Assembly: GCA_977020255.1 (NCBI GenBank)
Contig: CDROCS010003961.1
Coordinates: 186,001-250,000 of the forward strand
Direction of reading: 5' to 3'
Source of the DNA: Obrimoposthia wandeli
Lineage: Eukaryota
Length of the DNA stretch: 64,000 bases
Within the stretch, counting starts at the first letter, position 1. Each line of letters opens with the position of its first letter. Positions 1-64,000 of the stretch are shown one piece after another. Below the pieces are notes generated by a model. That model did no database searches. It was given only the letters and a program-made list of their open reading frames with translations, and was not told where the DNA came from. Both the position numbers and the translations under genes were made by a program.

Positions 1-1862
1 ATTGGTCATACAATGTTCAATAATACAACCAGTTTCAACATTATTGAACTTTCAGAATTACATTTTTACAACTTTCACTACTACTGCATTAGTGTCAAAA
101 TTAATATTATATCGAAGTGACATTTCTTTCCATGATACATTTGAAACAATCAGTTTTAAAATATATGGTCATGGATGATAATATCTACTAAGGCCTTGTA
201 TTGGTGTATTATCAAATTCCTAATAGGATATTTTACATTAACAAAATATACAATTTAGGAGATCATTAGGCCCAGATTTATCTAGCTTGTTAAATACTGC
301 CTTTAAATTATTGCCTTTAAAATAAGAGATCAATGAAAAATATCGATTCAATTCTAATCTATACATTTGACTTTCATTTTCATATATTCCATTTTTCTTG
401 TAGTTAATTGCCTATTTACAGTTCTATAATAAATTAAATAATCTGATACACCATAGCATTTCATTTTCTAAAATGAAAATTAGGCTACTTTCATAGCACA
501 AAAACAATATATTTGAAATGATTGGCATAACATCATTATAAAATTTCAATACTTAAGTTCAACAATTATAACCTTTCCACTTGAGAATACGATAACACAT
601 AATGAATTATAGTTAATTTATTTTAAGAGCAGATAATAATTCTAGTTCGTATATACGCCGTCGTCTTAACTTCTTTGATAATTGATGGAAATGGACACTC
701 TTTCTAATTTCTTTAGTCACTGTGACTGACTGAATTATTTCTATTTTATACAATATTTGTTAATTCCGGATTTTAATTGGTTTCTTACATCCTATTAATC
801 GACAACTTCCTAATAAATGTAGATATATTTTAATGAATACATTCTTGGTTTGAAAATAACTAAAGTATAATCTGCATGCTTTTCTATGTATTTATTTATG
901 CTATATTTCCAAAATATGGAGAAGTATACGCTTATAGACGTTTGAAACCAATATGGAAAATTATCGAAAGATTTATAATATTATAAACTATTAATAAATA
1001 TGGATATTTTCTTATTTTATCTTATTATATTGACCAACAACCTTATTGACTATAATCAATATATAAACTTTGAGCGAGATGCTGGTGGCATATCTGCGAA
1101 AGCAGGTCTCATATAACTTAAATTGTTATTTATTTGAAATCAGTGTAACATTTAAGTTATGATAAATTTAGCGCAAATTTGATTTTGAATTTGTTTTATT
1201 TAACTCAAATCTAAATTTCGTGTATTTATTTGAAATCAGTGCAAAATTTAAAGTTACATTGAATTATTTCAGTTCATCAAACTCAATTTAATAAAAATCT
1301 GTTCTAATGGAGTAAAATGATCGATTTGAAAAGTTGAATTTAAAATCAGTGTTAAATTTTTGTAGGGGAAAATTCTGAAATCAAACTAAACGTATAAAAA
1401 TAGTATCAAATGATAACCCATGAAAATAAGTGACAATTCGGCGGCACATACATTGGTGAGAAAGCCTTCTACAGAAAAAAGTCTGTGTAAAGCAAGGGAT
1501 AAAACTGCCTTACTCATAACATCATAAATTGTACTATGCAGTCTCATATCAGTCATAAACTTTATTCTAAAAATATACGTTTGTATAAGGATCTAACATT
1601 CTCTGAAAATAATGATATTTGTTTACATTTGCATTTTATGAAGAAAGAAGATAAAATTTAAAATTAAAAAAACATATACAAGCCCGCGGTCGTCCTACAC
1701 ATTTCGATGTGGTTAGATTACTGGGAATTTTGTGCACTTTCGATTTAAAAATTAATTTAAAATGTAATTTTAGTTTCTGTGTATGTTCATTAATAAAAAA
1801 TAAATAATTTCTTGAAAAAGTTTCAGTTAAAACAAACAATAAAGGTCAAAGGGGACACTCAC

Positions 1863-1988
1863 AACACCCCACCACAGAGCGTCGGCGTAACTGTTGATCT
1901 TCTTGTTTTTGTCTTTCTCCACAAGATATATGAGAAAAGAACTGAAAATGAGTCCAAGAAAGCCAATGTAGACAGTTGTGAAGAGTTC
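1863..1988 (-). CDS. KCNQ: KCNQ/Kv7 channel exon (S5, turret, pore helix): [42 protein letters not shown]
   Basis: 126-bp exon with ttacag| acceptor and |gtgagt donor, phase 0/0. Translation matches KCNQ S5 through ADALWWG. Same size as KCNQ2 exon 5. The next exon (GYG filter) was not found and should lie left of the window. Confidence 0.96.
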
Positions 1989-3472
1989 CTGTAAACAGAA
2001 AAGATGAATTATGGATCTTTACAATTAGAATAACAACTTTCAATTGATCAATTACGATTATATAAAATTGTCGAATTTGTTAATTGAACTAAAATCGATA
2101 GCGATATATAACTTAAAGTGGTATTAATCAGAAAATTGGGATTTTTATATTATTATTTCTAAACAATACATCAATATTTAATACATATATTAATATATAC
2201 TACTTATATACATAGAATCAGCACACAAAATAAAATAGTTGTCTTAAATATGATTTATATACAGAACAAACAACTTTAAATCGCTTCTCCCCTTTTTTAA
2301 ATCAAATATCAAATAAACTTTTATCTCAATATTATTCACACATTAAATCTTTTGTTAATATATATTTGCAGCATTGAAAGAGTTTTGTCATCAAATTTTA
2401 AACGAAAATTCACAAATTTGAAAGTTTTAGAAAGAGTTAATTAAATTATATTAATTTTTACTACATTATAATGGTCAAATTAAATACTGTAGTATATAAT
2501 TCCAAACACTTGGAATCAGGGTTACACACTAGCAAAAGCACTGAAGCATGTTCTTTCAAAGAAATTTACAAATTATACAAAATACCACGAAATATTTCAA
2601 CAACTTTCTTAGAAAAGCTGTGTAACTGTTTCATTTGGGAAACACAAAATTTAGAGTGAAAATTGTTCAGTAAGACTTTATGTGTTTTATTTATTATGAA
2701 TGTTTCTACAAGCATGGTCCAACTACTTCCAGTGATGAGTAATCTAAGTGAGAACGTTTTTTACACTTACAATATCTTCGCGAATAAAATTAAAAGTTTG
2801 TATTTTAAGCAAATGCATACTTTTAAAAAATACACAGGGCGGATCCAGAGGATCCTTTCATAAATTAGGATGGTGCCTATTTTTTATTTGATGCATTGTT
2901 TCATTCAATGTATTGAGTCATTACTAATGACTATCTCGAAGTTCCACGCTGATTATGGTATTTTAATTTTTGTAAGTGTCAATATTATTATAAGTCAAGC
3001 AAAATACACAGCACAACTAAAGCTAGTGATCAGTTTCCCAAACCACATACAGCATACTCATAAATACGAATAGAAAACTAACTATACAGAAAGGCGTCCA
3101 ATAAAAGTCCAATAATACTAAGAGATAAATAGGCTGACAGTCAGCAAGCCAGAACACTAGGCGTGACACAAATATACAGAGACACGTAAGGAATTTTACA
3201 AGTTAGTAAGATGGAGCATAGAGTAAGCACAATTACTGATGGAATATGTTAGCTAAATCTTTAATCGATATAGTATTGTTGTTTGACTGTTTTATGATGC
3301 ACATATTGTTGACGCTAATTTAGAAAGAAAGAGTATTTTCGAAATATAAGTATTATTATAAATATTATTAAATAAATTTATAATTGATAAATATTTATCT
3401 GTTTTTTTTATATAAAATATAAAGAAAGTATCGCAATGCCAGTGTGACATTATATTTTTAACTCAATGTAAC

Positions 3473-4176
3473 TGTTAGGATTAGAAAACTAAAATAAATA
3501 ATAACAATTATTTATACAAAAAAAATCTACCTTAAAAATCAAAGTCTCAAGGAAATTGGAATCGATAGTATAATATAGTAAAGAGTTAGATTGGCGGATA
3601 GTAAGGCACGGGGAATATTTTGAAGGGTGATTATAGCAGGAGGTGTATAAAAATATACGCATAGAAAAGTGTCAACCGTATTGTGAATTTCTGTAGTAAT
3701 TTTAGGAAGTTCTAAGTGTGTTAAGTTAAATATAAGAAGATTCGTTTCGAGTTTGTGAACTCCTTTGTGAAATTCGTGTGCTCCCTAACATAAAGGTTAG
3801 CCGAGGGACAACCCACGAGACATTATTCCATGTGCTGACTGATTCAGATGAGTATTGCCTACGTCGATTGGTCCCGACTCAGTTTCATTGATATTCGTTC
3901 TTGGTGTTGCCAGACCCTTCTGACGTAAAAAGCTAACTCAGCAGATAAACAATCCACCCTACGCTACATCACACAAAACTAGTTTTGGGGTCCCACTAGC
4001 TATTCTGTGAACACACCACAAAACAATAAGACAGAAAACTGTCAGATTGAGACTAGAATTATGTAAGAAAAGAACCGATAGGCCACATCCCTATGTAAGC
4101 CTTATCGCTATAGAACTCAAGTTGAAGGCATCCATACGAGTATCTAATAGACGAGTTTCAATTAGAAACCCCAACA
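3473..4176 (+). mobile_element. Solo LTR, probably Ty3/Gypsy type, family copy A (704 bp)
   Basis: Begins TGTTAGGATTAG and ends AGAAACCCCAACA like copy B. Shares the 3' motif block (AGGCCACA...CTATAGAACTCA.GTTG...). Flanks TAAC/AAAC are a 4-bp TSD with one mismatch. Confidence 0.75.
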
Positions 4177-5179
4177 AAACTAAAAAGTATGTAGTTAGTT
4201 GTACTTTATTTTAATTTCAATGTATGTAAATCTGGAAATTATATTTGATCACCCGACCGTATTACTTGTTGATTTTACATACATTTGAATATAAAATTAT
4301 TTACCTCTAAATCAGTCATTGTTAATACGAAATTATTTTGTTATTGATTTCGCGCCTACCTACCAGTTTTTTTGTTTTTATCAGAATTTTGTTGTCATGA
4401 GTTTGGCGTATTGAGACTGCACCATGTCATCAATCTCTATTTAACTTTAATAGGTAAAAAATTCTTCGTAGGTCTGATTTAGATCCAATTCCTAATTTGC
4501 TAAGTTGTCCTCTTTGATATGCATGAACTTTCAGTCGTTTAGAATATGTAATACTTTGTAAACCAAAAATGAATCCAAAAAACGTATTATTTGGTAATAT
4601 AAGAAAGAATTAAATGAAAATTTCGATTATCTGAATAATATGAAGAGTCTTGGTAAATAGTAATTACTACCTCATATTCCGTATCAAAAATCAATTGACA
4701 CAAATTTGATCATGAGTTTGTGAACAGATATTTTTTTGGAAAGTTGGTCTTCTATTTAAAAACGAGCAGAATTACACATACACAGTTTGTAGATATTATC
4801 AGTGGGTACCAATTTAACACACGGCCTGTGACTATACGTGAACTCGAATTGTAGCTGAATCTATTAAAGTGCAGGTTTCTAACATTGCTCTAATGATGCA
4901 ACCAAAACTTATCGCAAACATTTCAAATTGTACTGCCAGTATTGCTTAATCGAATTAATGAATTATTAATTAGTGAAACACGTGTGTAAAGTCTTCACTA
5001 TCAAAAATTGAAGGTTAATTATAATATATTGATTTTGCTATACATATTTATATTTATGTTGTCATCAAACTTGTAAGCAAAATAGAATATTCGTAAATTA
5101 AAAGGACATTTTTGTCTACTTGGACATAAAAAAGTAATCCATCTTATTTGTATCCATGAAGCTTTCCCACGAAACAAAT

Positions 5180-5700
5180 TAAGATCCAAAGGATTTTATT
5201 TTGATGAAAAGAAGGATTTCAAAGTGGCTCAAGAATGTAACAATTCACAACGAAGAAGAAATTAGTGGAAGAAAGTGTGAAGCGGTGTGGATTATTTTGA
5301 CCTCAGATTTAGATATGAGAAAGATTTGTTGTTTATGTTTGCCTCAAAAATTAATGGAAAATGAAAACAACAGTAAAATATGGATAATGGAAGATGAGAC
5401 GTGTATAAAATGTTCTCCTCAGTCATGGCAATCAACCACCAAGGTATCAACGCAGCGGCCCAATATCAAACGTTGCAGAATCAGTTCCAACAGCTAATCA
5501 TTGTTTTCAGTGACGATAAAAAATCTTCAATACAGTGTACCACTAAAGTTGAGTCTATCAATGCAGAATATTACTAAAATTATGTTAAAGCACCCAATAG
5601 AAATTTCGTCTGGAGAGGTTACCGAAAAGAATTTACCAGAAGATATTTTGTGACCATATTTTGTGAATTTCACAACCGCTTTCTTACACGAAGAATTAAT
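5180..5700 (+). pseudogene. Highly decayed mariner-like transposase remnant
   Basis: ILTSDLDMRKICCLCLPQKL resembles mariner IL..dL.MRK.cA.WVP..L, followed by EDET. Many disablements. Confidence 0.4.
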
Positions 5701-7800
5701 TGAAACAATGATTCAATTGCCATTTTCAAAGGATTTAAATTAATGTTCGATTAACATTTTTTGAAAAGCTATAAAGCAAGTGACAACGAAGGAAACATAT
5801 GAGAATGGAATCCCAGTAAAAAAGAGACACTGTTTATATGTTTGATGTTATAAAAATCCTCATTTATGCCTAAAATATATTTTAGAGTCTTCGTTTTATT
5901 AGTTCTTAGTTTCCCAGTCATGCTATTATCATATTATAAGATAAAATTGATAATGCATCTGACAATACTCTCTGAAATTTCATTGACAATTTTTATCTCT
6001 TAAAAAAATGAAATCTCAGTAAGAGTGACTGTGTTTTATTTTATAATACGAAATGTTCAATTTGATTCGGCCGATTTTGAGTCGTATAGGCTTCACGGAT
6101 GAGCAAATATGCAAGCTGTTCTACACGATATCAGTCGACCGGGAAAACACCAACAGGATGAAGCAACACTCCATTTCATAACGGTCATAATTGCTTCTAC
6201 CGTTCTAAAATCAAGAATCATCGAATGTTTGAAGAAATTCTAAAGTCACTATCGACTATGACCGATTATGTGTCACATCCCCAATAAAACTAAAAATAGC
6301 GAGTGGTACTTTTAAGTGAGATTGTTGTACACTTGTGCAATTATCGTCTGAGAAACACGCAGCGCTTAATTACCAAACCATTTTCGAGTGACATTGGTGA
6401 ATTATTTTAATCATTGTTCATTCGCGACGGCGCGTTAATTCATCGAATTCCTTTTCTTAAAGAAAATTATGGGATTCTAAAATGTAACAAATAATAACTT
6501 TTTAATTTTCATCTCGTTAGGAGTTTGATACAGTGACATGGTCAGAAAACACAAAATAACCGTTCAAGGATCTAGAATTGACGAGCATTTGAAATCTACA
6601 CAAGAATGAAAATGGCATGATCAGATTGTAACACTTTGAATTATGTCTTTTTCGAGTTGGTGTAAAGAGCGTCACTAAGTCGCCTATATAGACATAAAAT
6701 CACAACCTAAATTTTTGGCCCATGTCGGTGCTTGTTTTTTGTGCTTCTTAATCAAAATGCAAAACTTTGTGTTAATAATGTTAGAATTATGTTTTATTAA
6801 TTTACATTATCGATATTTTTAGAGTTAATTCGTAAATTTTGTATTTTTTTTACAGTTTCTCCCGTTTTATAAACGATTTGATTATAGATTTTGATGTGAA
6901 TGATATTGCAACTGTTAATTTTGGAGATGCGATAGTTTATCAATGTGAATCTCAGAATTTTCTGGAGCCCATACAAAACCATTGATTGAGGAAACTTCTT
7001 CAGGTAAACGAAAGGGGGGATCCATCTCGGCATAATATGACTTCTGTTAGGATTAGGATTTGATAAATTTTAAATAATTAATCTAATTTATATCAAAATA
7101 AAATCCTTGAAAGTAAGGTTATAAATTAAATAAAAAATTATATTGTTAAAATAAATCGATGAGAGTAAAAGGCAAATTAAATATTTAGGACCTTGAAAGG
7201 TCATGTTCAATGTGTTGTATATAAGGAAGTTAAAGTTAAATTAAAAAGGACCAAAAAATTAATTAAGAAATAGAAGAAGAACAAGAATTAAGGTAATATT
7301 AGCAATTAATTGAATTATTCAACAAGAATTAAGGTCAAACGTCAGAAATCTCGCGACGCAGCAGCAACAGTGAATCATCGTGAGTCACCCAGGAAGTAAG
7401 GTGATATTAGAAATTGATTGAATTATTCATCACACAATTAAGGTCAACTGTCAGAAATCTCTGCCCATTGTGAATCACCAGCCGACAAGAGGATTATTGC
7501 TCGCGGACACACAGTCGCTTATCTCGGTCAAGAGTGGAAATTAGCAGACACACACAAGAAAATAGAAGCAACAGCTGTTTCGTGGGGTGAGTGTCGATTA
7601 GTAATCAGATCGATTAATCATTGCCTTGTAGGACCGTAAGAAGAGAAGGAAGGAAATTCGAGTGACAGCGACACACCACGAGAAATTTAGACTATATAAG
7701 TCTAAATTATTATTAAATTTGGCAGTAGCAGTTATTATTTTGCCGAAAGTTGGAATCAGAAAGACTCGTGATTAAATCCGAGCGGAAATTTGTTAAGGAA

Positions 7801-7950
7801 AATCTCGGCGATAGATTCCGAGTACCCAAATCAAGAGCGACAATTTGTTAAAGAAAGTCTCGACGATAGATTCCGAGCACCCCAATCAAGAGCGACAATT
7901 TGTTAAAGAAAAACTCGGCGATAGATTCCGAGCAACCAGATCAAGAGAAG
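7801..7950 (+). repeat. About 56-bp tandem repeat x3 inside solo LTR B
   Basis: CTCGGCGATAGATTCCGAG.ACC..ATCAAGAGCGACAATTTGTTAAAGAAA repeated. Confidence 0.85.
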
Positions 7951-8157
7951 CAAAAAGCGAAAACAAAGAAGAAGTACAACTAAAAGCGAGGAGAGACCGT
8001 CAGAATCACCCAGAGCGAGAACCGTACAGTGTGATCACAGCACGTCAAGGGTACCGAGTAAAGGATTCGACCGACATCTGAGGAGGCCAATATAGACCGG
8101 ACGCCAGGTTATACGGAAGAGGTAAGGAACAAGCGCGGAGATAAAAGTAGAACGTGC

Positions 8158-8390
8158 TTTTAAATAAGTAATTGTGAAGCCGATTTTGGAGAATTTATAA
8201 GTCGATTTTAAATAAGTAATTGTGAAGCCGATTTTGGAGAATTTATAACTCGATTTTAAATAAGTAATTGTGAAGCCGATTTTGGAGAATTGAGAATTTG
8301 ATTTAAATAGTAAATTGAAGACGATTTTGAAAATTTAGAGCTTGATTAAAAAAGCAATTTGGAAGTCGATTTTGAAAGTTTTGAGCCGTA
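8158..8390 (+). repeat. About 48-bp tandem repeat x3 plus decayed copies inside solo LTR B
   Basis: TTTTAAATAAGTAATTGTGAAGCCGATTTTGGAGAATTTATAA.TCGA repeated, degrading rightwards. Confidence 0.85.
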
Positions 8391-8986
8391 ATTTATAAAT
8401 TGGATATCGTACAATTTGATAAATATATAAATTTGGTATCGTAAAATTTGATATCATATAATTTGATTGAAAGCCTCTATAAATTAGAGCAAGTTTTGAT
8501 TTTGTGCAATCACCAAAATACTAGAAAGACTTTTTAAACCTTCAACCCTAAAATTAAAATCGATACGTGGATCATCCCCACTTGTGTATAGACTTACAGA
8601 AGTCTTAGAAATTTTATTGTAACTTTTTAGAAATACGTACTTAAACGTATTGATTCGTGTTAGTCTAGTGTGTTAATAAATAAACGATTTCCTACAACTA
8701 GAAAGCATCGTTCTAAACCCTTCAGATTAAGACACAACAAAAAACCTTCAGATAAGAATTAAGACAGGCAAGCATAACATTAAGTAGGCCACAACCATCT
8801 ACAAGTCCTGCTTCTATAGAACTCACGTTGGGGCCCTCCACTAAAGAGAATCTATATTAGAACACAGTGTTTTCATATAGAAACCCCAACACTTCTAATG
8901 ACGAATCTGTTGATGATTTAAATAGTTCTGCAAATGGAATTATATTCAGTATACCACTTTCATTTAATTCTTCAATGTTTTTAGAG

Positions 8987-9284
8987 CAGGGGATCCCAAA
9001 CTTGTTTAGCTGTAGAACCCTTAAAACGTTTTCCATAACTTGCGGAACCCCTTTTTTATTTTTTTATGAATGAACACAGTTGAGAATTTAAATAATGTCT
9101 TCGAACATAGAATTTTATTTACTTTTATGGAACTTTTTAAAAAAATCGTATACATTGAAAAATACGTTAATCATTCAATAGAACAAACAAATGTTAGATA
9201 ACAGAAATAAATAAAAATCGGACGGAACCCATATTTCTTTGGTGGAACCATAGGGTTCCGCGGAACACATTTTAGGAACCTCTG
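8987..9284. mobile_element. hAT-type MITE (298 bp)
   Basis: Termini CAGGGGATCCCAAA / TTTAGGAACCTCTG, internal GGAACC/GGTTCC motifs, 8-bp TSD TTTTAGAG/TATTAGAG (one mismatch). Confidence 0.8.
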
Positions 9285-10099
9285 TATTAGAGTATAATCT
9301 TTCTTCGTAAATATTTCTTTTTCTGGTTAATTTTAAAAGTGATTTGTAATTTTTAAAGTAGCTACTTTGACACCCATTGTTTAAAGCGCTGTATTTATGT
9401 TTTCATTCAAAAGGCGGTGGTGTATGAAAATGTCATCTTAAGATCATAATTTTCTCTTTGTGGAAGTAACATAATTTAAATTTAGCCACAGATTTTGGCC
9501 GACGTTAACAGAAAATTAGTTAATTTGACTTTCAGCCTAGAGGACAAAAACCCCAATCCATATGGTATTAACAAATAATTCAAAAATTTGTCAATCATTT
9601 TATATAAGCTGTAAATAAATTATAATAACATTTTTATTCAAACTGAAAAATTTCACAATATCCTTTAAATACGAAACAGAATATTTTCTTATGTCGGTTT
9701 CTTCTTTTGTGGAAATTAATTATTTTGTAATAACTTTTACGATCAGTAATTAGATTTCATATTTCGTCAGGGAATAATATTATAATTTTTTTCTACAATA
9801 AGTTTGGTATGATACATTTTTTGCCAAATTTAGGTTCTTTTGGTCATACAAAATATGTCAGTTCTCGGTGAAAAGGTACTTTACTTTACTAAGTACTCAT
9901 CATTTTTGGGATAAAGTACGCATTTTTTAATTATTTTACTTTTAACAGGTTGAATATGTCAAGTCAAAAGAAAAATTTTGTGAAAATAGGATACTTCTAC
10001 ATACTTGTTTGCTATTTTGCCACGAATTTATTTTAAGGCATATGACGTTAAAGATAATTTGAACTGGTGTAACCTGAGATATACATTTTCGACCATTTC

Positions 10100-10238
10100 A
10101 GTTTATGCGAAAATGGGAATTTTTAATCTAAGTAGTATAGCTGGACGATTTGACGGTATTGTGGCACAACAAATAACTACCCCGGAGCTAGTTCATTGCT
10201 GTGCCTCCAAGCTGTGTAATCGTCACTTAAAGAGTTGA
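10100..10238 (+). pseudogene. Possible hAT transposase fragment
   Basis: GRFDGIVAQQITTPELVHCCASKL resembles the hAT G...GV......P....HC..H.L motif. Short and degenerate. Confidence 0.3.
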
Positions 10239-10715
10239 AGATATGTTTTAAGTACTTTTAACCAACTTTTGAGCTATTTTAGACATAATTTAGTACTTTT
10301 TTAAATTAATTGCCAGTACATACCGACATCTTAGCGATCACGTTTTTGATTATAGTAACGTGTAATTTATAAATATTTATATCCTACTTTCAAAAAGACT
10401 CGACTTTACAGCGCGACAGATAATTTCATCTAATCAATTGTTATATGAAAAAATGAGTTCCAAGAAGAATTTTTTGTTGAATCTGAATGCTTTAAAACAC
10501 CTACTAATGATCAAGCGAAATAATAGTGCATAATAAATTTAACATTTGGTCAAAGTGATTAACAGTAATTTGACTAATAAATCTTTGTAATAAAATTAAC
10601 TTACATATTATATTTCCCTTATTATAAGATAAATTTTATTTATTATATTTCGTGATAAAATATCCTTGGGGTTATGTTTATATATAAACATTTATTTTAA
10701 GCCCTATACAACATG

Positions 10716-10985
10716 AGTAGGTGGATGTGTCCGGTCTAATCCACACCCCCTCCCCCCACTGTCCTTTAAAACTGAGCATGTGTGTAGAGTGAAATTTCGT
10801 GCATGTGTGTGGAGTGAAATTTTCTACCCCCCCAACACTCAAAAAAACTATTTAACCCCATATAACACCCTTTAAAATTGAAAATCTCATAGTGCTCTCA
10901 AAAAAGTGAGGAAGGTCCTGAGAGGCCGTCTAGTGAGCAATACATATACAGGGTCGCGAGAAAAAATTTTCCTTATAAGAATTAA
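10716..10985 (+). mobile_element. Orphan left end of the Polinton-type family
   Basis: Starts AGTAGGTGGATGTGTCCGGTCTAATCCAC and is nearly collinear with 20440-20870, with deletions between the subterminal repeats. No matching right end or TSD. Confidence 0.9.
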
Positions 10986-11050
10986 TAAGAAGTTGATATT
11001 TAGTAAAGATTTCAGAAGCGATTGTGAGAAGCCAATCAAAGTAGTCGTAC

Positions 11051-11226
11051 TTGTCGATGGGCCCAAACAACAGAGGCTAGCAGCTTCCAAGAGCCTCCAC
11101 GGCGGTCCATGCGGATCATACGGAGAATCTGGAAGAATCGCAGACCACGGAAGGCACTTGGCACAATTTGCTGCCGGTCACTCCCAATTACGAGCACCAC
11201 AATGCTTGCAATAATTACCACGACAT
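11051..11226 (-). CDS. KCNQ: KCNQ exon (S3-S4 voltage sensor, S4-S5 linker): [59 protein letters not shown]
   Basis: 176-bp exon with cccag| acceptor and |gtacga donor, phase 1/0. Diagnostic [16 protein letters not shown] motif. Confidence 0.97.
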
Positions 11227-12073
11227 CTGGGTAAGTAAGAAAACAATGAAATAAACTTATTTTAATTAAAAAAAATAAATCGACGTTAGTAGCATTTTCA
11301 AAATAAAATAAGTTTTAAAAAATATCGTATATACATGTTTATTGGTCGACTATTTAAGCTATATTATTATATTTTTATAATCGATTTATATGTGTTGTCA
11401 ATTTGAAAACTAAGCCTACAATTAATAACCACCACCATAAACTTGACACAAACAATATTACTGCACAACGTTTGAGGTTATTCAGAAGACGTTGCGCTGC
11501 ATTTTAATAACACAGGTTATGATTTGTCATAAATGAACAATAATTCCGTTTTGAAAAACTGGTGCTTCTATGTCAGATCTTTGAATTAAAAAATTTAATT
11601 TGTTAGTTTTTTTAGATACAAATTGATGATGTACTTATAAATAAAATTGGAGAAAGTGTGAAGCTGACTTTTTCTCAAAAGCGTTATTTTTGTGTAGAAT
11701 GAAAGTTAAATGAAAGTAAAATAGAATGTATCATTTTTGAAAATTGATAAATTTTACATTATGCTTTGCAAATTGGAAATATCAGAATTTGTATCAAAGA
11801 TTGTATTAGAAGTGTCGGTTGTTCATTCAATGCAGATATGCCAATGGTTCAGAAAATTAATAAAACGATAAAGATAGGACATATATCCTGATTCGTCAGT
11901 ATTTTTCCAATGACGTTACAATTATCGTTACAAACTCAGAAGTAATTCAAGATTGGAATTTCAAAAGTCACTACTCTATACTTTCCCAAATAAACAATTG
12001 AATCATATCCAACTTATTCTAAATACGATTTCCATATTAGCATTTCAACAAAAGTAAAATTAAACAGTATATG

Positions 12074-12335
12074 CAGAGCTGTGCTGTGGCTGGATTCGTG
12101 GACCGCTCCTGGCGCCATTTTTAAAAGGTGCTAAAATCTAAAAAACATTTTGAAAATAAATTTACCATATAATTTGTTTATCTGTGAAAACTTATTTGCT
12201 CAGACATGCAATTTAAGAATATAATTCATTCTATTAATTTATTTACATATTTTAAATGATATATAGTTTCTAAAAAATCACATTTTTCCATGGAAGGTGT
12301 AAGTTTTATAATTAAAATATCACAGCACGACCCTG
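12074..12335. mobile_element. Possible old hAT-type MITE
   Basis: Termini CAGAGCTGTGCTGTG / CACAGCACGACCCTG are near inverse complements. The putative 8-bp TSD matches at only 4 of 8 positions. Confidence 0.4.
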
Positions 12336-12928
12336 CGTACAGATGTTATCCTTGAAATCTTAAGCTCGAAGGCCAGTGACATAAGTAAATACCTAATACT
12401 GAATTCAAAATTTCAACAAATGTGTATTTGTTATTTAATATTAGATGTCACACTGTATTTTTATAACACAGTTCAAGTTATATCCATCAGTCAATTTACA
12501 GAATTACACTCTATTGTTGTGGGATACAAATAGGTGATGTGATTAATGGGGGTTGTAAATGTTTTTGCAATTGTAAATTCGGTTGATAAAATAAAGCAGT
12601 TAAAGAATAATTGACTTGAAAAAAAAATGTAGCGAATAGTTTTATACTGTGAATGTTGAATCTGTATATATAAGTAACAAAATTTAATCACGAAAACATT
12701 ATAAATGCCAACTAGAAATGTCTTGTGATTTTTAAGTGACTACAATATTTTAAATTTGATCAAATGTTTCCAAAAATAAATATATCAAACAAGAATAGAA
12801 TAATACAACAAACATAATTGGTTATTTTAATTTGCAAAGATTTCAAAATTATAATCATTATCTTCAATACACAATTGGCATGTGTTTGTTCATTTCTGGA
12901 GCAGCACAACGAGTTAACTAAATATATA

Positions 12929-13662
12929 TGTTAGACCAAATTGTTGTATTGACAACAATTTTGCAAAATTGCAAAATCAAAGCCACAATTTTGCAAAATG
13001 GTTGTTTGATGGTAAATGCTATTATTAATCAAAAGGTGGTTGGGATGAAGTTGGGGTTGGGTCAAAAGCTTGTTATGGCACCTCGAACTACACCTACATC
13101 GGCTGTTGCATTGGACCCCGTTCTGAAAACACTTGCAAGGGCCACTGCTGCATGTCTTGAACACCTCAATCTGTTCCAGTGTTACATTGGCATATTTTTC
13201 ACAAACTGCTCTATATGTAATTCGTGGTCCTCCATGTCCTTTAGCGATATGAGTTGTATGGATCACATTGAAGAGCCCATCAGCACAGATGGATCGCAAA
13301 GCAGTATCTTTTTAGCGAGTTTCCTTACCGCAGTGTCGTCGACGCCATACTGTATAATATCGTATTTCCTCATCAGTCGATAGTCCATGGCACTCTTCTT
13401 TGCATCCGTATACGACTCCAGGTGTCGTAATCTAATCAGGATCTCGTCATATTGTTGTCTCGACATCATAGCAGAGACATTCACTCCTTTGAATTTGATC
13501 ATCTGGGCTATATAATCTTCAAATAGTTTGCGTATTGGATCCATTTTCAAATTGTGAAATAAATATTCTTGTAAATAGAAAAACAAATCGCTTCTATTTT
13601 ACCTAATTAATAAAATAAGCACTATTTTGCAAAATTGTTGTTTTCGCAAATTTTGTCTAACA
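12929..13662 (-). mobile_element. Internally deleted Ginger2/TDD-like (KRBA2-like integrase) DNA transposon, 734 bp
   Basis: TGTTAGAC...GTCTAACA termini, about 40-bp imperfect TIRs, TATA flanks. Minus-strand frames encode an N-terminal region, the integrase Zn-binding segment (HIAKGHGG...YANVT) and a C-terminal Cys cluster (CKC...CNSRCRCSSRCHNK), with the DDE core missing. Confidence 0.8.
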
Positions 13663-13759
13663 TATATATTCAAGCTTCATTATCATAATTTGGTCAATGA
13701 ACCATTGTGATTCAATACTATTTTGACCCAGCTCACTTTACTGTACTCTGAATACCAGA

Positions 13760-13960
13760 ATATTGTATTTGTAGCTCACGAGAAGCCATTCTTATTGAGG
13801 TAGTTGATTGTCCTCAAAAACAGATACAATTGCAGCCTTCTCATCAATACTTTGTGGATTACCTGGTTAAGGAAGATCATGAGTGCTTCCTGTTGTGATG
13901 AATCTGATCAATCCGTAAATTCCAGTCTTCCATACTCTTTATACAAGAATTTTTGACAAA
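13760..13960 (-). pseudogene. Tc1/mariner-type HTH remnant
   Basis: Piecewise translation FITTGSTHDLP*PGNP...FEDNQ.TSIRMASRELQI matches F..TGSV.D.PRSGRP...TS.R..S.EL.I. Confidence 0.45.
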
Positions 13961-15499
13961 TTTTTGAAGCCATTTGAAGAACAAGAAAATTTTGCTTTCA
14001 GTAAATTGAAAATATTATATCGGATTAATTTTTTTAGATACAAGATCAACAAAATTAGTGATTTTTGAATCCTTTTGTTACTTTAAAATTTCGAATGATA
14101 AGCAAAATTGAAGTTTAATTTCTATTATCTTTACTTTTACTTAATAATCATTAACTAGAACAAATATTTGCTTATTTGATTTATTCAGAAAATCATCATT
14201 TCCAATTATCTTTCAGTTCTATAAAACTTGTCCCAATATTCCAAATCACAGCTTATGGGGATTATCCTAGTAGAAGGAATCTATGAAAAGTATTTATTGG
14301 AATTTGGGATATTTTCCGTCATCATAAAACTTTCTTTCTTTTGTTCAGTGTCATTGAATATAAAACATATATATGAATAAATATATAGAAAATTATTAAA
14401 AAAACATTGATACTCAAATAAAAATATTATTTTAATAATTACGAAATATTAATAAATTTACTTCAGAATTCAAAAATCGTCTAGAGATACATTTTCATTA
14501 ATATGAGATGAGGTGAAACCAAATGTTATATCTTTCATGAATACATATCGAATGAAGATTTTATGGTTCGTAATAAATGTGTGCATATGTTATTAAAATA
14601 TTGTAAAACTTTATTTTATAGAAATTTTTTTATCAATTATTTAAACTTTTGTTTTACTTTTACAATTTTTCTAAAATAATAATAATAAAATAACCATCTG
14701 ATTTGACTTTCTGTACTCCAAAATAATTAAATTATATGTTTTACAATTATTATTATTTATATTATTAGGGAAATAATCACAACCGTTCTGCTTATTTAGT
14801 TCTATAGTTTCCTCACATAAGATATAAAAGATCAATTAACTGCCCACAATAACATCTCTGATGTACCGAAGTACCAATGACGAAGGATCAATAAAGCGAT
14901 TTCTCCCACATCCACACATCTCTGTGCATCTTGCTCGAACCGACCTCATCATTCCACGAAGGCGATAAAGTATAGAGGACACGTTATTTATCTGCTGTCC
15001 CCAGGGAGCGGAGGTAATATCAGACATGTGCCATTGAGTCTCCACTCGATTTATTGAGTAAGAAATATATCGATTTTGAGTTTTCTCAGTTCATCTTTAT
15101 ATTCTTTGATGATTTTAATTTACATAGAAAGAAAAATATCTGAAAGTTTATTTAACACCAGAATGGTCAAGATGGTAATTTACCAAATTACACATTCCTT
15201 TTTTAAAATATTGCACAGTCCTAAAATATATTCAATACCTATTTAAATTGTTTCGTATTTAAATCCACTCTATTCTATTGTTTTTTTACATTTAAATAAT
15301 ATATTATTACTTTTACTTAAAACAGCCATTCGAATCTGTTAGACTAAGTTTTCTTTATAAAGAATTATTAATTTCAATCATACATTTGTAATTCAGTGAT
15401 TTTCTATAAATATTATACCCCAAACAAGTTTATTCAAAAAATGGAAATATTGCCAAATTTGAGGACTAAAATTTGAAAATCGAATCTTCGAAGAATGAA

Positions 15500-16230
15500 G
15501 ATGTAAATGAAAAAGATGGAAGTGATTTCAGCACTGAAGATGAATCTGCTACAAATGAAGAAGAATCAGAACCAAGAAACGTTTTTATTTCTAAATCGGA
15601 AATGGCCTGTACCGACCTCTTCAAGCATAAAAAATAGTAGAATTGCTCCTCAATATGTCCTAAGAAATCAAGGTATATCTACAAAATGCATATGTCAAAG
15701 AAGTGAGGAAATTAAATACCTACTTATTTACTAATTCGGAAGCTGACTAAAGGAATTAATAATTTTTATATCGATACATTAGAGCTCTAACTATTTATTG
15801 GATTATGTTTATGTAGTAGAAATGAACCATTGAACAGTTTTAGGAGTGCTGAAACATATCGAGGTTTATGATCTAATGACGAAATGTCTCGAAATTCTCA
15901 CAGGGCTGAAGATCTTTTTGTCTAATTGAAGCCTGATTAGAGTCTAATAAGGTCGCGTTCAATCTCAACTGCGTAATGGCATACATAGCTCATGAATTAG
16001 TTCCTGCTGATGAACAATTATTACATTCTGTTAAATCCGCTTGTCATCCTTCTTTGAGATTTATAGGATTTTCCAATCAATTATATATATACTAGCATTA
16101 TTATACGGTTGAGATTTTGGATATACATTACAAGGTAAAACCAAATGTAAAGATTTCATATTACTTAGTGTGTTCAATAAATATTGTGACAATCGCTATA
16201 AAATTTTTTCACAGCCTTGAATTTGTATTT
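15500..16230 (+). pseudogene. Decayed piggyBac-like transposase
   Basis: Acidic N-terminus, then MSRN, DEQLL and CDNRY..FHSL (the DN.FTS.L position) in the expected order. Many stops. Confidence 0.5.
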
Positions 16231-16384
16231 TAAAGATGATAAAATATTAAATATATATATCGAACTATATTATTATTATTAATAGTTTCGTTGAACCGGT
16301 AACTTTATATTTGTAACTATAGATATAGTGTGAAAAAGTAAATGGAATTTGTGAAAGAAAATTACAGATTTTTTATTTAAACCA

Positions 16385-16770
16385 TGCGAAGAATAGGAAG
16401 AAATAAACCCGAAATTTATGATATGCTAGTAGAGACATGGAAAGAAAAAGCACATTCACGTGCTACTGTTTTTCGTATCCTTTAAGATTTAGAACAAGGC
16501 AAGGGGAAATCTTTTGATGATGCTCATCAATCATAAAGTCCTCCAATTGCGAATATCCCAGCTAACGTAGCCACATTTAATGAATTATTTATGGAAAATA
16601 GTCGTATATAAATTCGTGAATTGATCTTGAGTGTTGGCACAATTTATTCCATCCTGCACAAGTAGTTATGCTCAAAATGGGTTCCTCAAGCTTTCATTGA
16701 AAAACAAAAGGAACAAAGAATAGAATGTTGTACAGAATGGCTGAATAAATTTCAAACTGAAAATTTAAAT
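16385..16770 (+). pseudogene. Mariner transposase, N-terminal half
   Basis: EIYDMLVET...SRATVFR...SFDD, LSVGTIYSILH and LCSKWVPQ (WVPH motif), with stops. Confidence 0.75.
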
Positions 16771-17728
16771 AATGTTAGATATGTGGCTCTTTAGCTTATT
16801 AGAATCCAAGAGAAATCATATGAATTATGATGATTCAAAGGAATTGAAAAATTTCCTTTTTCATGCTTTGAAAGGGATACCTAAAAAATTTATTCATCAA
16901 TATGATAATTTATTGGATGATTTATATGGTATTCTAGCAGTATCAGGAGACTACTTATAATATCTTATGTATCTTTATTTATATATTCTTTGTTTTATAA
17001 TAAACCTTGTTGTCTCATTATTTATTGAACACACCAAATATATTAAATGCTGATTTCCAAGTAAGATCTGAATAACCATGAAATTTAACAAAATATTGTT
17101 TATGTTTACCAGTACTCTTACTTTTTAATATTTTTTTGAATATTAAATAGTTTAGGTTTACTTGATATTACTTGTAGTTCTTGTTCGACAAATTTACCAT
17201 CAGTGATATTATTGTCAGCATCTTTAATAGTTTACATTATCGGGTTAATTTTTTGATTCATCTTACTTATACGAAATGTTTAGAGCTTCAATCAAATCTG
17301 ATCAAATCGTTTTATAAATGGAGTAGAGTTATGTTTTTTAAATAACGCACACACAAAAAATATTTTAGTAAAACGAAAATAACATCTTAGGGCACAGTAT
17401 CTCAAGTTAATAACATTCACGAACACTCATTTTAGTCGAGTGCGGCATTAACAACGGAGGTTTTCTCAAGTAAAATATCTTAAATTCAGTTCCTCCGAGT
17501 AGAAAACTCCATGTATAGTAGTGTAAAGTTCACCTTTCTAAACTTTAGAACATCAGTTATACATACAGAACGATCAGATCATTGGACCCCCTGGACCAAG
17601 CACAGATGAGGCGCAAATCAAGGTAAACATATGATCTGTGATTGATATGTGCTTGGCTTAAGGTGAGGACTGTTCTAACGCGTGATAAAGTACTCTTTAG
17701 GTTGAAGATGTACCACCACTGCACTTAC

Positions 17729-17855
17729 CAACCAAACAGAATGGTCTCTTGGCGAACTGGATCCTGCCCCTCCAGGTTTGGTATCGAGATCGGCACCCTG
17801 CGCTCCACATCCGAAGGCAGTATTCCGTAAAAAACCAGAATAGCATCACGAGTTC
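17729..17855 (-). CDS. KCNQ: KCNQ exon (S2 and S2-S3 linker): ELVMLFWFFTEYCLRMWSAGCRSRYQTWRGRIQFAKRPFCLV
   Basis: 127-bp exon with tttgcag| acceptor and |gtaagt donor, phase 0/1. Diagnostic WSAGCRSRY...R..FA.RPFC motif. Not in the ORF track. Confidence 0.97.
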
Positions 17856-20669
17856 CTGCAAAAGCGGAAATTCTAATATATTTTATATATTTGAAAAGTA
17901 AATTAATTTAAAAATTTTATAATGTTAAAAATTTAAACAAAAGTTTTTTAAGCATATTTTTTGTTTTTAAAAAAGTGCAGTTGTCTTGTAATTATGTGAC
18001 TGCATCTTGTCAATTTATAATCTATTAATAATCCATTATAAAATGATTTGAGAAAATGTTTCTAAATTAATTATGTTTATTTCTGAGAACTCAGTAAAAT
18101 AAGATTTCATATTACAGTTGTCAACAGAAAAAATTAGCTTAAATATAGTCAAATAGAGCATTGAACAAAAATGTATAGACATGAAAATCATATCTAGTAA
18201 AAAAATAAAATGGCTGAAATATGAAGTGGAATAACAAAATTACAAATTACAAATTTATAACCTGATGACGAATAAATTTCTCTGTAAATGAAATATAAAA
18301 GACATTGAAATTAATGTATAATTGTATTTGATTATTATTATTCATTCAATAATTTGAATGTGTATGTCGATTAACAATATTCATTTGAACAATTAACAAT
18401 TTCCTTATCAGCTAATTTATCATGAATCTAAAATACGTTTACTTAATTATCCACGATAAGATAATTAAATAATTCATCTTCTCAACTTCTGAAAATATTG
18501 ACAAATTTCATGTTCAAAATCACCATCAATTTTAATTTCTAAATAGAACTACTTTGGAAATATTTTTAAAACTTAATTCAGAAATAGTAACAAAAAATTG
18601 AGATTTTTATATTTGATTTATTGATTAATGAATTATTTATGAGTGTTAATCGAAATATATTTCATTTAGTAATCAATTTTTTCTTTGTATTAAAATTTAA
18701 ATCTCAGAACAATGTAACAATTTTTTGTTAGTTATTTTATGTTACCATTTATTTATAAATCATTTGACATATACTAAACTATTTCAAGAAAAGATTTTGA
18801 AGTATGAAATCCAAACTCTAAGAAATTGTTCAAATAAACATATTTTTATGATCTTTTAGAGTACGAAATGCATTGTTAATTTGACTATCTCAATTTTGAG
18901 TTCATCTTACAATTGTGGCATTCTAAATCACTTGCTAACGATTTAAGCAATTTTTATTTTCATTTATTTAATCGAACATAGGAAAGGCTGCTACAAATTG
19001 ATTTTTGTCTACTTATTTCAAACATAAATTCAGTATATTTTGTTTATATCAATATCATTGTAGTAGACAATTAAAACCGATATCAACTGAGTTTCACTAG
19101 TAAATTGGAAATTAATTGTCAGTTGATGGTTAGTCTTGCGGAATCAAGATAGTGTTTCTAGTGACTTAAACGACAAAGTAATAATAGCGCTGGTAGAAAA
19201 TAATTTTCATATGTCGAATGGATATGTTAGAAAATGTAATGACACACAAAATCAACTTTTAAATTAATAATTTCAAACCAAAATTTTAAATCGATAATTA
19301 TGTGGATGTTAATAGTTTATGATTAATCAATTATTATTGTGTGTATTAAAGTAAATTATTGGTCAAAATAATGTAGATTCAGAAGCAATGGACGTAAGTT
19401 AAATAATATTTTCCATAGCGATTTATCATACGCCGGTGTATCTTTTCAGTCAAAAGACCGTGTGTTTGAAGTTTGATCCAGGCTTGTTAGAGTTTATGAG
19501 ACTCCTCTAATAATGAACATCGACTGGCTTGTTAGGTCGGCTTTTATTTCCTTGCTTTGTTTATTCCGCTTTGTTTTATATGTTCTGTAGTGACTGTGTA
19601 AATCGTTTATTGACAAACAAACAGATTAAAATCAGTTTATATCATATTATCTTCTGAATGATGCTCAATATTGAGATTGTAAACAATGCTTTCATTGAGT
19701 TTGGAAAGTATGAATAAACAATTATGGATTACGTTTTTGTCAAGTGTAGAATGACCTTGATTTGTCGGTTGGTTGATGGCCATGAATAATTCCTCATGAA
19801 AATAGTATGTGATTGAAAGTTCACCATGTTTCTATAAATAAATAAAACAGAAATTGCAATTATGCAATTCGCATATTTATCAGTCTTATTTTTACAAAAT
19901 TCGAAAGATTTTCATATAAACCTCCCGATACATAAAATATGTATATATTAAAATCTTTTAATAGTTGTTAAAACTGCTGAAAATTGTTTTAATTGAAATT
20001 GACACAAGCTTTTTTAATGGGAGAATTTGATCTTCACTAATAAGGGATGACATTCACTATTTCAAAACACAACATGCTAGATTCACCAATATATTCATTT
20101 TCAAATAATCATCAAATATAAGTCATTAAACAACTGAAAATCTAATGAGTTTGAGAAAAGTATAAACCACATTGTGCTCAATGAAATAAAAAACAATACA
20201 TCACACTTTACATAAACATCTAATCCAACTTACCAAAATGTCTGAATATTATATAGCCCATACATACACATCACATACACACCAATGGCCAACACCCAAA
20301 TACTGCAGTTTAAGAAATGTTGGATCTAATTGGGCAATTCAATTTGAATTATTGTAATTCAATAAATGCAGTACAAAATTTATAATTATCAACGATCTAT
20401 TTCTGAGGAAGAATTTCCATACATTCCATACACATCATAAGTAGGTGGATGTGTCTGGTCTAATCCACTCACCCCTGTCCTTTAAAACCGTGTATGTGTG
20501 TGGAGTGAAATTTTCTACCTCCCAACCCAACACTCAAAAAAACCTAATTAACCCCATATAACACCCTTTAAAATTGAAAATCTCATAATGCTCCTAAAAA
20601 CGTGAGGAAGGTCCTGAGAGGCCGTCTAGTGGGCCAAAGCGTGCCCTCTGGGCCTGCGGAGGTTTGACG

Positions 20670-20905
20670 AGCTATACATATACAGGGTCACGAAAAAATT
20701 TTGAAAAAAAATTGTACGCGAGAATTTTTTTCGCACACTGCGGGCGCGAAAAATATTTTCCTTATCATTATTTATATCCATACATATATAGACAGAGTCG
20801 CGAAAAATTGTACGCAAGAATTTTTTTCGCACACTCAGGCGCGAAAAATATTTTCCTTATAAGAATTTATATTTAGATACATATATATAGGGTCGCAAAA
20901 ATTTT
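20670..20905 (+). repeat. About 95-100-bp subterminal direct repeats containing E2F-type GCGCGAAA motifs
   Basis: AAAAATTGTACGC.AGAATTTTTTTCGCACACT..GGCGCGAAAAATATTTTCCTTAT occurs twice, plus partial copies. GCGCGAAA (reverse complement TTTCGCGC) at 20744 and 20839. Confidence 0.75.
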
Positions 20906-20960
20906 TAAATCATCAACTACATAAATTGGAAATGATTTCAACATTTTCATTTTATTCAGA

Positions 20961-21081
20961 TGAGTTATCGTTGAGTCATAGGATGAGTCATCGATGAGTC
21001 ATAGAATGAGTCATCATGACTTAAAATGAACTTGACCTCATGATGACCTTAAATGACCTTGACCTCATGAGGTCATGACCT
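20961..21081. promoter_or_regulatory. Enhancer-like cluster: phased AP-1 sites followed by nuclear-receptor half-sites
   Basis: TGAGTCA at 20972, 20984, 20995 and 21007 (plus TGAGTTA at 20961). TGACCT at 21033, 21044, 21054 and 21060. Perfect AGGTCATGACCT palindrome at 21070-21081. About 260 bp upstream of the first element gene. Confidence 0.6.
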
Positions 21082-21343
21082 TAACTTAACCTTAAAATGT
21101 ATCCTCTGAAAAAAAAATTCTACCCTTCAAACATGTATGGTCAAGAAAATATTACTATTTTAAATCCAAAGATATATATGTATTCAAACATCAACAAAAA
21201 TTAAGAAAATACTATAAATTATTTGAATAATACGTTTTCATTGGACGTTGAACTTAAGCAACAAAAACTTAAGAAAATAATTATATTTTCAAAAAAACAT
21301 ACTCGCATTCAAACGTAGTTAAAAAATTTGATAAAAGTCTACA

Positions 21344-23271
21344 ATGTCGATTTGGATGAAGATGCGAGGTTCATCTATATAGGGATATCTCTCCAGTACA
21401 GCAGCGAACGCCACCACCGGTACAGTACATTGACTTACTTAGTCAAGACTCGTCGGTGGTGAGCGAAGAAGACGAAGGAGAAGCAGCAGCAAGAGCCGAG
21501 CTGTTGTTAGAAGAACCGCCATTGGCCAGCTCAACTCCGAGAGAAGAACCAATGAGCGTGAGAGGTGGGATACAGAGATCCCAATATATCGACCTAACTA
21601 GTCAGGATTCGATTGAGAATTGGGAAGACTGTACTCCCAGGCAAAACACAAAACCCACTCGTCCGGCAACTTCAGCAGTAGCAGCAAGGATATCCAATCT
21701 CTTCGAAAATTTTGAGGAGGCAAACAAAAGCCCCTGGAAATTGATCCCACTGTCTCAGCCGGAGATAGTACTCACACCAGACTCAGACGAGGAGCTATTC
21801 ACCGATGACGTTCTGTCGGATGGTGAGGATGACTTGACTCCATTCATCGACGAATGGATACAGCCAAGTATCGGAGCCCCAGGAGCCAACGATTCGATGG
21901 TGGCAGAATTGGACGAGGACGAGTGGCGCCTGTTCACCGATGATTGGGATGGTCTCACTCCCTCTGCAACTCCAACTCCGATAGCCGACAATACGGTGCC
22001 TGATTCGTTCAAAAGGCCGCAATCTCCGATACGTCCTGTTAGGAGAATAAAGGTGACGAATGAGGTTAGTCTATTAATATATTTAAAGTGTTTTTTATTT
22101 TCATTTTTATAAACTTCAACTAGATTTGGCACCGTCAGTGACCACGGTGGAGAGGCTGATTGAACCACAGTACTTGGCGAGTCAATGTAGCCAGGATGAT
22201 CCCAGGATTCAGCAGCGATACCTACCGACCCCGGCTAAATTTGAGGTAAATTATTATAAATTATTTAATTATTTTAATTATTCGCATAGGAAGCCGAATT
22301 GGTGGAGGAAATTTGGGAGGAGGCAACTCTCAGACAACCCCTCGATAGGAAACAAGCGGCGGTTAAGAAACCTCGACGCCATCGGGTCAAAACCCACACA
22401 GTCCATCGGAAGAAGGCCAAGTTGGTGAAACAGGCTAACCTGCCCGTCATCGAGGTAAATTATTTATATTTTAAAATTTTATTTATGTTTTTTGTTGCAG
22501 GAACCAATACAATTAACTGAAGAGACATGGGGCAAAATTTCTTCTTTCCCGCAGAAGCGAACGAGGTGGGCTGCTGTACGGAAAACGAGGCGCCTTAGAA
22601 AGGCGAAATCTTGTCTGCTCAAATCGACCAAAGTAACGATAGAGCGGCAGGAAAAACTTCCGTATCAGATTATTGAGGTAAAATTTAGATATTTAAATAT
22701 TTTTGAAATAAATGAACTTTATTAAAAATTTTATTAATGTTTTCTTTTGCAGGAACCTGTCCGGATAATTGAGGAGGCTTTGGAAGAAATTACTCCTTTC
22801 CCCAAGAAACGGACGAAGCGAGCAGAGGTGAAGAAGACGAGGCGCTCGAGAAAATGTAGCACCTCAATTGGCCATTATTCTTAGGCGGTCATTGGACGGC
22901 AGGAGATTCTCCCATCTCCAGTGGATGACGATCTAATTTTATACGAGAGGATCCCAGTCTCACCGATCGAGATTAGTCCGCCATCAAGTCAACGACGCCT
23001 ACAGGAGACATCACCGGCTTCTCCTCGTCCAACAACCAGCCAGAACTTAAAGAGGGCCTGGGATGAAGCTAGATTGGACGAATTCCAGGCGGAACTGGAT
23101 ACACCGGAAATGCTTACAGATTCGTGAGGGCAACATAATGCCGTCTCACGCCAGCTTCAGCGTGAGAAGGAGGAGAAACAGAAGAAAGCTCCGCGGAAGA
23201 GGAAGGCTACTGCTTCTATGTCGGGGCCATCAACATCGGCTGCACCTCCTCCCAAAAATTTGCAGCAATGA
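21344..23271 (+). pseudogene. Element gene A: 5-exon, disorder-like acidic-then-basic protein with two SIM-like motifs and three repeated exon modules
   Basis: Exons about 21344-22064, 22124-22245, 22290-22454, 22501-22677 and 22753-23271, separated by AT-rich GT-AG introns of 59, 44, 46 and 75 bp with GAG|GT donors. In-frame stops at 22882 and 23125. Probable 1-bp losses near 21350-21365 and at 22123. Confidence 0.75.
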
Positions 23272-23598
23272 TGACTTCGTAAAGATGTTTAAGAATATAA
23301 TTTATAAAAATTAGTTTCATATGTTTTCTTGTTAATATTTATTTAAATACCATCTTTAGGTTTATTAAAATATCAAGATGAAAAAAATAGTTAATTTATT
23401 CGACTGTGATTGGATTAATAAGGAATCATTTAAATTTTTTTAGGTTTAAATGTAAATGCAATGATTAGTTATAGATTTATTAAACTTTCATTTGATACAT
23501 AAAAATATATCATTTCATTGCCTGTGATTGGATTAAAAATGTCTTAAATTTATATATATATAGGTTCAAATTTATTAACCTCTTCATAATTAAAAAAA

Positions 23599-23904
23599 AT
23601 GGAATTCGTTAAATTGCAAAGTTTGGTAACGAAGATAGAAACAAACATCAGAATAAATGAGAAGAAAGGGGACTTAAGAAAGAGGATCCTCAATCAAAAT
23701 TTGTATGCTGCTGTTGCGACCGAGTGGACTCGCCGGGTGGAGATACAAGATAGGAGGCTAGCAGAACGACGTCGAATCGTGGAGTGGAATAAGAAGATCG
23801 AATTGGAAAAAAGGAAGGTGGATGAAAAAAGAAGATAAGAGATGGAGGATATTCGGAGATCAGCAAGAAAAAGAATCCTCCAGATTAAACCGGATATTTT
23901 TTGA
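23599..23904 (+). pseudogene. Element gene B: small basic, coiled-coil-like protein (about 100 aa)
   Basis: ORF 23599-23838 continues in frame past one TAA to 23904. Preceded by a perfect 15-bp repeat CTGTGATTGGATTAA (CCAAT box) at 23404 and 23522 and a TATA-like tract. Confidence 0.55.
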
Positions 23905-24024
23905 TTATTATTTTGTCTTTATTGATTAGGTTACATAATTGTCTAAATATTTTACATAATTGTTTAAATATTTTACATAAGCATACTAAATATAAACAAT
24001 TTTATATATAATGTTTTTTGTAAA

Positions 24025-24245
24025 ATGGATAATAAAAATTGGAATAAATTATACATAAAATTATCTCCAGATTTAATGGAAGATTATAAAAAAATATTTT
24101 TCAGAAAATGATACTGAGGAAATGGTTGGATATAAATTATGTAATTTAATTTCGAAATATTTAGGTATGTTTACATTTAATATAATTTATTTTAATATTC
24201 ATAGGAGAATTGACAATATATGCCAATCTTAACATGAAAGACTGA
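24025..24245 (+). pseudogene. Possible small spliced element gene (about 60 aa)
   Basis: MDNKNWNKLYIKLSPDLMEDYKK, a frameshift in an A/T run, FSENDTEEMVGYKLCNLISKYL, a 40-bp GT-AG intron (24165-24204), then GELTIYANLNMKD*. Confidence 0.4.
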
Positions 24246-24333
24246 ATCCTGAGTACTTTGTTATTTTAATAAATTTTTGATTAATGATTATTTTCGTTAT
24301 AAACAACGGGATTTGTTGCAAATTTAGATAATT

Positions 24334-24822
24334 ATGCAGGAATATATCATAGATTTTGAGGCTTTCATTAACAAAAATGATGATTATATTATAAAATAAT
24401 TATTTATTATGGATGTATGCGACGTTTTTCATCCTTTGCATTTCATATTTCAAATAGATATCCCGTTTAAAAGTTTAGATTATAAGAAAAAATTTACTAA
24501 TTTATATCTAACTAATTACTTTCATTTATTAAAATGGAAAGAAGGACATAAGGCTTTTTGTGAAATATGTATTTTCGATACAATAACATCTAATTTTGAT
24601 ATAGAAAATGGAATTTTTCATGTTTTAGATGAAATGGATGGCAAAAAGTATAAGACTTTAAAAAAATATTTTCCCAAATTGAGGTTGAATACTTTAAATA
24701 TTTCACATGATCATCTATTAAAAATTCCACGAAATATTTGCTGTCCATATCGTAATCATGGTGACCATTGCGCATATAAAAAATGTTTAAGTCTTTCTTA
24801 TTATTACTTGACATGTAGATAA
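24334..24822 (+). pseudogene. Element gene C: DEDD/DnaQ-like exonuclease-fold candidate
   Basis: ATG at 24334 is in frame with ORF 24409. YIIDFEAF...YIIK*L has one TAA (24397) at the expected KEL position. Later HLLKWKEG and C-terminal CPYRNHGDHCAYKKC. Confidence 0.55.
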
Positions 24823-25052
24823 ACAATTCTTCTAATTGGAGAAATTCATTATTAAAATTTTACAACTAATTACAAATAAGCCTTTTGATTGGAAGAATAA
24901 AAATATTTTTTTCAACCAATAACAGATAAACAATCCTTCTCAGTGGAGTGATAAATTCAATTTTTTAATCCAATAGGAAAAGAGCATGTGTGTATAAATT
25001 TTAGTATATAAGCAAACACTTTCTTCATTTAAATCCCCGACTATTTGAAATA

Positions 25053-25723
25053 ATGACTATGGTAAGAATCTATACTTATTATTTCTTTATTAATATTTAT
25101 GATTTCAGATTACTTGTAACCTGTTTCCAGCATATTGTGGTGCTTCGGCTCTGCATGGAGGAGAGACCTACATGGAGATAATGTCCGCCTACTATCGGAC
25201 AACGTCTTGCGGGCTTCACTTCTTCGTCTGTCCCTTCTGCAGAACAATGGAGGAGAAGGAGTTTCGAGACTTCTTCGGTGAACATCGAGCTCATCTATTC
25301 TGTTTCACGGCCAACAACAAGAAGAGGGATATCGTGCAATTGGTGCGCGATTCGCAGGCCGCTCCAGCACCTGCTCCAATTCCAGTTGCAGTGATTCAAC
25401 CCGTTTACGGTCCTGCGATTGGTCCTTTTCTCCCGACTCCTGATTCTGCTGCACCATCCCCTCAAATGATTAACAATGAGTGGATGAATGACATCTCTAA
25501 GGAAGATTTTGAGGAGATGGCGCCAGCAACCCAATACTCAAACAATGACTGGATGGAAAATATCACCCAGTCAGATTTCGAGATGGAGCAGCCTCAGTGG
25601 AGCGATAACTCCTGGTTGGAGACCATCGAAGAATCCGATTTCGTCGAGATAACGGACGACAGCTTGATGGATTCCGTCAATGAAGAGGACTTCGTACCAG
25701 CTACAGTTGGATTGCCTTCATGA
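25053..25723 (+). CDS. Element gene D: 2-exon protein with a Cys/His-rich N-terminus, Pro-rich linker and four acidic W/F repeats
   Basis: ATGACTATG|gtaaga, 47-bp intron (25062-25108) ending ttcag|. Exon 2 is in frame with ORF 25172 and uninterrupted to 25723. Upstream CCAAT boxes and TATATAAG at about 25005. Confidence 0.7.
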
Positions 25724-25816
25724 GGTATTTTTTTATTATTATTTTTCAGATTCTTTTTTAAAATTGTAATTATATATATATTATTTTTAATTAAATATAT
25801 ATTATTGTAACTATAT

Positions 25817-27528
25817 TTGAACGAGTCTTTAAAAAATTTAACGGCATCTTTAAATGCATGGCCAATCACACAGTCAGTGTTCTCAGCTTCGGTTAACGAT
25901 AAGGGGATTTTTCCGTATAAAATTATAAAAACAGAAATCCCACCCATAACTGATTTTGAGGGTGTAAGTCTTCAAGACTATAATGAGGCCCGTACATTTT
26001 GGGCGAATAATTGTCGAAATCTTCTAGAATATATGCTTTATTATATGAAGTTAGACATTTATCTTTTAACTGATGTTTTTGAGTCCTTTCGTGTAAAATC
26101 TTTAGCAGAAGATGGGCTAGATCCCATGCATTTCTTTAGTTTACCTGGTCTTTCATGGGCAACAGCAATAAAAACTCTTAAAATTAATATTGAGTTACTG
26201 CAAGATCCCGCGATGTATCAAATGTATGATTATGGTATACGCGGTGGAATAACTTTTGTCAACCAACATCATGTTGTCAAAAATCAATCCACGGAGATTC
26301 TGTACATCGACATTAATAATTTGTATGGGTGGGCGCTTACTCAACCTCTACCTGATGCCAACTTTAAGTGGGTTTATGATGAGGAAGAGTTGAATAAGTT
26401 GATGACAGATTTGGCTACTGTTGATACAGTTTCATCAGATATTGGCTATTTCGTTGAGGTTGACTTATCAATCCCTCCCAATGTGGATGATAAATTAGAT
26501 GATCTCCCTGTAGCACCTGTTCATCAATGCCCACCTAATTCAAAGGTTAAGAAATTACTGTTAACACATGAAGACAAGTTGAATTATGTTGTGCATTGGC
26601 GGCTTCTTCAATTATACTTAAAGTTGGGAGCGAAAGTTACTCGAATTCATCGTGCTATAAGCTTCAGTCAAAACTTTGTGTTTAAAGACTATATTGAGAA
26701 GAATTCTAGAAAACGTAATTTGGACATTAGCAAATTCGATCGACCTTTTTACAAGTTAAAAGTATTAGTCTTTTTGGAAAAACGGTTGAGGACTTGCGGA
26801 AACGTATTTGTCTACGGTTTTGCAATGATGAGCGTAAACTAATAACATATACTAGCAATTACAACTTCAAGCGTAGTTTTACAATTGCAGATGACTTGGT
26901 AGCATTGTTATTAGGAAAACAGAGTATTTGTCTTGATCGATCGAGTTATATAGGTCAAACGGTTTTAGACATTTCTAAACTCAGATTGTACGAGCTTCAA
27001 TACATAGAATTAGAGAAATATCGACAAGAATTCAATTGTGAGATCAAAATCGCAGCTGGGGACACTGACTCTTTCTTTTTAGAATGTAGGAATGTTAGTT
27101 TAAATAATCAATGATTTCCGGCAATGTTTAGGGACAACTTACTAAATACCCATAAATATCCCGCTAACCATCCTCTACACTCTATGAGTTTAAAGGATAT
27201 TATCGGGAAATTTAAGGATGAAAGCGAGGGACAGGTTTCGTATGATGATTGTATTTTCCTATGCCCTAAATGCTACAGTTTACATGCATCTAATAATACA
27301 TGTTCAATGAGAGCAAAGGGTGTGGGAAGAAACAATCTTACACATGAGGCCTACCGGAAAGTTTATGATACTGGGTGTATTGAAAGCGTTGAGCAAACTA
27401 GATTTATTTCAAGAGCCCATCAACTGTATTCCCATAAATCAACCAAAATCGCTTTGAGTAGTAATGACGACAAGCGCTTTTGGGTAGAAAAGAACGCTAG
27501 CCTGGTTTATGGACACTTCCGAATTTAA
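25817..27528 (+). pseudogene. polB: Protein-primed family B DNA polymerase (pPolB), N-terminally truncated and frameshifted
   Basis: KGIFPY, YMKLDIYLLTDVFESFR, GLDP.HF.SLPGLSW, RGGITFV, YIDINNLYG (motif A), YKLK/SLFGKT across a shift near 26765 (motif B), AGDTDS (motif C), GKFKDE, RAKGV, ALSSNDDKR. Confidence 0.95.
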
Positions 27529-27790
27529 ACGGTTTTCATTTTTTGATTTTTTTTAGTTTAGTTTTTTAAAATTTTAGGTCTATATGGCACTTTGACTCTA
27601 ACTTTTTGTTATTTCAATATATCTTTTAGGATGGACCTTATCTTTGCTGACAGATCTCATTGTGATGTTGTGTTTATTAAATGTATTAAAAAATTCGTCT
27701 TATTTCTTTTATTATTTTACCCTTATATTTTTTATGGATTTAAAAAATAATTCAAAATAAAACATTAAAAATATTTATTTTTGTAACACA

Positions 27791-28120
27791 CTAATCATTT
27801 TGCAACGATAACCATAAAATACATAAATGTCCACAGTTTCTCGTCGCAGGATCCTGATATTGTATCTTGTTGTAAAATACTCTTCTTCGTCCTTTTTGAA
27901 TAGTTGAAACAAGTTTGTGTGGATAATACATTGTAAGTGGATCAAATACATGTATTGTCCACTCTCTAACATAAATAACTATCCAATGTTCTCCTGGTAA
28001 ATTCGAAGTATGAGTATTGATAATGTAACCTCCAGATTGAAAAAATGGAATCATATCAATAGGATAAACTCCATTGAATTTATCACCCAAAACCTTCTTT
28101 GCTGATTCTTGTACTTGTAC
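27791..28120 (-). CDS. Adenovirus-like (adenain, C5/Ulp1-type) cysteine protease, 5' end damaged
   Basis: F.GVYPID, IINTH...GEHW, FDP and QYQ.....CG.LC give the His-Asp-Gln-Cys catalytic set. No start codon is retained. Confidence 0.9.
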   Translation of the reverse strand, partial: VQVQESAKKVLGDKFNGVYPIDMIPFFQSGGYIINTHTSNLPGEHWIVIYVREWTIHVFDPLTMYYPHKLVSTIQKGRRRVFYNKIQYQDPATRNCGHLCILWLSLQND

Positions 28121-28122
28121 TT

Positions 28123-28269
28123 AAACAAATTATTAAAGTTCGATTCCTTGTTAGCTTCCTGATACAAATCATCAATTATTATTACATCTTCGTTTTTCAA
28201 TCTTTCACACCAATTTGCATCAAATCTTTCAATAAATTGTATTCCCTATTCCACATCAAAGACAATTAT
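28123..28269 (-). pseudogene. Packaging ATPase (A32/FtsK-like) stump, Walker B region only
   Basis: Translation ...LKNEDVIIIDDLYQEANKESNFNNLF matches the Polinton ATPase hhhhDDL..EA......LF motif. No Walker A. Abuts the protease. Confidence 0.65.
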
Positions 28270-28274
28270 CAACA

Positions 28275-28637
28275 ATGGACGATAACCAACGGGTATTAAA
28301 CGATGAGGAAGATATAGAAATGTTCGAAGAATCGGATAAGGATATGTATGAAGAAGTGAAACAATATTTCAAATACAAAGTCAGATTCTTGAAGAAGGCT
28401 CAACTGAGTGCTTTAGTAAATCCTGTGACAATTGAAAGAAGAAAGTTCAGCTACTATCTATCAAATATTCAAAAACCAGATTTTCAATATCTTAAAGAGA
28501 AAGTTGAAAAGGCAGTTCCGAATTTCACTTTCAATAAGAACGTATTTTATATCCGAGGAGCCGATGAAGCATTTCTAGATGACTATGGAAGATATGTTGA
28601 TTTGATTCGTTTCCGAAAAAGAAGCAATGGACTCTAA
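28275..28637 (+). CDS. Element gene E: unknown 120-aa protein with an acidic N-terminus
   Basis: Intact ATG-to-stop ORF inside the TSD-bounded element. No recognised motif. Confidence 0.6.
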   Translation: MDDNQRVLNDEEDIEMFEESDKDMYEEVKQYFKYKVRFLKKAQLSALVNPVTIERRKFSYYLSNIQKPDFQYLKEKVEKAVPNFTFNKNVFYIRGADEAFLDDYGRYVDLIRFRKRSNGL

Positions 28638-28860
28638 CAATTCGACTTTATGGTTACAAGAAAGATGAAATGGGAACAAAGTTGCCTATGTGGAAAATTG
28701 AACGTGCTCATATTTCAATGTTTTAACTTTTGCGTGTAATAAATTGTAATCGGTTTTACTATGTTTCCTTCATTTAATAATCAGTTTTATTTTTTAAATA
28801 TTTGTATCTTATATGTATTTTGTATAAACATTGTTTTTTAATCAGTTTCCTTATTTTAGA

Positions 28861-29271
28861 ATGGATTCTCTTCTGAGATGTGTAGGAAATTTTTATTATC
28901 CAGAAAGAATTTCAAAAGAAAAACTATGTAATATATTAAAGAAGCATCAAATTATACGAATTATGAATCCTGTGAAAATATCAAAAGTGGAGAATAAATA
29001 TCTCATCGAAATTTTAACAACATCTGATATTGATCAATTGAAAAATATTTTGGGATTTTACATTCCTGATTATGTATATGAAGGAAATTGTTTCCAGCTT
29101 GAAACTGATCCCAGTCTGGATTTTAAAAATTATCTAGGATATTTGATTGCTCCAATTCTAGATGAAGAACTATGGAATATCTCAATACGTCTCAATGGAT
29201 ATTTTGCTGATGATGGGAAAATGCAGCCTCTCTGGACTTTGAGTGAAGCCAATATGTTGTTTTATGTTTAA
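28861..29271 (+). CDS. Element gene F: unknown 136-aa TIR-proximal protein (OB-fold SSB candidate)
   Basis: Intact ORF with ATG right after ttattttag. Two further decayed homologues in this window, each beside a TIR. Confidence 0.7.
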   Translation: MDSLLRCVGNFYYPERISKEKLCNILKKHQIIRIMNPVKISKVENKYLIEILTTSDIDQLKNILGFYIPDYVYEGNCFQLETDPSLDFKNYLGYLIAPILDEELWNISIRLNGYFADDGKMQPLWTLSEANMLFYV

Positions 29272-30899
29272 TAAATATTTTGAAAAATAATTTTGACTCG
29301 TATTTTGTTTTTTCTCCTCTAAATTATATAGATTTAATTTTTCTCTCTGACCTAAATATTTAACATGTAGTAATCTAAAATCTATCATAAAAATAGTAGT
29401 AATATATTTGAAATTTCGTCTGTGATAAGCCGCCGGGGTTAATATGGATTCCAGTGGTCTTCTCTAACCACTTTTGAGATTCGCTGTAAAATTTTTAAAA
29501 ATTATGGGGGAGGGTGAATGGAGACATACATACACGAAATTTCACTCCACACACCTACAAGAAATTTCACTCCACGCACATGCTCGGTTTTAAAGGACAT
29601 TGGGGGACCCCCTTCCTTCCCCCTTTGGGTAGAATGGAGACACACATACACGAAATTTCACTCCACACACCTGCACGGTTTTAAAGGACAGTGGGCGGAG
29701 GGGGTGTGTATTAGACCGAACACATCCACCTACTATCATAAATTAAAGTTAAATTAAATTAACACTTTAATTTAGTTTTCTTTAATAAATAAATGGATTT
29801 CAAATATAATTATATATTTATTTACCATAGGAAAAAATAAGCACCTTAAAAGCTTTTTAAATAATTTACAATTTTGTACCTTAAATATATATATAATTAT
29901 AGCTTGATAGCAATTCTTCAAAATTCAGAACCTTTTTGAAATACAAATTTTCAACCATGGTTTTTTATCATATAATATACCACAATTTTTTTAAATTAAG
30001 TATACATACATATTAACTACCATAATTTAAAATTCAAACAAATTAATCCTATTTATCGTCTCTTTTAAAATTGTCATTTTGCAGATCTGTGCTGTTATTT
30101 GAATAGTGAGACAAACAATTTATAAACATATTATTGTACATTCTATTATAAAAACTCTTAATTCAAAATGTTTAAAATCATAATAACGATAAAAAAACCA
30201 CATCTTTATAATTTATTTACCGAGTTATCCGGACTTATTCTTAGTTTATAGTTTATTCTAGATCTGTTTTAGATCCCTTTCATATGTTGGACTATGCGAA
30301 TAAACTATCAGGAACCAAAATTATTGCAAAATGTTTCTTATATAATATTTAGTAACTTGTATACATTTATTTTCGTTGTCATTAATGTATACAAATGAAT
30401 TCCTCTAATATAAATAAAGATAAACATTTCAAAAGTCCGACATATAGATTTTACTGTTCGGATAGTTAAGATATTTATAATTGTAATTTAAACAGAAAAA
30501 ATACAATTATTTACATGACATGATTATTTTAAAAAATATATTCAGAAACATAAAATTGACTTTTTGGTATTTCTATAAACATTTCCTATATTTTATTGAA
30601 CATTATCTGGTTTAGGAAAACTTTAAATTCTGAATATAATTGAAAATGGTAAATTATTTTCTCAAACTTTAAATGGATAGGATGGGTGGCTTTTTTCATT
30701 GAAGTTGCACGATTTAATAATTATGCCCAGTGAGTAAACATAACTGGCAATGTTCGATGAACAAACGTGTCTATTCAGAAATGTTTCTATTGTTAGTATT
30801 TGATTAGTATTATGAATATTTGACAGAATTCTACTTCTTATAAATTATAAAAGCATAATCATCGTTCAGAAATTCTTAGTTTGGTTATTGGAGATTTAC

Positions 30900-30965
30900 G
30901 AGTCGCGACAGCTTAGTGGTAGACTGTGCGACTGGCAAGTAGTGGTCCAATCCCCGGTAGCAGTC
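30900..30965 (+). other. Degenerate tRNA-derived (SINE head-like) sequence
   Basis: A-box-like CAGCTTAGTGGTAGA and B-box-like GGTCCAATCCCC. No complete cloverleaf. Confidence 0.35.
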
Positions 30966-30974
30966 ATAATTTTC

Positions 30975-31217
30975 TCACAAAATAAATAGCACAGTCTGCT
31001 TAACACTAATTCCCTTTGCTCTCATCTGGAACTTTCCGTCTATAGTTTCTAAGCTATATGATTTGGAGCGTAAAAATACCCATTGCTTATATCTACATTG
31101 CTTACTCTCATCCTCAAACTTGCCTATCGCAGTATTGGCTAAAGGATGGTTTATAGAAAATTTTAATGTGTCTAATAATCCATCTGAAATCATTGCAGAC
31201 AACAGTGTAGCTTGCAC
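30975..31217 (-). pseudogene. polB: Second pPolB C-terminal fragment from a related Polinton
   Basis: LLDTLKFSINHPL...IGKFEDES...VFLRSKSYS...RAKGI aligns by eye with 27124-27330. Confidence 0.85.
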
Positions 31218-32399
31218 GTCTACATTATGACACTTTAGAAAAAAATTCTAATTTGGATATTAAAAAGTTCGATTTTTAATCATTTTTAATCATTTTATGT
31301 TTATATTTATGGATTTTAGAATACATTTTATCGTGTATATTTCAGAATAATGTAAATTAAGATGCAAAGTTGAATCTTAGATCATTTATAAGGATTTTAC
31401 TGTGTAATTTTTTCTGAATAATGTAAATTTCGAATTAGAAAGATCGATTTTCACTCAATTTATAGATTAGAAGATACATTTACCAAGGATTTTTAGAATA
31501 ATGCAAATTATAATGCAAATAATTGATCATTTTTCAATGAATTTACCCATATTTCTATAAATTTTCTTTGATTTTAGTTTAAGGACAAAATTACTTTCAG
31601 AAGAAATAAGTTGTATTTCCTGACGATTCTTATGTGCCAGCGCGTCAATAAAGTTTTCATGGTTTTTTATATGATAGATGCACTAATTGGATTTCTCTTC
31701 AACATATTTAAAGGATTCCTCCGTGTAATAAAGATATAATTTGAAGAGAGTATATAATGATCAATAAGTGAGAGTTTATTACGGATAATTAGAGAGATTA
31801 CTTTGATCAATTAGTCAATTTACGATCAAGAGTATATTATTAATCTGCATCTTTAACTAAGAATTTTATTAAATTTCAAAATGAATCATTAAATCTAAAA
31901 TGTTCTCTACTTTCTTTTAAACAAGTTTTTTTGTAAAAGAATCTGTAAAAGTTTTGTTACTAAAAATGATTAGTTTCAAAGAATATTGTTTGAAGATTAG
32001 CTTATTTAAGGAAATTAATCTATGTAATAAATAATTAATTTAATTATCACTAGTAAACATCGGATATCAATACTATATTGGAACATTTTGTTTAGAAATT
32101 ATTACATCAGGACTAGAAATGGATTAAATTATATTCTCTCTTTCGATTCATTTAAACCTAAAATTATTTTCAAGTATCATTTATTGATATAATTTATTCA
32201 ATAATGTTTAGAGTATGTATTTATCTCAGTCATAATTTATTCATATTACTTGAGTCTATTGATAACTATATTCTCAAAAAATAATTTTTCATTGATCGAT
32301 ATATCAAACAAGAAAATTCTTACAAAACTCTACAAGCTTATTGATGTTATCAATATTATGGAAACTTATTTTCAAACATCAACAACTAGTCGATTTATT

Positions 32400-33540
32400 A
32401 CTTCAAATAAATCGGTTTAGTAAAGAAATTATACATAAAAGGTTCTATAAGATAAATAAAGAAGATGCATGAGATTTGTTACATTTAGATGAGATATGAC
32501 ATGGGTGTTTATAAGGTTTAAGAATAGAAAATAATGGATAGAGTTTTAGAAGAGAAACTCACGATTTGTTCAAAAGGTTCTCTAGAAAAGTAATTAATAC
32601 ATAGAAAGATAAGTAGCGGTTCAGAGGAGAAATTAACGATACTTTTAGGAGGTCTCAAAAATATAGTCTAGATTGGATTATGAAGTGAAATTGATGTGAT
32701 TTATTTAAGAGATTTAGGAATGGAATTTAGGAAGTTTATTACATAGAAGAGGAAATTTACGAGGTATTTAGAAGGTTATAGAAGAAATATTAATGCATAG
32801 AATGGTTATAAAAGACAAATTGAAAAAGTGTTTAAGAGGTTTCAGAAGATATATTATAGATTTGAAGGGTTTAGAAAAGATTTAGCAGGAATGTTTAGGA
32901 GGTATCAGAAAATATAGCCTTAAAAGGTGCTTAGAGAAGTATTTAAAAGGAGTATTTAGGAAGTTTCAAAAAAAAAGAAATTAAATTTGGTTCATAGGGG
33001 AAATTAAAGGGTTCCAAGAGAATTTAACCGAGGAGTTCAGAAGAGAAAATATAACCTTAAAGGAGATAAAAGGAGGATTTAACGGATATTTTAAGAGGTT
33101 TCAGAAGAGGAAATATAACTTAAATTGGTTCAGAGAAGAATTTATATGGGGAGGTTTCAGAAGAAATTAAAGGAATTTAGAGGGAGATTTAACAGGGAGT
33201 TCAAGAGGTTTCAGAAGAAGAAATTAGATGAATTTAGAGGGAAATTTAACGGTGAGTTCAGGAGGTTTCAGAAGAAATTAGATGAATTTAGAGGGAAATT
33301 TAACGATGATGTTTAGATGGTTCAGATTAAAGCTTTGAAGGGTTTAGAAAAGATTTTTGCATGGATGTTTAGGAGGTTTTGATAAATATAGCCTAGATAG
33401 CTAGATTGAATGAAAATAAAAGCGATGTATATAAGATTAGTAGGATTCAGAAGAAAAAATATAGGATATATTTTACTTTGAAAGGAAATTTAATGTGAGT
33501 TAGAAGATATTTAGGTGGTTTAGAAGGGAAATAAGACTAC
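32400..33540 (+). repeat. Purine-skewed, decayed 54-57-bp satellite
   Basis: Best units at 33151 (54 bp), 33205 (57 bp) and 33262 (54 bp): GAGGTTTCAGAAGAA(GAA)ATTAGATGAATTTAGAGGGAAATTTAACG. Related decayed copies flank them. Confidence 0.75.
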
Positions 33541-35529
33541 TGTTCTAAAACTGTAGTGAAATCGTATTTTATCAAAATTCCGGTCATTTAAGATTATGAT
33601 ATAAGCGATCATATTGAATTTCAGCTTTATACTGCTTCAAAGCGAGTTATACCAAAAATTAATCATAAGTATTTTACTCATATTTCGGTCATAACGAAGA
33701 CAATTTTTACAAAAGCAGAGATATTATTCAAACTTTTACCATCTTCTTGTAAATTTTTCGCATATATTTTGGAAAATGATGTTAGAATTAGAATATTAGA
33801 ATTAGAGTATTAGAAGTTAGAGGTTAGATATTGAGTAATAACGATTAGTGGGCATATTCCCAATTATTGATTTTATAGTTGAAAATATTCAATGATGTTG
33901 TAAATAGCTACTTATAAGTCAATAGGTATTAAGGAAAACTTAAAGAAACAACTTCTGAGTATTGATAAAGTCATCATATTTTTATAAAAAATCGGGTGAA
34001 ATCTTTATGATTACTATTAATAGTTTTGGTTCATATAAATGGATTCTATCTTCATTAAAAAATACTTTAAATCAATTAATATTAAGACATTGAATGAAAA
34101 TTAACGATTTCATTAATACATAGTAAATAAGTTATTTTCAAAGAGAGTTTTATCGAAGTCATCAATATTATCGTTCCAAAGCCAATATTTAAGCATTTTA
34201 TCTATTCCTTCTACATTCCTTCAATTAAAATCAAAGCTAGGTATGCTATTTTTTTAAAGATAATGTTTGAAGTATTTTATTGAAATTTAGATGCAATAAT
34301 GAAGAATAGTGTTAAAGAATTGATATATGTGAGGAAATTATGAATTATACCTGGTTTGTTTGACATATTGAACATATATAATCAACCTCTTGTTTGATAT
34401 TAAAAAAATAGGGTTGATAATAGAGGTTTATGGGAAGGAAAGTTATTGAGAATTATAGGAAAATTTATAATTATGTTCTAAAAGTTGGACTTGTGATGAA
34501 GAAATTATACCCGGAATGTTATATATGAGAAGAGATAGTAATTAAAACGTATGCAATATTCAAGAATATAAATGATTAATTACTATTTATATATGTTTCA
34601 AAAGGAAAATTTCTAAGAGTATTAGTGAGAATGAATCAAATAGTTACAGAGACATATCTATCCATTACTTATCAATTTCATCCATCGTTTCAATTTCATG
34701 GATCATCTGATCAATAACTTCAAACATAACAGAGAAATCTCTGGAAGATGCTTCGTGATCATAAATAGTCTTAAGCCAAGATCTCAAAGAAAGTTATACC
34801 GAAATTATATAGATTTAACTAATATCCAAAGACTACTTCTAAAGTCAATATTCAAGCATCTTATCTACATTCATTTCATCAGCCAGCCTTGAATCATCAT
34901 TGATATTTATAATGTAGCATTTCATGAAGCAATGCAAAGTAGAAGAAGATATTACGAAATATTTAGGAGATTTCAGAAGAGAAAATATACCCTAAAAAAA
35001 GTTGAGGAATTAATCAGATATTGTGATGTATGACGGAATATTAAGAAAGTTTTAGAAGCGAAATGGGTTATTTTCTTTTCAAGCAACTCTAAAAGGACTG
35101 CATACAAATCATCACGATAATAACATGTATTGCATGACGAAATCTTTACATAACCTCATATATTATTGATTATTTTCAAAGATAGTTATACTGAAATGAT
35201 CAATAATGTATGTATTGTATCAATATTATGCACAAACCTGATGAAAACACCTCAAGTCAAAGAATCTTATATCAAATTTACAATCATAACAGGTATTGAA
35301 AGATGATTTTATATCACATGTAATTGATAATTTTCTTAAGAAACTGATACCAAAAGTAATAATATTGCATATAATTCATCAATATTATAACAGTTATGGT
35401 AAGCTTTAAAGTTCTATATAAAACCTTGAAAGACATATGATGATTATTGAAAGTTGTACTTAAATTATCAATATTTTACTATTATTTCAATATAGTAAGT
35501 CATATTCAAGTTTTTCATATTTGTCAGTC

Positions 35530-35699
35530 CCGAGCCCTTTGCACCGAAAGGCGCGAAAATTTTTTAGGGGGGGTAGCCCCCCTTGTCCTTTAAAACCGTG
35601 CATGTGTGTGGAGTGAAATTTCACTCCACACACATGCACGGTTTTAAAGGACAAGGGGGGAGGGAGGGGTGTGGATTAGACCGGACACATCCACCTACT
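35530..35699 (+). mobile_element. Orphan Polinton right end containing a perfect 84-bp palindrome
   Basis: Ends GGATTAGACCGGACACATCCACCTACT. 35577-35660 is a perfect loopless inverted repeat centred on GAAATTTC. Confidence 0.9.
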
Positions 35700-36279
35700 G
35701 TCGTCCACACACTTTGGAAACCGCTTGTCTAAATTGATACAGTTAAAGAAAACTTTTATTGTATACCAAAAATGATGCATACATTTTATTTTAGAATTTA
35801 TTTATTTATCAATTTGCCATTTAAAATAGATAGGCAACAGTGAATTTTTAATACAAATAATTTTTATAATGAAAGAGATAAAACAATCCAATGTAACACA
35901 GCTTTTGATCTGCTCAAATGTTTGACGAAAATCGTACTGTACATTCTACAAACAGCCTCAGAAATTGTGAAGTTATTCGAAAAACATTACACGACAGCGT
36001 CAAAATTCGTCATGTCGACTTTCAATGAATTTAGACATCATGTTTTCAGCCTAAATTCAGTAGACATTTAACTGATAAGTCTTGGGTAATGATACTAATG
36101 TGGATAACGATTATCGAGACTCGATATGATATGGATTAAAATTTATAGTTTTGTTTAAATATCTTAATAAAAGACTAGGCCTTATTTTAAATAATTTTTA
36201 TTTGAAGAAAGTATTTGAATATTAATATTATAACAATTTTATAGAAAATGTATGAAGCTATTGAAATATGAAGCGTTAT

Positions 36280-36540
36280 TATTTTGGGACTATAACAGGA
36301 GTGATTAAAAGTGATTATACTGCAAGTAAAATAAACCAGATTCCTTCGTAGAAAATCTAGAGGTCAGACAATGTTTTTGTTACACGATAATGCTCCAGTT
36401 CATAGTGCAGCAAAAACACAGACAAGAGTAGCACATATGGGTTTTATGCAATTGGAACATCCTCCTTATAGTCCAGACCTAGCCCCAAGCGATTTTGGCC
36501 TTTTAGTCATCTTAAAAAGCATTGAAAAGAAGTTTATGTC
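36280..36540 (+). pseudogene. Mariner transposase, C-terminal catalytic fragment
   Basis: FWD-like segment, LLHDNAPVH and EHPPYSPDLAPSDF (D34D region). Confidence 0.9.
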
Positions 36541-37440
36541 GGCTGAATGTCGGCTGAAAAACATTTTGGATTTTAATATCCCGAGAAACAAGTTTGAGAT
36601 GAAGTATCTATCAGCTCAGTCCAGGCCTCGTGAAGGAGCTACATGGCGACAACTTTGATCGAGGGCCAGATGCTTGTACATTGTTTCGAGAATTATTTAC
36701 CAATCATTTCAATATTTTATAAAGTGTTGAACGTTAAATTTATTTTTGCAAAAATCAAGTGTTGTCATTATTAGTGGAAATTTGTTAAAAATCGTTTCTA
36801 AACATAAATTAGAAATGTTATAGAATATTGTAGTAATGTTTCACCATATTTTATTTATTCCGCATAACTAAACAGCACATATTTGGTTGTTCTTTTAAAA
36901 TAACTTAGGATTTAGAAGTGTATTTTACACATAAGACCAATTTCATTGTCCGTACAAAAATCTTTTTTTAAATAGACAATTAAAATGCCCACATAAATAA
37001 ATGGTTTATTTTCTTATTATTCATGTTGGAAGTATTTGTGAAGTAATTCAATTCAATAATAGATTTTCATTTTGTCTTTTCTAAGATCACTACTGGAAGT
37101 TATTCAAAAAGAAGTCATTTGCAGTATAGTGTTTTCTTTTTGTTTGTATCACGATCAATTTCTCTATGTTATGTTTTCTTTACAGTTTTCGTACGTAATT
37201 CAATGTTAATTATTATTTTAGGTTTAAGGTTTCGAGACAGTTTCTATTTTAATTTGAGTAAGCTGAATTAAGAACTCTTTATCAACCAGGGCAAATTTTA
37301 ATTTCCAATGTTTTAATATTTATATTTCATATATAATTGCTTAATATTTTTAAATAGCTTTATTAAGATATTATATTTTTCAAGCAACTGGTATCATGAA
37401 GAGGACGTGTGAAAAGTATTAAAAATGTTTTTAATATATC

Positions 37441-38676
37441 TGTTGTAAAAACTATTCTTCAAAGAATCACTTTGAAGTAAAATTGACAAGGCTATTATTT
37501 CTTCATTTCAACAATTATAGGTGACGCTGCAATTCAAAACTTTGGCACTGTCAAGGTCTCAAGAACCAATGTTAGAGTAACTGCCAGGGAGGTTTCTGGT
37601 TCTCTCACCACCCGTAGCTCACACTCAGAATCTAGTCATCTCATGATTTTAAAGCTACGGGGTCTATAAGGCAGCTATACCGAATATTTTTGTATTGTCT
37701 ATTAGCGAGTTAGTCGAACAGATGACCACAATTTCTTAAGCCTTGAAGAGGTCATAAAATGTATATTTAATAACGTGAAAAATGGGAAAATGCTGTAGAA
37801 GATTGAGACTCTGAAACAATTGAGAAAAAAGAAAAGAATCATTCTATATTTAAAATCCCAGTAAACGATTTGTACTGTTGCATAACGACATTCCAATCGG
37901 CGACAATCGTACACAATCATCAATATCCGGCCTGCCACATAGGTAAAATTAATACTTAAAAAGAAAAATTGTTTACTGAATCTCAGTAGATATTACGAAC
38001 GAGCTAATCGTAACAGAAAAGTTTAACCAAGCTAACTAAAAAATTGAACCAAGCTAAAGTCGTGGAAAAGGGAACTATCGAATTGATCAAATACGGAAGA
38101 CTGTACCACACTCCTGGAGTTAGAGATTAAACGCAACAACAACAATCGGTGAGGGTGAATTATTGTAAAGCGAATTATCATTAAACTGTATTATCATCAA
38201 AGTGAATTATATTTAAACGTGTTATTAAGTGAACTGTACTATAACGTAATTGAATTTCAATGGATAAAGATATATTAAAGTTAATTATTCATAGTTAATA
38301 ATAAAATTGTTTGAATAATAATTTATCTAAAATTTTGTTAATTGAACCTATCCACACGTTGTAGTGTCATCCTACCACAGCATCTAGATTAGTTGAGCAT
38401 CATACCTTACTTAGAGTATGTATACCTGAAGTGAAAATAAAATCATTTTAAAATTATTCCGAGTTAAGTTTTACTAAAAGACGACCCAACACAACATTGA
38501 ATTTGGACAGAACACAAACAAACAACACGACTAGAAAACCTTCAGATAGTGAGACAAATCTTCAGATAATTTACAATAGGTAGTCCACACCACCTGTAAG
38601 CCCTATTGCTAGACTCACGTTGGGAGTCTCCATACGAGGATTCTAATAATCAGACATTTATTAGAAAACCCCAACG
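37441..38676 (+). mobile_element. Solo LTR, family copy D (1236 bp)
   Basis: Starts TGTTGT and ends AGAAAACCCCAACG. Perfect 4-bp TSD TATC (37437-37440, 38677-38680). 3' block homologous to copies A, B and C. Confidence 0.8.
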
Positions 38677-41600
38677 TATCGTAACAAGATCTTGTATCGA
38701 TGCAAATATATTTTTCTTTTGACAATTCATATCAAATGTGAATTTATGATACACTTCATAAAATATGTTTTTGAGGGTCCTCGAATTAAGTAATTAGGGA
38801 AATATGTCTATTTTAGTCAGAGTCTTGAACAAAATGAAATGAATATCTCGAATATATTATAATATAATTTCTAAAGAATCATCACAGTGAAGAATGTGAT
38901 GCTTTTGTCAAAGACATTTTTGAATAGCTTTCCCATTTTCGGGGTACACATGTTGACTAAAATAATTTTTTGAGCTCACATCTGGACTACTTTCTAGACA
39001 AGTGTGTGGATGTTAGTGAGGAGCAGAGTGAGCAATTCCATTTAGATATGTGTGTCATGGAAAATCCTATGAATATAAATACTTAGAATTTAACGTGCTC
39101 AACTTATTTTCTCAAACTTAAATGGGTACGATGAGTAGCATTCTTCATTGAACTCGCACAATTTAATACGAAAATCTAGTGGACAGATTTCGGTAATCAG
39201 AATTAGCGATATATTATGAACCAAACATAGCCTAACATTAGTATATGCTACATTACCAGTTATGTTTATCGAAATGACTCAGTAAGTATTCTTTTTTAAA
39301 TGTGCAACTTCAATGAATAAGTTCATTTGATTTTATAACAGTTGATGATAATACATACTTCCAAATTTAATCATTCACTTGGCAAAAATGCAACATCCCT
39401 GATGAAACCTCATAGGCGATGCTTGGATGTCAGCATACTTGCTGATTACTGTTGTATCTGAATAAAGATGTTACAAATTTGATTCATTTTCTTTTATGCA
39501 GATTTTATTTACAATTCCAGAGACCTAATGAGGAAAAATGAGTTGCATTGAATTATATAAAAACTGTATAGAATATATTGGAATTCACAAATGTATTTTC
39601 CAAAACTGTTGTAGTTATTTCTGGCGATTCAAAGTGAATATTTATGAAATCTCTTCAACATAATTAATTCCCAAATAATCTGTTTGTTGGTTTCTGTTTA
39701 CTTTTCTGATAACCATATTACAGAATTATAGACCAAAGCCTATTTGTTTTAGACATATGCATTATTTCCTCATCTGATTAAGAATTTTGTGTGAAAATGC
39801 CTTATCACCGATTTTAATTTTCAATCACAGAAATTGAACTGGAGTCAGGAAAATCGTGCAAAAATTACTTATCACTTCTTTTCTGGGCACATTTAACTAA
39901 TTTCATCAACAATTACTTGAATTAAGTCACAAATTGTTTGTGATAATTTTTTGAAAGCAAAAACACATTTTTTATAAATACATATTAATGTTAGAAATAA
40001 AGTTTTTAATTACAATTGCACTGTATATTATTTATTTAAATCATACATATCAATAATAGAAACGTAAAAATGTAATGGGAATATTTGTCAGTGAACCCAG
40101 TAAACTGGAGATCACGCTCAACTTGTATTGATATCTCTGCTGGTTGATTACTTAGTGGAATATTTTGATAGAAAATGGTATAGATAATCAGTGTTTATTT
40201 ACAGATTTTTGCCTTTTTATAAGACCTTAAACAATAAAATGATTATTCTTCTGAGTGGTTGAATTCTTATCACTGAACTATAACTTTTCTTATGGCAGAT
40301 ATATTATTCTGAAAATTTGATGTAATGTTGATCTTTCACACGTATTTCTTGTAATTTTCAATTTTTTAAATAAATTTCTTCTATGTGTTTTTCACGGTAC
40401 ATATCGCAAGACTTGGGAAACTAAATATGTTCCAAAGATCACAAAACTCATAGCAAATAATATCATACATTTGGTTTTTTATTTTTCTTTAAGCTTTTAT
40501 AACGCTTTATAATTTGAGATTCCTTCAGAATGAGACTGAAATAAAAAGCAGTATGGGCGTAAATTGTTTCTGGGCTAGAGAAGCGCAGTTGAAAATACTG
40601 AACCATACGTTTTCACAATGTCTACATATAGGTCACCAGAAACTCTCGTGATTTTAGATTGCCTAGTTTTACTAATGAAATATTCGCTGTCTTAAAGACC
40701 CTTTCTAAATTCTTAACTGGATTTCCTTAAGGATCTACATTCGTTGTCATCCGTACGATACATCTCAGAATCGTACTATGGACCTTAGAAGGGCGTGCGT
40801 GGTCAGTATTGCTTTCTGACCGTATCTTAAATAATTTAGTATGGTTCTTTGATTTCAGGTAATCGTGGATTGTTTGACGGTGAACGTGATCAATTTTCAC
40901 ATTGTGAATTTTACTCTGGAAAAAGCCAAAATCTATTTAAACTGGTCGTCACCAAATTCCATCACACGTTGATCTGGTTGTATGTTCACAAACCTCCTAT
41001 TTATTTTTATCCAAAGAAAAAGTCATATTAATTTTCTAATATTTTACGTTATAATATTTAATACATATACAGCTACTTAGTTAATGTTTTGTGAGACAAT
41101 TAAATTTAACAATTTGAAAATGTATAAAATACACATCATGACGAATTGCTAAACAAGGTTCAGAGACGTCCACAACCTTGAGGTTTATGAAAATTATTTT
41201 CTTGATGGATAGTGATCCCAGACCCAATGGTCCCGAGACGTGGAATTCGAATTCCACTTGACTGAGTTAACTACCGACTCCTTTTGGGTGACCGGATAGG
41301 TTAAAATCAAACCATTTAAATTTTCCTAGTTAATTTTCATAAGATCATCTAGATTTTGATACAATGGCAGATGGAAGGATGGAATTTCACCCACTTGATA
41401 ACACCTGTGTGCGCCACCAATCGTAAGTTAATGTATGTATACCATACATGCTGATGTAATCACCATAAGGGTGGTCGTCCACACCATAAGGGTCCGGTTG
41501 AGAAACGTTATGAAGGTTTGAAGGTATGTTAGAGAACATCTATGTTAGGCCAACACAATTTAACACATCAAGGCCTTGGTTGCCAGGTGGAAACCCGAAG

Positions 41601-43518
41601 TGGCGGTGCAGCGACGATGAGCTCGGCGGGGATGAATGCTGAACTGGTCCAGTCACTGTGTGTGTTATGGTGAAGGACACCAACCAATTATTTTGTGTTT
41701 AGCGTACGCGAGGCGATGCTCAACCATGGAAGCATTGACTTGTGCTATAAATAGCATGTGTGAGCCAATTTTGGATCGAAAATTTAATAGTTTTGATTGT
41801 TTTCGGTTCAATGAAGTTATTGCAGCATCAATATTCTTAATTTAATGTTTTTACTTTACATCGAATTAGATTTTGAATTACAGCTATTAACGAAAACTTA
41901 ATTGTTAGCACTGGTGTATTAAAATTGGTGATTCGACTGACTGAAACAGTTTTGGGCGTATAAGTCACTGCGTGTGACAATAGCCATAATATATCGAATA
42001 ATACTCCATTATCTAATAAATCGCGGATTTGATTTTCAATAACGCTTTCTGTTTTCCGTTATTCTTCAAAATATTTTTAAACAACAAAGTCATCAGTTGC
42101 TTGAATTTTTCACCATTCTTACAGTTTCTTATATTCATCGGCAGATTTCTGTAAATATTCGAAGCATAAATTTAAAATCTTCCATAACTCTGTTTAATAT
42201 GTGAGACTTTCTTAACTAATCGGCAGTGATTATCGTTGTTCCTAATATGTATGTACCTGCTCGCTGCACCACCACAAGTCTAAGCTCTCTGTCTAATTTG
42301 AGGATATAACTTGATGGAATTTCTACCAGCAGCAGCTGTTGGTGAAAATGGTGTTCTTTCTCTTTTCAAGGTATTTAAAATTTGTTTTGACAATCGATAA
42401 AGGTAAAAACCTTTTTCACCAAAATTTACTTTTTCAAACGCATGCCATTTCCAAAGAAAGAAAACTTTCCCCATTAAGCAAACATGAAACTTGATTATCC
42501 CTATCCATATGATGAAACTCTGACAGCTGTGAATTTACGTAAACTTTAAATTCATTGGAATGACTTCTTTTTATATATTTACTATCTATATTTGTATCTG
42601 TGAGTAACACATATAAACAATATTTTGTTCTGTTTTATTTAATTTTAGGCATGAGGTTTGACATTGTTAAAACATGTAGACGAATTGGGTCAACTTGGCA
42701 ATACTGATATCAAGGCAACATTTGTATACAACAATTTTCCACATAGATAATGGATAAAAAATTAAATGTATCAACCTTCATTACATAAGAATGTATCGAA
42801 ATTATTTCCAAATTTGATTTCTTTCAATAAAGATTTAATCGTCCATAATTTTATTTATTACTTAGATTCGTGTTCTCTTTACTTTTTCGGCAAAGACAAA
42901 TATATATTGATCTAATTTTGATGATTTAGTACATTGTAGAAACAGTTGTTAAAGGTTAAATGACAAATAAATGTGCAGTTAGTTTGAAAAAGTTTAACTT
43001 GAAATAAATTTAGTGCAAATAACTTAATTAAATAATTATTCGATGACACTAACTATGAAAATGGTAAGTTTTTTTTACCGCTATTTATATAAAAATAAAA
43101 ATGTCATCATCTACTTGATTTTGAGATAATCTCTACTGTTGCAATATAAATTGCATTTAAAAATAAGATAGAGCAAAAACTGTGGAAGTACATTTTGTTT
43201 AAATATATGACCGTACTTCCGCAGTTTCGGTTTCATAATAAATAAATACCAATATGGTAAAAATAATGCAATTTAAAATTCACAATAACAAAAGTTCAAT
43301 TCAATTGATTATTTATTTTAAGTTTCGTTTTCGATATCATTTTGTAAAACGTGTATTTAGATAAATATCTGACAAAAGTTGAATTCAATTGATTATTTAT
43401 TTCAAGTTTTGGTTTCGGTACTAATTTGTAAAACTTGATAGACAGCAGCGAGGTTATGAAAAGAGAATATGGTGATAGCTCAACGATAAACGGATATGGT
43501 TGGCAAGATACTGGTGGA

Positions 43519-44067
43519 AAAGTCGCTGAATATAATCTATCAACAAAAGTAGTAGATGTCATGATCAATGTTCCTAATGCTGCTACTGATAGCGAACGTC
43601 AAGTGGTTATATGTGCTGCACAAAGTGCGAATCTCCACTGTATAAAACTTATCAATGATACAACTGTATCTGCAGTTGCATATGGTCTCTACTGTCCGGA
43701 TTTCCCAGAACCTAAACAAAAACCGAGAAAAGTAGCATTTATTGACATGGGATACTCAAAATTGCAAGCAAATATTGTTGCTTTTAACAAAGGTAAAATG
43801 AGAGTAGTTGCAAGTCCGTGTGCAGATATGGGTGGAAAAGACTTTGAACGTGTTATTATTGATCATGCGAAGATCAACTTTGAGAGCACTTTCAAGTTGG
43901 ATGTAATTGATGGAAAGAAACCTTCTATTCGTCTCACCCAGGAATGTGAAAAACTTGAAAAATTGATGAGTGCAAATTCCACTGAGATCCAAATGAATAT
44001 TGAATGTTTCATAAATTATGTTGATGTTCATATGCGAATGAAGCGAAATTATTTCGAGAATCTTTAA
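43519..44067 (+). pseudogene. HSP110: Intronless HSP110/HSPA4-type nucleotide-binding-domain fragment inside the LTR element
   Basis: VVDVMINVP...TDSERQ, LINDTT..AVAYGLY, KPRKVAFIDMGYS, AFNKGK, RLTQECEKLEKLMSAN and MNIECF are HSP110-specific rather than canonical HSP70. Open for 183 codons within ORF 43435-44067. Confidence 0.93.
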
Positions 44068-44089
44068 ACTTCTCTAAACTAAGTGATAA

Positions 44090-47000
44090 TGGAAAGAAAG
44101 TCGATATGTTAATATGATCAGATTTCATTGAAATGCATAGGAATATTGAAAAACGATGGAGAGGATCTAAAGATCCAATAGCATGAATGACATCATTAGG
44201 GTGGACAGTGTATGTCGAGCAAATTTAGAAAGGACATACAAAAAACAAACTTTATCAGAAGTTATTTGGGTAACACAGAATTAGACAGTCAGCTACATCG
44301 ATTTCGGGAAGTTGAAAACCTTTGTGACGATACAAAAATAATGAAAAAGACGGATAAGCTGAGTTACGAGAATAGCATAAAGGCGATGGTAATGGAAGAA
44401 GGAAGATATGAAGTGAAGATTCCATGGAAAGATGGGATTATGGAACTTCAAATGGCAATGAAAAGATTGCTGAGTTTGTAAAGAAGGTTAAATGAAGATA
44501 ATGAATTATCAGAAGATTACTCAAAGATAATTGATGATCAAGTAGAAAAAGGGTACATGAGACCACTTAAGAAAGAAGAGACGAAGGAGACGCGAAAGGT
44601 ATTTTCTGCATTTTCCAGTGATAAATCGGGATCAAAAAACTACTAAAGTAAGAATAGTTTTCGATGCCGCCGCAATAGATTGCGGGAAGTATTTAAATGA
44701 TTTCATTGATAGCGGGCCAAAGCTACAGGGAGACGTGAAGGAAATACTTCTCAGATTTCGAGAAACAAGAATTGCATTGGCTTGTGATATCACGAAAATG
44801 TATTTATAAGTAAAGGTAGATCGTTCGTATCGAAAATGGTTACGTTTCTTATGGAACGACAAAGAAGGAAATGTATTGACCTATGCATATGAACGGATAG
44901 TGTTCGGGTTAAATGTATCGCCATTTCTGGCACAAATGGTATCAAGGGAAAATGCAGAAAGATACAAGGAGAAGTATCCAGATAGTGCGAGATTGATCTT
45001 GGGAAATACCTATATGGATCATACATTGTGCTCTGTAGATACAGAAGATCTAGCTAAGAATACAATGTCTGAAGGGAAAGAAATATGGAAAGGAGCGAAA
45101 AGGGAAGCCAAAACTGGAAACTAATAGTGAAGAAATCAACAAGGATATCCCATTATCAGATCAAGCAAAGGTATTAAAGATAGAAGATGAAGAACGTCAA
45201 GTTAAGACATTAAGAATTCAGTGGGATTCTCAAGAAAATTATTTCACTTTTAAAACCAAAGTGTATTATGGGATCAATATTAGTAAGCGAGAATTCCTAA
45301 GTATTTTGTCAACAGTATCTGACCCTTTGGGGTTCGTGAGTCCATTTATTGTGAAAGCGAAGATATTAATGCAAAAAGTATGGTTAAAAGGATAAGTTTG
45401 GGATGAAAAGATAGAAGGATATTTAAAGTAAGATATAATGATGTGGCTTTCACAATGTAAAGAACTATACCAAGTCACTATATCGAGATAGGTCAAAATA
45501 GAACCGGATAAAGAGAGAGATATTCACGTCTTCGTAGATGCTTCATCAGAAGATTATGGATCTGTTACATATCTAAGGGCAAGGAAAAAGGGAAAGTAAA
45601 AGTTGTATTAATAACAGCGAAATCGAAAGTAGCACTGTTGAAAACAGTGAGTATTCCGAGATTGGAATTGATGGTCCCATGTGAAGGGATTAAATTAGCA
45701 AAGGTTATAGCGAGATCGTGGAATGAAGAATGTAAGAAGGTGATATTCTTGTCAGATACTGAAGATATGTTGTGGTGGATAAAACAACAAGGTAGAAATT
45801 ATAAACCTTTTGTTGCAAATAGAATTGGAAAGATCCTTGAAACAACGGATATAAATCAATGGAGACATCTACCAACAAAAGAAAACCCAGCGGATATTTT
45901 ATCGCGAAGGGTAGTGTAATTGAATGTATCTCTATCAGGAAGTGGTGGGAAGGACAAGAATATTTAAAGAAAACAAAAGAGATGTGGCCGATAAATAATA
46001 AATTTGAAATATTCGAGGATGCGGAGAAGAAAGTATTACTTTATTGACATACGAGGTGAAATCCGTACATGAAAAAATACTAGAAGTTGAAAAGTATTCT
46101 AGTTTGACAAGAATAAAAATAATAGGAACTTGGATGGATCGATTTATTGATAATTGTAGAAAGAAAAAAGAAGTGCGGATAAAAGGAGAATTAACCGTTG
46201 AAGAAATGAAACTCAGTATGAGTAACCTGATCAAAGAATATCAAAGGAAATATTTTCAGATATAAATAAAAAGTTTAGTGAAGACTGGGGAAGTCTTAAA
46301 AAATAGCAAAATCTCAAAGCTAAGACCATTTATAGATGAAGGAGGGTTTTAAGAATAAAATCCAGATTAATTCATGCTGAATTCTTAAATTATGATAGTA
46401 AGTTATCAGTGATATTGTCAGGTGAAGGATGGCTAGCAAGGTTAGTAGTGAAAGATTTACATGATATACATTTTCACTACGCCAGCATCCAGCATATATT
46501 AAGTCTACTACTGAGAATATTTTGCATTTTAAAGTCTCGACGATTAATTAGAAAAATTGAAATGGAATGTGTGATTTGCAAAAGAGCAAAAGGAGCCCAT
46601 ATAAAAATATGATGGCACCATTACCGAAGTTCAGATTGGAAGAACCACTCAGGGCGTTTGTAAGAGTCAGTGTGGATTTTGCAGAACCTTTTTTGACAAA
46701 GTAAGGTCGGAGACAAGTAAGAGTAAAAATATATGTTTGTCTATTTACTTGTCTACAGAATCGAGCGTTTCATTTGTAGATGGCATATGGTTTGGACACC
46801 GATGCATTCGTCAGAGCATTTAAAAGGTTCATGGGAAGAAAAGGAAGGCTAACATTAATGTTGTCGGATAACGGTTTGAATTTTGTGGGAACAGCAAATC
46901 TGATAGAAGAAGTTAAGTTCGATACTTAGCACGATACGTATAAAGCAGAGTTAGTAAAGAATAATATTAGATGGGTTTTCAATCCGCCAGGTAGTCCTCA

Positions 47001-47532
47001 CTTTGGTGGTGTATTTGAGATAATGGTTAAATCGGTAAAAAAGGGCGATGAAAAGAGTGATGGAGAGTGCAGAATTGTCGAATGAAGAATTGGATACGAT
47101 GTTAATTGAAGTCGAGAGTCTTGTAAATTCTAATCCATTTAGTTATGTGAGTCAAGATAATAAGGAAATTACTTCATTGACGCCAAATAATATTTTGATA
47201 CCCGAAGGTATAGTAAATTGCGAATTTTGCTGCAAATAATGTAAAATCGGTGGAAGTTGTTACAAGGTCTGATGGAGCAATTATGGAAAATATGGATGGC
47301 GGATATCGTGACGATGTGGGCAGTTAGAAAGAAGTGGTGGGAAACGAAAGAACCATTAAAAGTAGACGATGTCGTGCTGGTATTGGAGAGAAAAATTGAG
47401 CGAGGAAATTAGCCATTGGCGAGAATACTAGAATTAATAAAGGGACAAAATGGATTGGTACGGGTAGTAAAATGGATGGTGGGGGAAAAGGAGAAGAAAA
47501 AGTTTGTGAGAAATTTATGTAGAGTATTGTGA
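44090..47532 (+). pseudogene. pol: BEL/Pao pol: protease tail, RT, RNase H, integrase and C-terminal domain, heavily disabled
   Basis: VDMLI*SD...SLGW, TTKVRIVFDA, LNDFIDSGPKL, DITKMY, FGL..SPF, YMD, PRLEL, WRHLPTKENPADI.SR, DFAEPF, SDNG, FNPPGSPHFGG.FE, W/PLARI.E...G.NG.VRVV. Many stops and frameshifts. Confidence 0.93.
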
Positions 47533-49079
47533 GAGAAAGAGTTCTTGTTTTGTGCTGCTTTGTTTTTTTGTTCAATATAAATTACATTTTAAAATAAGAT
47601 AGAGCAAAAACTGCGGTAGTACATTTTGTTTAAATATATTACCGTACTTCTGTAGTTTCGGTTTCGGTTTCATAATAAACAAATACTGATATGGTATAAA
47701 TAATGCAATTTAAAATTCACAATAACAGAAGTTCAATTCAATTGATTGTTTATTTCAAGTTTTGGTTTCGGTACTATTTTGAAAAACATCTACTTTATGC
47801 TCCATTATGACTTCATTTATGTAAATATATTTTATTGCATTTACAGAAAATATAAATATACACAGAATACAGCTCAGTATATGTTTAAAGATTCCTCGGT
47901 GTAAACATTACTATTAATTCTCGAATTAAAAAAGTGATAAAAACATGTAACATTCATATCAAAAAGATTTATCTACAAAGAAATGACTTAGTTATTGAGA
48001 TTACTGCAATGCTACATGCGATTATAAAATCAAGACTTAATTTTCAAAATTATATACTTTTAGTATTTTAGCTTATCAATTAAATTGCTTGCAAAACAAT
48101 TTAAACAAAGCCTTTGGAATGTTATTTTAAATAATGAAAAGTACTAGTAAGTAGTGTAAAGTGTCCATTTTAAAGTAGGTGTACAGACCTCTTTGTACAC
48201 AATCGAAAACAGATCGCACGCAAGTGGGGAGTAAATGTTCTTTATGTACAACAAACTATAATAGATCGTTCTGGCTCGAGGTATTTGCTCATATTTTGGA
48301 ATATACACTTTACACGACTAATGGGGTTTCTGCTCGGGAGAAACCCATTTTCAGACAATTTTATATTAGACGTTAAAAATTGAATTAATGTTCTAAATGT
48401 TTTTCCACCATTCCTCATAAATACTTCACCTACACTTTCATCTTTGAATTTTTAGATGGAATCTTTAAAAAGATCATTGTATAATTCATAAGTTAGTCTG
48501 ATAATTGCAAGTTTCCGACAACTCATTTGAAATAAGTTCTTTTTGATAAAAAAACGGTCTTGTAAACTTTCTTACATTCCAGGAAAAAACCCACTATTCA
48601 TTGTCTTTTCTTCATTGTTTTTATATGAATTTAAAAGCTGATGTAAGTTGACTGCACCAGTATAATTGTATTTGTCATTGCGATAAAGCATTAGAGAATT
48701 AGCTACGTGTTCATTTTAACTCAATTTGGTATGATTAATAAGGATTTTTAGACACTGTTTAAGCACATGAATGCACGTGTTTGAGTTATTTTGAAAAACA
48801 ATTATTAACATTTATTAGGTCTTATAGTCTTATCAGTATATATTAAGTCTTTGAGATATTGGGCATTTTGTTCCAGTCTTTGTTTGTTACACCCGAAATC
48901 ATTGTCTTACAAAACTGTTTTCACAAACAAATTTCATCAGTGTTACAAACATATTCAAAATATAATGATTTCACTAGTAATTCAAGTGCTTTTATGTATT
49001 ATGCACCGCAAAATTTGTCATATTTTAAGTGCATACCATACAAAACTCAATTCACTATAGCTTTCAATCTTATTATATA

Positions 49080-49770
49080 GATCATATGATCATATATAAT
49101 CCTGAAACTTACTAAAGATAAACGTTGTGATATATTAAAAAGGCATCAAATTATAAGTGTTGAGAATTCTATGAAAATATGAAAAGTCAAAAATAAATAT
49201 TTAATTAAAATTGTAGCAAAATTTGATCTTGATCAGTTCAAAAATATTTTAGAATTTTACATACCTGATTTGAAAAAAAATCTTTAGAGATTGAAACTTG
49301 TTTCTAGAGATGAAGCTAGTTATGCGGTTTGTATATATTTAAATAGAAACATATATGATATGTCAATACATATTAATGGATATGATGTTGCTGCTGATGA
49401 AAACATACAGCGTTTTTTTTATAAAGCTAATATGATGTTTTATATTTAATATTTGTGTTGATTTAATAAATGTCTTAAAATTAATTTTTGTCTTGTGTTT
49501 TGTTATTTTTTTAAAAAATGTATATAGCTTTGATCTACATATTTTTGCCATAAAGAGCGATTGAAATAAATTTGATAGACAGGGATAAACAATGATATAT
49601 ATTACATATGATCAATAAAAATAGATAATTTTTTAAAAAGATAATGCACACAAACTCCATACTCCAACATAAAATTTTATTTCATACACACATACGCGGT
49701 TTTAAACGATATAGGATTGCTAACTCTTCTTAGAAGTGGTGCATGATGTGGATTAGAACGGACATAATTA
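49080..49770 (+). mobile_element. Old decayed Polinton right end: gene F homologue plus eroded TIR
   Basis: CDILKRHQII...KNKYLIKI...DLDQFKNILEFYIPD...ANMMFYI is homologous to 28861-29271. CACACATACGCGGTTTTAAA...GTGGATTAGAACGGACA at about 49685-49765. Confidence 0.7.
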
Positions 49771-51291
49771 TTTACAATTTTATAAATTTATAACAAATTA
49801 TGTCATAAATGTAATATGTAATAAATACAAATGGAGGATTTTTTTTTAAAGTTCATTATTAAGAGGTAAAAAGATCTTGTAAATTATTTTAACCCGTATA
49901 ATCATTATTTTAACAGCCAAATTGAAAAACATTTTTGCACGATTCGGGATGCAATTCAAATAAATTAAAAATATAAGAAACATAAACATTGGTCTTAGTT
50001 ATTACCAAACATTCATTATATGCTTAATTTTACTTACTTCATACTACATTAAGTTTTTTTATTGAATATATTAACTTTTCAGAGGGAAGGAAAGATATTC
50101 CGTCATTGAAATAAATAAATGCAAGTAATATTCATTTTTATATTTGCAGTTACTGAATTTGTCACTAAATTGATATCAAAATTAAATTTACTCAAATTTG
50201 AGACAAGCCAAAATAAAAACATGAATTTATTTCATTTATTAATCACAGTTAAAAAAGGTAACTATAATTTAATAAATTATTAAACGTTTAACCCATAAAA
50301 AGTCATTTTTGTATGATAAATTATTATTTGAAGTTAGATTTCTTGGGAAAATGTTCAGACAGACAATTAGTAGAATATTACGACTAAGATTTATTAGTAT
50401 GGTGGCTCAAAAGTCATAAGCTGGTATCAGTTTTAGCATTAAAATCATAAAAAACGTAAAATGGTGTAAAATGTAATTTTAATTCTCTATAAATTTATTT
50501 TAAATGGATTTTTTCCATATAAAAAATTTCTTTACTATTACGTTTTTATGATTTTTTTAACATTTATAAAATGATTACTTTTTTGTCTTATATATAAATG
50601 AAATGAAAAAGATAATTAAAAATATTTAATGCAATGCACTTGTTTAATTAATAATGCAGGTAAATTGCTATATAGAAATATATTTGGGTAAGAAGTTCAT
50701 AATTGTACAACACATAAAATCAAAAGAAAATTGAAAAAAGAGGATTTAACAAATGAACCTCAGAAAGATCGAATAATTCAAATAAATGGAAGCATTTATA
50801 CAAACAAAAAAAGCTAAGAGAAATTGATATTACAATATCAAAAATATATAAATCCTTATTCTAAACTTTTGTGAAAAGAAAGCATTTCTTATTTCGATCT
50901 TTTATTTATGTAAGAGTCTTATATGCCAGATAAAAATTTATGCGTGTCAGTGAACGAAATATGTGCTGTTGAGGGATAAATGTTGTTAATTCAGAAAAAT
51001 TCCCATGGAGGATATAAAAACCATAGTTAATTCATTTGATCCGGATACATCTGATGCAATAAATGAGGCTCAAAGTATATTAAAATAATATTAAATTAAA
51101 CTTCATTTAGCCTATATTTACTGCAATTATCCGGTTATTGCAGAGATAATTGAGAAATTGGAAGCAATGGCACAACGACGATATTAAGATTAATTTAACA
51201 ATAAATCCTGCTCAAATAGCTTCACTAAAGTATTTATCTTTAAAAATATATTGAAGTTAAACGAGCCTCAAAATACAAATGCATTTCATGG

Positions 51292-52597
51292 TGTTGAGGT
51301 TTATATATGAAGCTACTAAATAGATCCTCGGATGGAGGCCTCCAACGTGAGTTCTATAGCCATAGAGCTTGTAGTTGTTCGTGGCCTATTTAGATTTCTC
51401 TTACCTGTCTCAATTTCTAATCTGAAGGTTTTGTATGTGGCTTGGTATTGTGGAGATGTGTGAAGAATTGTGTGCACGGGGTACTGGAAAAATTCCCTTA
51501 GTGTGATGTAGTGTATGGTGGTTTGGTGCTCACCTGGTGGTATGGTTTTGTTCAATTCAAAACTGCTTAATTGTAGGATACTTTATTCTCTAAGCTCACA
51601 CTAACTAGGTTCTTGAAAATTGCAACAATTAGTCCTAAATACGTCACTAAAATTGACACAATGGGGATGTCTTACGTATCGATTTTAATCAGTCTTAAAA
51701 ATTTACTAGTTCTATACTCTTTATTTAAAAATGTAAACTCCTTTAGTCAAGAGTAACTTATCTTTAAATCAAATATAGTGTTTGTAACTTCAATTTTAAC
51801 AAGTCTCATGCTGCTTTTTCGAATCACTTCCAATTTTTATTAGTTCGAAATATCTCACTTTATATAACACAATTTCAGTCAACTTTCAACTTTATTTTCC
51901 AAAGAGTTCACACCGCTTACCTTGATCGACTGTTTTGATAGCTAAATGGAATCCTCGTCTGATCGTTTGTAGTCTGGATAATATGGCCTTGATCCGTAGT
52001 CATGCCCGTTCTTTGATTTATAGATTTTCTTCGCAGCTAATTTTCTGGTTCTTTTCAATCCAATTTTTTCCAATTTCAGCGTTGTCGATATCGTTTTTAT
52101 AAGGGCACTTTACAGCTGTAGAATCTGGCTCCTGTTAATGGCTATGGGATGAAATCACTAAAATGCACTTACGACTCGCTGCTTGCAATTAGTCGTAGAG
52201 TGCTGGCTGGATCGTTTCCCGATCTCAATGTATCCGAGTCTGGAATTAAGTGATCAGCTGTATCATTTGAATCATTTCTTACTTATTATTTCTTCTTAAT
52301 TGGATTTTTACTGTTTCTTTGAATTTCTTCTTGGCTTTCTTCGTATTAACTCCTTAATTAATTTTGTTTTTTCGTATTATTTCTTATCTCTTTTTGACCC
52401 TTAATAATTTTTTAAAATCTAATATATACTACACATCATACACTTGACCTCTTCAAGGTCCTGAAATATTTTTTAATTTTATTAGATTTAATTTTAAATT
52501 CTAATTCAATTTTATTTTTAACCTTGCTTTCAAGGTTTTATTTTCTTATATAAATAAATAATCATTTTTAAAAATTATTAAAATCCTTATCCTAACA
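51292..52597 (-). mobile_element. Solo LTR, family copy C (1306 bp), reverse orientation
   Basis: Reverse complement starts TGTTAGGATAAGG and ends AAACCTCAACA. Perfect 4-bp TSD ATGG (51288-51291, 52598-52601). Confidence 0.87.
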
Positions 52598-53899
52598 ATG
52601 GGATAAAAATAAAGCGTCTAACCGAAGAAAATATGAAATATTTTTTGATAATTAATATGTTTAATAAATAAACATAACTTTCCTTTAAAAACGGCATGAA
52701 AGTCTTTTACCTAGTCATTACTAATATCGATAATGTACATTAACTAAGATTGCATTTTATAGTTGAGGCCTTGATTATTCTTTATAAAAATTTTAAATTA
52801 GAAAGAGAATATTTTTCAATTTTTCAAATTTAAAACAAACATTATTTCATTATTTTTTCTTCGAATTTCAATGCATAAAATAACAAGCGTTAAATTTATT
52901 TTAGATCCTTTATTAATCAGTTTGAAATTTTTGATTTTTCAATACATATGATCTAATAATAACGTTTCCATTTAATCATATTTAATTTACGAAGTTTATA
53001 TTTATATTACCTTTCATTTTAGAACAAAAAACATTTTAAAAACAATTTTCCACTTTTTGTGTCATCTAACTGTAAATAAACTAAATTTTTAAATGATAAT
53101 GGATCAAAAAATAAGAAACCTAAGATTTTAATATTGTATTTTGATGATTTTATTTTACAAGCAAGAAGTAAAGAAATTGACATCACAAACCTATTCGCAA
53201 TTTAATTACAATTATTTCAACCATTAATATAAATAGTAAGATTTATTATCAATAACACTAATTAATTTTAATGAAGTCAGAAATGTTCAGATGAATGTTT
53301 ATCAGTTCTGATACATTATCGATATCCCCACTGTTGGTTTCAGTGCTGTTACATTGCGAGAATGTTCTGATATCGAAAATGAGACCACTTTATTCTATGG
53401 TAAAACCCAAAGTACCCCTTACAAGATCTCCTGCGAATCCGGATGTTTTGTTCGAACAAGATACATCATCCATTAAAGCAGTATCATTTCTGTTTCTGAC
53501 CCTAATGTAAGATCTTAAGGAGAATAAATGAATTGTTAACCAAGCGAAATGGAAGAAAAATAAGGTAAAGATATTTCAAATTTAAAAGCAGTTTCATAAC
53601 AGTTTCACAAAATGACATAATTAAACTAAATTTGAATAGCAGTTTGTGCTGTAAACCGGATTTTTCGTCACACACTAGTCGTGTAAATAGTTGGTTTTAG
53701 TTCCTTCTGAATTGACGGTGAATCCGTGGATTTGAATATTTAAAATCCGCCTCAGTTCAGTAAAAAACTTGTCTGTCACGCAATTATGATAGTCTTGAAT
53801 ATGTTAGCATCTCCTCGCGTGTGTCCAGTTTAATCTCCTTTAATCTCTCCCAGGACAAAAATAAGTAGGTTAAACTTATTTATTTTTTATTAGAAAAAC

Positions 53900-54453
53900 A
53901 AGATAAAATTTATTTAAAAAATGATAAAACATCATATTAGCTTCACTCAAAGTCCAAATCTTATCTTATCTTATTCCATATATCTTCATCTAAAATTGGA
54001 GCAATCATATAACCTAGGTCATCTCTAAAAGCCAGACTGGTATTAGTTTCACACTGGAAAGAATTTTCTTCGTATACATAACCAGGTATGTAAAATTCCA
54101 AAATATTTTTTAAATTGATTAATATCAGATGTTGTTATAATTTCAATTATATATTTATTTTCCACTTTTGATATTTTTACAGGTTTTAAAACTCGTATAA
54201 GTTGATGCCTCTTTAGTACATTACAGAGATTCCCTTTAAATTCTTTTCGGATAATAAAAAGTTTATATATATATTAGAAAAGGATCCATTCTAAAATAAA
54301 GAAACTGATTAAAAACAAAATGTTTATAATAAATATAATTTATTACATGCAGAAATATACAAATGAAAGAAACACATGCACGGTTTTAAAAGACAATGGT
54401 AGCCCCAGGGGAGAGGGGGAGGGGGTGGACTAGACCGGACATATCCACCTACT
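53900..54453 (-). mobile_element. Polinton end fragment: gene F homologue (minus strand) with its 5' end facing a TIR
   Basis: Reverse complement of 53930-54330 aligns with 28800-29270. The TIR ends GACTAGACCGGACATATCCACCTACT at 54453. Confidence 0.85.
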
Positions 54454-56522
54454 TACAGTATACTGCAGGTTCCTATGGGAATAAGGTAATTAAATTGATT
54501 TGGGCCAGTTTGAACGCTCTGCGTAGAGTTCTTAAGATTTACACATCTCGTTTTGTTATTATCGGACATATTTCAAGTTTTGTGGTAATATAAAAGCAAT
54601 CTAAATTAATAATAAGTCAATAAACAAATTTAAACAGAATTTATTAAAAAAATAAATACCCTTTATCTACAAGATTAGTGAATGAAAGAGGAAGTAAAAA
54701 TAATATTCACAAAAGTGAATCTTTCTTAATAATACGATAAAAAAGAACAGAGATAAGAGAAAAACCCCAAACAACAATTAACTGAAAGTTTCCATATTCG
54801 GTAAACTTTGCTTCTAGGTCGATTTTGAGCGTCATTTATTTCTTGAGAGTCAATGAACAATTTCGCGGTTTTCCTTAACTGTAATATTTAGAAGCCAGGA
54901 ATAAATAGAATCTGTTAATTACAGCAGATCGGTAGATGGAATGAACAACAAAGCATCATTAATAAACTTTTTTAGAAGAATTTTCTTAAAAGAAATTCAT
55001 GGGTGAAAAACATTAATTTCAGCTTGAGAAATATTATCCTAATTTTGACTGCATTCAAATTGTGCTAGCCAAGTAGGATTTAAATTTAAACTGTTGCAAT
55101 AAATATAAAAACAATGGAAATCGAAATAAATAAATATATAAATTATGTCACATTCAATTAAAAATGGTTTCTGAATAAATATTTATTCATTTTAATTTAA
55201 TGAAAAGATGTAAATTAAAATAAATTAAATGAAAAATAATTCAAAACTTAAAAGATAATTTTATTTTTATTTCTGTATCATTTATTGACAAGTATTTTTA
55301 AGTATAGTTAAAATTGATGTTGGTAAATCTTTGTCATTGTATTGAGGAACTTTTTGTCAAGTATGAAGTCCATATCTTGAGTGACGTTGTAAAACTTGCA
55401 GCAGTTAAAATTGATGTTGGTAAATCTTTTTCATTGTATTGAGGAACTTTTTTTTCATACACTTTCATATTGCATTTGTCTTAATTGATCGAAATAAGTT
55501 TCACTTTCTATACAAATAAACAAAATATTAAATGTATGGTATAAGTTATTTATTTGACGAAGACCAGTTTTGTGAGTATAATACATTTGAGTACAAATTG
55601 CATATATTATATGATGCTTTTAAGATGAAAAACGACATGATGAGACAATTGACAATTACCAGCTTGATGTTTGTGAAGCAATTAATCAGTATTCAGGAAG
55701 CGTGGTCTTTAAAAAAGACATTTTTATAACTATAAAGTTCCCATTTTATACAATTTCAAAAAATTTATATATTTGACAACTCATCAGTTTATTAATTAAT
55801 CTCAAAGAATTTATGGTTTCATAAAGAACCATGAGATAATATGTCATCTTTGGCCGTCTTTTTATCTTCGTGAAGCAAAGATGAGAAAACATTTAATGTC
55901 AGATTAGATTTTCCCGTAGGTTCAATCAAAGCGTTTTGATTCAAAAGAAAAATAAATCAGTTTATAAGCAGTCTTATATAATATTGCTTCAAGCCTAAAA
56001 ATCGTCGGGATAAGAAAGGAATAGTAATCGTAAGGTTGCTTTTTAAACATATTTATATTTATAATTTTTTTTTAAATTGTTGAATTGTCAATGAACATTG
56101 ACTTATTTATTTTAAATATTAGTAAAACATTTTATTTCAGTATCCAAACTCTCGTACTTGTTGGGTGTCCTGTTTATTGAATCATAATACAACCTTGCAT
56201 TGTTTTAATTGCGCATATTAGTTTGTATTTGAATACATAATTAATAATTCTTAAATCCACTGCTTTGATTTAACCCCCGAAATATAAAATTACTTTGTTA
56301 AAACTCAACAAAGATTTGTGTATGACTGAGAAGATAAATAAAAGATAAGGATAAAATCAGTAAACATTAGTCTAGAATATCACATCGTGGATGTTTTATA
56401 GCTTTCATATCTTAAAATATTACTTATATAAAAATAATTAATAAATAAAGGACTTTAATATTCATGTTAAAAATTCAGTTCAATAATGCAAAAAAAATTA
56501 TATCGTCTTTAATATTCTAAAG

Positions 56523-56726
56523 CAGCATTTTCCAAACATTTTGGAAGGAACTTCCGGAAAAAATAGAAAAGGTTTCGCGCTATCCTTTAAAAAAATTCTA
56601 ACGTAAAATATAGCTTTGTAAAATTATTGAACATTACTCTTTCGCACTACAGGAAAATTATATAAAAAACCTTTTGGACCCTTTTGGAAAATCAGGGGGT
56701 CGCACCCCACACTTTGGAAACCGCTG
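56523..56726. mobile_element. hAT-type MITE (204 bp)
   Basis: Termini CAGCATTTTCCAAA / TTTGGAAACCGCTG. 8-bp flanks TTCTAAAG/CTCTAAAC fit the NTCTARAN target. The same right end recurs at 35700-35727. Confidence 0.72.
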
Positions 56727-57489
56727 CTCTAAACTGCCAACATACACCATTTACTTAAATAAAATATTGAACAATCAAAATAAACACACAAAGAATTTAT
56801 CCTAAAGTCGATTCATCAATCTTTATCATATAAATATAAAAGGTTCATAATATTAAATTGACTACAAATTTGAATTTGAATTTTTAACTTATTTAAAAAA
56901 TAATCCGAAAAATTTTAAAAACTTACATTAGTTGGCATAAGTATGGTTATTCACACCCAAATAAATTAAAAATAATCATTTACAAAAACTGTTAAAACAG
57001 CCGATATTATATGAAATACTACATAAATTTAATAAAATATTATTAATAAAGAAATATGTACATTAAAAAAGTATTATTTAAATTTTTTTAAAGTTAAAAG
57101 TAGTCAAATTAATAGAATTAATTAATTTATTTATAAAATTATTATGAACAATGAACCTTAAGAAGTTGTAAAACATATAATTTTTAAATTACGTATTAAT
57201 ATATATATTTATATAAGTAACTTTAATAATTTTCAAGTTAGAGTGGCTCTAAAATGATTTTTTTTCATATATAAATTATTAAAGTTATTTATATATACAT
57301 AATTAATTAGGTTTTAACAACAAGCAGTTTTACAAAAACCTTTCTTTGGACATCTGTAAATTGTTTTCAATGTTTAGAAGTTTTATAAATATATTAAAAT
57401 TTATTTGTTTTTATAGTTATAATATATTTAATTATTATTCTATTAATTTTAATGTTTAATATTTCAAAGTAACAAAATTAATAAATAAA

Positions 57490-57591
57490 TATTTTAACAA
57501 TGAAAACTTGGAACTAAATTAGGCATTTTTAATTGGTTTACTGACCAATTAAAAATACCTAATTTAGTTCCAAGTTTTCATTGTTAAAATA
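57490..57591. repeat. Inverted repeat with 48-bp arms and a 6-nt loop
   Basis: 57490-57537 versus 57544-57591, one mismatch. Confidence 0.95.
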
Positions 57592-58637
57592 ATCAAAATA
57601 AGCAAATTATGGGAAAAACATTCTTTAAGCCACTTTTTAATCCAAATAAATAATCCTTTAAAACGAAGTAAATTGAGATTTCGTTTGATAAAATTTTACA
57701 GTAGTAGTCTGATTAGGGATCTGCATCCATCATTAATAACTTTCTAATTTAAATATTATAAAAATCGTTCCTATTATCAAATTCCATTTAAGATTTCTTG
57801 CTTTGTTAGTAATACAGTATTTCTGAAATACTACGAGTTTTGTTTTAATTCAAACTGATGTTACTGATGACAACTTTAATTTGAAAATTTATATTGTCTA
57901 AGATAGGGCTTTTAAATAAAAAAAAGTATCTTTACATAATAATTATTAATTCTACTTTAACAAAGTATTCAAATAAAAGTAAATAATTTATGATGAATTG
58001 AGTGTTTTATGATTCTTATCATTTTATGTATTCAAAATTAATAAGCGATGAATCGTAAACCTTAAAAAGTAAATTATTACTGTAAATTACACATTTCAGT
58101 TGCAAATCATGAAAATTGAATAAAATATAATATTTTTGGAAACCTCTTATACCTTAAACTTGTTAAATATTTACTTCGTTTAAAATAACCTAGAAATAAT
58201 ACTAAAACAATAACTTGCAGTCATTCCAAAATACTCTGTAAAGTTCATTTGAAGAAATAATTATATTTTATCACTATTTTATCAATACATGTTTTGATTT
58301 TTATTAACAGATTTATTTTTATGTCATTAACGTCATTCTTGAAAAGATAAAAATATAAATATTTTATGCACATCCAAATAATTTCTAAATATATTCAAAA
58401 TACTCATTACGATTTGAAAAAATTCTTTATTCCTTCAATTAATTTCAACAAGAAATGTCGAATTTTAAGTGTCTTCTTTACTTGATTAGAGCCAATATTG
58501 CAATCACTTAGAAATAATGATTTTTTAGATATTTTATTTTTTTAAATCCAATAAAGATAAAAGAATACTGTTTATTATAAATACTTTAAAACATATGAAA
58601 AAGCTAAAACACAATCTTCCTATACATTACATATTAT

Positions 58638-58845
58638 CTTATGACATAACATTGATATGACACAGCTTCGGTATGACACAACGTCGATATGATACAGCCT
58701 CGATATGATACAACCTCCATATGATACAACATCGATATAATATAACATCGATATGACACAATCTCCATATGACACAATCTCCATATGATACAAAGTCGAT
58801 ATGATACAGCCTCGATATGATATACTCTCGATATAAGACAGCCTC
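58638..58845. repeat. 16-bp minisatellite (about 13 copies, GATATGATACAGCCTC consensus)
   Basis: Visible tandem units. Lies about 25 bp into the intron after the 58870 exon donor. Confidence 0.9.
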
Positions 58846-58869
58846 ATTATAACACAAACATGTACTCAC

Positions 58870-58960
58870 TGTGTAAAGCAATGCCTCGCCAGCCACGTGA
58901 TCATAGTCTGCAATCGTTGAGAGAACACTGAGAATCAGACACATCAGCACTGATCCAAAT
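58870..58960 (-). CDS. KCNQ: KCNQ exon (S1 and S1-S2 loop): FGSVLMCLILSVLSTIADYDHVAGEALLYT
   Basis: 91-bp exon with cttcag| acceptor and |gtgagt donor, phase 2/0. Same size and phase as KCNQ2 exon 2. Splices in frame to 17855. Exon 1 was not found in the window. Confidence 0.93.
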
Positions 58961-60841
58961 CTGAAGCATTTAACAATTATCAATGGATATTTCTATGCAT
59001 TATATATATCAGTTATTAAGCGTTTGAACTGACTTAGTCATTGTGCCAGAACAATATGCACAATGGTCGTGAATTGAGAGAACGTTTAGGTATATAATTT
59101 GTACTTTTCCCTAACAAAAATGAAACACAAACGAAACAAACGAAAATCCTAATTTTTAGTAATACGATGAAATTTGTATGATCCTGAAGAAACCAAACTA
59201 GATTAATCTAAATTGACTAATACAATTTATTTATAGAACTATTTGAAAATTAATAATTGGGTACATGAAAGTACAGTTAAACATGTATAGTGCGAATCGA
59301 TATTTTGAATTTTTTTTATTGTATACCCCTTTTTCAAATTCACATATTTATATATTGATAAAACTATAAGCTTGTGAATTGGTGAAAATTAAGTTGAACT
59401 ATCTGAAGATTTATAAAGTGTTAAGATAACTATTTAATAAAATTCAATTACTGACTATTATAAGTCTATAATCCCCATTTAGAAATTCTTAGAGCGGTTA
59501 TTTCAATCTATAATAGTTCAGTGGTAGAATGTGATACTTTGTAGTAGTGAGACTCGTTATTCAACTAATTTTCTCATGAACCTAACAAAAGTATTTTCTA
59601 ATAAAATAAAATTTAAGTATATTTTGAAACATATTTAAATAAATATATTTAATATTAAGTTACAAATATCTTTGTAAATACGAACATATTCACTTTCTTG
59701 ATATGGTCATTATACAAACCAAACTAAGTACTTATATTTTCAAAAATGTTAAATTACTAACATAAATAATTGTAAATAATTGTAAACCCGACGAAAGTTT
59801 TGCAGTGTCCACTTGACAAAATATTAATCCGAAAATATCAACCTGAATATATAAAAATAACTTCAAATATTGAAACGTAGCTCTCCATTATTTTTAGCGA
59901 TCACCAGTCATTTCCTTCATTTATTAATTTGAAATTGACGATTGAAAATTTAATGTATTTCTAACTGTTAGCTGATTAAAGAAATAACTGATAATTGACT
60001 ATTGATAGTTTAATTAGATATTATTGCTAAAAATACCTCAGTTAAACGACGAAGAAATGAAATTTTATATTATAATTATATATGTTATTATACGTCTCTA
60101 GCATTATTTTGTGTATTATGTAAATCCTGAATAAAAGTTTTCTACTAAAATACAATTTTACATTAAAATATTCGAATACATTGATTTTTTTAAAATGTTA
60201 TCAAATCGTATGTTGGTGTATTAAAAAGAGAATTTTATATTTAATCGGTAGCCAATGCATTTTTAAAATATATATTGTTTTATGCCAACGGATCTTAGAT
60301 ATATTCAGTGAATGATAATTAGGTTTTTAGCTAATTATTTATATCTATGTACACCAATAAAATACTCAAATTCTAATCTCAATAAACAGTCAACAAAATC
60401 CTTGGAAGTATTTCAGTTTGTAAAAAATCTCAATTAATCACCAAATGTAAAAATAAAATGTCCCAAAATCTGTAATCAGATTGAATCTTGATATTGACTT
60501 TGGCATTCCGCTGCCTCGACAACTAATGTACCTGAATTCTGGCATAAATTCGATACAAATTGTCTTTCTTTGATCTCGTTACAATTTGCTTCACATATAT
60601 CGCTACTTGGAATCGCTTTTTATTGGATATAATGATAATCCTGCTGAGTAAAGGTGACAATAAGTTCATCTTTCGAAAATCTTTATCCTAATCAATTATC
60701 AAACCATAATGGCTTCGTTTACAACTTTTACTACACAATAATTCAACACATCTTGGAGGAACGGGTTAAAAGTGCTTTTTTTATAAATGAATTTTTGGCC
60801 CGATCAAGCTTTATATGGAATGTGAATCCGGACAATAATCA

Positions 60842-61045
60842 TAGGCGGATGTATCCAGTCTAATCCACTCCCTCCTCCATGGGGTAACCCTGTCCTTTAA
60901 AATCGTGCATGTACGTGGAGTAAAATTCCATGCATGTGTGACAGGTTAAATCTACGCCAACCCCGTGGTGGATGAGGTAGATTTAACCGGACAACATGTA
61001 CGGAATTTCACTCCACACACATGCACGATTTTATAGGACAGGAGT
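60842..61045 (+). mobile_element. Orphan Polinton left end forming an imperfect long fold-back
   Basis: TAGGCGGATGTATCCAGTCTAATCCAC (TIR variant). 60889-60954 pairs imperfectly with about 60977-61042 around a 22-nt loop. Confidence 0.8.
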
Positions 61046-62142
61046 GCTCACCCAAATTCACTAAATTATTTTTATTTTCAACAACACTATCACAAACTAG
61101 GATACATCGACCAACAAAATTATCAATTTTTCAACTCAAAACATCGACATCTAACAGCTAAGCACGCTTCCACACACAAGCACATGAAAGTACAGAAAAT
61201 ATTTGGTACCAATTGACCAATCGCAAAATCCATGTGAATACGTGATTCAGCCAAATAATTCATATCTTCACCAATTTGTGCTATTAGTACAATTTCAATG
61301 GATTATAAAAGTATTTAACTTGAATAATTTAGTAAATTGTAATTTTATATGTTGTGATTAATTATATTATCAAAATCTATAATAATTTTTAATGTTATTA
61401 TATTAGCTTTCAATTTAAAAAAAACTTAACATTATTTTTGAATAAGACAATATACATAAATTTTGGAATAGTCAGGCAGGGTTTCCATATTTTTAAAATT
61501 GTAATGCAGTTTATATATCAAAATATTAATATGAATGTACTTTTTTAAACGTTATATTTTCAATACAATAATATTAATCACATAGTATTAGTTTTTAAGT
61601 GGTAATTCTTTTTTTAACGTTTTCTTTGAAAATCTTTAAAACAATAGTCACAAATATAATCATTGTTACATTTGTTATTGCTATATATATTTAAAATCAT
61701 TTTAAAAATTGGTATCTGGCATCTGATATGATGCAACAAAATTATTTTTAATGTACACATTATGTATATATGTGGGGTATATTAAGAGAACTGGTTAAAT
61801 CATACTAAAATGTGGCTATTTGAATGACAACAAATTAAAGTATTCCATTTGTTAACATAAGAAGTGAGTCAGATTTAGATGTCTTGACAGATAATATATC
61901 AAATAGTTATTAACTTTATATTTTAAAGGCATAAAATCAAAATACAAAACCAATTTACCAATCGATTTATTTAATTATACATTTAAAAATCATCACTACA
62001 TCAATAACCTCATCTCCTACAGCACCCATTTAAAACAAACCCTCAACAAAAATATTATGGTTAATCCCACTTTCACACATAACCGCAATCCACACAACTC
62101 ACACAATATATCAATAAAATCGTTACAATCGACATATGCTAA

Positions 62143-62200
62143 CCAATCACAATCAGGCAGTAAATAACCGGCCCAGATGACGTCATCGCATATGACGTCA
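62143..62200. promoter_or_regulatory. CCAAT box plus two full CRE palindromes
   Basis: CCAATCAC at 62143. TGACGTCA at 62178 and 62193. Confidence 0.4.
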
Positions 62201-62793
62201 CAACACTTTATTTATATTATTTTATCCAATTAAAATTGAAGATAAACGAAATATACAAGAAAAAATATGTTATTTAAAATTGATCCTTATTTGAAATATT
62301 TTCAAACTAAAATTGTCATTTCTAACTTTTGTTTGGATTAAATTTAAACAAGTAACAACTTACAAATACCAGGTATTAATTAAATACAAAATATTATATT
62401 TCGAAACTAATAAAAATATATCTACATCAATTTAAAACCAGATTTTGACAATTTAATGAAACTATATTCCTTATTAATTAGAGAATCTCTAACATATGGC
62501 GACCTACTGTTTGTATGCATGTATCTAAGACTTGATATTCACAGAAAAGAAGCTAATTACTTTCTAAACAACAATAAGATAAAAGTTTACACAAACAGTT
62601 TACTTCTTCTAGATAAGTACAAAGAAATAAAATAAGAACAATTCTTAAAATTAAATATTTTAATCATCTTAATGCACATTTTTATATTCTAAAACTCCCG
62701 ACAGAAATAAATGTTGAATAATTCTCCTATAGTTTACGAAAAAAAATTTAATGTTTAAATTCTTAATGATGCCGATATTTTTCTAATTGGTTA

Positions 62794-63974
62794 TAAGGTT
62801 ATGCAACTTTTTTCTCCTTTCTAAAATCGTCTTAGAAAGCTTATGATACAACTTATTTAATTTTTTTGGCTTCCTAACCAATTTATTTACGCAACTTACT
62901 TATCAAGAATTTTTAAATGCCTCATCAAAATAGCAAAAATATGCGAAGGACCATCCTAAAGAATTTATTGTAACATCAAAAGGAGATTTTTTTGTCAGTT
63001 ATGTAACCAAATCATCACGTATTCATTGGCCGTCTTGACACACTAGAAAATAAACATATTTATTGAAATTTACACCGCTAAATGAAAATTGCAACCAATT
63101 TACAATTATCCACGCTGTTGATGATGTTGTAATGCAAATAAAATCGAATAGATTTAACTTTGTTCTTCTATTAACCGACGCTGCTCGTTACATGACATCA
63201 GCTGGTTTGGCACTTAAGCACATTTATCCAAAGTTATTCCATGTATCTTGCATTGCTCATTTGCTTCACAATTGTGCTGAAAAGGTCCGAGCATTTTTCT
63301 CAAGGGTTGATGAAATTATTGCCAGAGTTAAAGCGGCCACTGTGAAATGCGGGCGTCGACGAGAAGAGTTTTCTTCCATATGTTATCATCCACAACCTAT
63401 TCCCACTCGCTGGGTATCTTGGCTAGAAGCTTCATTTTACTATTCCGATAATTTGCCCTTTGTTAGGGAAGTTGTAGGCCGCTGAAAAGGTGATGAACTC
63501 ATAATCAGCCATGCGATTTCATCTGTCAATGCAGCGAACCTTCCTCGCGATCTGCTTCATATTAAAATATGTTATGAATGTTTGGCAAAATTAGTGGTCA
63601 AATGCAAGTCAACTACTTACAGCATTCGGGAAGCTTGGGTTGATCCATTCTTTAAACTTTGATGAAGACCCTTGCAATATTCGAAAATATGTAAATTCTC
63701 GGATCATCAAGAATAGCGGATTCAACGATATAATGACGATGAATCGAGGTGAGATTTCACCGTCATCGTACGAGCTTCTGCAGTCCTGTCAACCAACATC
63801 TGCATCGGTGGAACGGAGTTTTTTTTTTCAATGTCATCAAATGACCACAAATGTTTGTTCCATCAAATGTGTAAAAATACCTAATTTTTTTACATAATAA
63901 GAAATATAAATGTTTTGTTGTTGTTCTGAAAGCGATTAATCTGAAAATATTGAATTTTGTAAGCATAGTACTTA
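62794..63974 (+). mobile_element. hAT-superfamily transposon remnant (CGGBP1-like Zn finger plus RNase H-like core); boundaries tentative
   Basis: AKDHPKEF...FCQLCNQ, LLTDAARYM, YPKLFHVSCIAHLLHN, P.PIPTRWVSWLEA..YY, PTSASVERSF. Internal deletion and frameshifts. Weak TIR-like ends. Confidence 0.8.
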
Positions 63975-64000
63975 AATGAATAAATGATTAAAAATAAAAT

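Follow-up and report, generated by a model that had tools for sequence, protein, structure and literature searches.

The analysed window, a stretch of 64,000 nucleotides, contains a Polinton-derived unit of 9,295 bp (20440..29734) adjoining KCNQ exons of the animal host. The unit is very probably an inactive, deleted copy of an ordinary-sized Polinton, with A–F as accessory genes of the parent and E and F as a predicted SSB pair. This SSB pair is the new point; literature searches found no Polinton report of such an SSB. The compact layout without capsids is probably the product of ordinary decay and should not be regarded as defining a new element class. Incomplete Polinton copies, like Polintons without core genes, have already been described.

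The ends of the unit are those of a Polinton (AG...CT). The 6-bp target-site duplication ATCATA is found by flank comparison at 20434..20439 and 29735..29740. This hexamer occupies 6.7e-4 of the 6-mer positions of the window, and a shared flank was found in none of the five other left/right end pairs checked there. The left terminal inverted repeat (TIR; 20440..20513, plus strand) starts with AGTAG and the right TIR (29653..29734, minus strand) ends with CTACT. Their alignment comprises 74 bases on the left and 82 on the right; it contains a single 8-bp gap, and 7 of the 74 gap-free positions are mismatched (divergence ~9%). The end motif AGTAGGTGGATGTG is present at 20440 (+) and 29721-29734 (-). 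If up to two mismatches are allowed, it has five matches in the window (0.16 expected), and none of 100 shuffles contained five or more. The left TIR is followed by a non-coding subterminal region with ~95-bp repeats (20514..20910, plus strand), which is common to another left end (10716-10964); the right-side subterminal repeats start at 29512. With AGTAGGTGGATGTG at both ends and ATCATA on both sides, the initial annotation was correct in describing a unit that was integrated as a whole. A recombinant of two neighbouring insertions is ruled out by the identity of the duplications. Other family ends lie at 10716 (+), 35699 (-, carrying an internal fold-back), 54453 (-), 60842 (+, degenerate) and 61046 (-, partial); the earlier count of five is about right, provided that the last two are included.

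For comparison, 66 related loci with 3,510 ORFs were obtained in a second scan of the genome collection, the first scan having given no match. The best match of the protease, the ATPase and gene C of the unit is a near-complete Polinton without annotation on contig JANOGQ010000345.1, here called L014. Three core genes survive in the unit, as the initial annotation had proposed on sequence grounds, and all are incomplete. The protein-primed DNA polymerase B (pPolB; 25811..27528, plus strand; PF03175, E 9e-15) is 5'-truncated. Its match begins at residue ~509 of the 1112 residues of the L014 polymerase, to which it is only ~31% identical, so that ~510 N-terminal residues are missing relative to L014. 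It also carries one frameshift near 26760 and one stop at 27112-27114. Relatives of this pPolB contain an endonuclease VII domain (PF02945); the corresponding region is deleted in the unit. In a tree of 39 of 95 rows, with no named reference Polintons among them, the pPolB forms a clade with 17 other short-contig proteins (support 100/96). No pPolB match was found in the phage and plasmid collections.

The adenain-type cysteine protease (27791..28120, minus strand) has no start. It is 42% identical to the L014 protease (E 4e-20) and matches Pfam weakly (E 0.13); the L014 protease itself matches PF00770 (E 1e-7). Directly adjoining it at a tandem AGTACA repeat is the stump of an A32-type packaging ATPase (28120..28245, minus strand), which matches the L014 ATPase with E 2e-4 and 35-39% identity and Pfam weakly (E 0.07). 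The stump corresponds to L014 residues 70-109 only. Walker B is retained, and Walker A and the C-terminal half are missing.

Within 20440-29734, a profile of 17 integrase ORFs from related loci found no integrase, and profiles made from the putative capsid ORFs of such loci found no capsids, which bears out the absence of both noted earlier. In L014, one strand carries in order the A32 ATPase (PF04665), a pX-like gene, an integrase (rve and chromo), ORFs of 349, 111 and 446 residues, the protease, a TBP-like gene and a homologue of C; the polymerase, unlike that of the unit, is oriented divergently. An integrase gene and two ORFs of capsid size are still present in L014, and A, B, D, E and F are not detectable in it. 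Size, position and motifs suggest that these two ORFs are putative capsid genes. Pfam, PHROG and PDB sequence/profile searches with the putative capsid ORFs gave no confirmation. When the break points of the unit's ATPase and protease are placed on L014, they are 4,629 bp apart, and the interval holds the integrase and the two capsid-sized genes. Since the ATPase stops after Walker B and adjoins a protease without start, the absence of integrase and capsids is best explained by deletion. In total, three break points lie inside core genes: at the polymerase start, at the ATPase start and at the ATPase-to-protease join. These mid-gene breaks and the L014 order favour the deletion derivative, one of the origins proposed in the initial annotation, over a natural capsid-less satellite; the unit is indeed Polinton-derived and defective. 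Weighing against the deletion reading, the parent gene order is read from one distant locus (L014, 31-44% identity) of the 66, and no full-length sibling turned up in the 64 kb of host sequence.

From the missing stretches, sized on L014, we infer a parent of at least ~15.7 kb. Its polymerase would be of the endonuclease-VII-associated type and gene C a conserved Polinton gene, with A–F as its own accessory genes. The ATPase-to-protease join probably results from a single deletion of ~4.6 kb, in which the integrase was lost along with both capsid genes. In Polintons, terminal-protein-primed strand-displacement copying starts at the TIRs, and a retroviral-type integrase inserts the element, leaving 6-bp duplications. 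The parent would have been copied and inserted in this usual manner, and the SSB encoded by E and F would coat the displaced strand during copying. With a pPolB lacking the terminal-protein end and no integrase, the unit itself can neither copy nor insert itself. Only four internal stops are present in 1,946 codons, which corresponds to ~1.3% decay since the end of selection. These stops (in A, B, C and pPolB) and the frameshifts in pPolB and E agree with the nonsense and frameshift lesions for which the copy had been called probably inactive.

Gene F (28861..29271, plus strand) is an open 136-codon ORF predicted to encode an OB-fold SSB of the T7 gp2.5 type. Its paralogue E (28275..28726, plus strand) has one frameshift near 28605. 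The E/F alignment scores 72 (shuffles 29±5), and none of 5000 shuffles reaches this score. In two frames, E covers positions 3-98 and 99-135 of the E/F family profile, which included the first frame of E. Sequence searches of F in Pfam, PHROG and PDB (sequence and profile) assigned no family, a word-indexed search of near-length proteins found no homologue, and the ESM Atlas yielded no more than leads below 0.9 with F and no lead with P0129. Thirteen similar-sized remote relatives of F were found. The model of F has a pLDDT of 87.7; an earlier model from six window-only rows was unusable (pLDDT 39). Among 48,161 solved chains, the four best matches to this model are T7 gp2.5-type OB-fold structures: DUF2815 (4klk; Z 8.0, r.m.s. 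deviation 2.8, 104 residues aligned), Enc34 SSB (7.7, 3.2, 107), ASFV CP312R (7.2, 4.1, 130) and T7 gp2.5 (6.8, 3.1, 107). The next structure has a Z of 5.5, and the best Z of 8.0 is at the level where the search tool warns of a common arrangement. Foldseek against the PDB also ranks 4klk, Enc34 SSB and CP312R on top, none at E<=0.001. In BFVD there are 52 matches at E<=0.001 (best 9e-8, TM 0.70), and the named ones are giant-virus proteins. An RRM-like fold, suggested by the secondary-structure pattern, is not supported by the fold searches. Compared with two other copies, F has dN/dS values of 0.42 and 0.39, indicating purifying selection. On the evidence of the model, E and F look like a duplicated SSB of the T7 gp2.5/giant-virus fold, which would bind single strands. 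A 135-aa ORF beside the ATPase in L014 was rejected as a relative of E and F (probability 0.1%, z at most 2.1; a C-terminal pattern by eye only).

The predicted F shares the OB fold with the T7 gp2.5-like SSBs (T7 gp2.5, Enc34 SSB, DUF2815, ASFV CP312R), a group that also includes Nucleocytoviricota and mriyavirus SSBs. It differs from them by a sequence identity of only 5-14%, a shorter chain, the absence of the acidic C-terminal tail and a gene that adjoins a protein-primed polymerase. The role suggested for E and F, protection of the displaced strand, is that of the SSBs of the phi29/Bam35 group, PRD1 P12 and adenovirus DBP. In the available text of three sources, the SSBs of protein-primed viruses are non-OB or remotely OB-like (PMC4889955, PMC8276246, PMC11886824), and none is among the F fold matches listed. 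According to the accessible part of one of these, a survey of DNA viruses (PMC4889955), the SSBs of protein-primed systems have no relation to OB folds, and phages and giant viruses are where T7-type SSBs occur. Searches did not find the pairing of a gp2.5/giant-virus-type SSB with a protein-primed polymerase in print. So far, the polymerase has been almost the sole basis for inferring how replication proceeds in Polintons; no SSB is named in the Polinton papers checked. If the assignment is true, the pair is a candidate link between Polintons and Nucleocytoviricota SSBs. Gene F is small and open and thus directly testable, and its 13 relatives provide a probe for the spread of the SSB among Polintons and for exchange between giant viruses and Polintons.

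Genes A–F together occupy about 4.56 kb, or 49% of the unit's length, close to the half stated before. Gene A (21360..23280, plus strand) is spliced, with AT-rich candidate introns (43-75 bp, 83-91% AT) between exons of higher GC (46-54%). An acidic, S/P-rich N-terminus with two YIDL(L/T)S motifs, which we take to be SIM-like, precedes three repeated basic exons. Its reading frame is disrupted by one stop and further frame lesions; purifying selection is seen between exons 4 and 5 (dN/dS 0.16, p=1e-5). Gene B (23599..23904, plus strand) is a basic, 101-codon open reading frame with one internal stop and probably encodes a coiled-coil protein. Gene C (24334..24822, plus strand; one internal stop) is a conserved Polinton accessory gene whose homologue in L014 is an intact ORF (33% identity, E 2e-16); a degenerate upstream part may begin near 24030. 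It has a DxE motif as well as clustered Cys/His residues, and the DFE and HCA motifs align with the L014 homologue. By motif it may be DEDD/Maelstrom-like, probably a putative DEDD-fold nucleic-acid-binding protein. A leucine-rich repeat match of the gene C profile (E 3e-5) was rejected as a sum of many weak repeat matches; there was no accepted database match for the C family, and neither C nor P0129 had a match in the phage collection. Gene D (25053..25723, plus strand) is read as spliced, with a short first exon and an intron at 25062-25108. Its Cys/His-rich N-terminus contains one CxxC and its acidic tail three Trp-containing repeats. A word-indexed search of near-length proteins found no homologue of the N-terminus.

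Searches of Pfam, PHROG, NCBIfam and PDB sequences assigned no family to any of A–F. The earlier description of all six as unrecognised thus holds for A, B and D and not for C, with its L014 homologue, or for E and F, with their predicted SSB fold. Nor is a host-manipulation module supported: E and F model as replication proteins, C is common to an integrase-bearing Polinton, and no LxCxE or CR1 (Rb-binding) motif was found in A–D, the frames of A being partly broken. This absence also distinguishes A–D from the adintovirus 'Oncoid' genes (PMC8502044), which D resembles in its position just upstream of pPolB and in its CxxC motif. A regulatory role is still conceivable for A, B and D. Their composition tentatively suggests nuclear regulators, with A as a chromatin-/SUMO-binding protein and D as a zinc-binding acidic activator, an assignment that is somewhat doubtful.

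How the deletions arose can be read in two ways. In the first, for which the chances are nearly even, a complete Polinton was inserted and then trimmed in place by host deletions, which makes the layout unique to this locus. The window is crowded with broken elements (mariner, Bel/Pao, hAT and other Polinton pieces), and the TIR divergence of ~9% also fits. Against it, such trimming would have had to spare ends and accessory genes in each of three independent deletions, in a copy whose point mutations indicate a low age. Alternatively, and quite conceivably though at less than even chances, the deletions occurred during extrachromosomal copying and the 9.3-kb form was copied and inserted by the polymerase and integrase of a helper Polinton. 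It would then be a defective-interfering form, a non-autonomous subfamily keeping the SSB and regulatory genes. Both ends and the duplication are intact despite three deletions totalling more than 6 kb, decay is only ~1.3%, and in a 540-bp family fragment outside the unit (53911..54453, minus strand) a TIR passes after ~80 bp into the sequence immediately upstream of an F copy. Amplified polB-less Polintons are described for a butterfly in the available part of a preprint (10.1101/2025.02.07.637071). Against this, the layout is seen in one copy only, and the 7 differences between the TIRs in 74 positions point to an older insertion. The other family pieces in the window are all fragments, which means that deletion by the host is common in this region. 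The same question of movement as partial copies applies to the Polinton-1_CB remnants of C. elegans and the polB-less polintons of Pieris, which are likewise incomplete and TIR-bearing; the unit differs in having lost the integrase and capsid block while keeping a large accessory set. Rather doubtful is the existence of a Polinton lineage in animals that uses a duplicated gp2.5-type SSB of its own for replication and sheds helper-spread defective-interfering forms, which would lack integrase, capsids and polymerase and keep the SSB and spliced regulatory genes.

A natural satellite or linear-plasmid-like lineage without capsids and integrase, whose accessory half manipulates the host, is very improbable. 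The unit does lack integrase and capsids, and no homologues are known for A, B and D, from Pfam, PHROG, NCBIfam or, for D, a homologue search. Moreover, cytoplasmic linear plasmids are Polinton derivatives that lost the morphogenetic module according to the available text of one source (PMC11161782), and in that of another, capsid, protease and ATPase are jointly absent from 9 of 72 Polintons (PMC4028283). However, the core genes are cut mid-gene instead of being cleanly removed, protease and ATPase stump are purposeless without capsids, E and F resemble replication proteins in their models, LxCxE/CR1 motifs are absent and a nearby integrase relic has the same affinity to L014. The deleted Polinton shares AG...CT TIRs, the 6-bp duplication, pPolB, an adenain-type protease and an A32-type ATPase with Polintons/Mavericks (Polintoviricetes; 'adintoviruses', PMC8502044). 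It differs from them in its length (9.3 kb versus 15-20 kb), its truncated core genes, the missing integrase and capsids, its spliced accessory genes and its SSB pair. E and F might also be OB-fold proteins that this one family acquired late from a giant virus, with no role in Polinton replication. The giant-virus proteins among the best predicted-structure matches and the lack of a match of the E/F profile below E 0.1 among the ORFs of the 66 loci speak for such a capture; it is unlikely, given that purifying selection acts on F among copies of the family and that F is duplicated, lies within TIRs in two family pieces and has similar-sized relatives.

Outside the unit, relics matching the TBP-like and integrase genes of L014 are found in the window. 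The integrase relic (17069..17327, minus strand), ~3 kb from the unit, comprises a Polinton integrase C-terminus and chromodomain with 44% identity to L014 (E 1e-10). Its nearest locus among the 66 is L014 (E 6e-11; next 0.012), and the profile of 17 integrase ORFs recovers it as 17157-17327. A possible, weak relic of a minor-capsid N-terminus (16043..16159, minus strand; E 0.03 versus L014), which the profile search did not recover, lies downstream of it, as in L014. A degenerate third copy of gene F is present at 49105..49446 (plus strand; E 5e-20).

The Polinton-type element occupies positions 20440–29734 of the window (9,295 bp). The alignment of its terminal inverted repeats (TIRs) covers 74 bases of the left and 82 of the right one and has seven mismatches in 74 gap-free positions; an ATCATA duplication is present at both ends. 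The end motif AGTAGGTGGA has five matches in the window (at most two mismatches; 0.16 expected). The compact unit bounded by a target-site duplication, as proposed in the initial annotation, is real. Outside the unit, family ends are located at 10716 (+), 35699 (−) and 54453 (−), with a degenerate end at 60842 (+) and a partial one at 61046 (−). The bases flanking the three intact ends pair with no partner end in the window. The end at 35572–35699 contains a perfect 42-bp fold-back of subterminal sequence (35577–35660), as strand switching close to the terminus would give. At 60842–61046, the degenerate left end is combined with a subterminal repeat in inverted orientation to form a MITE-like relic of about 205 bp that has no clear target-site duplication.

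The unit polymerase (a PF03175 match) has at least 120 relatives among those listed, including a group with 46–59% identity on short contigs. In a tree of 39 sequences picked from 95 covering the region, with no named Polinton as reference, it groups with 17 short-contig relatives (support 100/96). Scanning genome collections of bacteria and archaea yielded 66 loci with related polymerases. All are on MAG contigs and are probably eukaryotic contigs binned into bacterial or archaeal MAGs. Several carry an integrase and a protease beside the Polinton-type polymerase. Two big Polinton-like loci (L029 and L032, on 39- and 44-kb contigs) have many unassigned accessory ORFs upstream of the protein-primed DNA polymerase B (pPolB); large accessory blocks thus exist in integrase-bearing relatives.

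One locus, L014 (contig JANOGQ010000345.1), is close to a complete Polinton. One strand encodes, in order, an A32 ATPase, a pX-like product, an rve integrase with chromodomain, ORFs of 349, 111 and 446 aa, an adenain protease, a TBP-like protein and the homologue of gene C; a pPolB bearing endonuclease VII is on the opposite strand. Judged by size, position (compare the available text of PMC4028283) and motifs, the 446-aa ORF presumably encodes the major and the 349-aa ORF the minor capsid protein; neither assignment was confirmed by sequence or profile searches. The TBP-like ORF (1115–1606, −; PF00352, E = 3e-10) adjoins the protease and has a degenerate homologue at the start of the window (546–834, −). 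Such genes in animal Polintons may merit separate study.

The core genes of the unit are cut in mid-gene, not cleanly missing. The polymerase starts abruptly at about 25811, homologues reach further upstream, and about 510 N-terminal residues are absent relative to L014. The N-terminal part of Polinton pPolB carries terminal-protein and vOTU domains (PMC11161782, available text). The ATPase matches only residues 70–109 of its L014 counterpart, the first 69 residues being lost, and it ends at a distance of about 30 bp from where gene E begins. It joins the start-less protease directly, at a tandem AGTACA repeat. The same two points are separated by 4,629 bp in L014, and therefore one deletion would explain why the integrase and the two capsid-sized genes are all missing. 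The unit and the missing lengths add up to about 15.7 kb, a normal Polinton size. We are fairly confident that the capsid-less layout results from ordinary deletion. The element without integrase and capsid had been read as a defective or satellite element mobilised in trans or as a deletion derivative with a host-manipulation module; the cut core genes and the spacing in L014 support derivation by deletion.

Independent support for the deletion comes from an integrase relic at 17069–17327 (−). Of the 66 loci, L014 gives the best match to it (44% identity to the L014 integrase), as it does to the protease, ATPase and gene C of the unit. Beyond it, a weak minor-capsid-like trace (16043–16159, E = 0.03) was missed by the profile search. 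Together with the TBP-like relic, these remnants indicate that integrase-bearing Polintons of the same affinity as the unit, though not necessarily of the same TIR family, were once present in the genome. A mariner-like transposase relic (16340–16770, +), recognised by eye, separates the integrase relic from this possible minor-capsid trace. A second pPolB relic (31008–31247, −) is 43% identical to the unit polymerase and so belongs either to another Polinton family or to an older copy. Between this relic and the family end at 35699, degenerate repeats with strong G skew (32500–33500; plus-strand units like FRRFQKKLDEFRGKF) are possibly a decayed gene of the element ending there.

The copy in the window is dead. 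Polintons replicate by TIR priming with the terminal protein of the polymerase and subsequent strand displacement, and insertion by the integrase leaves a 6-bp duplication. The unit may have lost these parts before it inserted, a helper then moving it, or it may have been trimmed in place afterwards; the two are about equally likely. The first course is favoured by low decay (four internal stops in 1,946 codons, about 1.3%) next to deletions that exceed 6 kb and spare both ends. The second is favoured by TIRs that diverge by about 9% and by neighbouring elements that are all fragments. Incomplete Polintons are already known. In the available text of the respective sources, partial copies are described in C. 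elegans (10.1101/2024.01.15.575659) and polB-less copies in Pieris (10.1101/2025.02.07.637071), a capsid gene is not recognised in 13 of 72 Polintons (obtained by subtracting the stated counts; PMC4028283) and an anole survey found no copies that were non-autonomous (PMC3014272).

Genes E and F are paralogous to each other: their score is 72, compared with 29 ± 5 for shuffled sequences (0 of 5,000). Further copies of F are found at 49105–49446 and 53911–54335, the latter joined to a TIR. Comparison of F with these two copies gives dN/dS values of 0.42 (p = 0.017, 90 codons) and 0.39 (p = 0.026, 54 codons). Single-sequence searches with F gave no homologues. A profile of the window copies retrieved 13 proteins of 113–202 aa among 1.84 billion (E = 4e-6 to 9e-4), which align as a single family. 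Modelled with these relatives, F has a pLDDT of 87.7 and a pTM of 0.79 (pLDDT 39 without them). Searched against 48,161 solved chains, the model matches DUF2815 best (Z 8.0, r.m.s.d. 2.8, 104 aligned), followed by the SSB of phage Enc34 (7.7, 3.2, 107), ASFV CP312R (7.2, 4.1, 130) and T7 gp2.5 (6.8, 3.1, 107). The fifth match has a Z of 5.5, and lower ones are mostly other OB folds. Foldseek places 4klk, the Enc34 SSB and CP312R at the top of the PDB matches, none below E = 0.001. Among viral models it gives 52 matches at E ≤ 0.001 (best 9e-8); those that have names are uncharacterised giant-virus proteins. T7-like SSBs are present in Nucleocytoviricota (PMC11253617, available text), and we infer that the giant-virus matches are these proteins. 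Judged by the predicted model, the E/F pair very likely has an SSB fold and probably an SSB function. During replication of the parent element, E and F would coat the displaced strand.

The E/F profile matched none of the 3,510 ORFs of the 66 loci, many of them short, below E = 0.1, and a candidate ORF in L014 gave no significant match, which argues against a general role of an E/F-type SSB in Polintons. Two loci (L046, 6832–7218, +; L038, 6868–7254, +) have an ORF of 129 aa located between the integrase and pPolB. It has no database match, and its pattern may be that of an SSB, either phi29-type or otherwise OB-like. In that case Polintons may draw on more than one SSB family. In the available text, SSBs of protein-primed viruses are described as unrelated to OB folds (PMC4889955); the exceptions given in PMC8276246 and PMC11886824 are no more than divergent OB-like proteins of phages. 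The SSB pair is a real new point and open to testing. Its novelty means that no Polinton SSB was found in the literature searched, short of proven absence: the accessible text of Polinton and PLV papers searched by term mentions none, the nematode Polinton preprint has one 'single-strand' occurrence, and supplements (unnamed 'Adintoc', genome maps) could hold one.

All of genes A–F had been regarded as unrecognised. This holds for A, B and D, for which family, profile and related-locus searches gave no homologue, and not for E and F, with their predicted fold, or for C. Gene C has a homologue in one of the 66 loci, namely an intact ORF of L014 (33% identity, E = 2e-16); in both, a DFE lies N-terminally and a Cys/His cluster C-terminally. 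We take this motif set to be a DEDD/Maelstrom-like pattern; family and profile searches did not confirm that identity. Gene A is spliced, with short AT-rich GT-AG candidate introns between GC-rich exons. Two introns lie in frame between GAG and GAA codons and a third is one base off in our coordinates. Two repeated exons have a dN/dS of 0.16 (p = 1e-5). The front part of A is acidic with two YIDL(L/T)S motifs, presumably SUMO-binding, and the rear part is basic. Gene D has one CxxC and an acidic tail, and its position is that of the adintovirus 'Oncoid' genes (PMC8502044, available text). No LxCxE or CR1 motif is present in A–D. A regulatory role of A, B and D is a guess from composition.

The AT-rich window also contains relics of Hsp70-like, Bel/Pao, DDE_3 and DUF659 sequences. 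A KCNQ potassium-channel exon is located at about 11050–11233 (−; within 11039–11314; E = 1e-17 to KCNQ2), and a second KCNQ-like exon (17700–17882, −) was recognised by eye; these exons of a host channel gene point to an animal host. The Polinton left end at 10716–10990 is about 60 bp from the donor site of one KCNQ exon, and the integrase relic falls between the two. Outside the Polinton, a broken integrase-like ORF (12931–13598, −) with a terminal tesmin/TSO1 CXC domain (PF03638) presumably belongs to a KRBA2/Ginger-type element. An Hsp70-family (Hsp110-like) ORF at 43432–44067 lies within a Bel/Pao element (43142–47795), between the direct repeats and the pol region, and is a possible gene capture.

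Follow-up and report, generated by a model that had tools for sequence, protein, structure and literature searches.

The closest described systems are the Polinton/Maverick elements of animals. In vertebrate Mavericks no introns were seen in intact elements, according to the available portion of Barreat and Katzourakis (2021, PMC8097293), and for nematode Mavericks the available text of Widen et al. (bioRxiv 10.1101/2022.07.12.499685) states that the core genes are intronless and describes cargo genes with introns. Splicing of these genes is also unmentioned in the available main text of Starrett et al. 2021 (PMC8502044) and Krupovic et al. 2024 (PMC11161782). In a literature search of openly accessible papers, taken without their supplements, none described core genes of Polintons with inherited introns.

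The DNA analysed here, called the window, is a stretch of 64,000 nucleotides from Obrimoposthia wandeli, in which a first-pass annotation had proposed miniature introns in three genes of a virus-like element. The element is a Polinton/Maverick, one of many copies in this animal genome. Its lineage has inherited short GT-AG segments, located in gene A, in the 5' portion of the protein-primed polymerase gene (pPolB) and behind the protease start codon. The ordinary spliceosome of the host very likely removes them as introns of minimal size.

Structure and gene content of the element

The window copy comprises the following parts outside the genes with proposed introns:

20434–20439: left target-site duplication, 6 bp (ATCATA), identical hexamer at 29735–29740
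20440–29734: Polinton/Maverick copy, broken, a 9.3-kb deletion derivative of a 14–17-kb element, within a 41-kb KCNQ intron
20440–20514 (+): left terminal inverted repeat, first letters AGTAGG; inverted match to the right end, longer copies with the same termini
23602–23900 (+): small basic ORF, coiled-coil-like; neither an intron nor a family match seen
24334–24822 (+): accessory ORF that also occurs in family 2, where it matches the ORF behind the protease (tblastn E 7e-19); one stop in the window copy
28122–28247 (−): packaging ATPase fragment
29640–29734 (−): right terminal inverted repeat
29735–29740: right target-site duplication, 6 bp (ATCATA)

Elsewhere in the family, 6-bp target duplications are CCCATA and GGCTAT, with one mismatch in one copy, and the termini are of the AGT type. 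A protein-primed family B polymerase was recognised in the window copy (PF03175, E 9e-15), with 1258 relatives at E up to 1e-30. A retroviral-like integrase (PF00665, E 2e-11) with a chromodomain is present in a longer copy and deleted from the window copy. The packaging ATPase of the A32/FtsK type exceeded the cut-off in family 2 (PF04665, E 8e-6), while the fragment of family 1, the family of the window copy, reached E 0.0016. For the adenain-like cysteine protease the PF00770 matches lie below the cut-off (E 0.003 and 0.046); its His and Cys motifs are visible, and its position behind the capsid gene fits the Polinton order. ORFs with the size and order expected of capsid genes showed no sequence match in Pfam, NCBIfam or PDB; they are candidates for the double and single jelly-roll genes. 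The elements also carry a TBP-like gene, and the accessory ORF is presumably DEDD-nuclease-like. Family 2 was recovered via PF03175; a genome search with an outside protease gave only family 1 among the 150 scored matches. In the one longer copy scanned, no introns were seen in the integrase, ATPase and capsid genes. Intronless core genes are a descriptive rather than a defining trait of Polintons; here, pPolB and the protease carry predicted introns.

Proposed introns of gene A and gene B

21338–22064 (+): gene A exon 1; the window copy has lost promoter and start codon by deletion
22065–22110 (+): gene A intron 1, 46 bp, phase 0; GT in 27/28 and AG in 28/28 copies, acceptor lost in the window copy
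22111–22245 (+): gene A exon 2, 135 nt; phase 0 open in 47/55 copies, the other frames in 1 and 0
22246–22289 (+): gene A intron 2, 44 bp, phase 0; GT 28/29, AG 28/29, retention breaks the frame in 55/55
22290–22454 (+): gene A exon 3, 165 nt; phase 0 open in 48/55, one other frame open in 15/55
22455–22500 (+): gene A intron 3, 46 bp, phase 0, paralogue of intron 4; GT 29/29, AG 28/29
22501–22677 (+): gene A exon 4, 177 nt; open in 54/55, repeat unit resembling the start of exon 5
22678–22752 (+): gene A intron 4, 75 bp, phase 0; GT 27/29, AG 27/29
22753–23272 (+): gene A exon 5; broken in the window copy by stops at exon codons 44 and 125 and a deletion near 23266
24025–24246 (+): gene B, small, frameshifted in the window copy; candidate 40-bp intron at 24165–24204

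The true start of gene A was lost from the window copy through the deletion at about 21338. In 20 of the 24 other copies, an ATG preceded by a TATA-like box lies a short way upstream. The ATG at 21344 was rejected as start, being out of frame and private to the window copy (0/24 others).

Of the six intron sizes given by the first-pass annotation, those of 44, 46, 75, 40 and 47 bp stand as stated, while the intron of 59 bp was mis-called. The AG of this longer version (22065–22123) occurs in only 2/29 copies, and its splicing gives a stop six codons into exon 2. The family acceptor lies 13 nt upstream and ends the intron at 22110, resulting in 46 bp and an intact frame. In subfamily 2, both splice sites of this intron were found in 27/27 copies, with a length of 44–45 bp. 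Apart from the 59-bp version, donors and acceptors are kept in 23/26 to 29/29 family copies. Among copies that are 91–97% identical, this conservation mostly reflects inheritance and not selection.

Selection on gene A was assessed between two subfamilies of 24 and 27 copies, which are about 89% identical. Fixed differences in the exons fell on third positions of the spliced frame in 45 of 66 cases (p 8e-9), the values being 18/24 for the tested part of exon 1 and 14/22 for exon 5. Purifying selection accordingly acts on the exons of gene A as read after splicing. Compared to the exons (66/1146 sites), the intron interiors diverge faster between the subfamilies (19/169, p 0.011); none of the 16 splice-dinucleotide sites changed, which has a p of 0.15 at the intron rate. 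Retention of any one intron breaks the frame in 54–55 of 55 copies. Exon 4 shows a DNA match of 73% to 22726–22844. Introns 3 and 4 are copies of one another that arose via tandem exon duplication, not separate gains.

The introns had been described as nearly pure A/T; the five confirmed segments contain 11–17% GC. Their flanks reach 42–55% for the gene A introns and 28/48% for the 47-bp intron, and only 22/32% for the 40-bp intron. Marks of U2-type introns were found, namely GT-AG ends, a pyrimidine-rich 3' end and a frame restored by removal; the 59-bp version fails in this regard and the 40-bp segment is weak. In other copies of gene B, the 40-bp segment shows GT in 25/26 and AG in 24/26 and the ATG is present in 24/25, while exon 1 is open and in phase 1 in 10/25 only. 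Since the frame also reads through the segment, its removal is not required for an open frame, and the 40-bp intron is a weakly supported candidate.

Four runs of unknown kind that match 21200–22458 cover introns and exons alike, with GT-AG ends at none of the 15 joints listed of 102. They resemble DNA contigs in behaviour and give no information on splicing.

Proposed introns of the polymerase and protease genes

25053–25061 (+): pPolB exon 1, 9-nt micro-exon with the start codon; ATG in 28/28 copies, TATA-like box at most 60 nt upstream in 28/28
25062–25108 (+): pPolB intron 1, 47 bp, phase 0; GT 28/29, AG 29/29
25109–25724 (+): pPolB exon 2 (gene C of the first-pass annotation); Cys/His domain and acidic repeats, stop at exon codon 205 in the window copy
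25725–25816 (+): start of pPolB intron 2, phase 1, truncated by a deletion of about 2 kb
25817–27528 (+): rest of the catalytic exon of pPolB, split over three frames or pieces; PF03175 E 9e-15
27791–28121 (−): exon 2 of the putative adenain-type protease; the window copy has lost its micro-exon and 42-bp intron by deletion

In longer copies, the reading of gene C goes on through two further introns into pPolB. In the window copy, the deletion of about 2 kb took exon 3, intron 3 and the terminal-protein/vOTU region. Exon 2 gave an ungapped 71-aa match (E 2e-6) to residues 4–74 of the family-2 pPolB, which is encoded in a single frame, and an exon-2-like N-terminus formed the first 74 residues at 6/6 family-2 polymerase loci. 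From this alignment and the longer copies, gene C forms the 5' portion of the DNA polymerase gene and is no gene of its own. Neither exon 2 nor gene A showed a significant Pfam or NCBIfam match or a longer homologue, with Atlas scores below 0.9, and the comparison of exon 2 with the outside polymerases P0006 and P0152 was not significant (E 0.04–0.05, reversed control 0.098). The OTU motifs of the N-terminal polymerase region were identified by eye. Upstream of the polymerase Met in family 2 lies a 49-bp GT-AG segment, a possible 5' intron or else a divergent promoter.

The length of exon 2 leaves a remainder of 1 on division by three in 25/29 copies, and exon 3 comprises 87 nt in 26/29. The motif of exon 4 stood in the matching frame in 15 of 28 copies and was absent or in another frame in 13, which are decayed. 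In 12 of the 15 copies, exon 4 offers an in-frame Met within 27 codons, so that a polymerase lacking the leader could arise from unspliced RNA. A 25-bp GT-AG stretch at 25725–25749 was rejected as intron 2, because it is too short and the conserved acceptor lies further on. Two metagenomic relatives, L238 and L239, fall into the same clade as this element (support 98/96) and each have four predicted introns of 40–50 bp in pPolB. In L238, two of the four coincide with tblastn frame changes inside conserved domains.

The protease intron directly follows the start codon at the same place in both families, with 42 bp in 28/29 copies of family 1 and 38 bp in 30/30 of family 2. Without splicing, the reading stops after two codons in all copies (28/28 and 30/30), and exon 2 of family 2 lacks any Met in 23/25. 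The proteases of the two families are identical at 61 of 110 positions and their polymerases at 55%. Since the intron interiors align at 30 of 38 letters, the introns are less diverged than the proteins would suggest, which AT bias may explain in part. Distant intronless relatives (L278, L283 and L304) have a one-piece protease starting with MNSDEI or MNTQEI at the capsid stop.

As the first-pass annotation had claimed, several genes are split and removal restores the frame, both for exons 2–5 of gene A and for the ATGACTATG micro-exon. Three separate genes, however, understates the finding, since gene C belongs to pPolB, the protease is split as well and core viral genes are thereby affected.

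Origin of the proposed introns and comparison with known systems

Altogether, the view that the introns belong to the Polinton lineage, are inherited by its copies and are overlooked by ORF scans is supported, and the introns are very probably spliceosomal. RNA polymerase II would transcribe the genes from the TATA-like boxes, and splicing would be intron-defined at the 39–58-bp size of the host. The polymerase precursor would consist of the Cys/His leader, a low-complexity linker and then the terminal protein-vOTU-polymerase part. The protease would be made from spliced RNA only, since its unspliced frame stops after two codons. Because pPolB, the protease and other genes are broken by GT-AG segments of host-minimal size, the element likely depends on host splicing for its proteins. 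Probably the ancestors of this clade acquired the introns while in the nucleus, retained them because their splice sites became indispensable, and multiplied them through tandem duplication of exon-plus-intron units.

Capture of host genes as DNA, introns included, would resemble the nematode Mavericks, for which the available text describes intron-bearing cargo near the left repeat (bioRxiv 10.1101/2022.07.12.499685); gene A is likewise located near the left repeat and has no family match. However, capture is impossible for pPolB and the protease, which are core viral genes. Gene C encodes the N-terminal part of the polymerase that belongs to the element itself, and splicing is likewise predicted for the core protease. 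The best 40 scored DNA matches of gene A were all element-like copies with 91–100% identity, beyond which a host paralogue could lie. Capture is considered an unlikely source overall, for which gene A would be the candidate.

It had also been proposed that size pressure holds the introns minimal, through packaging or genome size of the element. Nine of the ten measured introns of families 1 and 2 are shorter than 80 bp in most copies, and none is kilobase-sized as in KCNQ, whose introns are indeed long (about 41, 6.5 and 9 kb). Host myosin introns, however, peak at the same size as those of the element, with 39–58 bp in 10 of 17 well-supported cases, which makes the comparison with KCNQ misleading and such pressure needless. 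Moreover, the length of pPolB intron 2 varies between 69 and 120 bp from copy to copy and the elements span 9–17 kb, so that an element-specific constraint is quite improbable. Myosin VII of the host shows 60–67% identity to sequences from many phyla, and the planarian intron size peak of 45–85 bp given in the available text of PMC13594981 was kept out of the evidence.

Alternatively, the segments could lie between small ORFs that are independent of each other and serve as AT-rich spacers, promoters or poly(A) regions, with GT-AG ends by chance. The genome is about 70% AT, and a scan for GT..AG segments with at least 80% AT and flanks of at least 35% GC found 6 places across the two strands in the other 54.6 kb of the window, compared to 3 on the plus and 1 on the minus strand in the 9.4-kb element region, all at 22.0–22.8 kb. 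The internal Met of pPolB exon 4 also agrees with spacers, the support for splicing comes from sequence, and the 40-bp segment fits this reading best. Against it, all eight junctions of gene A, pPolB and the protease fit in phase, pPolB exon 2 is a polymerase N-terminus elsewhere, the frame shifts of L238 coincide with introns, and the protease intron is common to two families, of which family 2 has no other Met. Chance spacers are accordingly a very improbable account. Insertion by a host intron-generating transposon (introner) after integration, as the available text reports for dinoflagellate Maverick-Polinton-like elements (PMC11957031), is hardly credible, as the positions are common to all copies, the protease intron is shared by families with 55% identical polymerases, and only gene A introns 3 and 4 were shown to be alike, together with their exons.

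An inherited set of host-spliced introns would bear on how such elements are surveyed. Elements are found and classed as intact by intronless ORFs in the available portion of PMC8097293, and a large survey chose a prokaryotic gene caller, reasoning that introns are lacking in endogenous viruses (PMC10120064). Lineages with spliced genes would then pass for decayed or truncated, and their polymerase leaders would be wrongly annotated as genes of their own. The relatives differ in their introns (none in the coding frame, leader only, or leader and terminal-protein/vOTU region) and form a series on which the gain and multiplication of introns by a nuclear DNA virus can be tested. More speculatively, a whole clade of animal Polintons might depend on host splicing for core functions. 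The protease intron would be an old obligatory gate, with unspliced RNA yielding a two-residue peptide, that could time capsid maturation, and the pPolB leader would keep gaining and multiplying phase-1 mini-introns. Should this tentative picture be true, the elements would serve as a live model for how a lineage of DNA viruses gains introns, and their moves would be limited to hosts able to splice introns of 40–50 bp.

In adenoviruses, a short upstream exon supplies the start codon of the terminal-protein and polymerase mRNAs; their introns are long, their leaders are shared, and these viruses are not known to integrate. The tiny start-codon exon joined to the main frame is similar here, whereas the introns are minimal in size and local. 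Polinton-like elements with spliceosomal introns are also known from the introner-invaded proviruses of dinoflagellates; according to the available text (PMC11957031) these introns are mostly young insertions after integration, while the introns described here are old, position-conserved and family-wide, and apparently not part of a repeated intron family. With the alpha adintoviruses and the OTU-pfam03175 PolB class (available text of PMC8502044 and PMC11161782), the element shares the PF03175 polymerase and the N-terminal terminal-protein and OTU-like region, but its Cys-pair ORF upstream of PolB appears to be a spliced PolB leader and not a free-standing 'Oncoid' gene. The vertebrate Mavericks, as described in the available portion of PMC8097293, agree in pPolB, integrase, ATPase, AGT-type termini, 6-bp target duplication and size range, and the putative protease and the order of the candidate capsid genes fit as well; unlike in those elements, pPolB and the protease are split here and a TBP-like gene is present. 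Finally, as in the nematode Mavericks of Widen et al. (available text), a GC-rich intron-bearing gene lies between the left repeat and the core module, whereas in this lineage core genes have predicted introns as well.

The element family and the copy in the window

The gene set of the longer copies, together with termini and target duplication, identifies the virus-like element of the first-pass annotation as a Polinton/Maverick. It is inserted in a KCNQ gene of the minus strand, within an intron of 41 kb:

20440-29734, Polinton/Maverick copy of 9.3 kb, with inverted termini starting AGTAGG and a 6-bp target duplication

The element DNA search showed 91-100% identity in 40/40 scored matches (the best 40 of thousands of candidates). 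Longer copies of this family (family 1), of about 14 and 17 kb, comprise polymerase, protease, capsid-like ORFs, an integrase with chromodomain, an ATPase and a TATA-binding-protein (TBP)-like gene, the last being deleted from the window copy. The TBP-like gene adjoins the ATPase both here and in a second Polinton family of the same genome, family 2 (L069:5910-6593 and L229:4225-4683; PF00352, E 3e-11 and 5e-13). The window copy is a fossil with deletions near 21338, 23266, 25800 and 28125 and several stops, and the intron argument is therefore based on the family copies.

Further fragments of the terminal repeat and the 28.8-29.2-kb ORF were observed at 10700-10970, 35570-35700, 49100-49270, 54230-54460 and 60820-61050, some being short palindromic end-to-end remnants. 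At L067:8590-8930 and L339:1760-3100, Polinton copies lie within or adjoin other copies, including insertions into another family's polymerase gene. Family 2 (L229-L234, L339) is younger, with copies 98-100% identical, and has termini and 6-bp duplications of the same type as family 1, while its polymerase and capsid modules are divergent compared to the converging ones of family 1.

Introns of gene A and a candidate intron of a small neighbouring gene

Six introns of 59, 44, 46, 75, 40 and 47 bp had been described; five sizes were correct, and the ends of five segments were kept in 23/26 to 28/29 other copies, while the 59-bp intron had been mis-called. Its acceptor, the AG at 22122-22123, was found in 2/29 copies and rejected. 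The true acceptor of intron 1 of gene A, a five-exon gene near the left terminal repeat, ends at 22110 and is kept in 28/28 copies, giving a phase-0 intron of 46 bp; the window copy has lost it. Likewise, the ATG at 21344 was rejected as the start of gene A, being private to the window copy and out of frame. Just upstream of it, 20/24 other copies showed a start codon preceded by a TATA-like box.

Since conservation among close copies reflects inheritance and not selection, two subfamilies of about 89% identity were compared (29 + 30 copies fetched; 1 + 3 truncated and 4 intermediate ones dropped; 24 + 27 left). Fixed exon differences fell on third positions of the spliced frame in 45 of 66 cases (p 8e-9), and intron interiors differed at 19/169 sites compared to 66/1146 in exons (p 0.011). 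The splice dinucleotides differed at 0/16 sites, which is not significant alone (p 0.15). For every exon of gene A, phase 0 is the frame most often open (35-54 of 55 copies), and keeping any intron breaks the frame in 54-55/55 copies, in agreement with the earlier claim, made for exons 2-5, that intron removal restores it. The weakest of the six is the putative 40-bp intron of small gene B (24025-24246), which shows little GC contrast: exon 1 is open and in the right phase in 10/25 copies, and the frame is also open through the segment.

Exon 1 of gene A contains two YIDL(L/T)-SQDS motifs (21420-21610), which resemble SUMO-interacting motifs, and exons 3-5 carry basic repeats resembling nuclear-localisation signals.

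Introns of the protease and polymerase genes

Judged from the sequences, the best single evidence for function and age is the protease intron. In 28/29 of the longer family-1 copies, ATGAA is followed by a 42-bp GT-AG intron and the protease frame, and family 2 showed a 38-bp intron at the equivalent place in 30/30. Between the families, the proteases are identical at 61/110 residues and the intron interiors at 30/38 positions. Without splicing, translation from the ATG would cover two codons before reaching a stop in 58/58 copies of both families together. Exon 2 lacks a Met in 23/25 family-2 copies having the catalytic motif, while in family 1 its first Met is codon 24, downstream of a conserved motif. 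The 98 outside loci yielded 14 distant protease matches, of which three (L278, L283, L304) are uninterrupted and start with MNSDEI/MNTQEI right at the stop of the capsid gene, which is the layout of both families minus the intron. Most of the remaining distant matches have an in-frame Met, too.

The ORF formerly called gene C is no separate gene, but the 5' part of the protein-primed DNA polymerase gene, as its exon 2. Past 25724, longer copies continue with a 69-120-bp intron, an 87-nt exon, a mostly 47-bp intron and the polymerase frame; both splice sites of these introns are kept in 26/29 and 26/28 copies, with fitting phases. The family-2 polymerase, 55% identical, is one single frame of 1,212 codons, and its residues 4-74 align ungapped to exon 2 (17/71 identical, E 2e-6), a match found at 6/6 family-2 polymerase loci. 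The 9-nt micro-exon provides the start codon of the polymerase in 28/28 copies, with a TATA-like box upstream in 28/28. Speaking against a strict need for splicing, 12/15 copies contain an in-frame Met near the beginning of the catalytic exon 4. In two outside polymerases (P0006, P0152), a Cys/His pattern resembling that of exon 2 lies in a single frame, their match to exon 2 not being significant.

Leader motifs QLGGG and QTGGA (L063:1560-1900, L239:242-423) resemble adenain cleavage sites, and the element's own protease may therefore remove the leader. At L233, a 49-bp in-frame GT-AG segment upstream of the family-2 polymerase Met (5759-5808) overlaps the beginning of the TBP-like gene, which runs in the opposite direction, and is a candidate 5' intron or divergent promoter; in the polymerase itself (L233:5858-9493), residues 525-566 resemble endonuclease VII (PF02945, E 2e-5). 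In the window, an AG-GT-rich stretch past the polymerase stop (27560-27640) could harbour another small spliced ORF.

Intron size, origin and comparison with known Polintons

A size pressure keeping the introns minimal, as proposed before, is not needed, since the element introns equal the host minimum: 10/17 host myosin introns measured 39-58 bp (ungapped protein alignments of at least 50 bits, weaker rows ignored; range of view limited to introns of at most 1,500 bp; five introns from a near-duplicate contig excluded). The small size is thus ordinary for this host. Introns 3 and 4 of gene A align to each other along with their downstream exons. In the polymerase leader of one copy, a unit of exon plus intron (108 nt) has recently been duplicated in frame; tandem duplication is therefore one route of intron multiplication here. 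Introns may aid expression or spare an RNA the silencing of intronless RNA.

Metagenomic contigs L238 and L239, with polymerases 50-53% identical, cluster with both families and P0002 and P0003 (support 98/96 in a tree of 27 rows, rooted at the midpoint for display only). L239 showed four putative introns, 46-50 bp long, flanking exons of 66 nt, two of these being repeats. L238 showed two in the leader and two within the terminal-protein/vOTU region, at the places where the tblastn alignment with the family-2 polymerase switches frame, while L240 and L241 carry a 51-bp candidate in a different gene. Thus, intron content varies inside one clade. Judged from the intronless outgroups, as the tree does not polarise direction, introns were probably gained rather than lost.

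In passages of the main texts, spliceosomal introns in Polinton core genes are undescribed in PMC10748475, PMC12220804, PMC6431247, PMC11161782, PMC8502044, PMC11296320, PMC12721341, PMC11244446 and bioRxiv 10.64898/2026.07.28.741278. The first-pass annotation invoked the usual description of Polinton genes as intronless. Intact vertebrate Mavericks showed no introns in the study of Barreat and Katzourakis (PMC8097293), Widen et al. describe intronless core and intron-bearing cargo genes (bioRxiv 10.1101/2022.07.12.499685), and Bellas et al. assume that introns are absent (PMC10120064). Dinoflagellate elements carry introners, according to Gozashti and colleagues (PMC11957031). The short GT-AG segments of the present Polinton lineage, core genes included, look like real, inherited introns and are very probably functional.

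What the first reader, a model, noticed from the sequence alone, without database searches (positions are those of the whole stretch)
43137..47788. BEL/Pao retrotransposon that swapped its gag for a piece of host HSP110
Seen in sequence: within one LTR-to-LTR unit with a perfect TCTAC TSD, the gag and most of the protease region are replaced by an intronless 183-codon HSP110 NBD fragment. It lies in the element's sense orientation, about 80 bp after a duplicated LTR tail. That frame is fully open, whereas pol is full of stops and frameshifts and the LTRs differ by about 10%. Established knowledge: LTR elements capture mRNA by template switching during reverse transcription, HSP110 is the nucleotide exchange factor of HSP70, and closteroviruses encode their own HSP70 homologue. 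Inference: a transduced chaperone fragment, possibly amplified as a non-autonomous family or retained under selection.
Basis: partly seen in the sequence, partly recalled or inferred. Interest (0 to 1): 0.75.

Follow-up and report, generated by a model that had tools for sequence, protein, structure and literature searches.

The report
Dead retrotransposon carrying an HSP110 gene fragment
An old, broken BEL/Pao retrotransposon has an intronless piece of a cellular HSP110 chaperone gene where its gag gene should be; this kind of LTR-mediated gene capture is already documented in animals, so the case is real but ordinary.

Summary
Two about 220-nt LTRs (21 mismatches in 214 aligned bases, 2 indels) with TG..CA ends and a perfect TCTAC duplication bound a 4,652-nt unit. 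Its internal part carries BEL/Pao pol signatures in the canonical order on the + strand, spread over all three frames and needing at least 23 breaks. No gag or protease signal was found. In their place lies a 210-codon open frame. Codons 29-210 are a colinear, intronless match to residues about 127-313 of HSP110 (human HSP105 nucleotide-binding domain, E 7.6e-47; HSP70 only about 1e-17). The piece has no poly(A) and no duplication of its own, and it is truncated at both ends. That fits capture of an mRNA by template switching during reverse transcription, a class described in animals, BEL/Pao elements included (PMC5131818).

The fragment has lost conserved HSP110 residues beyond what almost any real HSP110 has. 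It covers under half of one domain. Its open frame is only mildly unusual under neutral decay (P about 0.03-0.15). Neither the parental gene nor any other copy could be found, because the source genome appears to be absent from the searchable collections. Verdict: a new member of a known kind, of low interest.

The parts
43132..43136 (.). 5' target-site duplication, TCTAC
   Evidence: Read directly; identical to 47789-47793.
43137..43351 (+). 5' LTR (starts TGT)
   Evidence: Aligns to 47569-47788: 21 mismatches in 214 positions, 2 indels.
43352..43371 (+). About 20-nt filler between the 5' LTR and the extra LTR tail. No recognisable primer-binding site.
   Evidence: No convincing similarity to the LTR or to the sequence after the second tail.
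43372..43434 (+). Extra partial copy of the last 63 nt of the LTR
   Evidence: 92% identical to the 3' LTR tail and 87% to the 5' LTR tail.
43435..43518 (+). 84 nt of unknown origin, in frame with the HSP110 piece and containing the first ATG of the frame. Candidate element leader or another captured scrap.
   Evidence: No HSP110 homology above shuffled controls. Part of the 210-codon ORF.
43519..44076 (+). Processed HSP110 fragment: nucleotide-binding domain residues about 127-313, sense orientation. Open up to the stop codon that ends the ORF at 44065-44067.
   Evidence: Pfam HSP70 3.3e-38. PDB HSP105 NBD 6gfa 7.6e-47, Sse1 5e-33, HSP70s about 1e-17. HSP110 profile 1.5e-72. Best relative anywhere is 57% identical.
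44077..44875 (+). Unassigned internal sequence, where the end of protease and the N-terminal part of RT would be expected. No family match.
   Evidence: Pfam and PDB searches of its open pieces found nothing.
44876..47529 (+). BEL/Pao pol remnant, given as one broken gene. Order RT, Peptidase_A17 region, integrase zinc-binding domain, DUF5641. At least 16 breaks (stops or frame changes) in this span. The integrase catalytic core was not detected.
   Evidence: Pfam; count of breaks.
47569..47788 (+). 3' LTR (ends ACA)
47789..47793 (.). 3' target-site duplication, TCTAC

Best explanation
This is a chimeric retrocopy made by LTR-mediated retroposition.

Inferred origin: a spliced HSP110 mRNA was co-packaged with the RNA of a BEL/Pao element. 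During minus-strand DNA synthesis the reverse transcriptase left the element's RNA upstream of RT, copied about 560 nt from the middle of the HSP110 coding sequence, and returned to the element's RNA in the leader close to the 5' LTR. That dropped gag and at least most of protease. The 20-nt filler and the extra 63-nt LTR tail are taken as scars of further switches near the 5' end.

Shown: the product has both LTRs, so it was integrated by an integrase, presumably supplied in trans, and made the TCTAC duplication.

Later history (inferred from counts): the copy has sat long enough for its LTRs to diverge by about 10%, and it has decayed. Pol is broken at least 23 times, and the HSP110 piece has lost conserved residues. 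Its frame is still open most likely by chance, or because pol was already damaged when the capture happened. The fragment covers under half of the nucleotide-binding domain and has no substrate-binding domain, so it cannot act as an HSP110. Today it is a dead non-autonomous element with no evident function.
For: - LTR pair, TG..CA ends and perfect 5-bp TSD around one unit.
- BEL/Pao-specific Pfam families in canonical order on the same strand as the HSP piece.
- The HSP piece is of the HSP110 type, colinear and uninterrupted. In Elysia, Adineta and Macrostomum HSP110 genes the same residues are split by introns, with shared boundaries near residues 176/177 and 222-225.
- No poly(A) run. The longest repeat between the two junction zones is 7 nt, which 59% of shuffles reach.
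- The piece is truncated at both the 5' and the 3' end of the coding sequence, and element sequence is replaced rather than interrupted. These are the hallmarks listed for LTR-mediated retrocopies in flies, mosquito (BEL18_AG), fish, chicken and mouse, together with filler of 2-26 bp at junctions (PMC5131818).
- Decay: the ORF keeps 9/12 and 36/49 highly conserved HSP110 columns, below the 5th percentile of 61 real HSP110s. Its median identity to them (38%) is lower than that of 60 of the 61.
- The neutral simulation leaves the frame open in 3-7% of runs, and in up to about 15% with a lower indel rate.
Against: - Pol needs at least 6 breaks per kb while the 546-630-nt HSP frame has none (Poisson P 0.015-0.04). 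This is nominally more intact than a common neutral history predicts.
- Microsimilarity at the junctions, the direct signature of template switching, cannot be examined without the parental mRNA and an intact relative of the element.
- The extra LTR tail and the lack of a recognisable primer-binding site are not predicted by the simplest two-switch model.
- Copy number in the genome is unknown.
Confidence: 0.75

Rival explanations
1. Read-through transduction, as in classical retroviral oncogene capture. An ancestor element sat inside or just upstream of the HSP110 gene. A transcript running out of an LTR into the gene was spliced and packaged, and one further switch joined it to pol. The partial LTR tail followed by 84 nt of non-HSP sequence would be the old LTR-host boundary with a scrap of intron or flank.
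For: A 63-nt LTR end lies 84 nt upstream of the HSP110 homology, and those 84 nt match neither HSP110 coding sequence nor the rest of the element.
Against: The LTR copy is only a tail, preceded by a complete 5' LTR and filler rather than by pol. The HSP piece starts in the middle of the coding sequence and is spliced. Nothing in the window shows an HSP110 gene nearby: tblastn finds no other hit below E 0.1.
Confidence: 0.1
2. The chimera is or was a successful non-autonomous family, or a co-opted gene. On this reading the HSP110 frame is kept open by selection, for example as a fragment that binds HSP70 or as a source of small RNAs against the parent.
For: The frame has 0 breaks while pol has at least 23 (P about 0.03). 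It is in sense orientation as the first long ORF after the LTR and has an ATG. Some LTR-mediated retrocopies show KA/KS of 0.15-0.26, and Bs1 of maize became a gene (PMC5131818; PMC13317346).
Against: Conserved HSP110 positions are lost beyond almost all real members. The phosphate-1 loop, subdomain IB, the second half of IIA and the whole substrate-binding domain are absent, so the piece is not an independent folding unit (inference from the known Hsp70 NBD architecture). No similar short protein was found among 5.8 billion clusters, and the best hit among 1.84 billion representatives is 56% identical. That absence is weak evidence, because the genome itself seems to be missing from those collections. 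The significance is post hoc.
Confidence: 0.08
3. Later, independent insertion of an HSP110 retrocopy (LINE-mediated, or cDNA captured during break repair) into an already integrated element, with deletion of gag.
For: The 5' region is complex, with filler and a duplicated LTR tail, as seen at repaired breaks.
Against: No poly(A) and no TSD above chance. The mRNA's 3' end is missing, whereas LINE-made copies keep it. Element sequence is replaced, not split.
Confidence: 0.05
4. Assembly artefact: the junctions are mis-joins in a repeat-rich region.
For: The window is dense in repeats: a DNA_pol_B_2 ORF of the Maverick/Polinton kind, a hAT-like ORF and tandem arrays. No reads are available.
Against: The unit is coherent: matching LTRs, a perfect TSD, a continuous frame running from the 84-nt leader into the HSP110 piece, and no N runs in the window.
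Confidence: 0.03

Closest known systems
LTR-mediated retrocopies of animals (Tan et al. 2016, PMC5131818), e.g. CG4799_CG11924_r in the Pao element BATUMI of Drosophila and ENSANGG00000011308 in BEL18_AG of Anopheles
   Same: A partial, intronless piece of a host mRNA replaces internal element sequence between two LTRs. It is truncated at both ends, has no poly(A) or own TSD, is in sense orientation and in frame, and shows filler at a junction. BEL/Pao hosts are among the described cases.
   Different: This copy is much older (LTRs about 10% apart, against under 1% for the fly cases). Its parent gene and junction microsimilarities could not be examined. It has an extra partial LTR tail. The captured gene is HSP110.
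Bs1 of maize (Jin and Bennetzen 1994; Elrouby and Bureau 2001, 2010; as summarised in PMC13317346)
   Same: An LTR element without its own full coding set that carries transduced fragments of host genes in an open frame.
   Different: Bs1 is a plant element with three captured genes, and it is expressed and treated as a new gene. Here there is one fragment, no expression data, and signs of relaxed constraint.
Acutely transforming retroviruses with gag-onc fusions (textbook knowledge, not tested here)
   Same: A host coding sequence replaces part of gag-pol, and the element is replication-defective and dependent on a helper.
   Different: Those carry functional, selected host domains. Here there is a non-functional sub-domain fragment in a retrotransposon, with no sign of any gag remnant.
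Closterovirus HSP70h
   Same: A mobile or viral genome that holds an Hsp70-superfamily sequence.
   Different: HSP70h is a complete, conserved, essential protein of an RNA virus family. This is 183 codons of an HSP110 NBD in a single decayed copy. The analogy does not extend to mechanism or function.

Membership tests
BEL/Pao LTR retrotransposons (Belpaoviridae) | Two LTRs with TG..CA ends flanked by a short target-site duplication | tested here: met
   about 215/220-nt LTRs, TGT...ACA ends, 5-bp TCTAC on both sides.
BEL/Pao LTR retrotransposons (Belpaoviridae) | Pol with BEL/Pao-specific domains in the order PR-RT-RH-IN | tested here: met
   Peptidase_A17 (34.8 bits, cut-off 22.3) and DUF5641 (32.6 bits, cut-off 23.1) are above threshold. 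RVT_1 and Integrase_H2C2 are below threshold but in the expected order. The protease and the integrase core were not detected.
BEL/Pao LTR retrotransposons (Belpaoviridae) | gag gene between the 5' LTR and pol | tested here: not met
   No gag-like family in any open piece. The space is occupied by the HSP110 fragment. The copy is therefore a defective derivative, not an autonomous member.
BEL/Pao LTR retrotransposons (Belpaoviridae) | Primer-binding site next to the 5' LTR and polypurine tract next to the 3' LTR | tested here: inconclusive
   No TGG-initiated tRNA-complementary stretch directly after either LTR end. Purine-rich runs lie 28-65 nt upstream of the 3' LTR. Decay, and the lack of this host's tRNA set, prevent a decision.
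LTR-mediated (template-switch) retrocopies | Intronless host sequence replacing, not interrupting, internal element sequence, with both LTRs kept | tested here: met
   colinear across intron positions found in three relatives; gag and protease missing.
LTR-mediated (template-switch) retrocopies | No poly(A), no own TSD, truncation at both ends of the mRNA | tested here: met
   residues 127-313 of a protein of about 850 residues.
LTR-mediated (template-switch) retrocopies | Microsimilarity between mRNA and element at the switch points | not testable with these tools
   Needs the parental mRNA and an intact relative of the element from the same genome. Neither was obtainable.
HSP110 (HSPA4/HSPH1/Sse1) chaperones | Closer to HSP110 than to canonical HSP70 | tested here: met
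   HSP105 7.6e-47 and Sse1 5e-33, against HSP70s of about 1e-17 or weaker. The named best hits are HSPA4, HSPA4L and HSP105.
HSP110 (HSPA4/HSPH1/Sse1) chaperones | Complete nucleotide-binding domain plus substrate-binding domain and C-terminal extension | tested here: not met
   Only profile positions 127-313 of 811 are present. No further homology in any frame of the element. It is a fragment derived from the family, not a member in function.
HSP110 (HSPA4/HSPH1/Sse1) chaperones | Family-conserved residues retained | tested here: not met
   9/12 and 36/49 conserved columns kept, below the 5th percentile of real members.

The most novel reading that the evidence does not exclude
The chimera founded a non-autonomous BEL/Pao lineage that spread with an HSP110 sub-domain in place of Gag. 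Its frame is kept open because the product, or small RNAs from it, interacts with the host HSP70/HSP110 system. That would be a retrotransposon using a stolen chaperone piece.
Probability: 0.05. Interest if true: 0.6.

Novelty: new member of a known kind. Interest (0 to 1): 0.22.

Why it matters
It adds one more clean example, in an unidentified AT-rich animal genome, of how LTR retrotransposons pick up pieces of host mRNAs. This route to retrocopies and exon shuffling is already documented from yeast to mammals. It would matter more only if the source genome held many copies with the same junctions, or if the frame proved to be constrained or expressed. The evidence available here points the other way.

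Tried and rejected
- Extending the HSP110 homology. By eye the frame after the stop and the 29 codons before the match seemed to resemble HSP110. Sub-profiles of residues 306-420 and 60-130 scored below shuffled controls, so both were dropped.
- Finding the parent or other copies. The word search with the 210-aa ORF found no hit in its length range. Two exact look-ups of window ORFs were not on record. The full HMMER scan gave a best hit of 56%. The profile word search gave nothing closer than 57%. The metagenome scan with the protein found none.
- Naming the host. The closest relatives of the window's DNA_pol_B_2 ORF are unnamed metagenome proteins at 55% identity or less. The best HSP110 relative, P0001, comes from a GC-rich organism (GC3 0.62, against 0.27 here), so it is not a close relative of the host.
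- Other families. The open pieces at 44212-44478 and 44618-44806 were tested against Pfam and the PDB as a possible second captured gene or a protease. Nothing was found.
- A simple 84-nt tandem duplication as the origin of the extra LTR tail. The 21 nt that follow each tail copy are not alike.
- A 7-nt repeat (43519 and 44097) as a TSD. It is at chance level.
- No tRNA and no Rfam family in the window.
Full report
**What is there.** The stretch 43137-47788 is one LTR-bounded unit.
- The two LTRs (43137-43351 and 47569-47788) align at E 1e-74. They differ by 21 mismatches in 214 aligned positions (K2P 0.107) and two indel events.
- The LTRs begin TGT and the 3' LTR ends ACA. The pentamer TCTAC lies directly outside both ends.
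- No other copy of the LTR, the internal region or the HSP piece occurs in the 64-kb window.

**The element.** Short open pieces on the + strand match four Pfam families, in this order:
- RVT_1 (weak).
- Peptidase_A17, 'Pao retrotransposon peptidase' (34.8 bits, above the curated cut-off).
- Integrase_H2C2 (weak).
- DUF5641 (32.6 bits, above the cut-off).

This is the BEL/Pao arrangement. The pieces lie in all three frames, and the longest + ORF in 3.5 kb is 93 codons. A dynamic-programming count gives the fewest stops read through or frame changes needed to cross a region. It gives at least 23 breaks for 44077-47540 and at least 16 for the Pfam-supported span 44876-47529. Shuffled sequence needs about 53. 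No gag, protease or integrase-core signature was detected. By instruction I give counts only, not places.

**The captured piece.** The frame 43435-44067 is open for 210 codons and is the longest ORF in the 34 kb around it.
- Residues 30-210 match Pfam HSP70 (3.3e-38, profile positions 124-301).
- Among solved structures the best match is the human HSP105 nucleotide-binding domain (6gfa, 7.6e-47, residues 128-309, one 1-residue gap). Yeast Sse1 follows (5e-33) and canonical HSP70s score only about 1e-17.
- A profile of 62 diverse HSP110s places the homology at 43519-44076, profile positions 127-313 of 811.
- No other part of HSP110 is present in any frame of the element or elsewhere in the window.
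- The 84 nt between the extra LTR tail and the homology, which include the first ATG, match nothing.

The piece is therefore a sub-domain fragment: the second half of subdomain IA, the first half of IIA, and IIB. It lacks the N-terminal phosphate loop, subdomain IB, the rest of IIA and the entire substrate-binding part. That assignment is an inference from the known Hsp70/Hsp110 domain plan.

**Processed origin.** I mapped three named HSP110 proteins onto their own genes: Elysia chlorotica, Macrostomum lignano and Adineta steineri. The residues corresponding to the fragment are split by two or three or more introns. Boundaries near residues 176/177 and 222-225 are shared by the mollusc and the rotifer. 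The window's copy runs through these points without interruption. It has no A-run of 6 or more downstream. The longest direct repeat between its two junction zones is 7 nt, which 59% of shuffles reach. It also lacks the 3' two-thirds of the coding sequence, which a LINE-made retrocopy would keep.

**How it arose.** The features match 'LTR-mediated retroposition' point by point (Tan et al. 2016, PMC5131818):
- A partial host mRNA with both ends truncated.
- Element ORF sequence replaced rather than interrupted.
- Both LTRs present.
- No poly(A) and no own TSD.
- Short filler at junctions.
- Sense orientation with an in-frame longest ORF.

That paper includes BEL/Pao cases: BATUMI in Drosophila and BEL18_AG in Anopheles. 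The plant precedent is Bs1 of maize (PMC13317346). My mechanism is a set of template switches of the reverse transcriptase between co-packaged element RNA and HSP110 mRNA, followed by integration in trans. It is an inference from this anatomy. The direct signature, microsimilarity at the switch points, could not be read without the parent mRNA and an intact relative. The 20-nt filler and the extra 63-nt LTR tail (92% to the 3' LTR tail, 87% to the 5' one) show that the 5' end underwent more than one event. A read-through (oncogene-type) origin remains a minor rival.

**Is the frame kept by selection?** Three tests were possible.
1. Conservation. Among 61 HSP110 representatives covering the stretch, the fragment keeps 9 of 12 columns that are at least 95% conserved (real minimum 0.83, median 1.00). 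It keeps 36 of 49 columns that are at least 80% conserved (real 5th percentile 0.80, median 0.90). Its median identity to the family, 38%, is lower than that of 60 of the 61. The excess loss of about 0.17-0.19 of conserved residues corresponds to about 0.09 substitutions per site if all changes were neutral. That is at least the 0.05 per lineage implied by the LTRs.
2. Simulation. Mutating the frame at those rates, with the LTR-derived indel rate, leaves it open in 3-7% of runs. No-stop alone is 30-49%. With half that indel rate, which rests on only two events, the open fraction is about 15%.
3. Comparison with pol. At pol's break density, 3.6-4.2 breaks would be expected in the frame, giving Poisson P 0.015-0.04.

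The openness is therefore mildly unusual, but it was the reason the region was picked. It is equally explained if pol was already damaged when the capture occurred. In the published set, 7 of 21 older LTR-mediated retrocopies also carry no disabling mutation. I conclude relaxed constraint and see no evidence for retention.

**What could not be done.**
- The parental gene was not found. The best relative in 1.84 billion representatives is 56-57% identical (P0001, an unnamed 2.9-kb JGI contig with GC3 0.62, so not a close relative of this AT-rich host).
- The window's own ORFs are not on record.
- The closest relatives of its DNA_pol_B_2 ORF are unnamed metagenome proteins at 55% or less.
- The source genome therefore appears to be absent from the collections. 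The lack of further copies says nothing about copy number. The host stays unidentified: an AT-rich (about 30% GC), repeat-rich animal genome.

**A point to declare.** One search scanned metagenome contigs for a motif shared by the two LTRs, in order to find other copies. It returned nothing. I made no further attempt to fetch BEL/Pao relatives. In particular, I fetched no intact Pol comparator, and that step is listed under referred steps. Scripts treated each frame separately, with X at stops, and printed counts and outer bounds. One search printed raw three-frame translations of the two junction zones for reading, as the translate tool would.

**Verdict.** The capture interpretation is supported. 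The selection, amplification and closterovirus-like readings are unsupported. The finding is a new member of a known kind and of low interest unless the source genome shows a family of such copies.

Noticed in passing
window 24400-29300 (+), e.g. ORF 25817-26842: A cluster of + strand ORFs of 120-341 aa. One matches DNA_pol_B_2 (protein-primed polymerase B, 1e-14), as in Maverick/Polinton elements. Its closest relatives are unnamed metagenome proteins at 55% or less, followed by insect and coral proteins.
   Followed up: partly
window 63063-63485 (+): A 140-aa ORF with a sub-threshold DUF659 match (30.7 bits, cut-off 34.7), a domain typical of hAT-type transposases.
   Followed up: no
window 32000-34000; 33150-33326: A strong GC skew (+0.395 over 2 kb) with a 54-57-nt tandem repeat of about 3 copies. 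The retrotransposon interior (44-48 kb) shows a similar purine-rich skew.
   Followed up: no
window 58654-58845: A 16-nt tandem repeat of 12 copies at 80% matches. It overlaps a spurious-looking 114-aa minus-strand ORF.
   Followed up: no
window 43513-43535 and 44089-44111: The start of the HSP110 homology and a stretch about 20 nt past its end share a loose GGAAA..AAGTCG..ATAT..TAAT pattern. The exact part is 7 nt and at chance level. It could still be a trace of junction microsimilarity.
   Followed up: partly
P0001 / L001 (JGI sample 3300021258): In the captured stretch, the nearest relative of this unnamed full-length HSP110 among 61 representatives is the window's fragment (56%). The two may come from the same poorly sampled animal lineage despite very different GC content.
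   Followed up: partly
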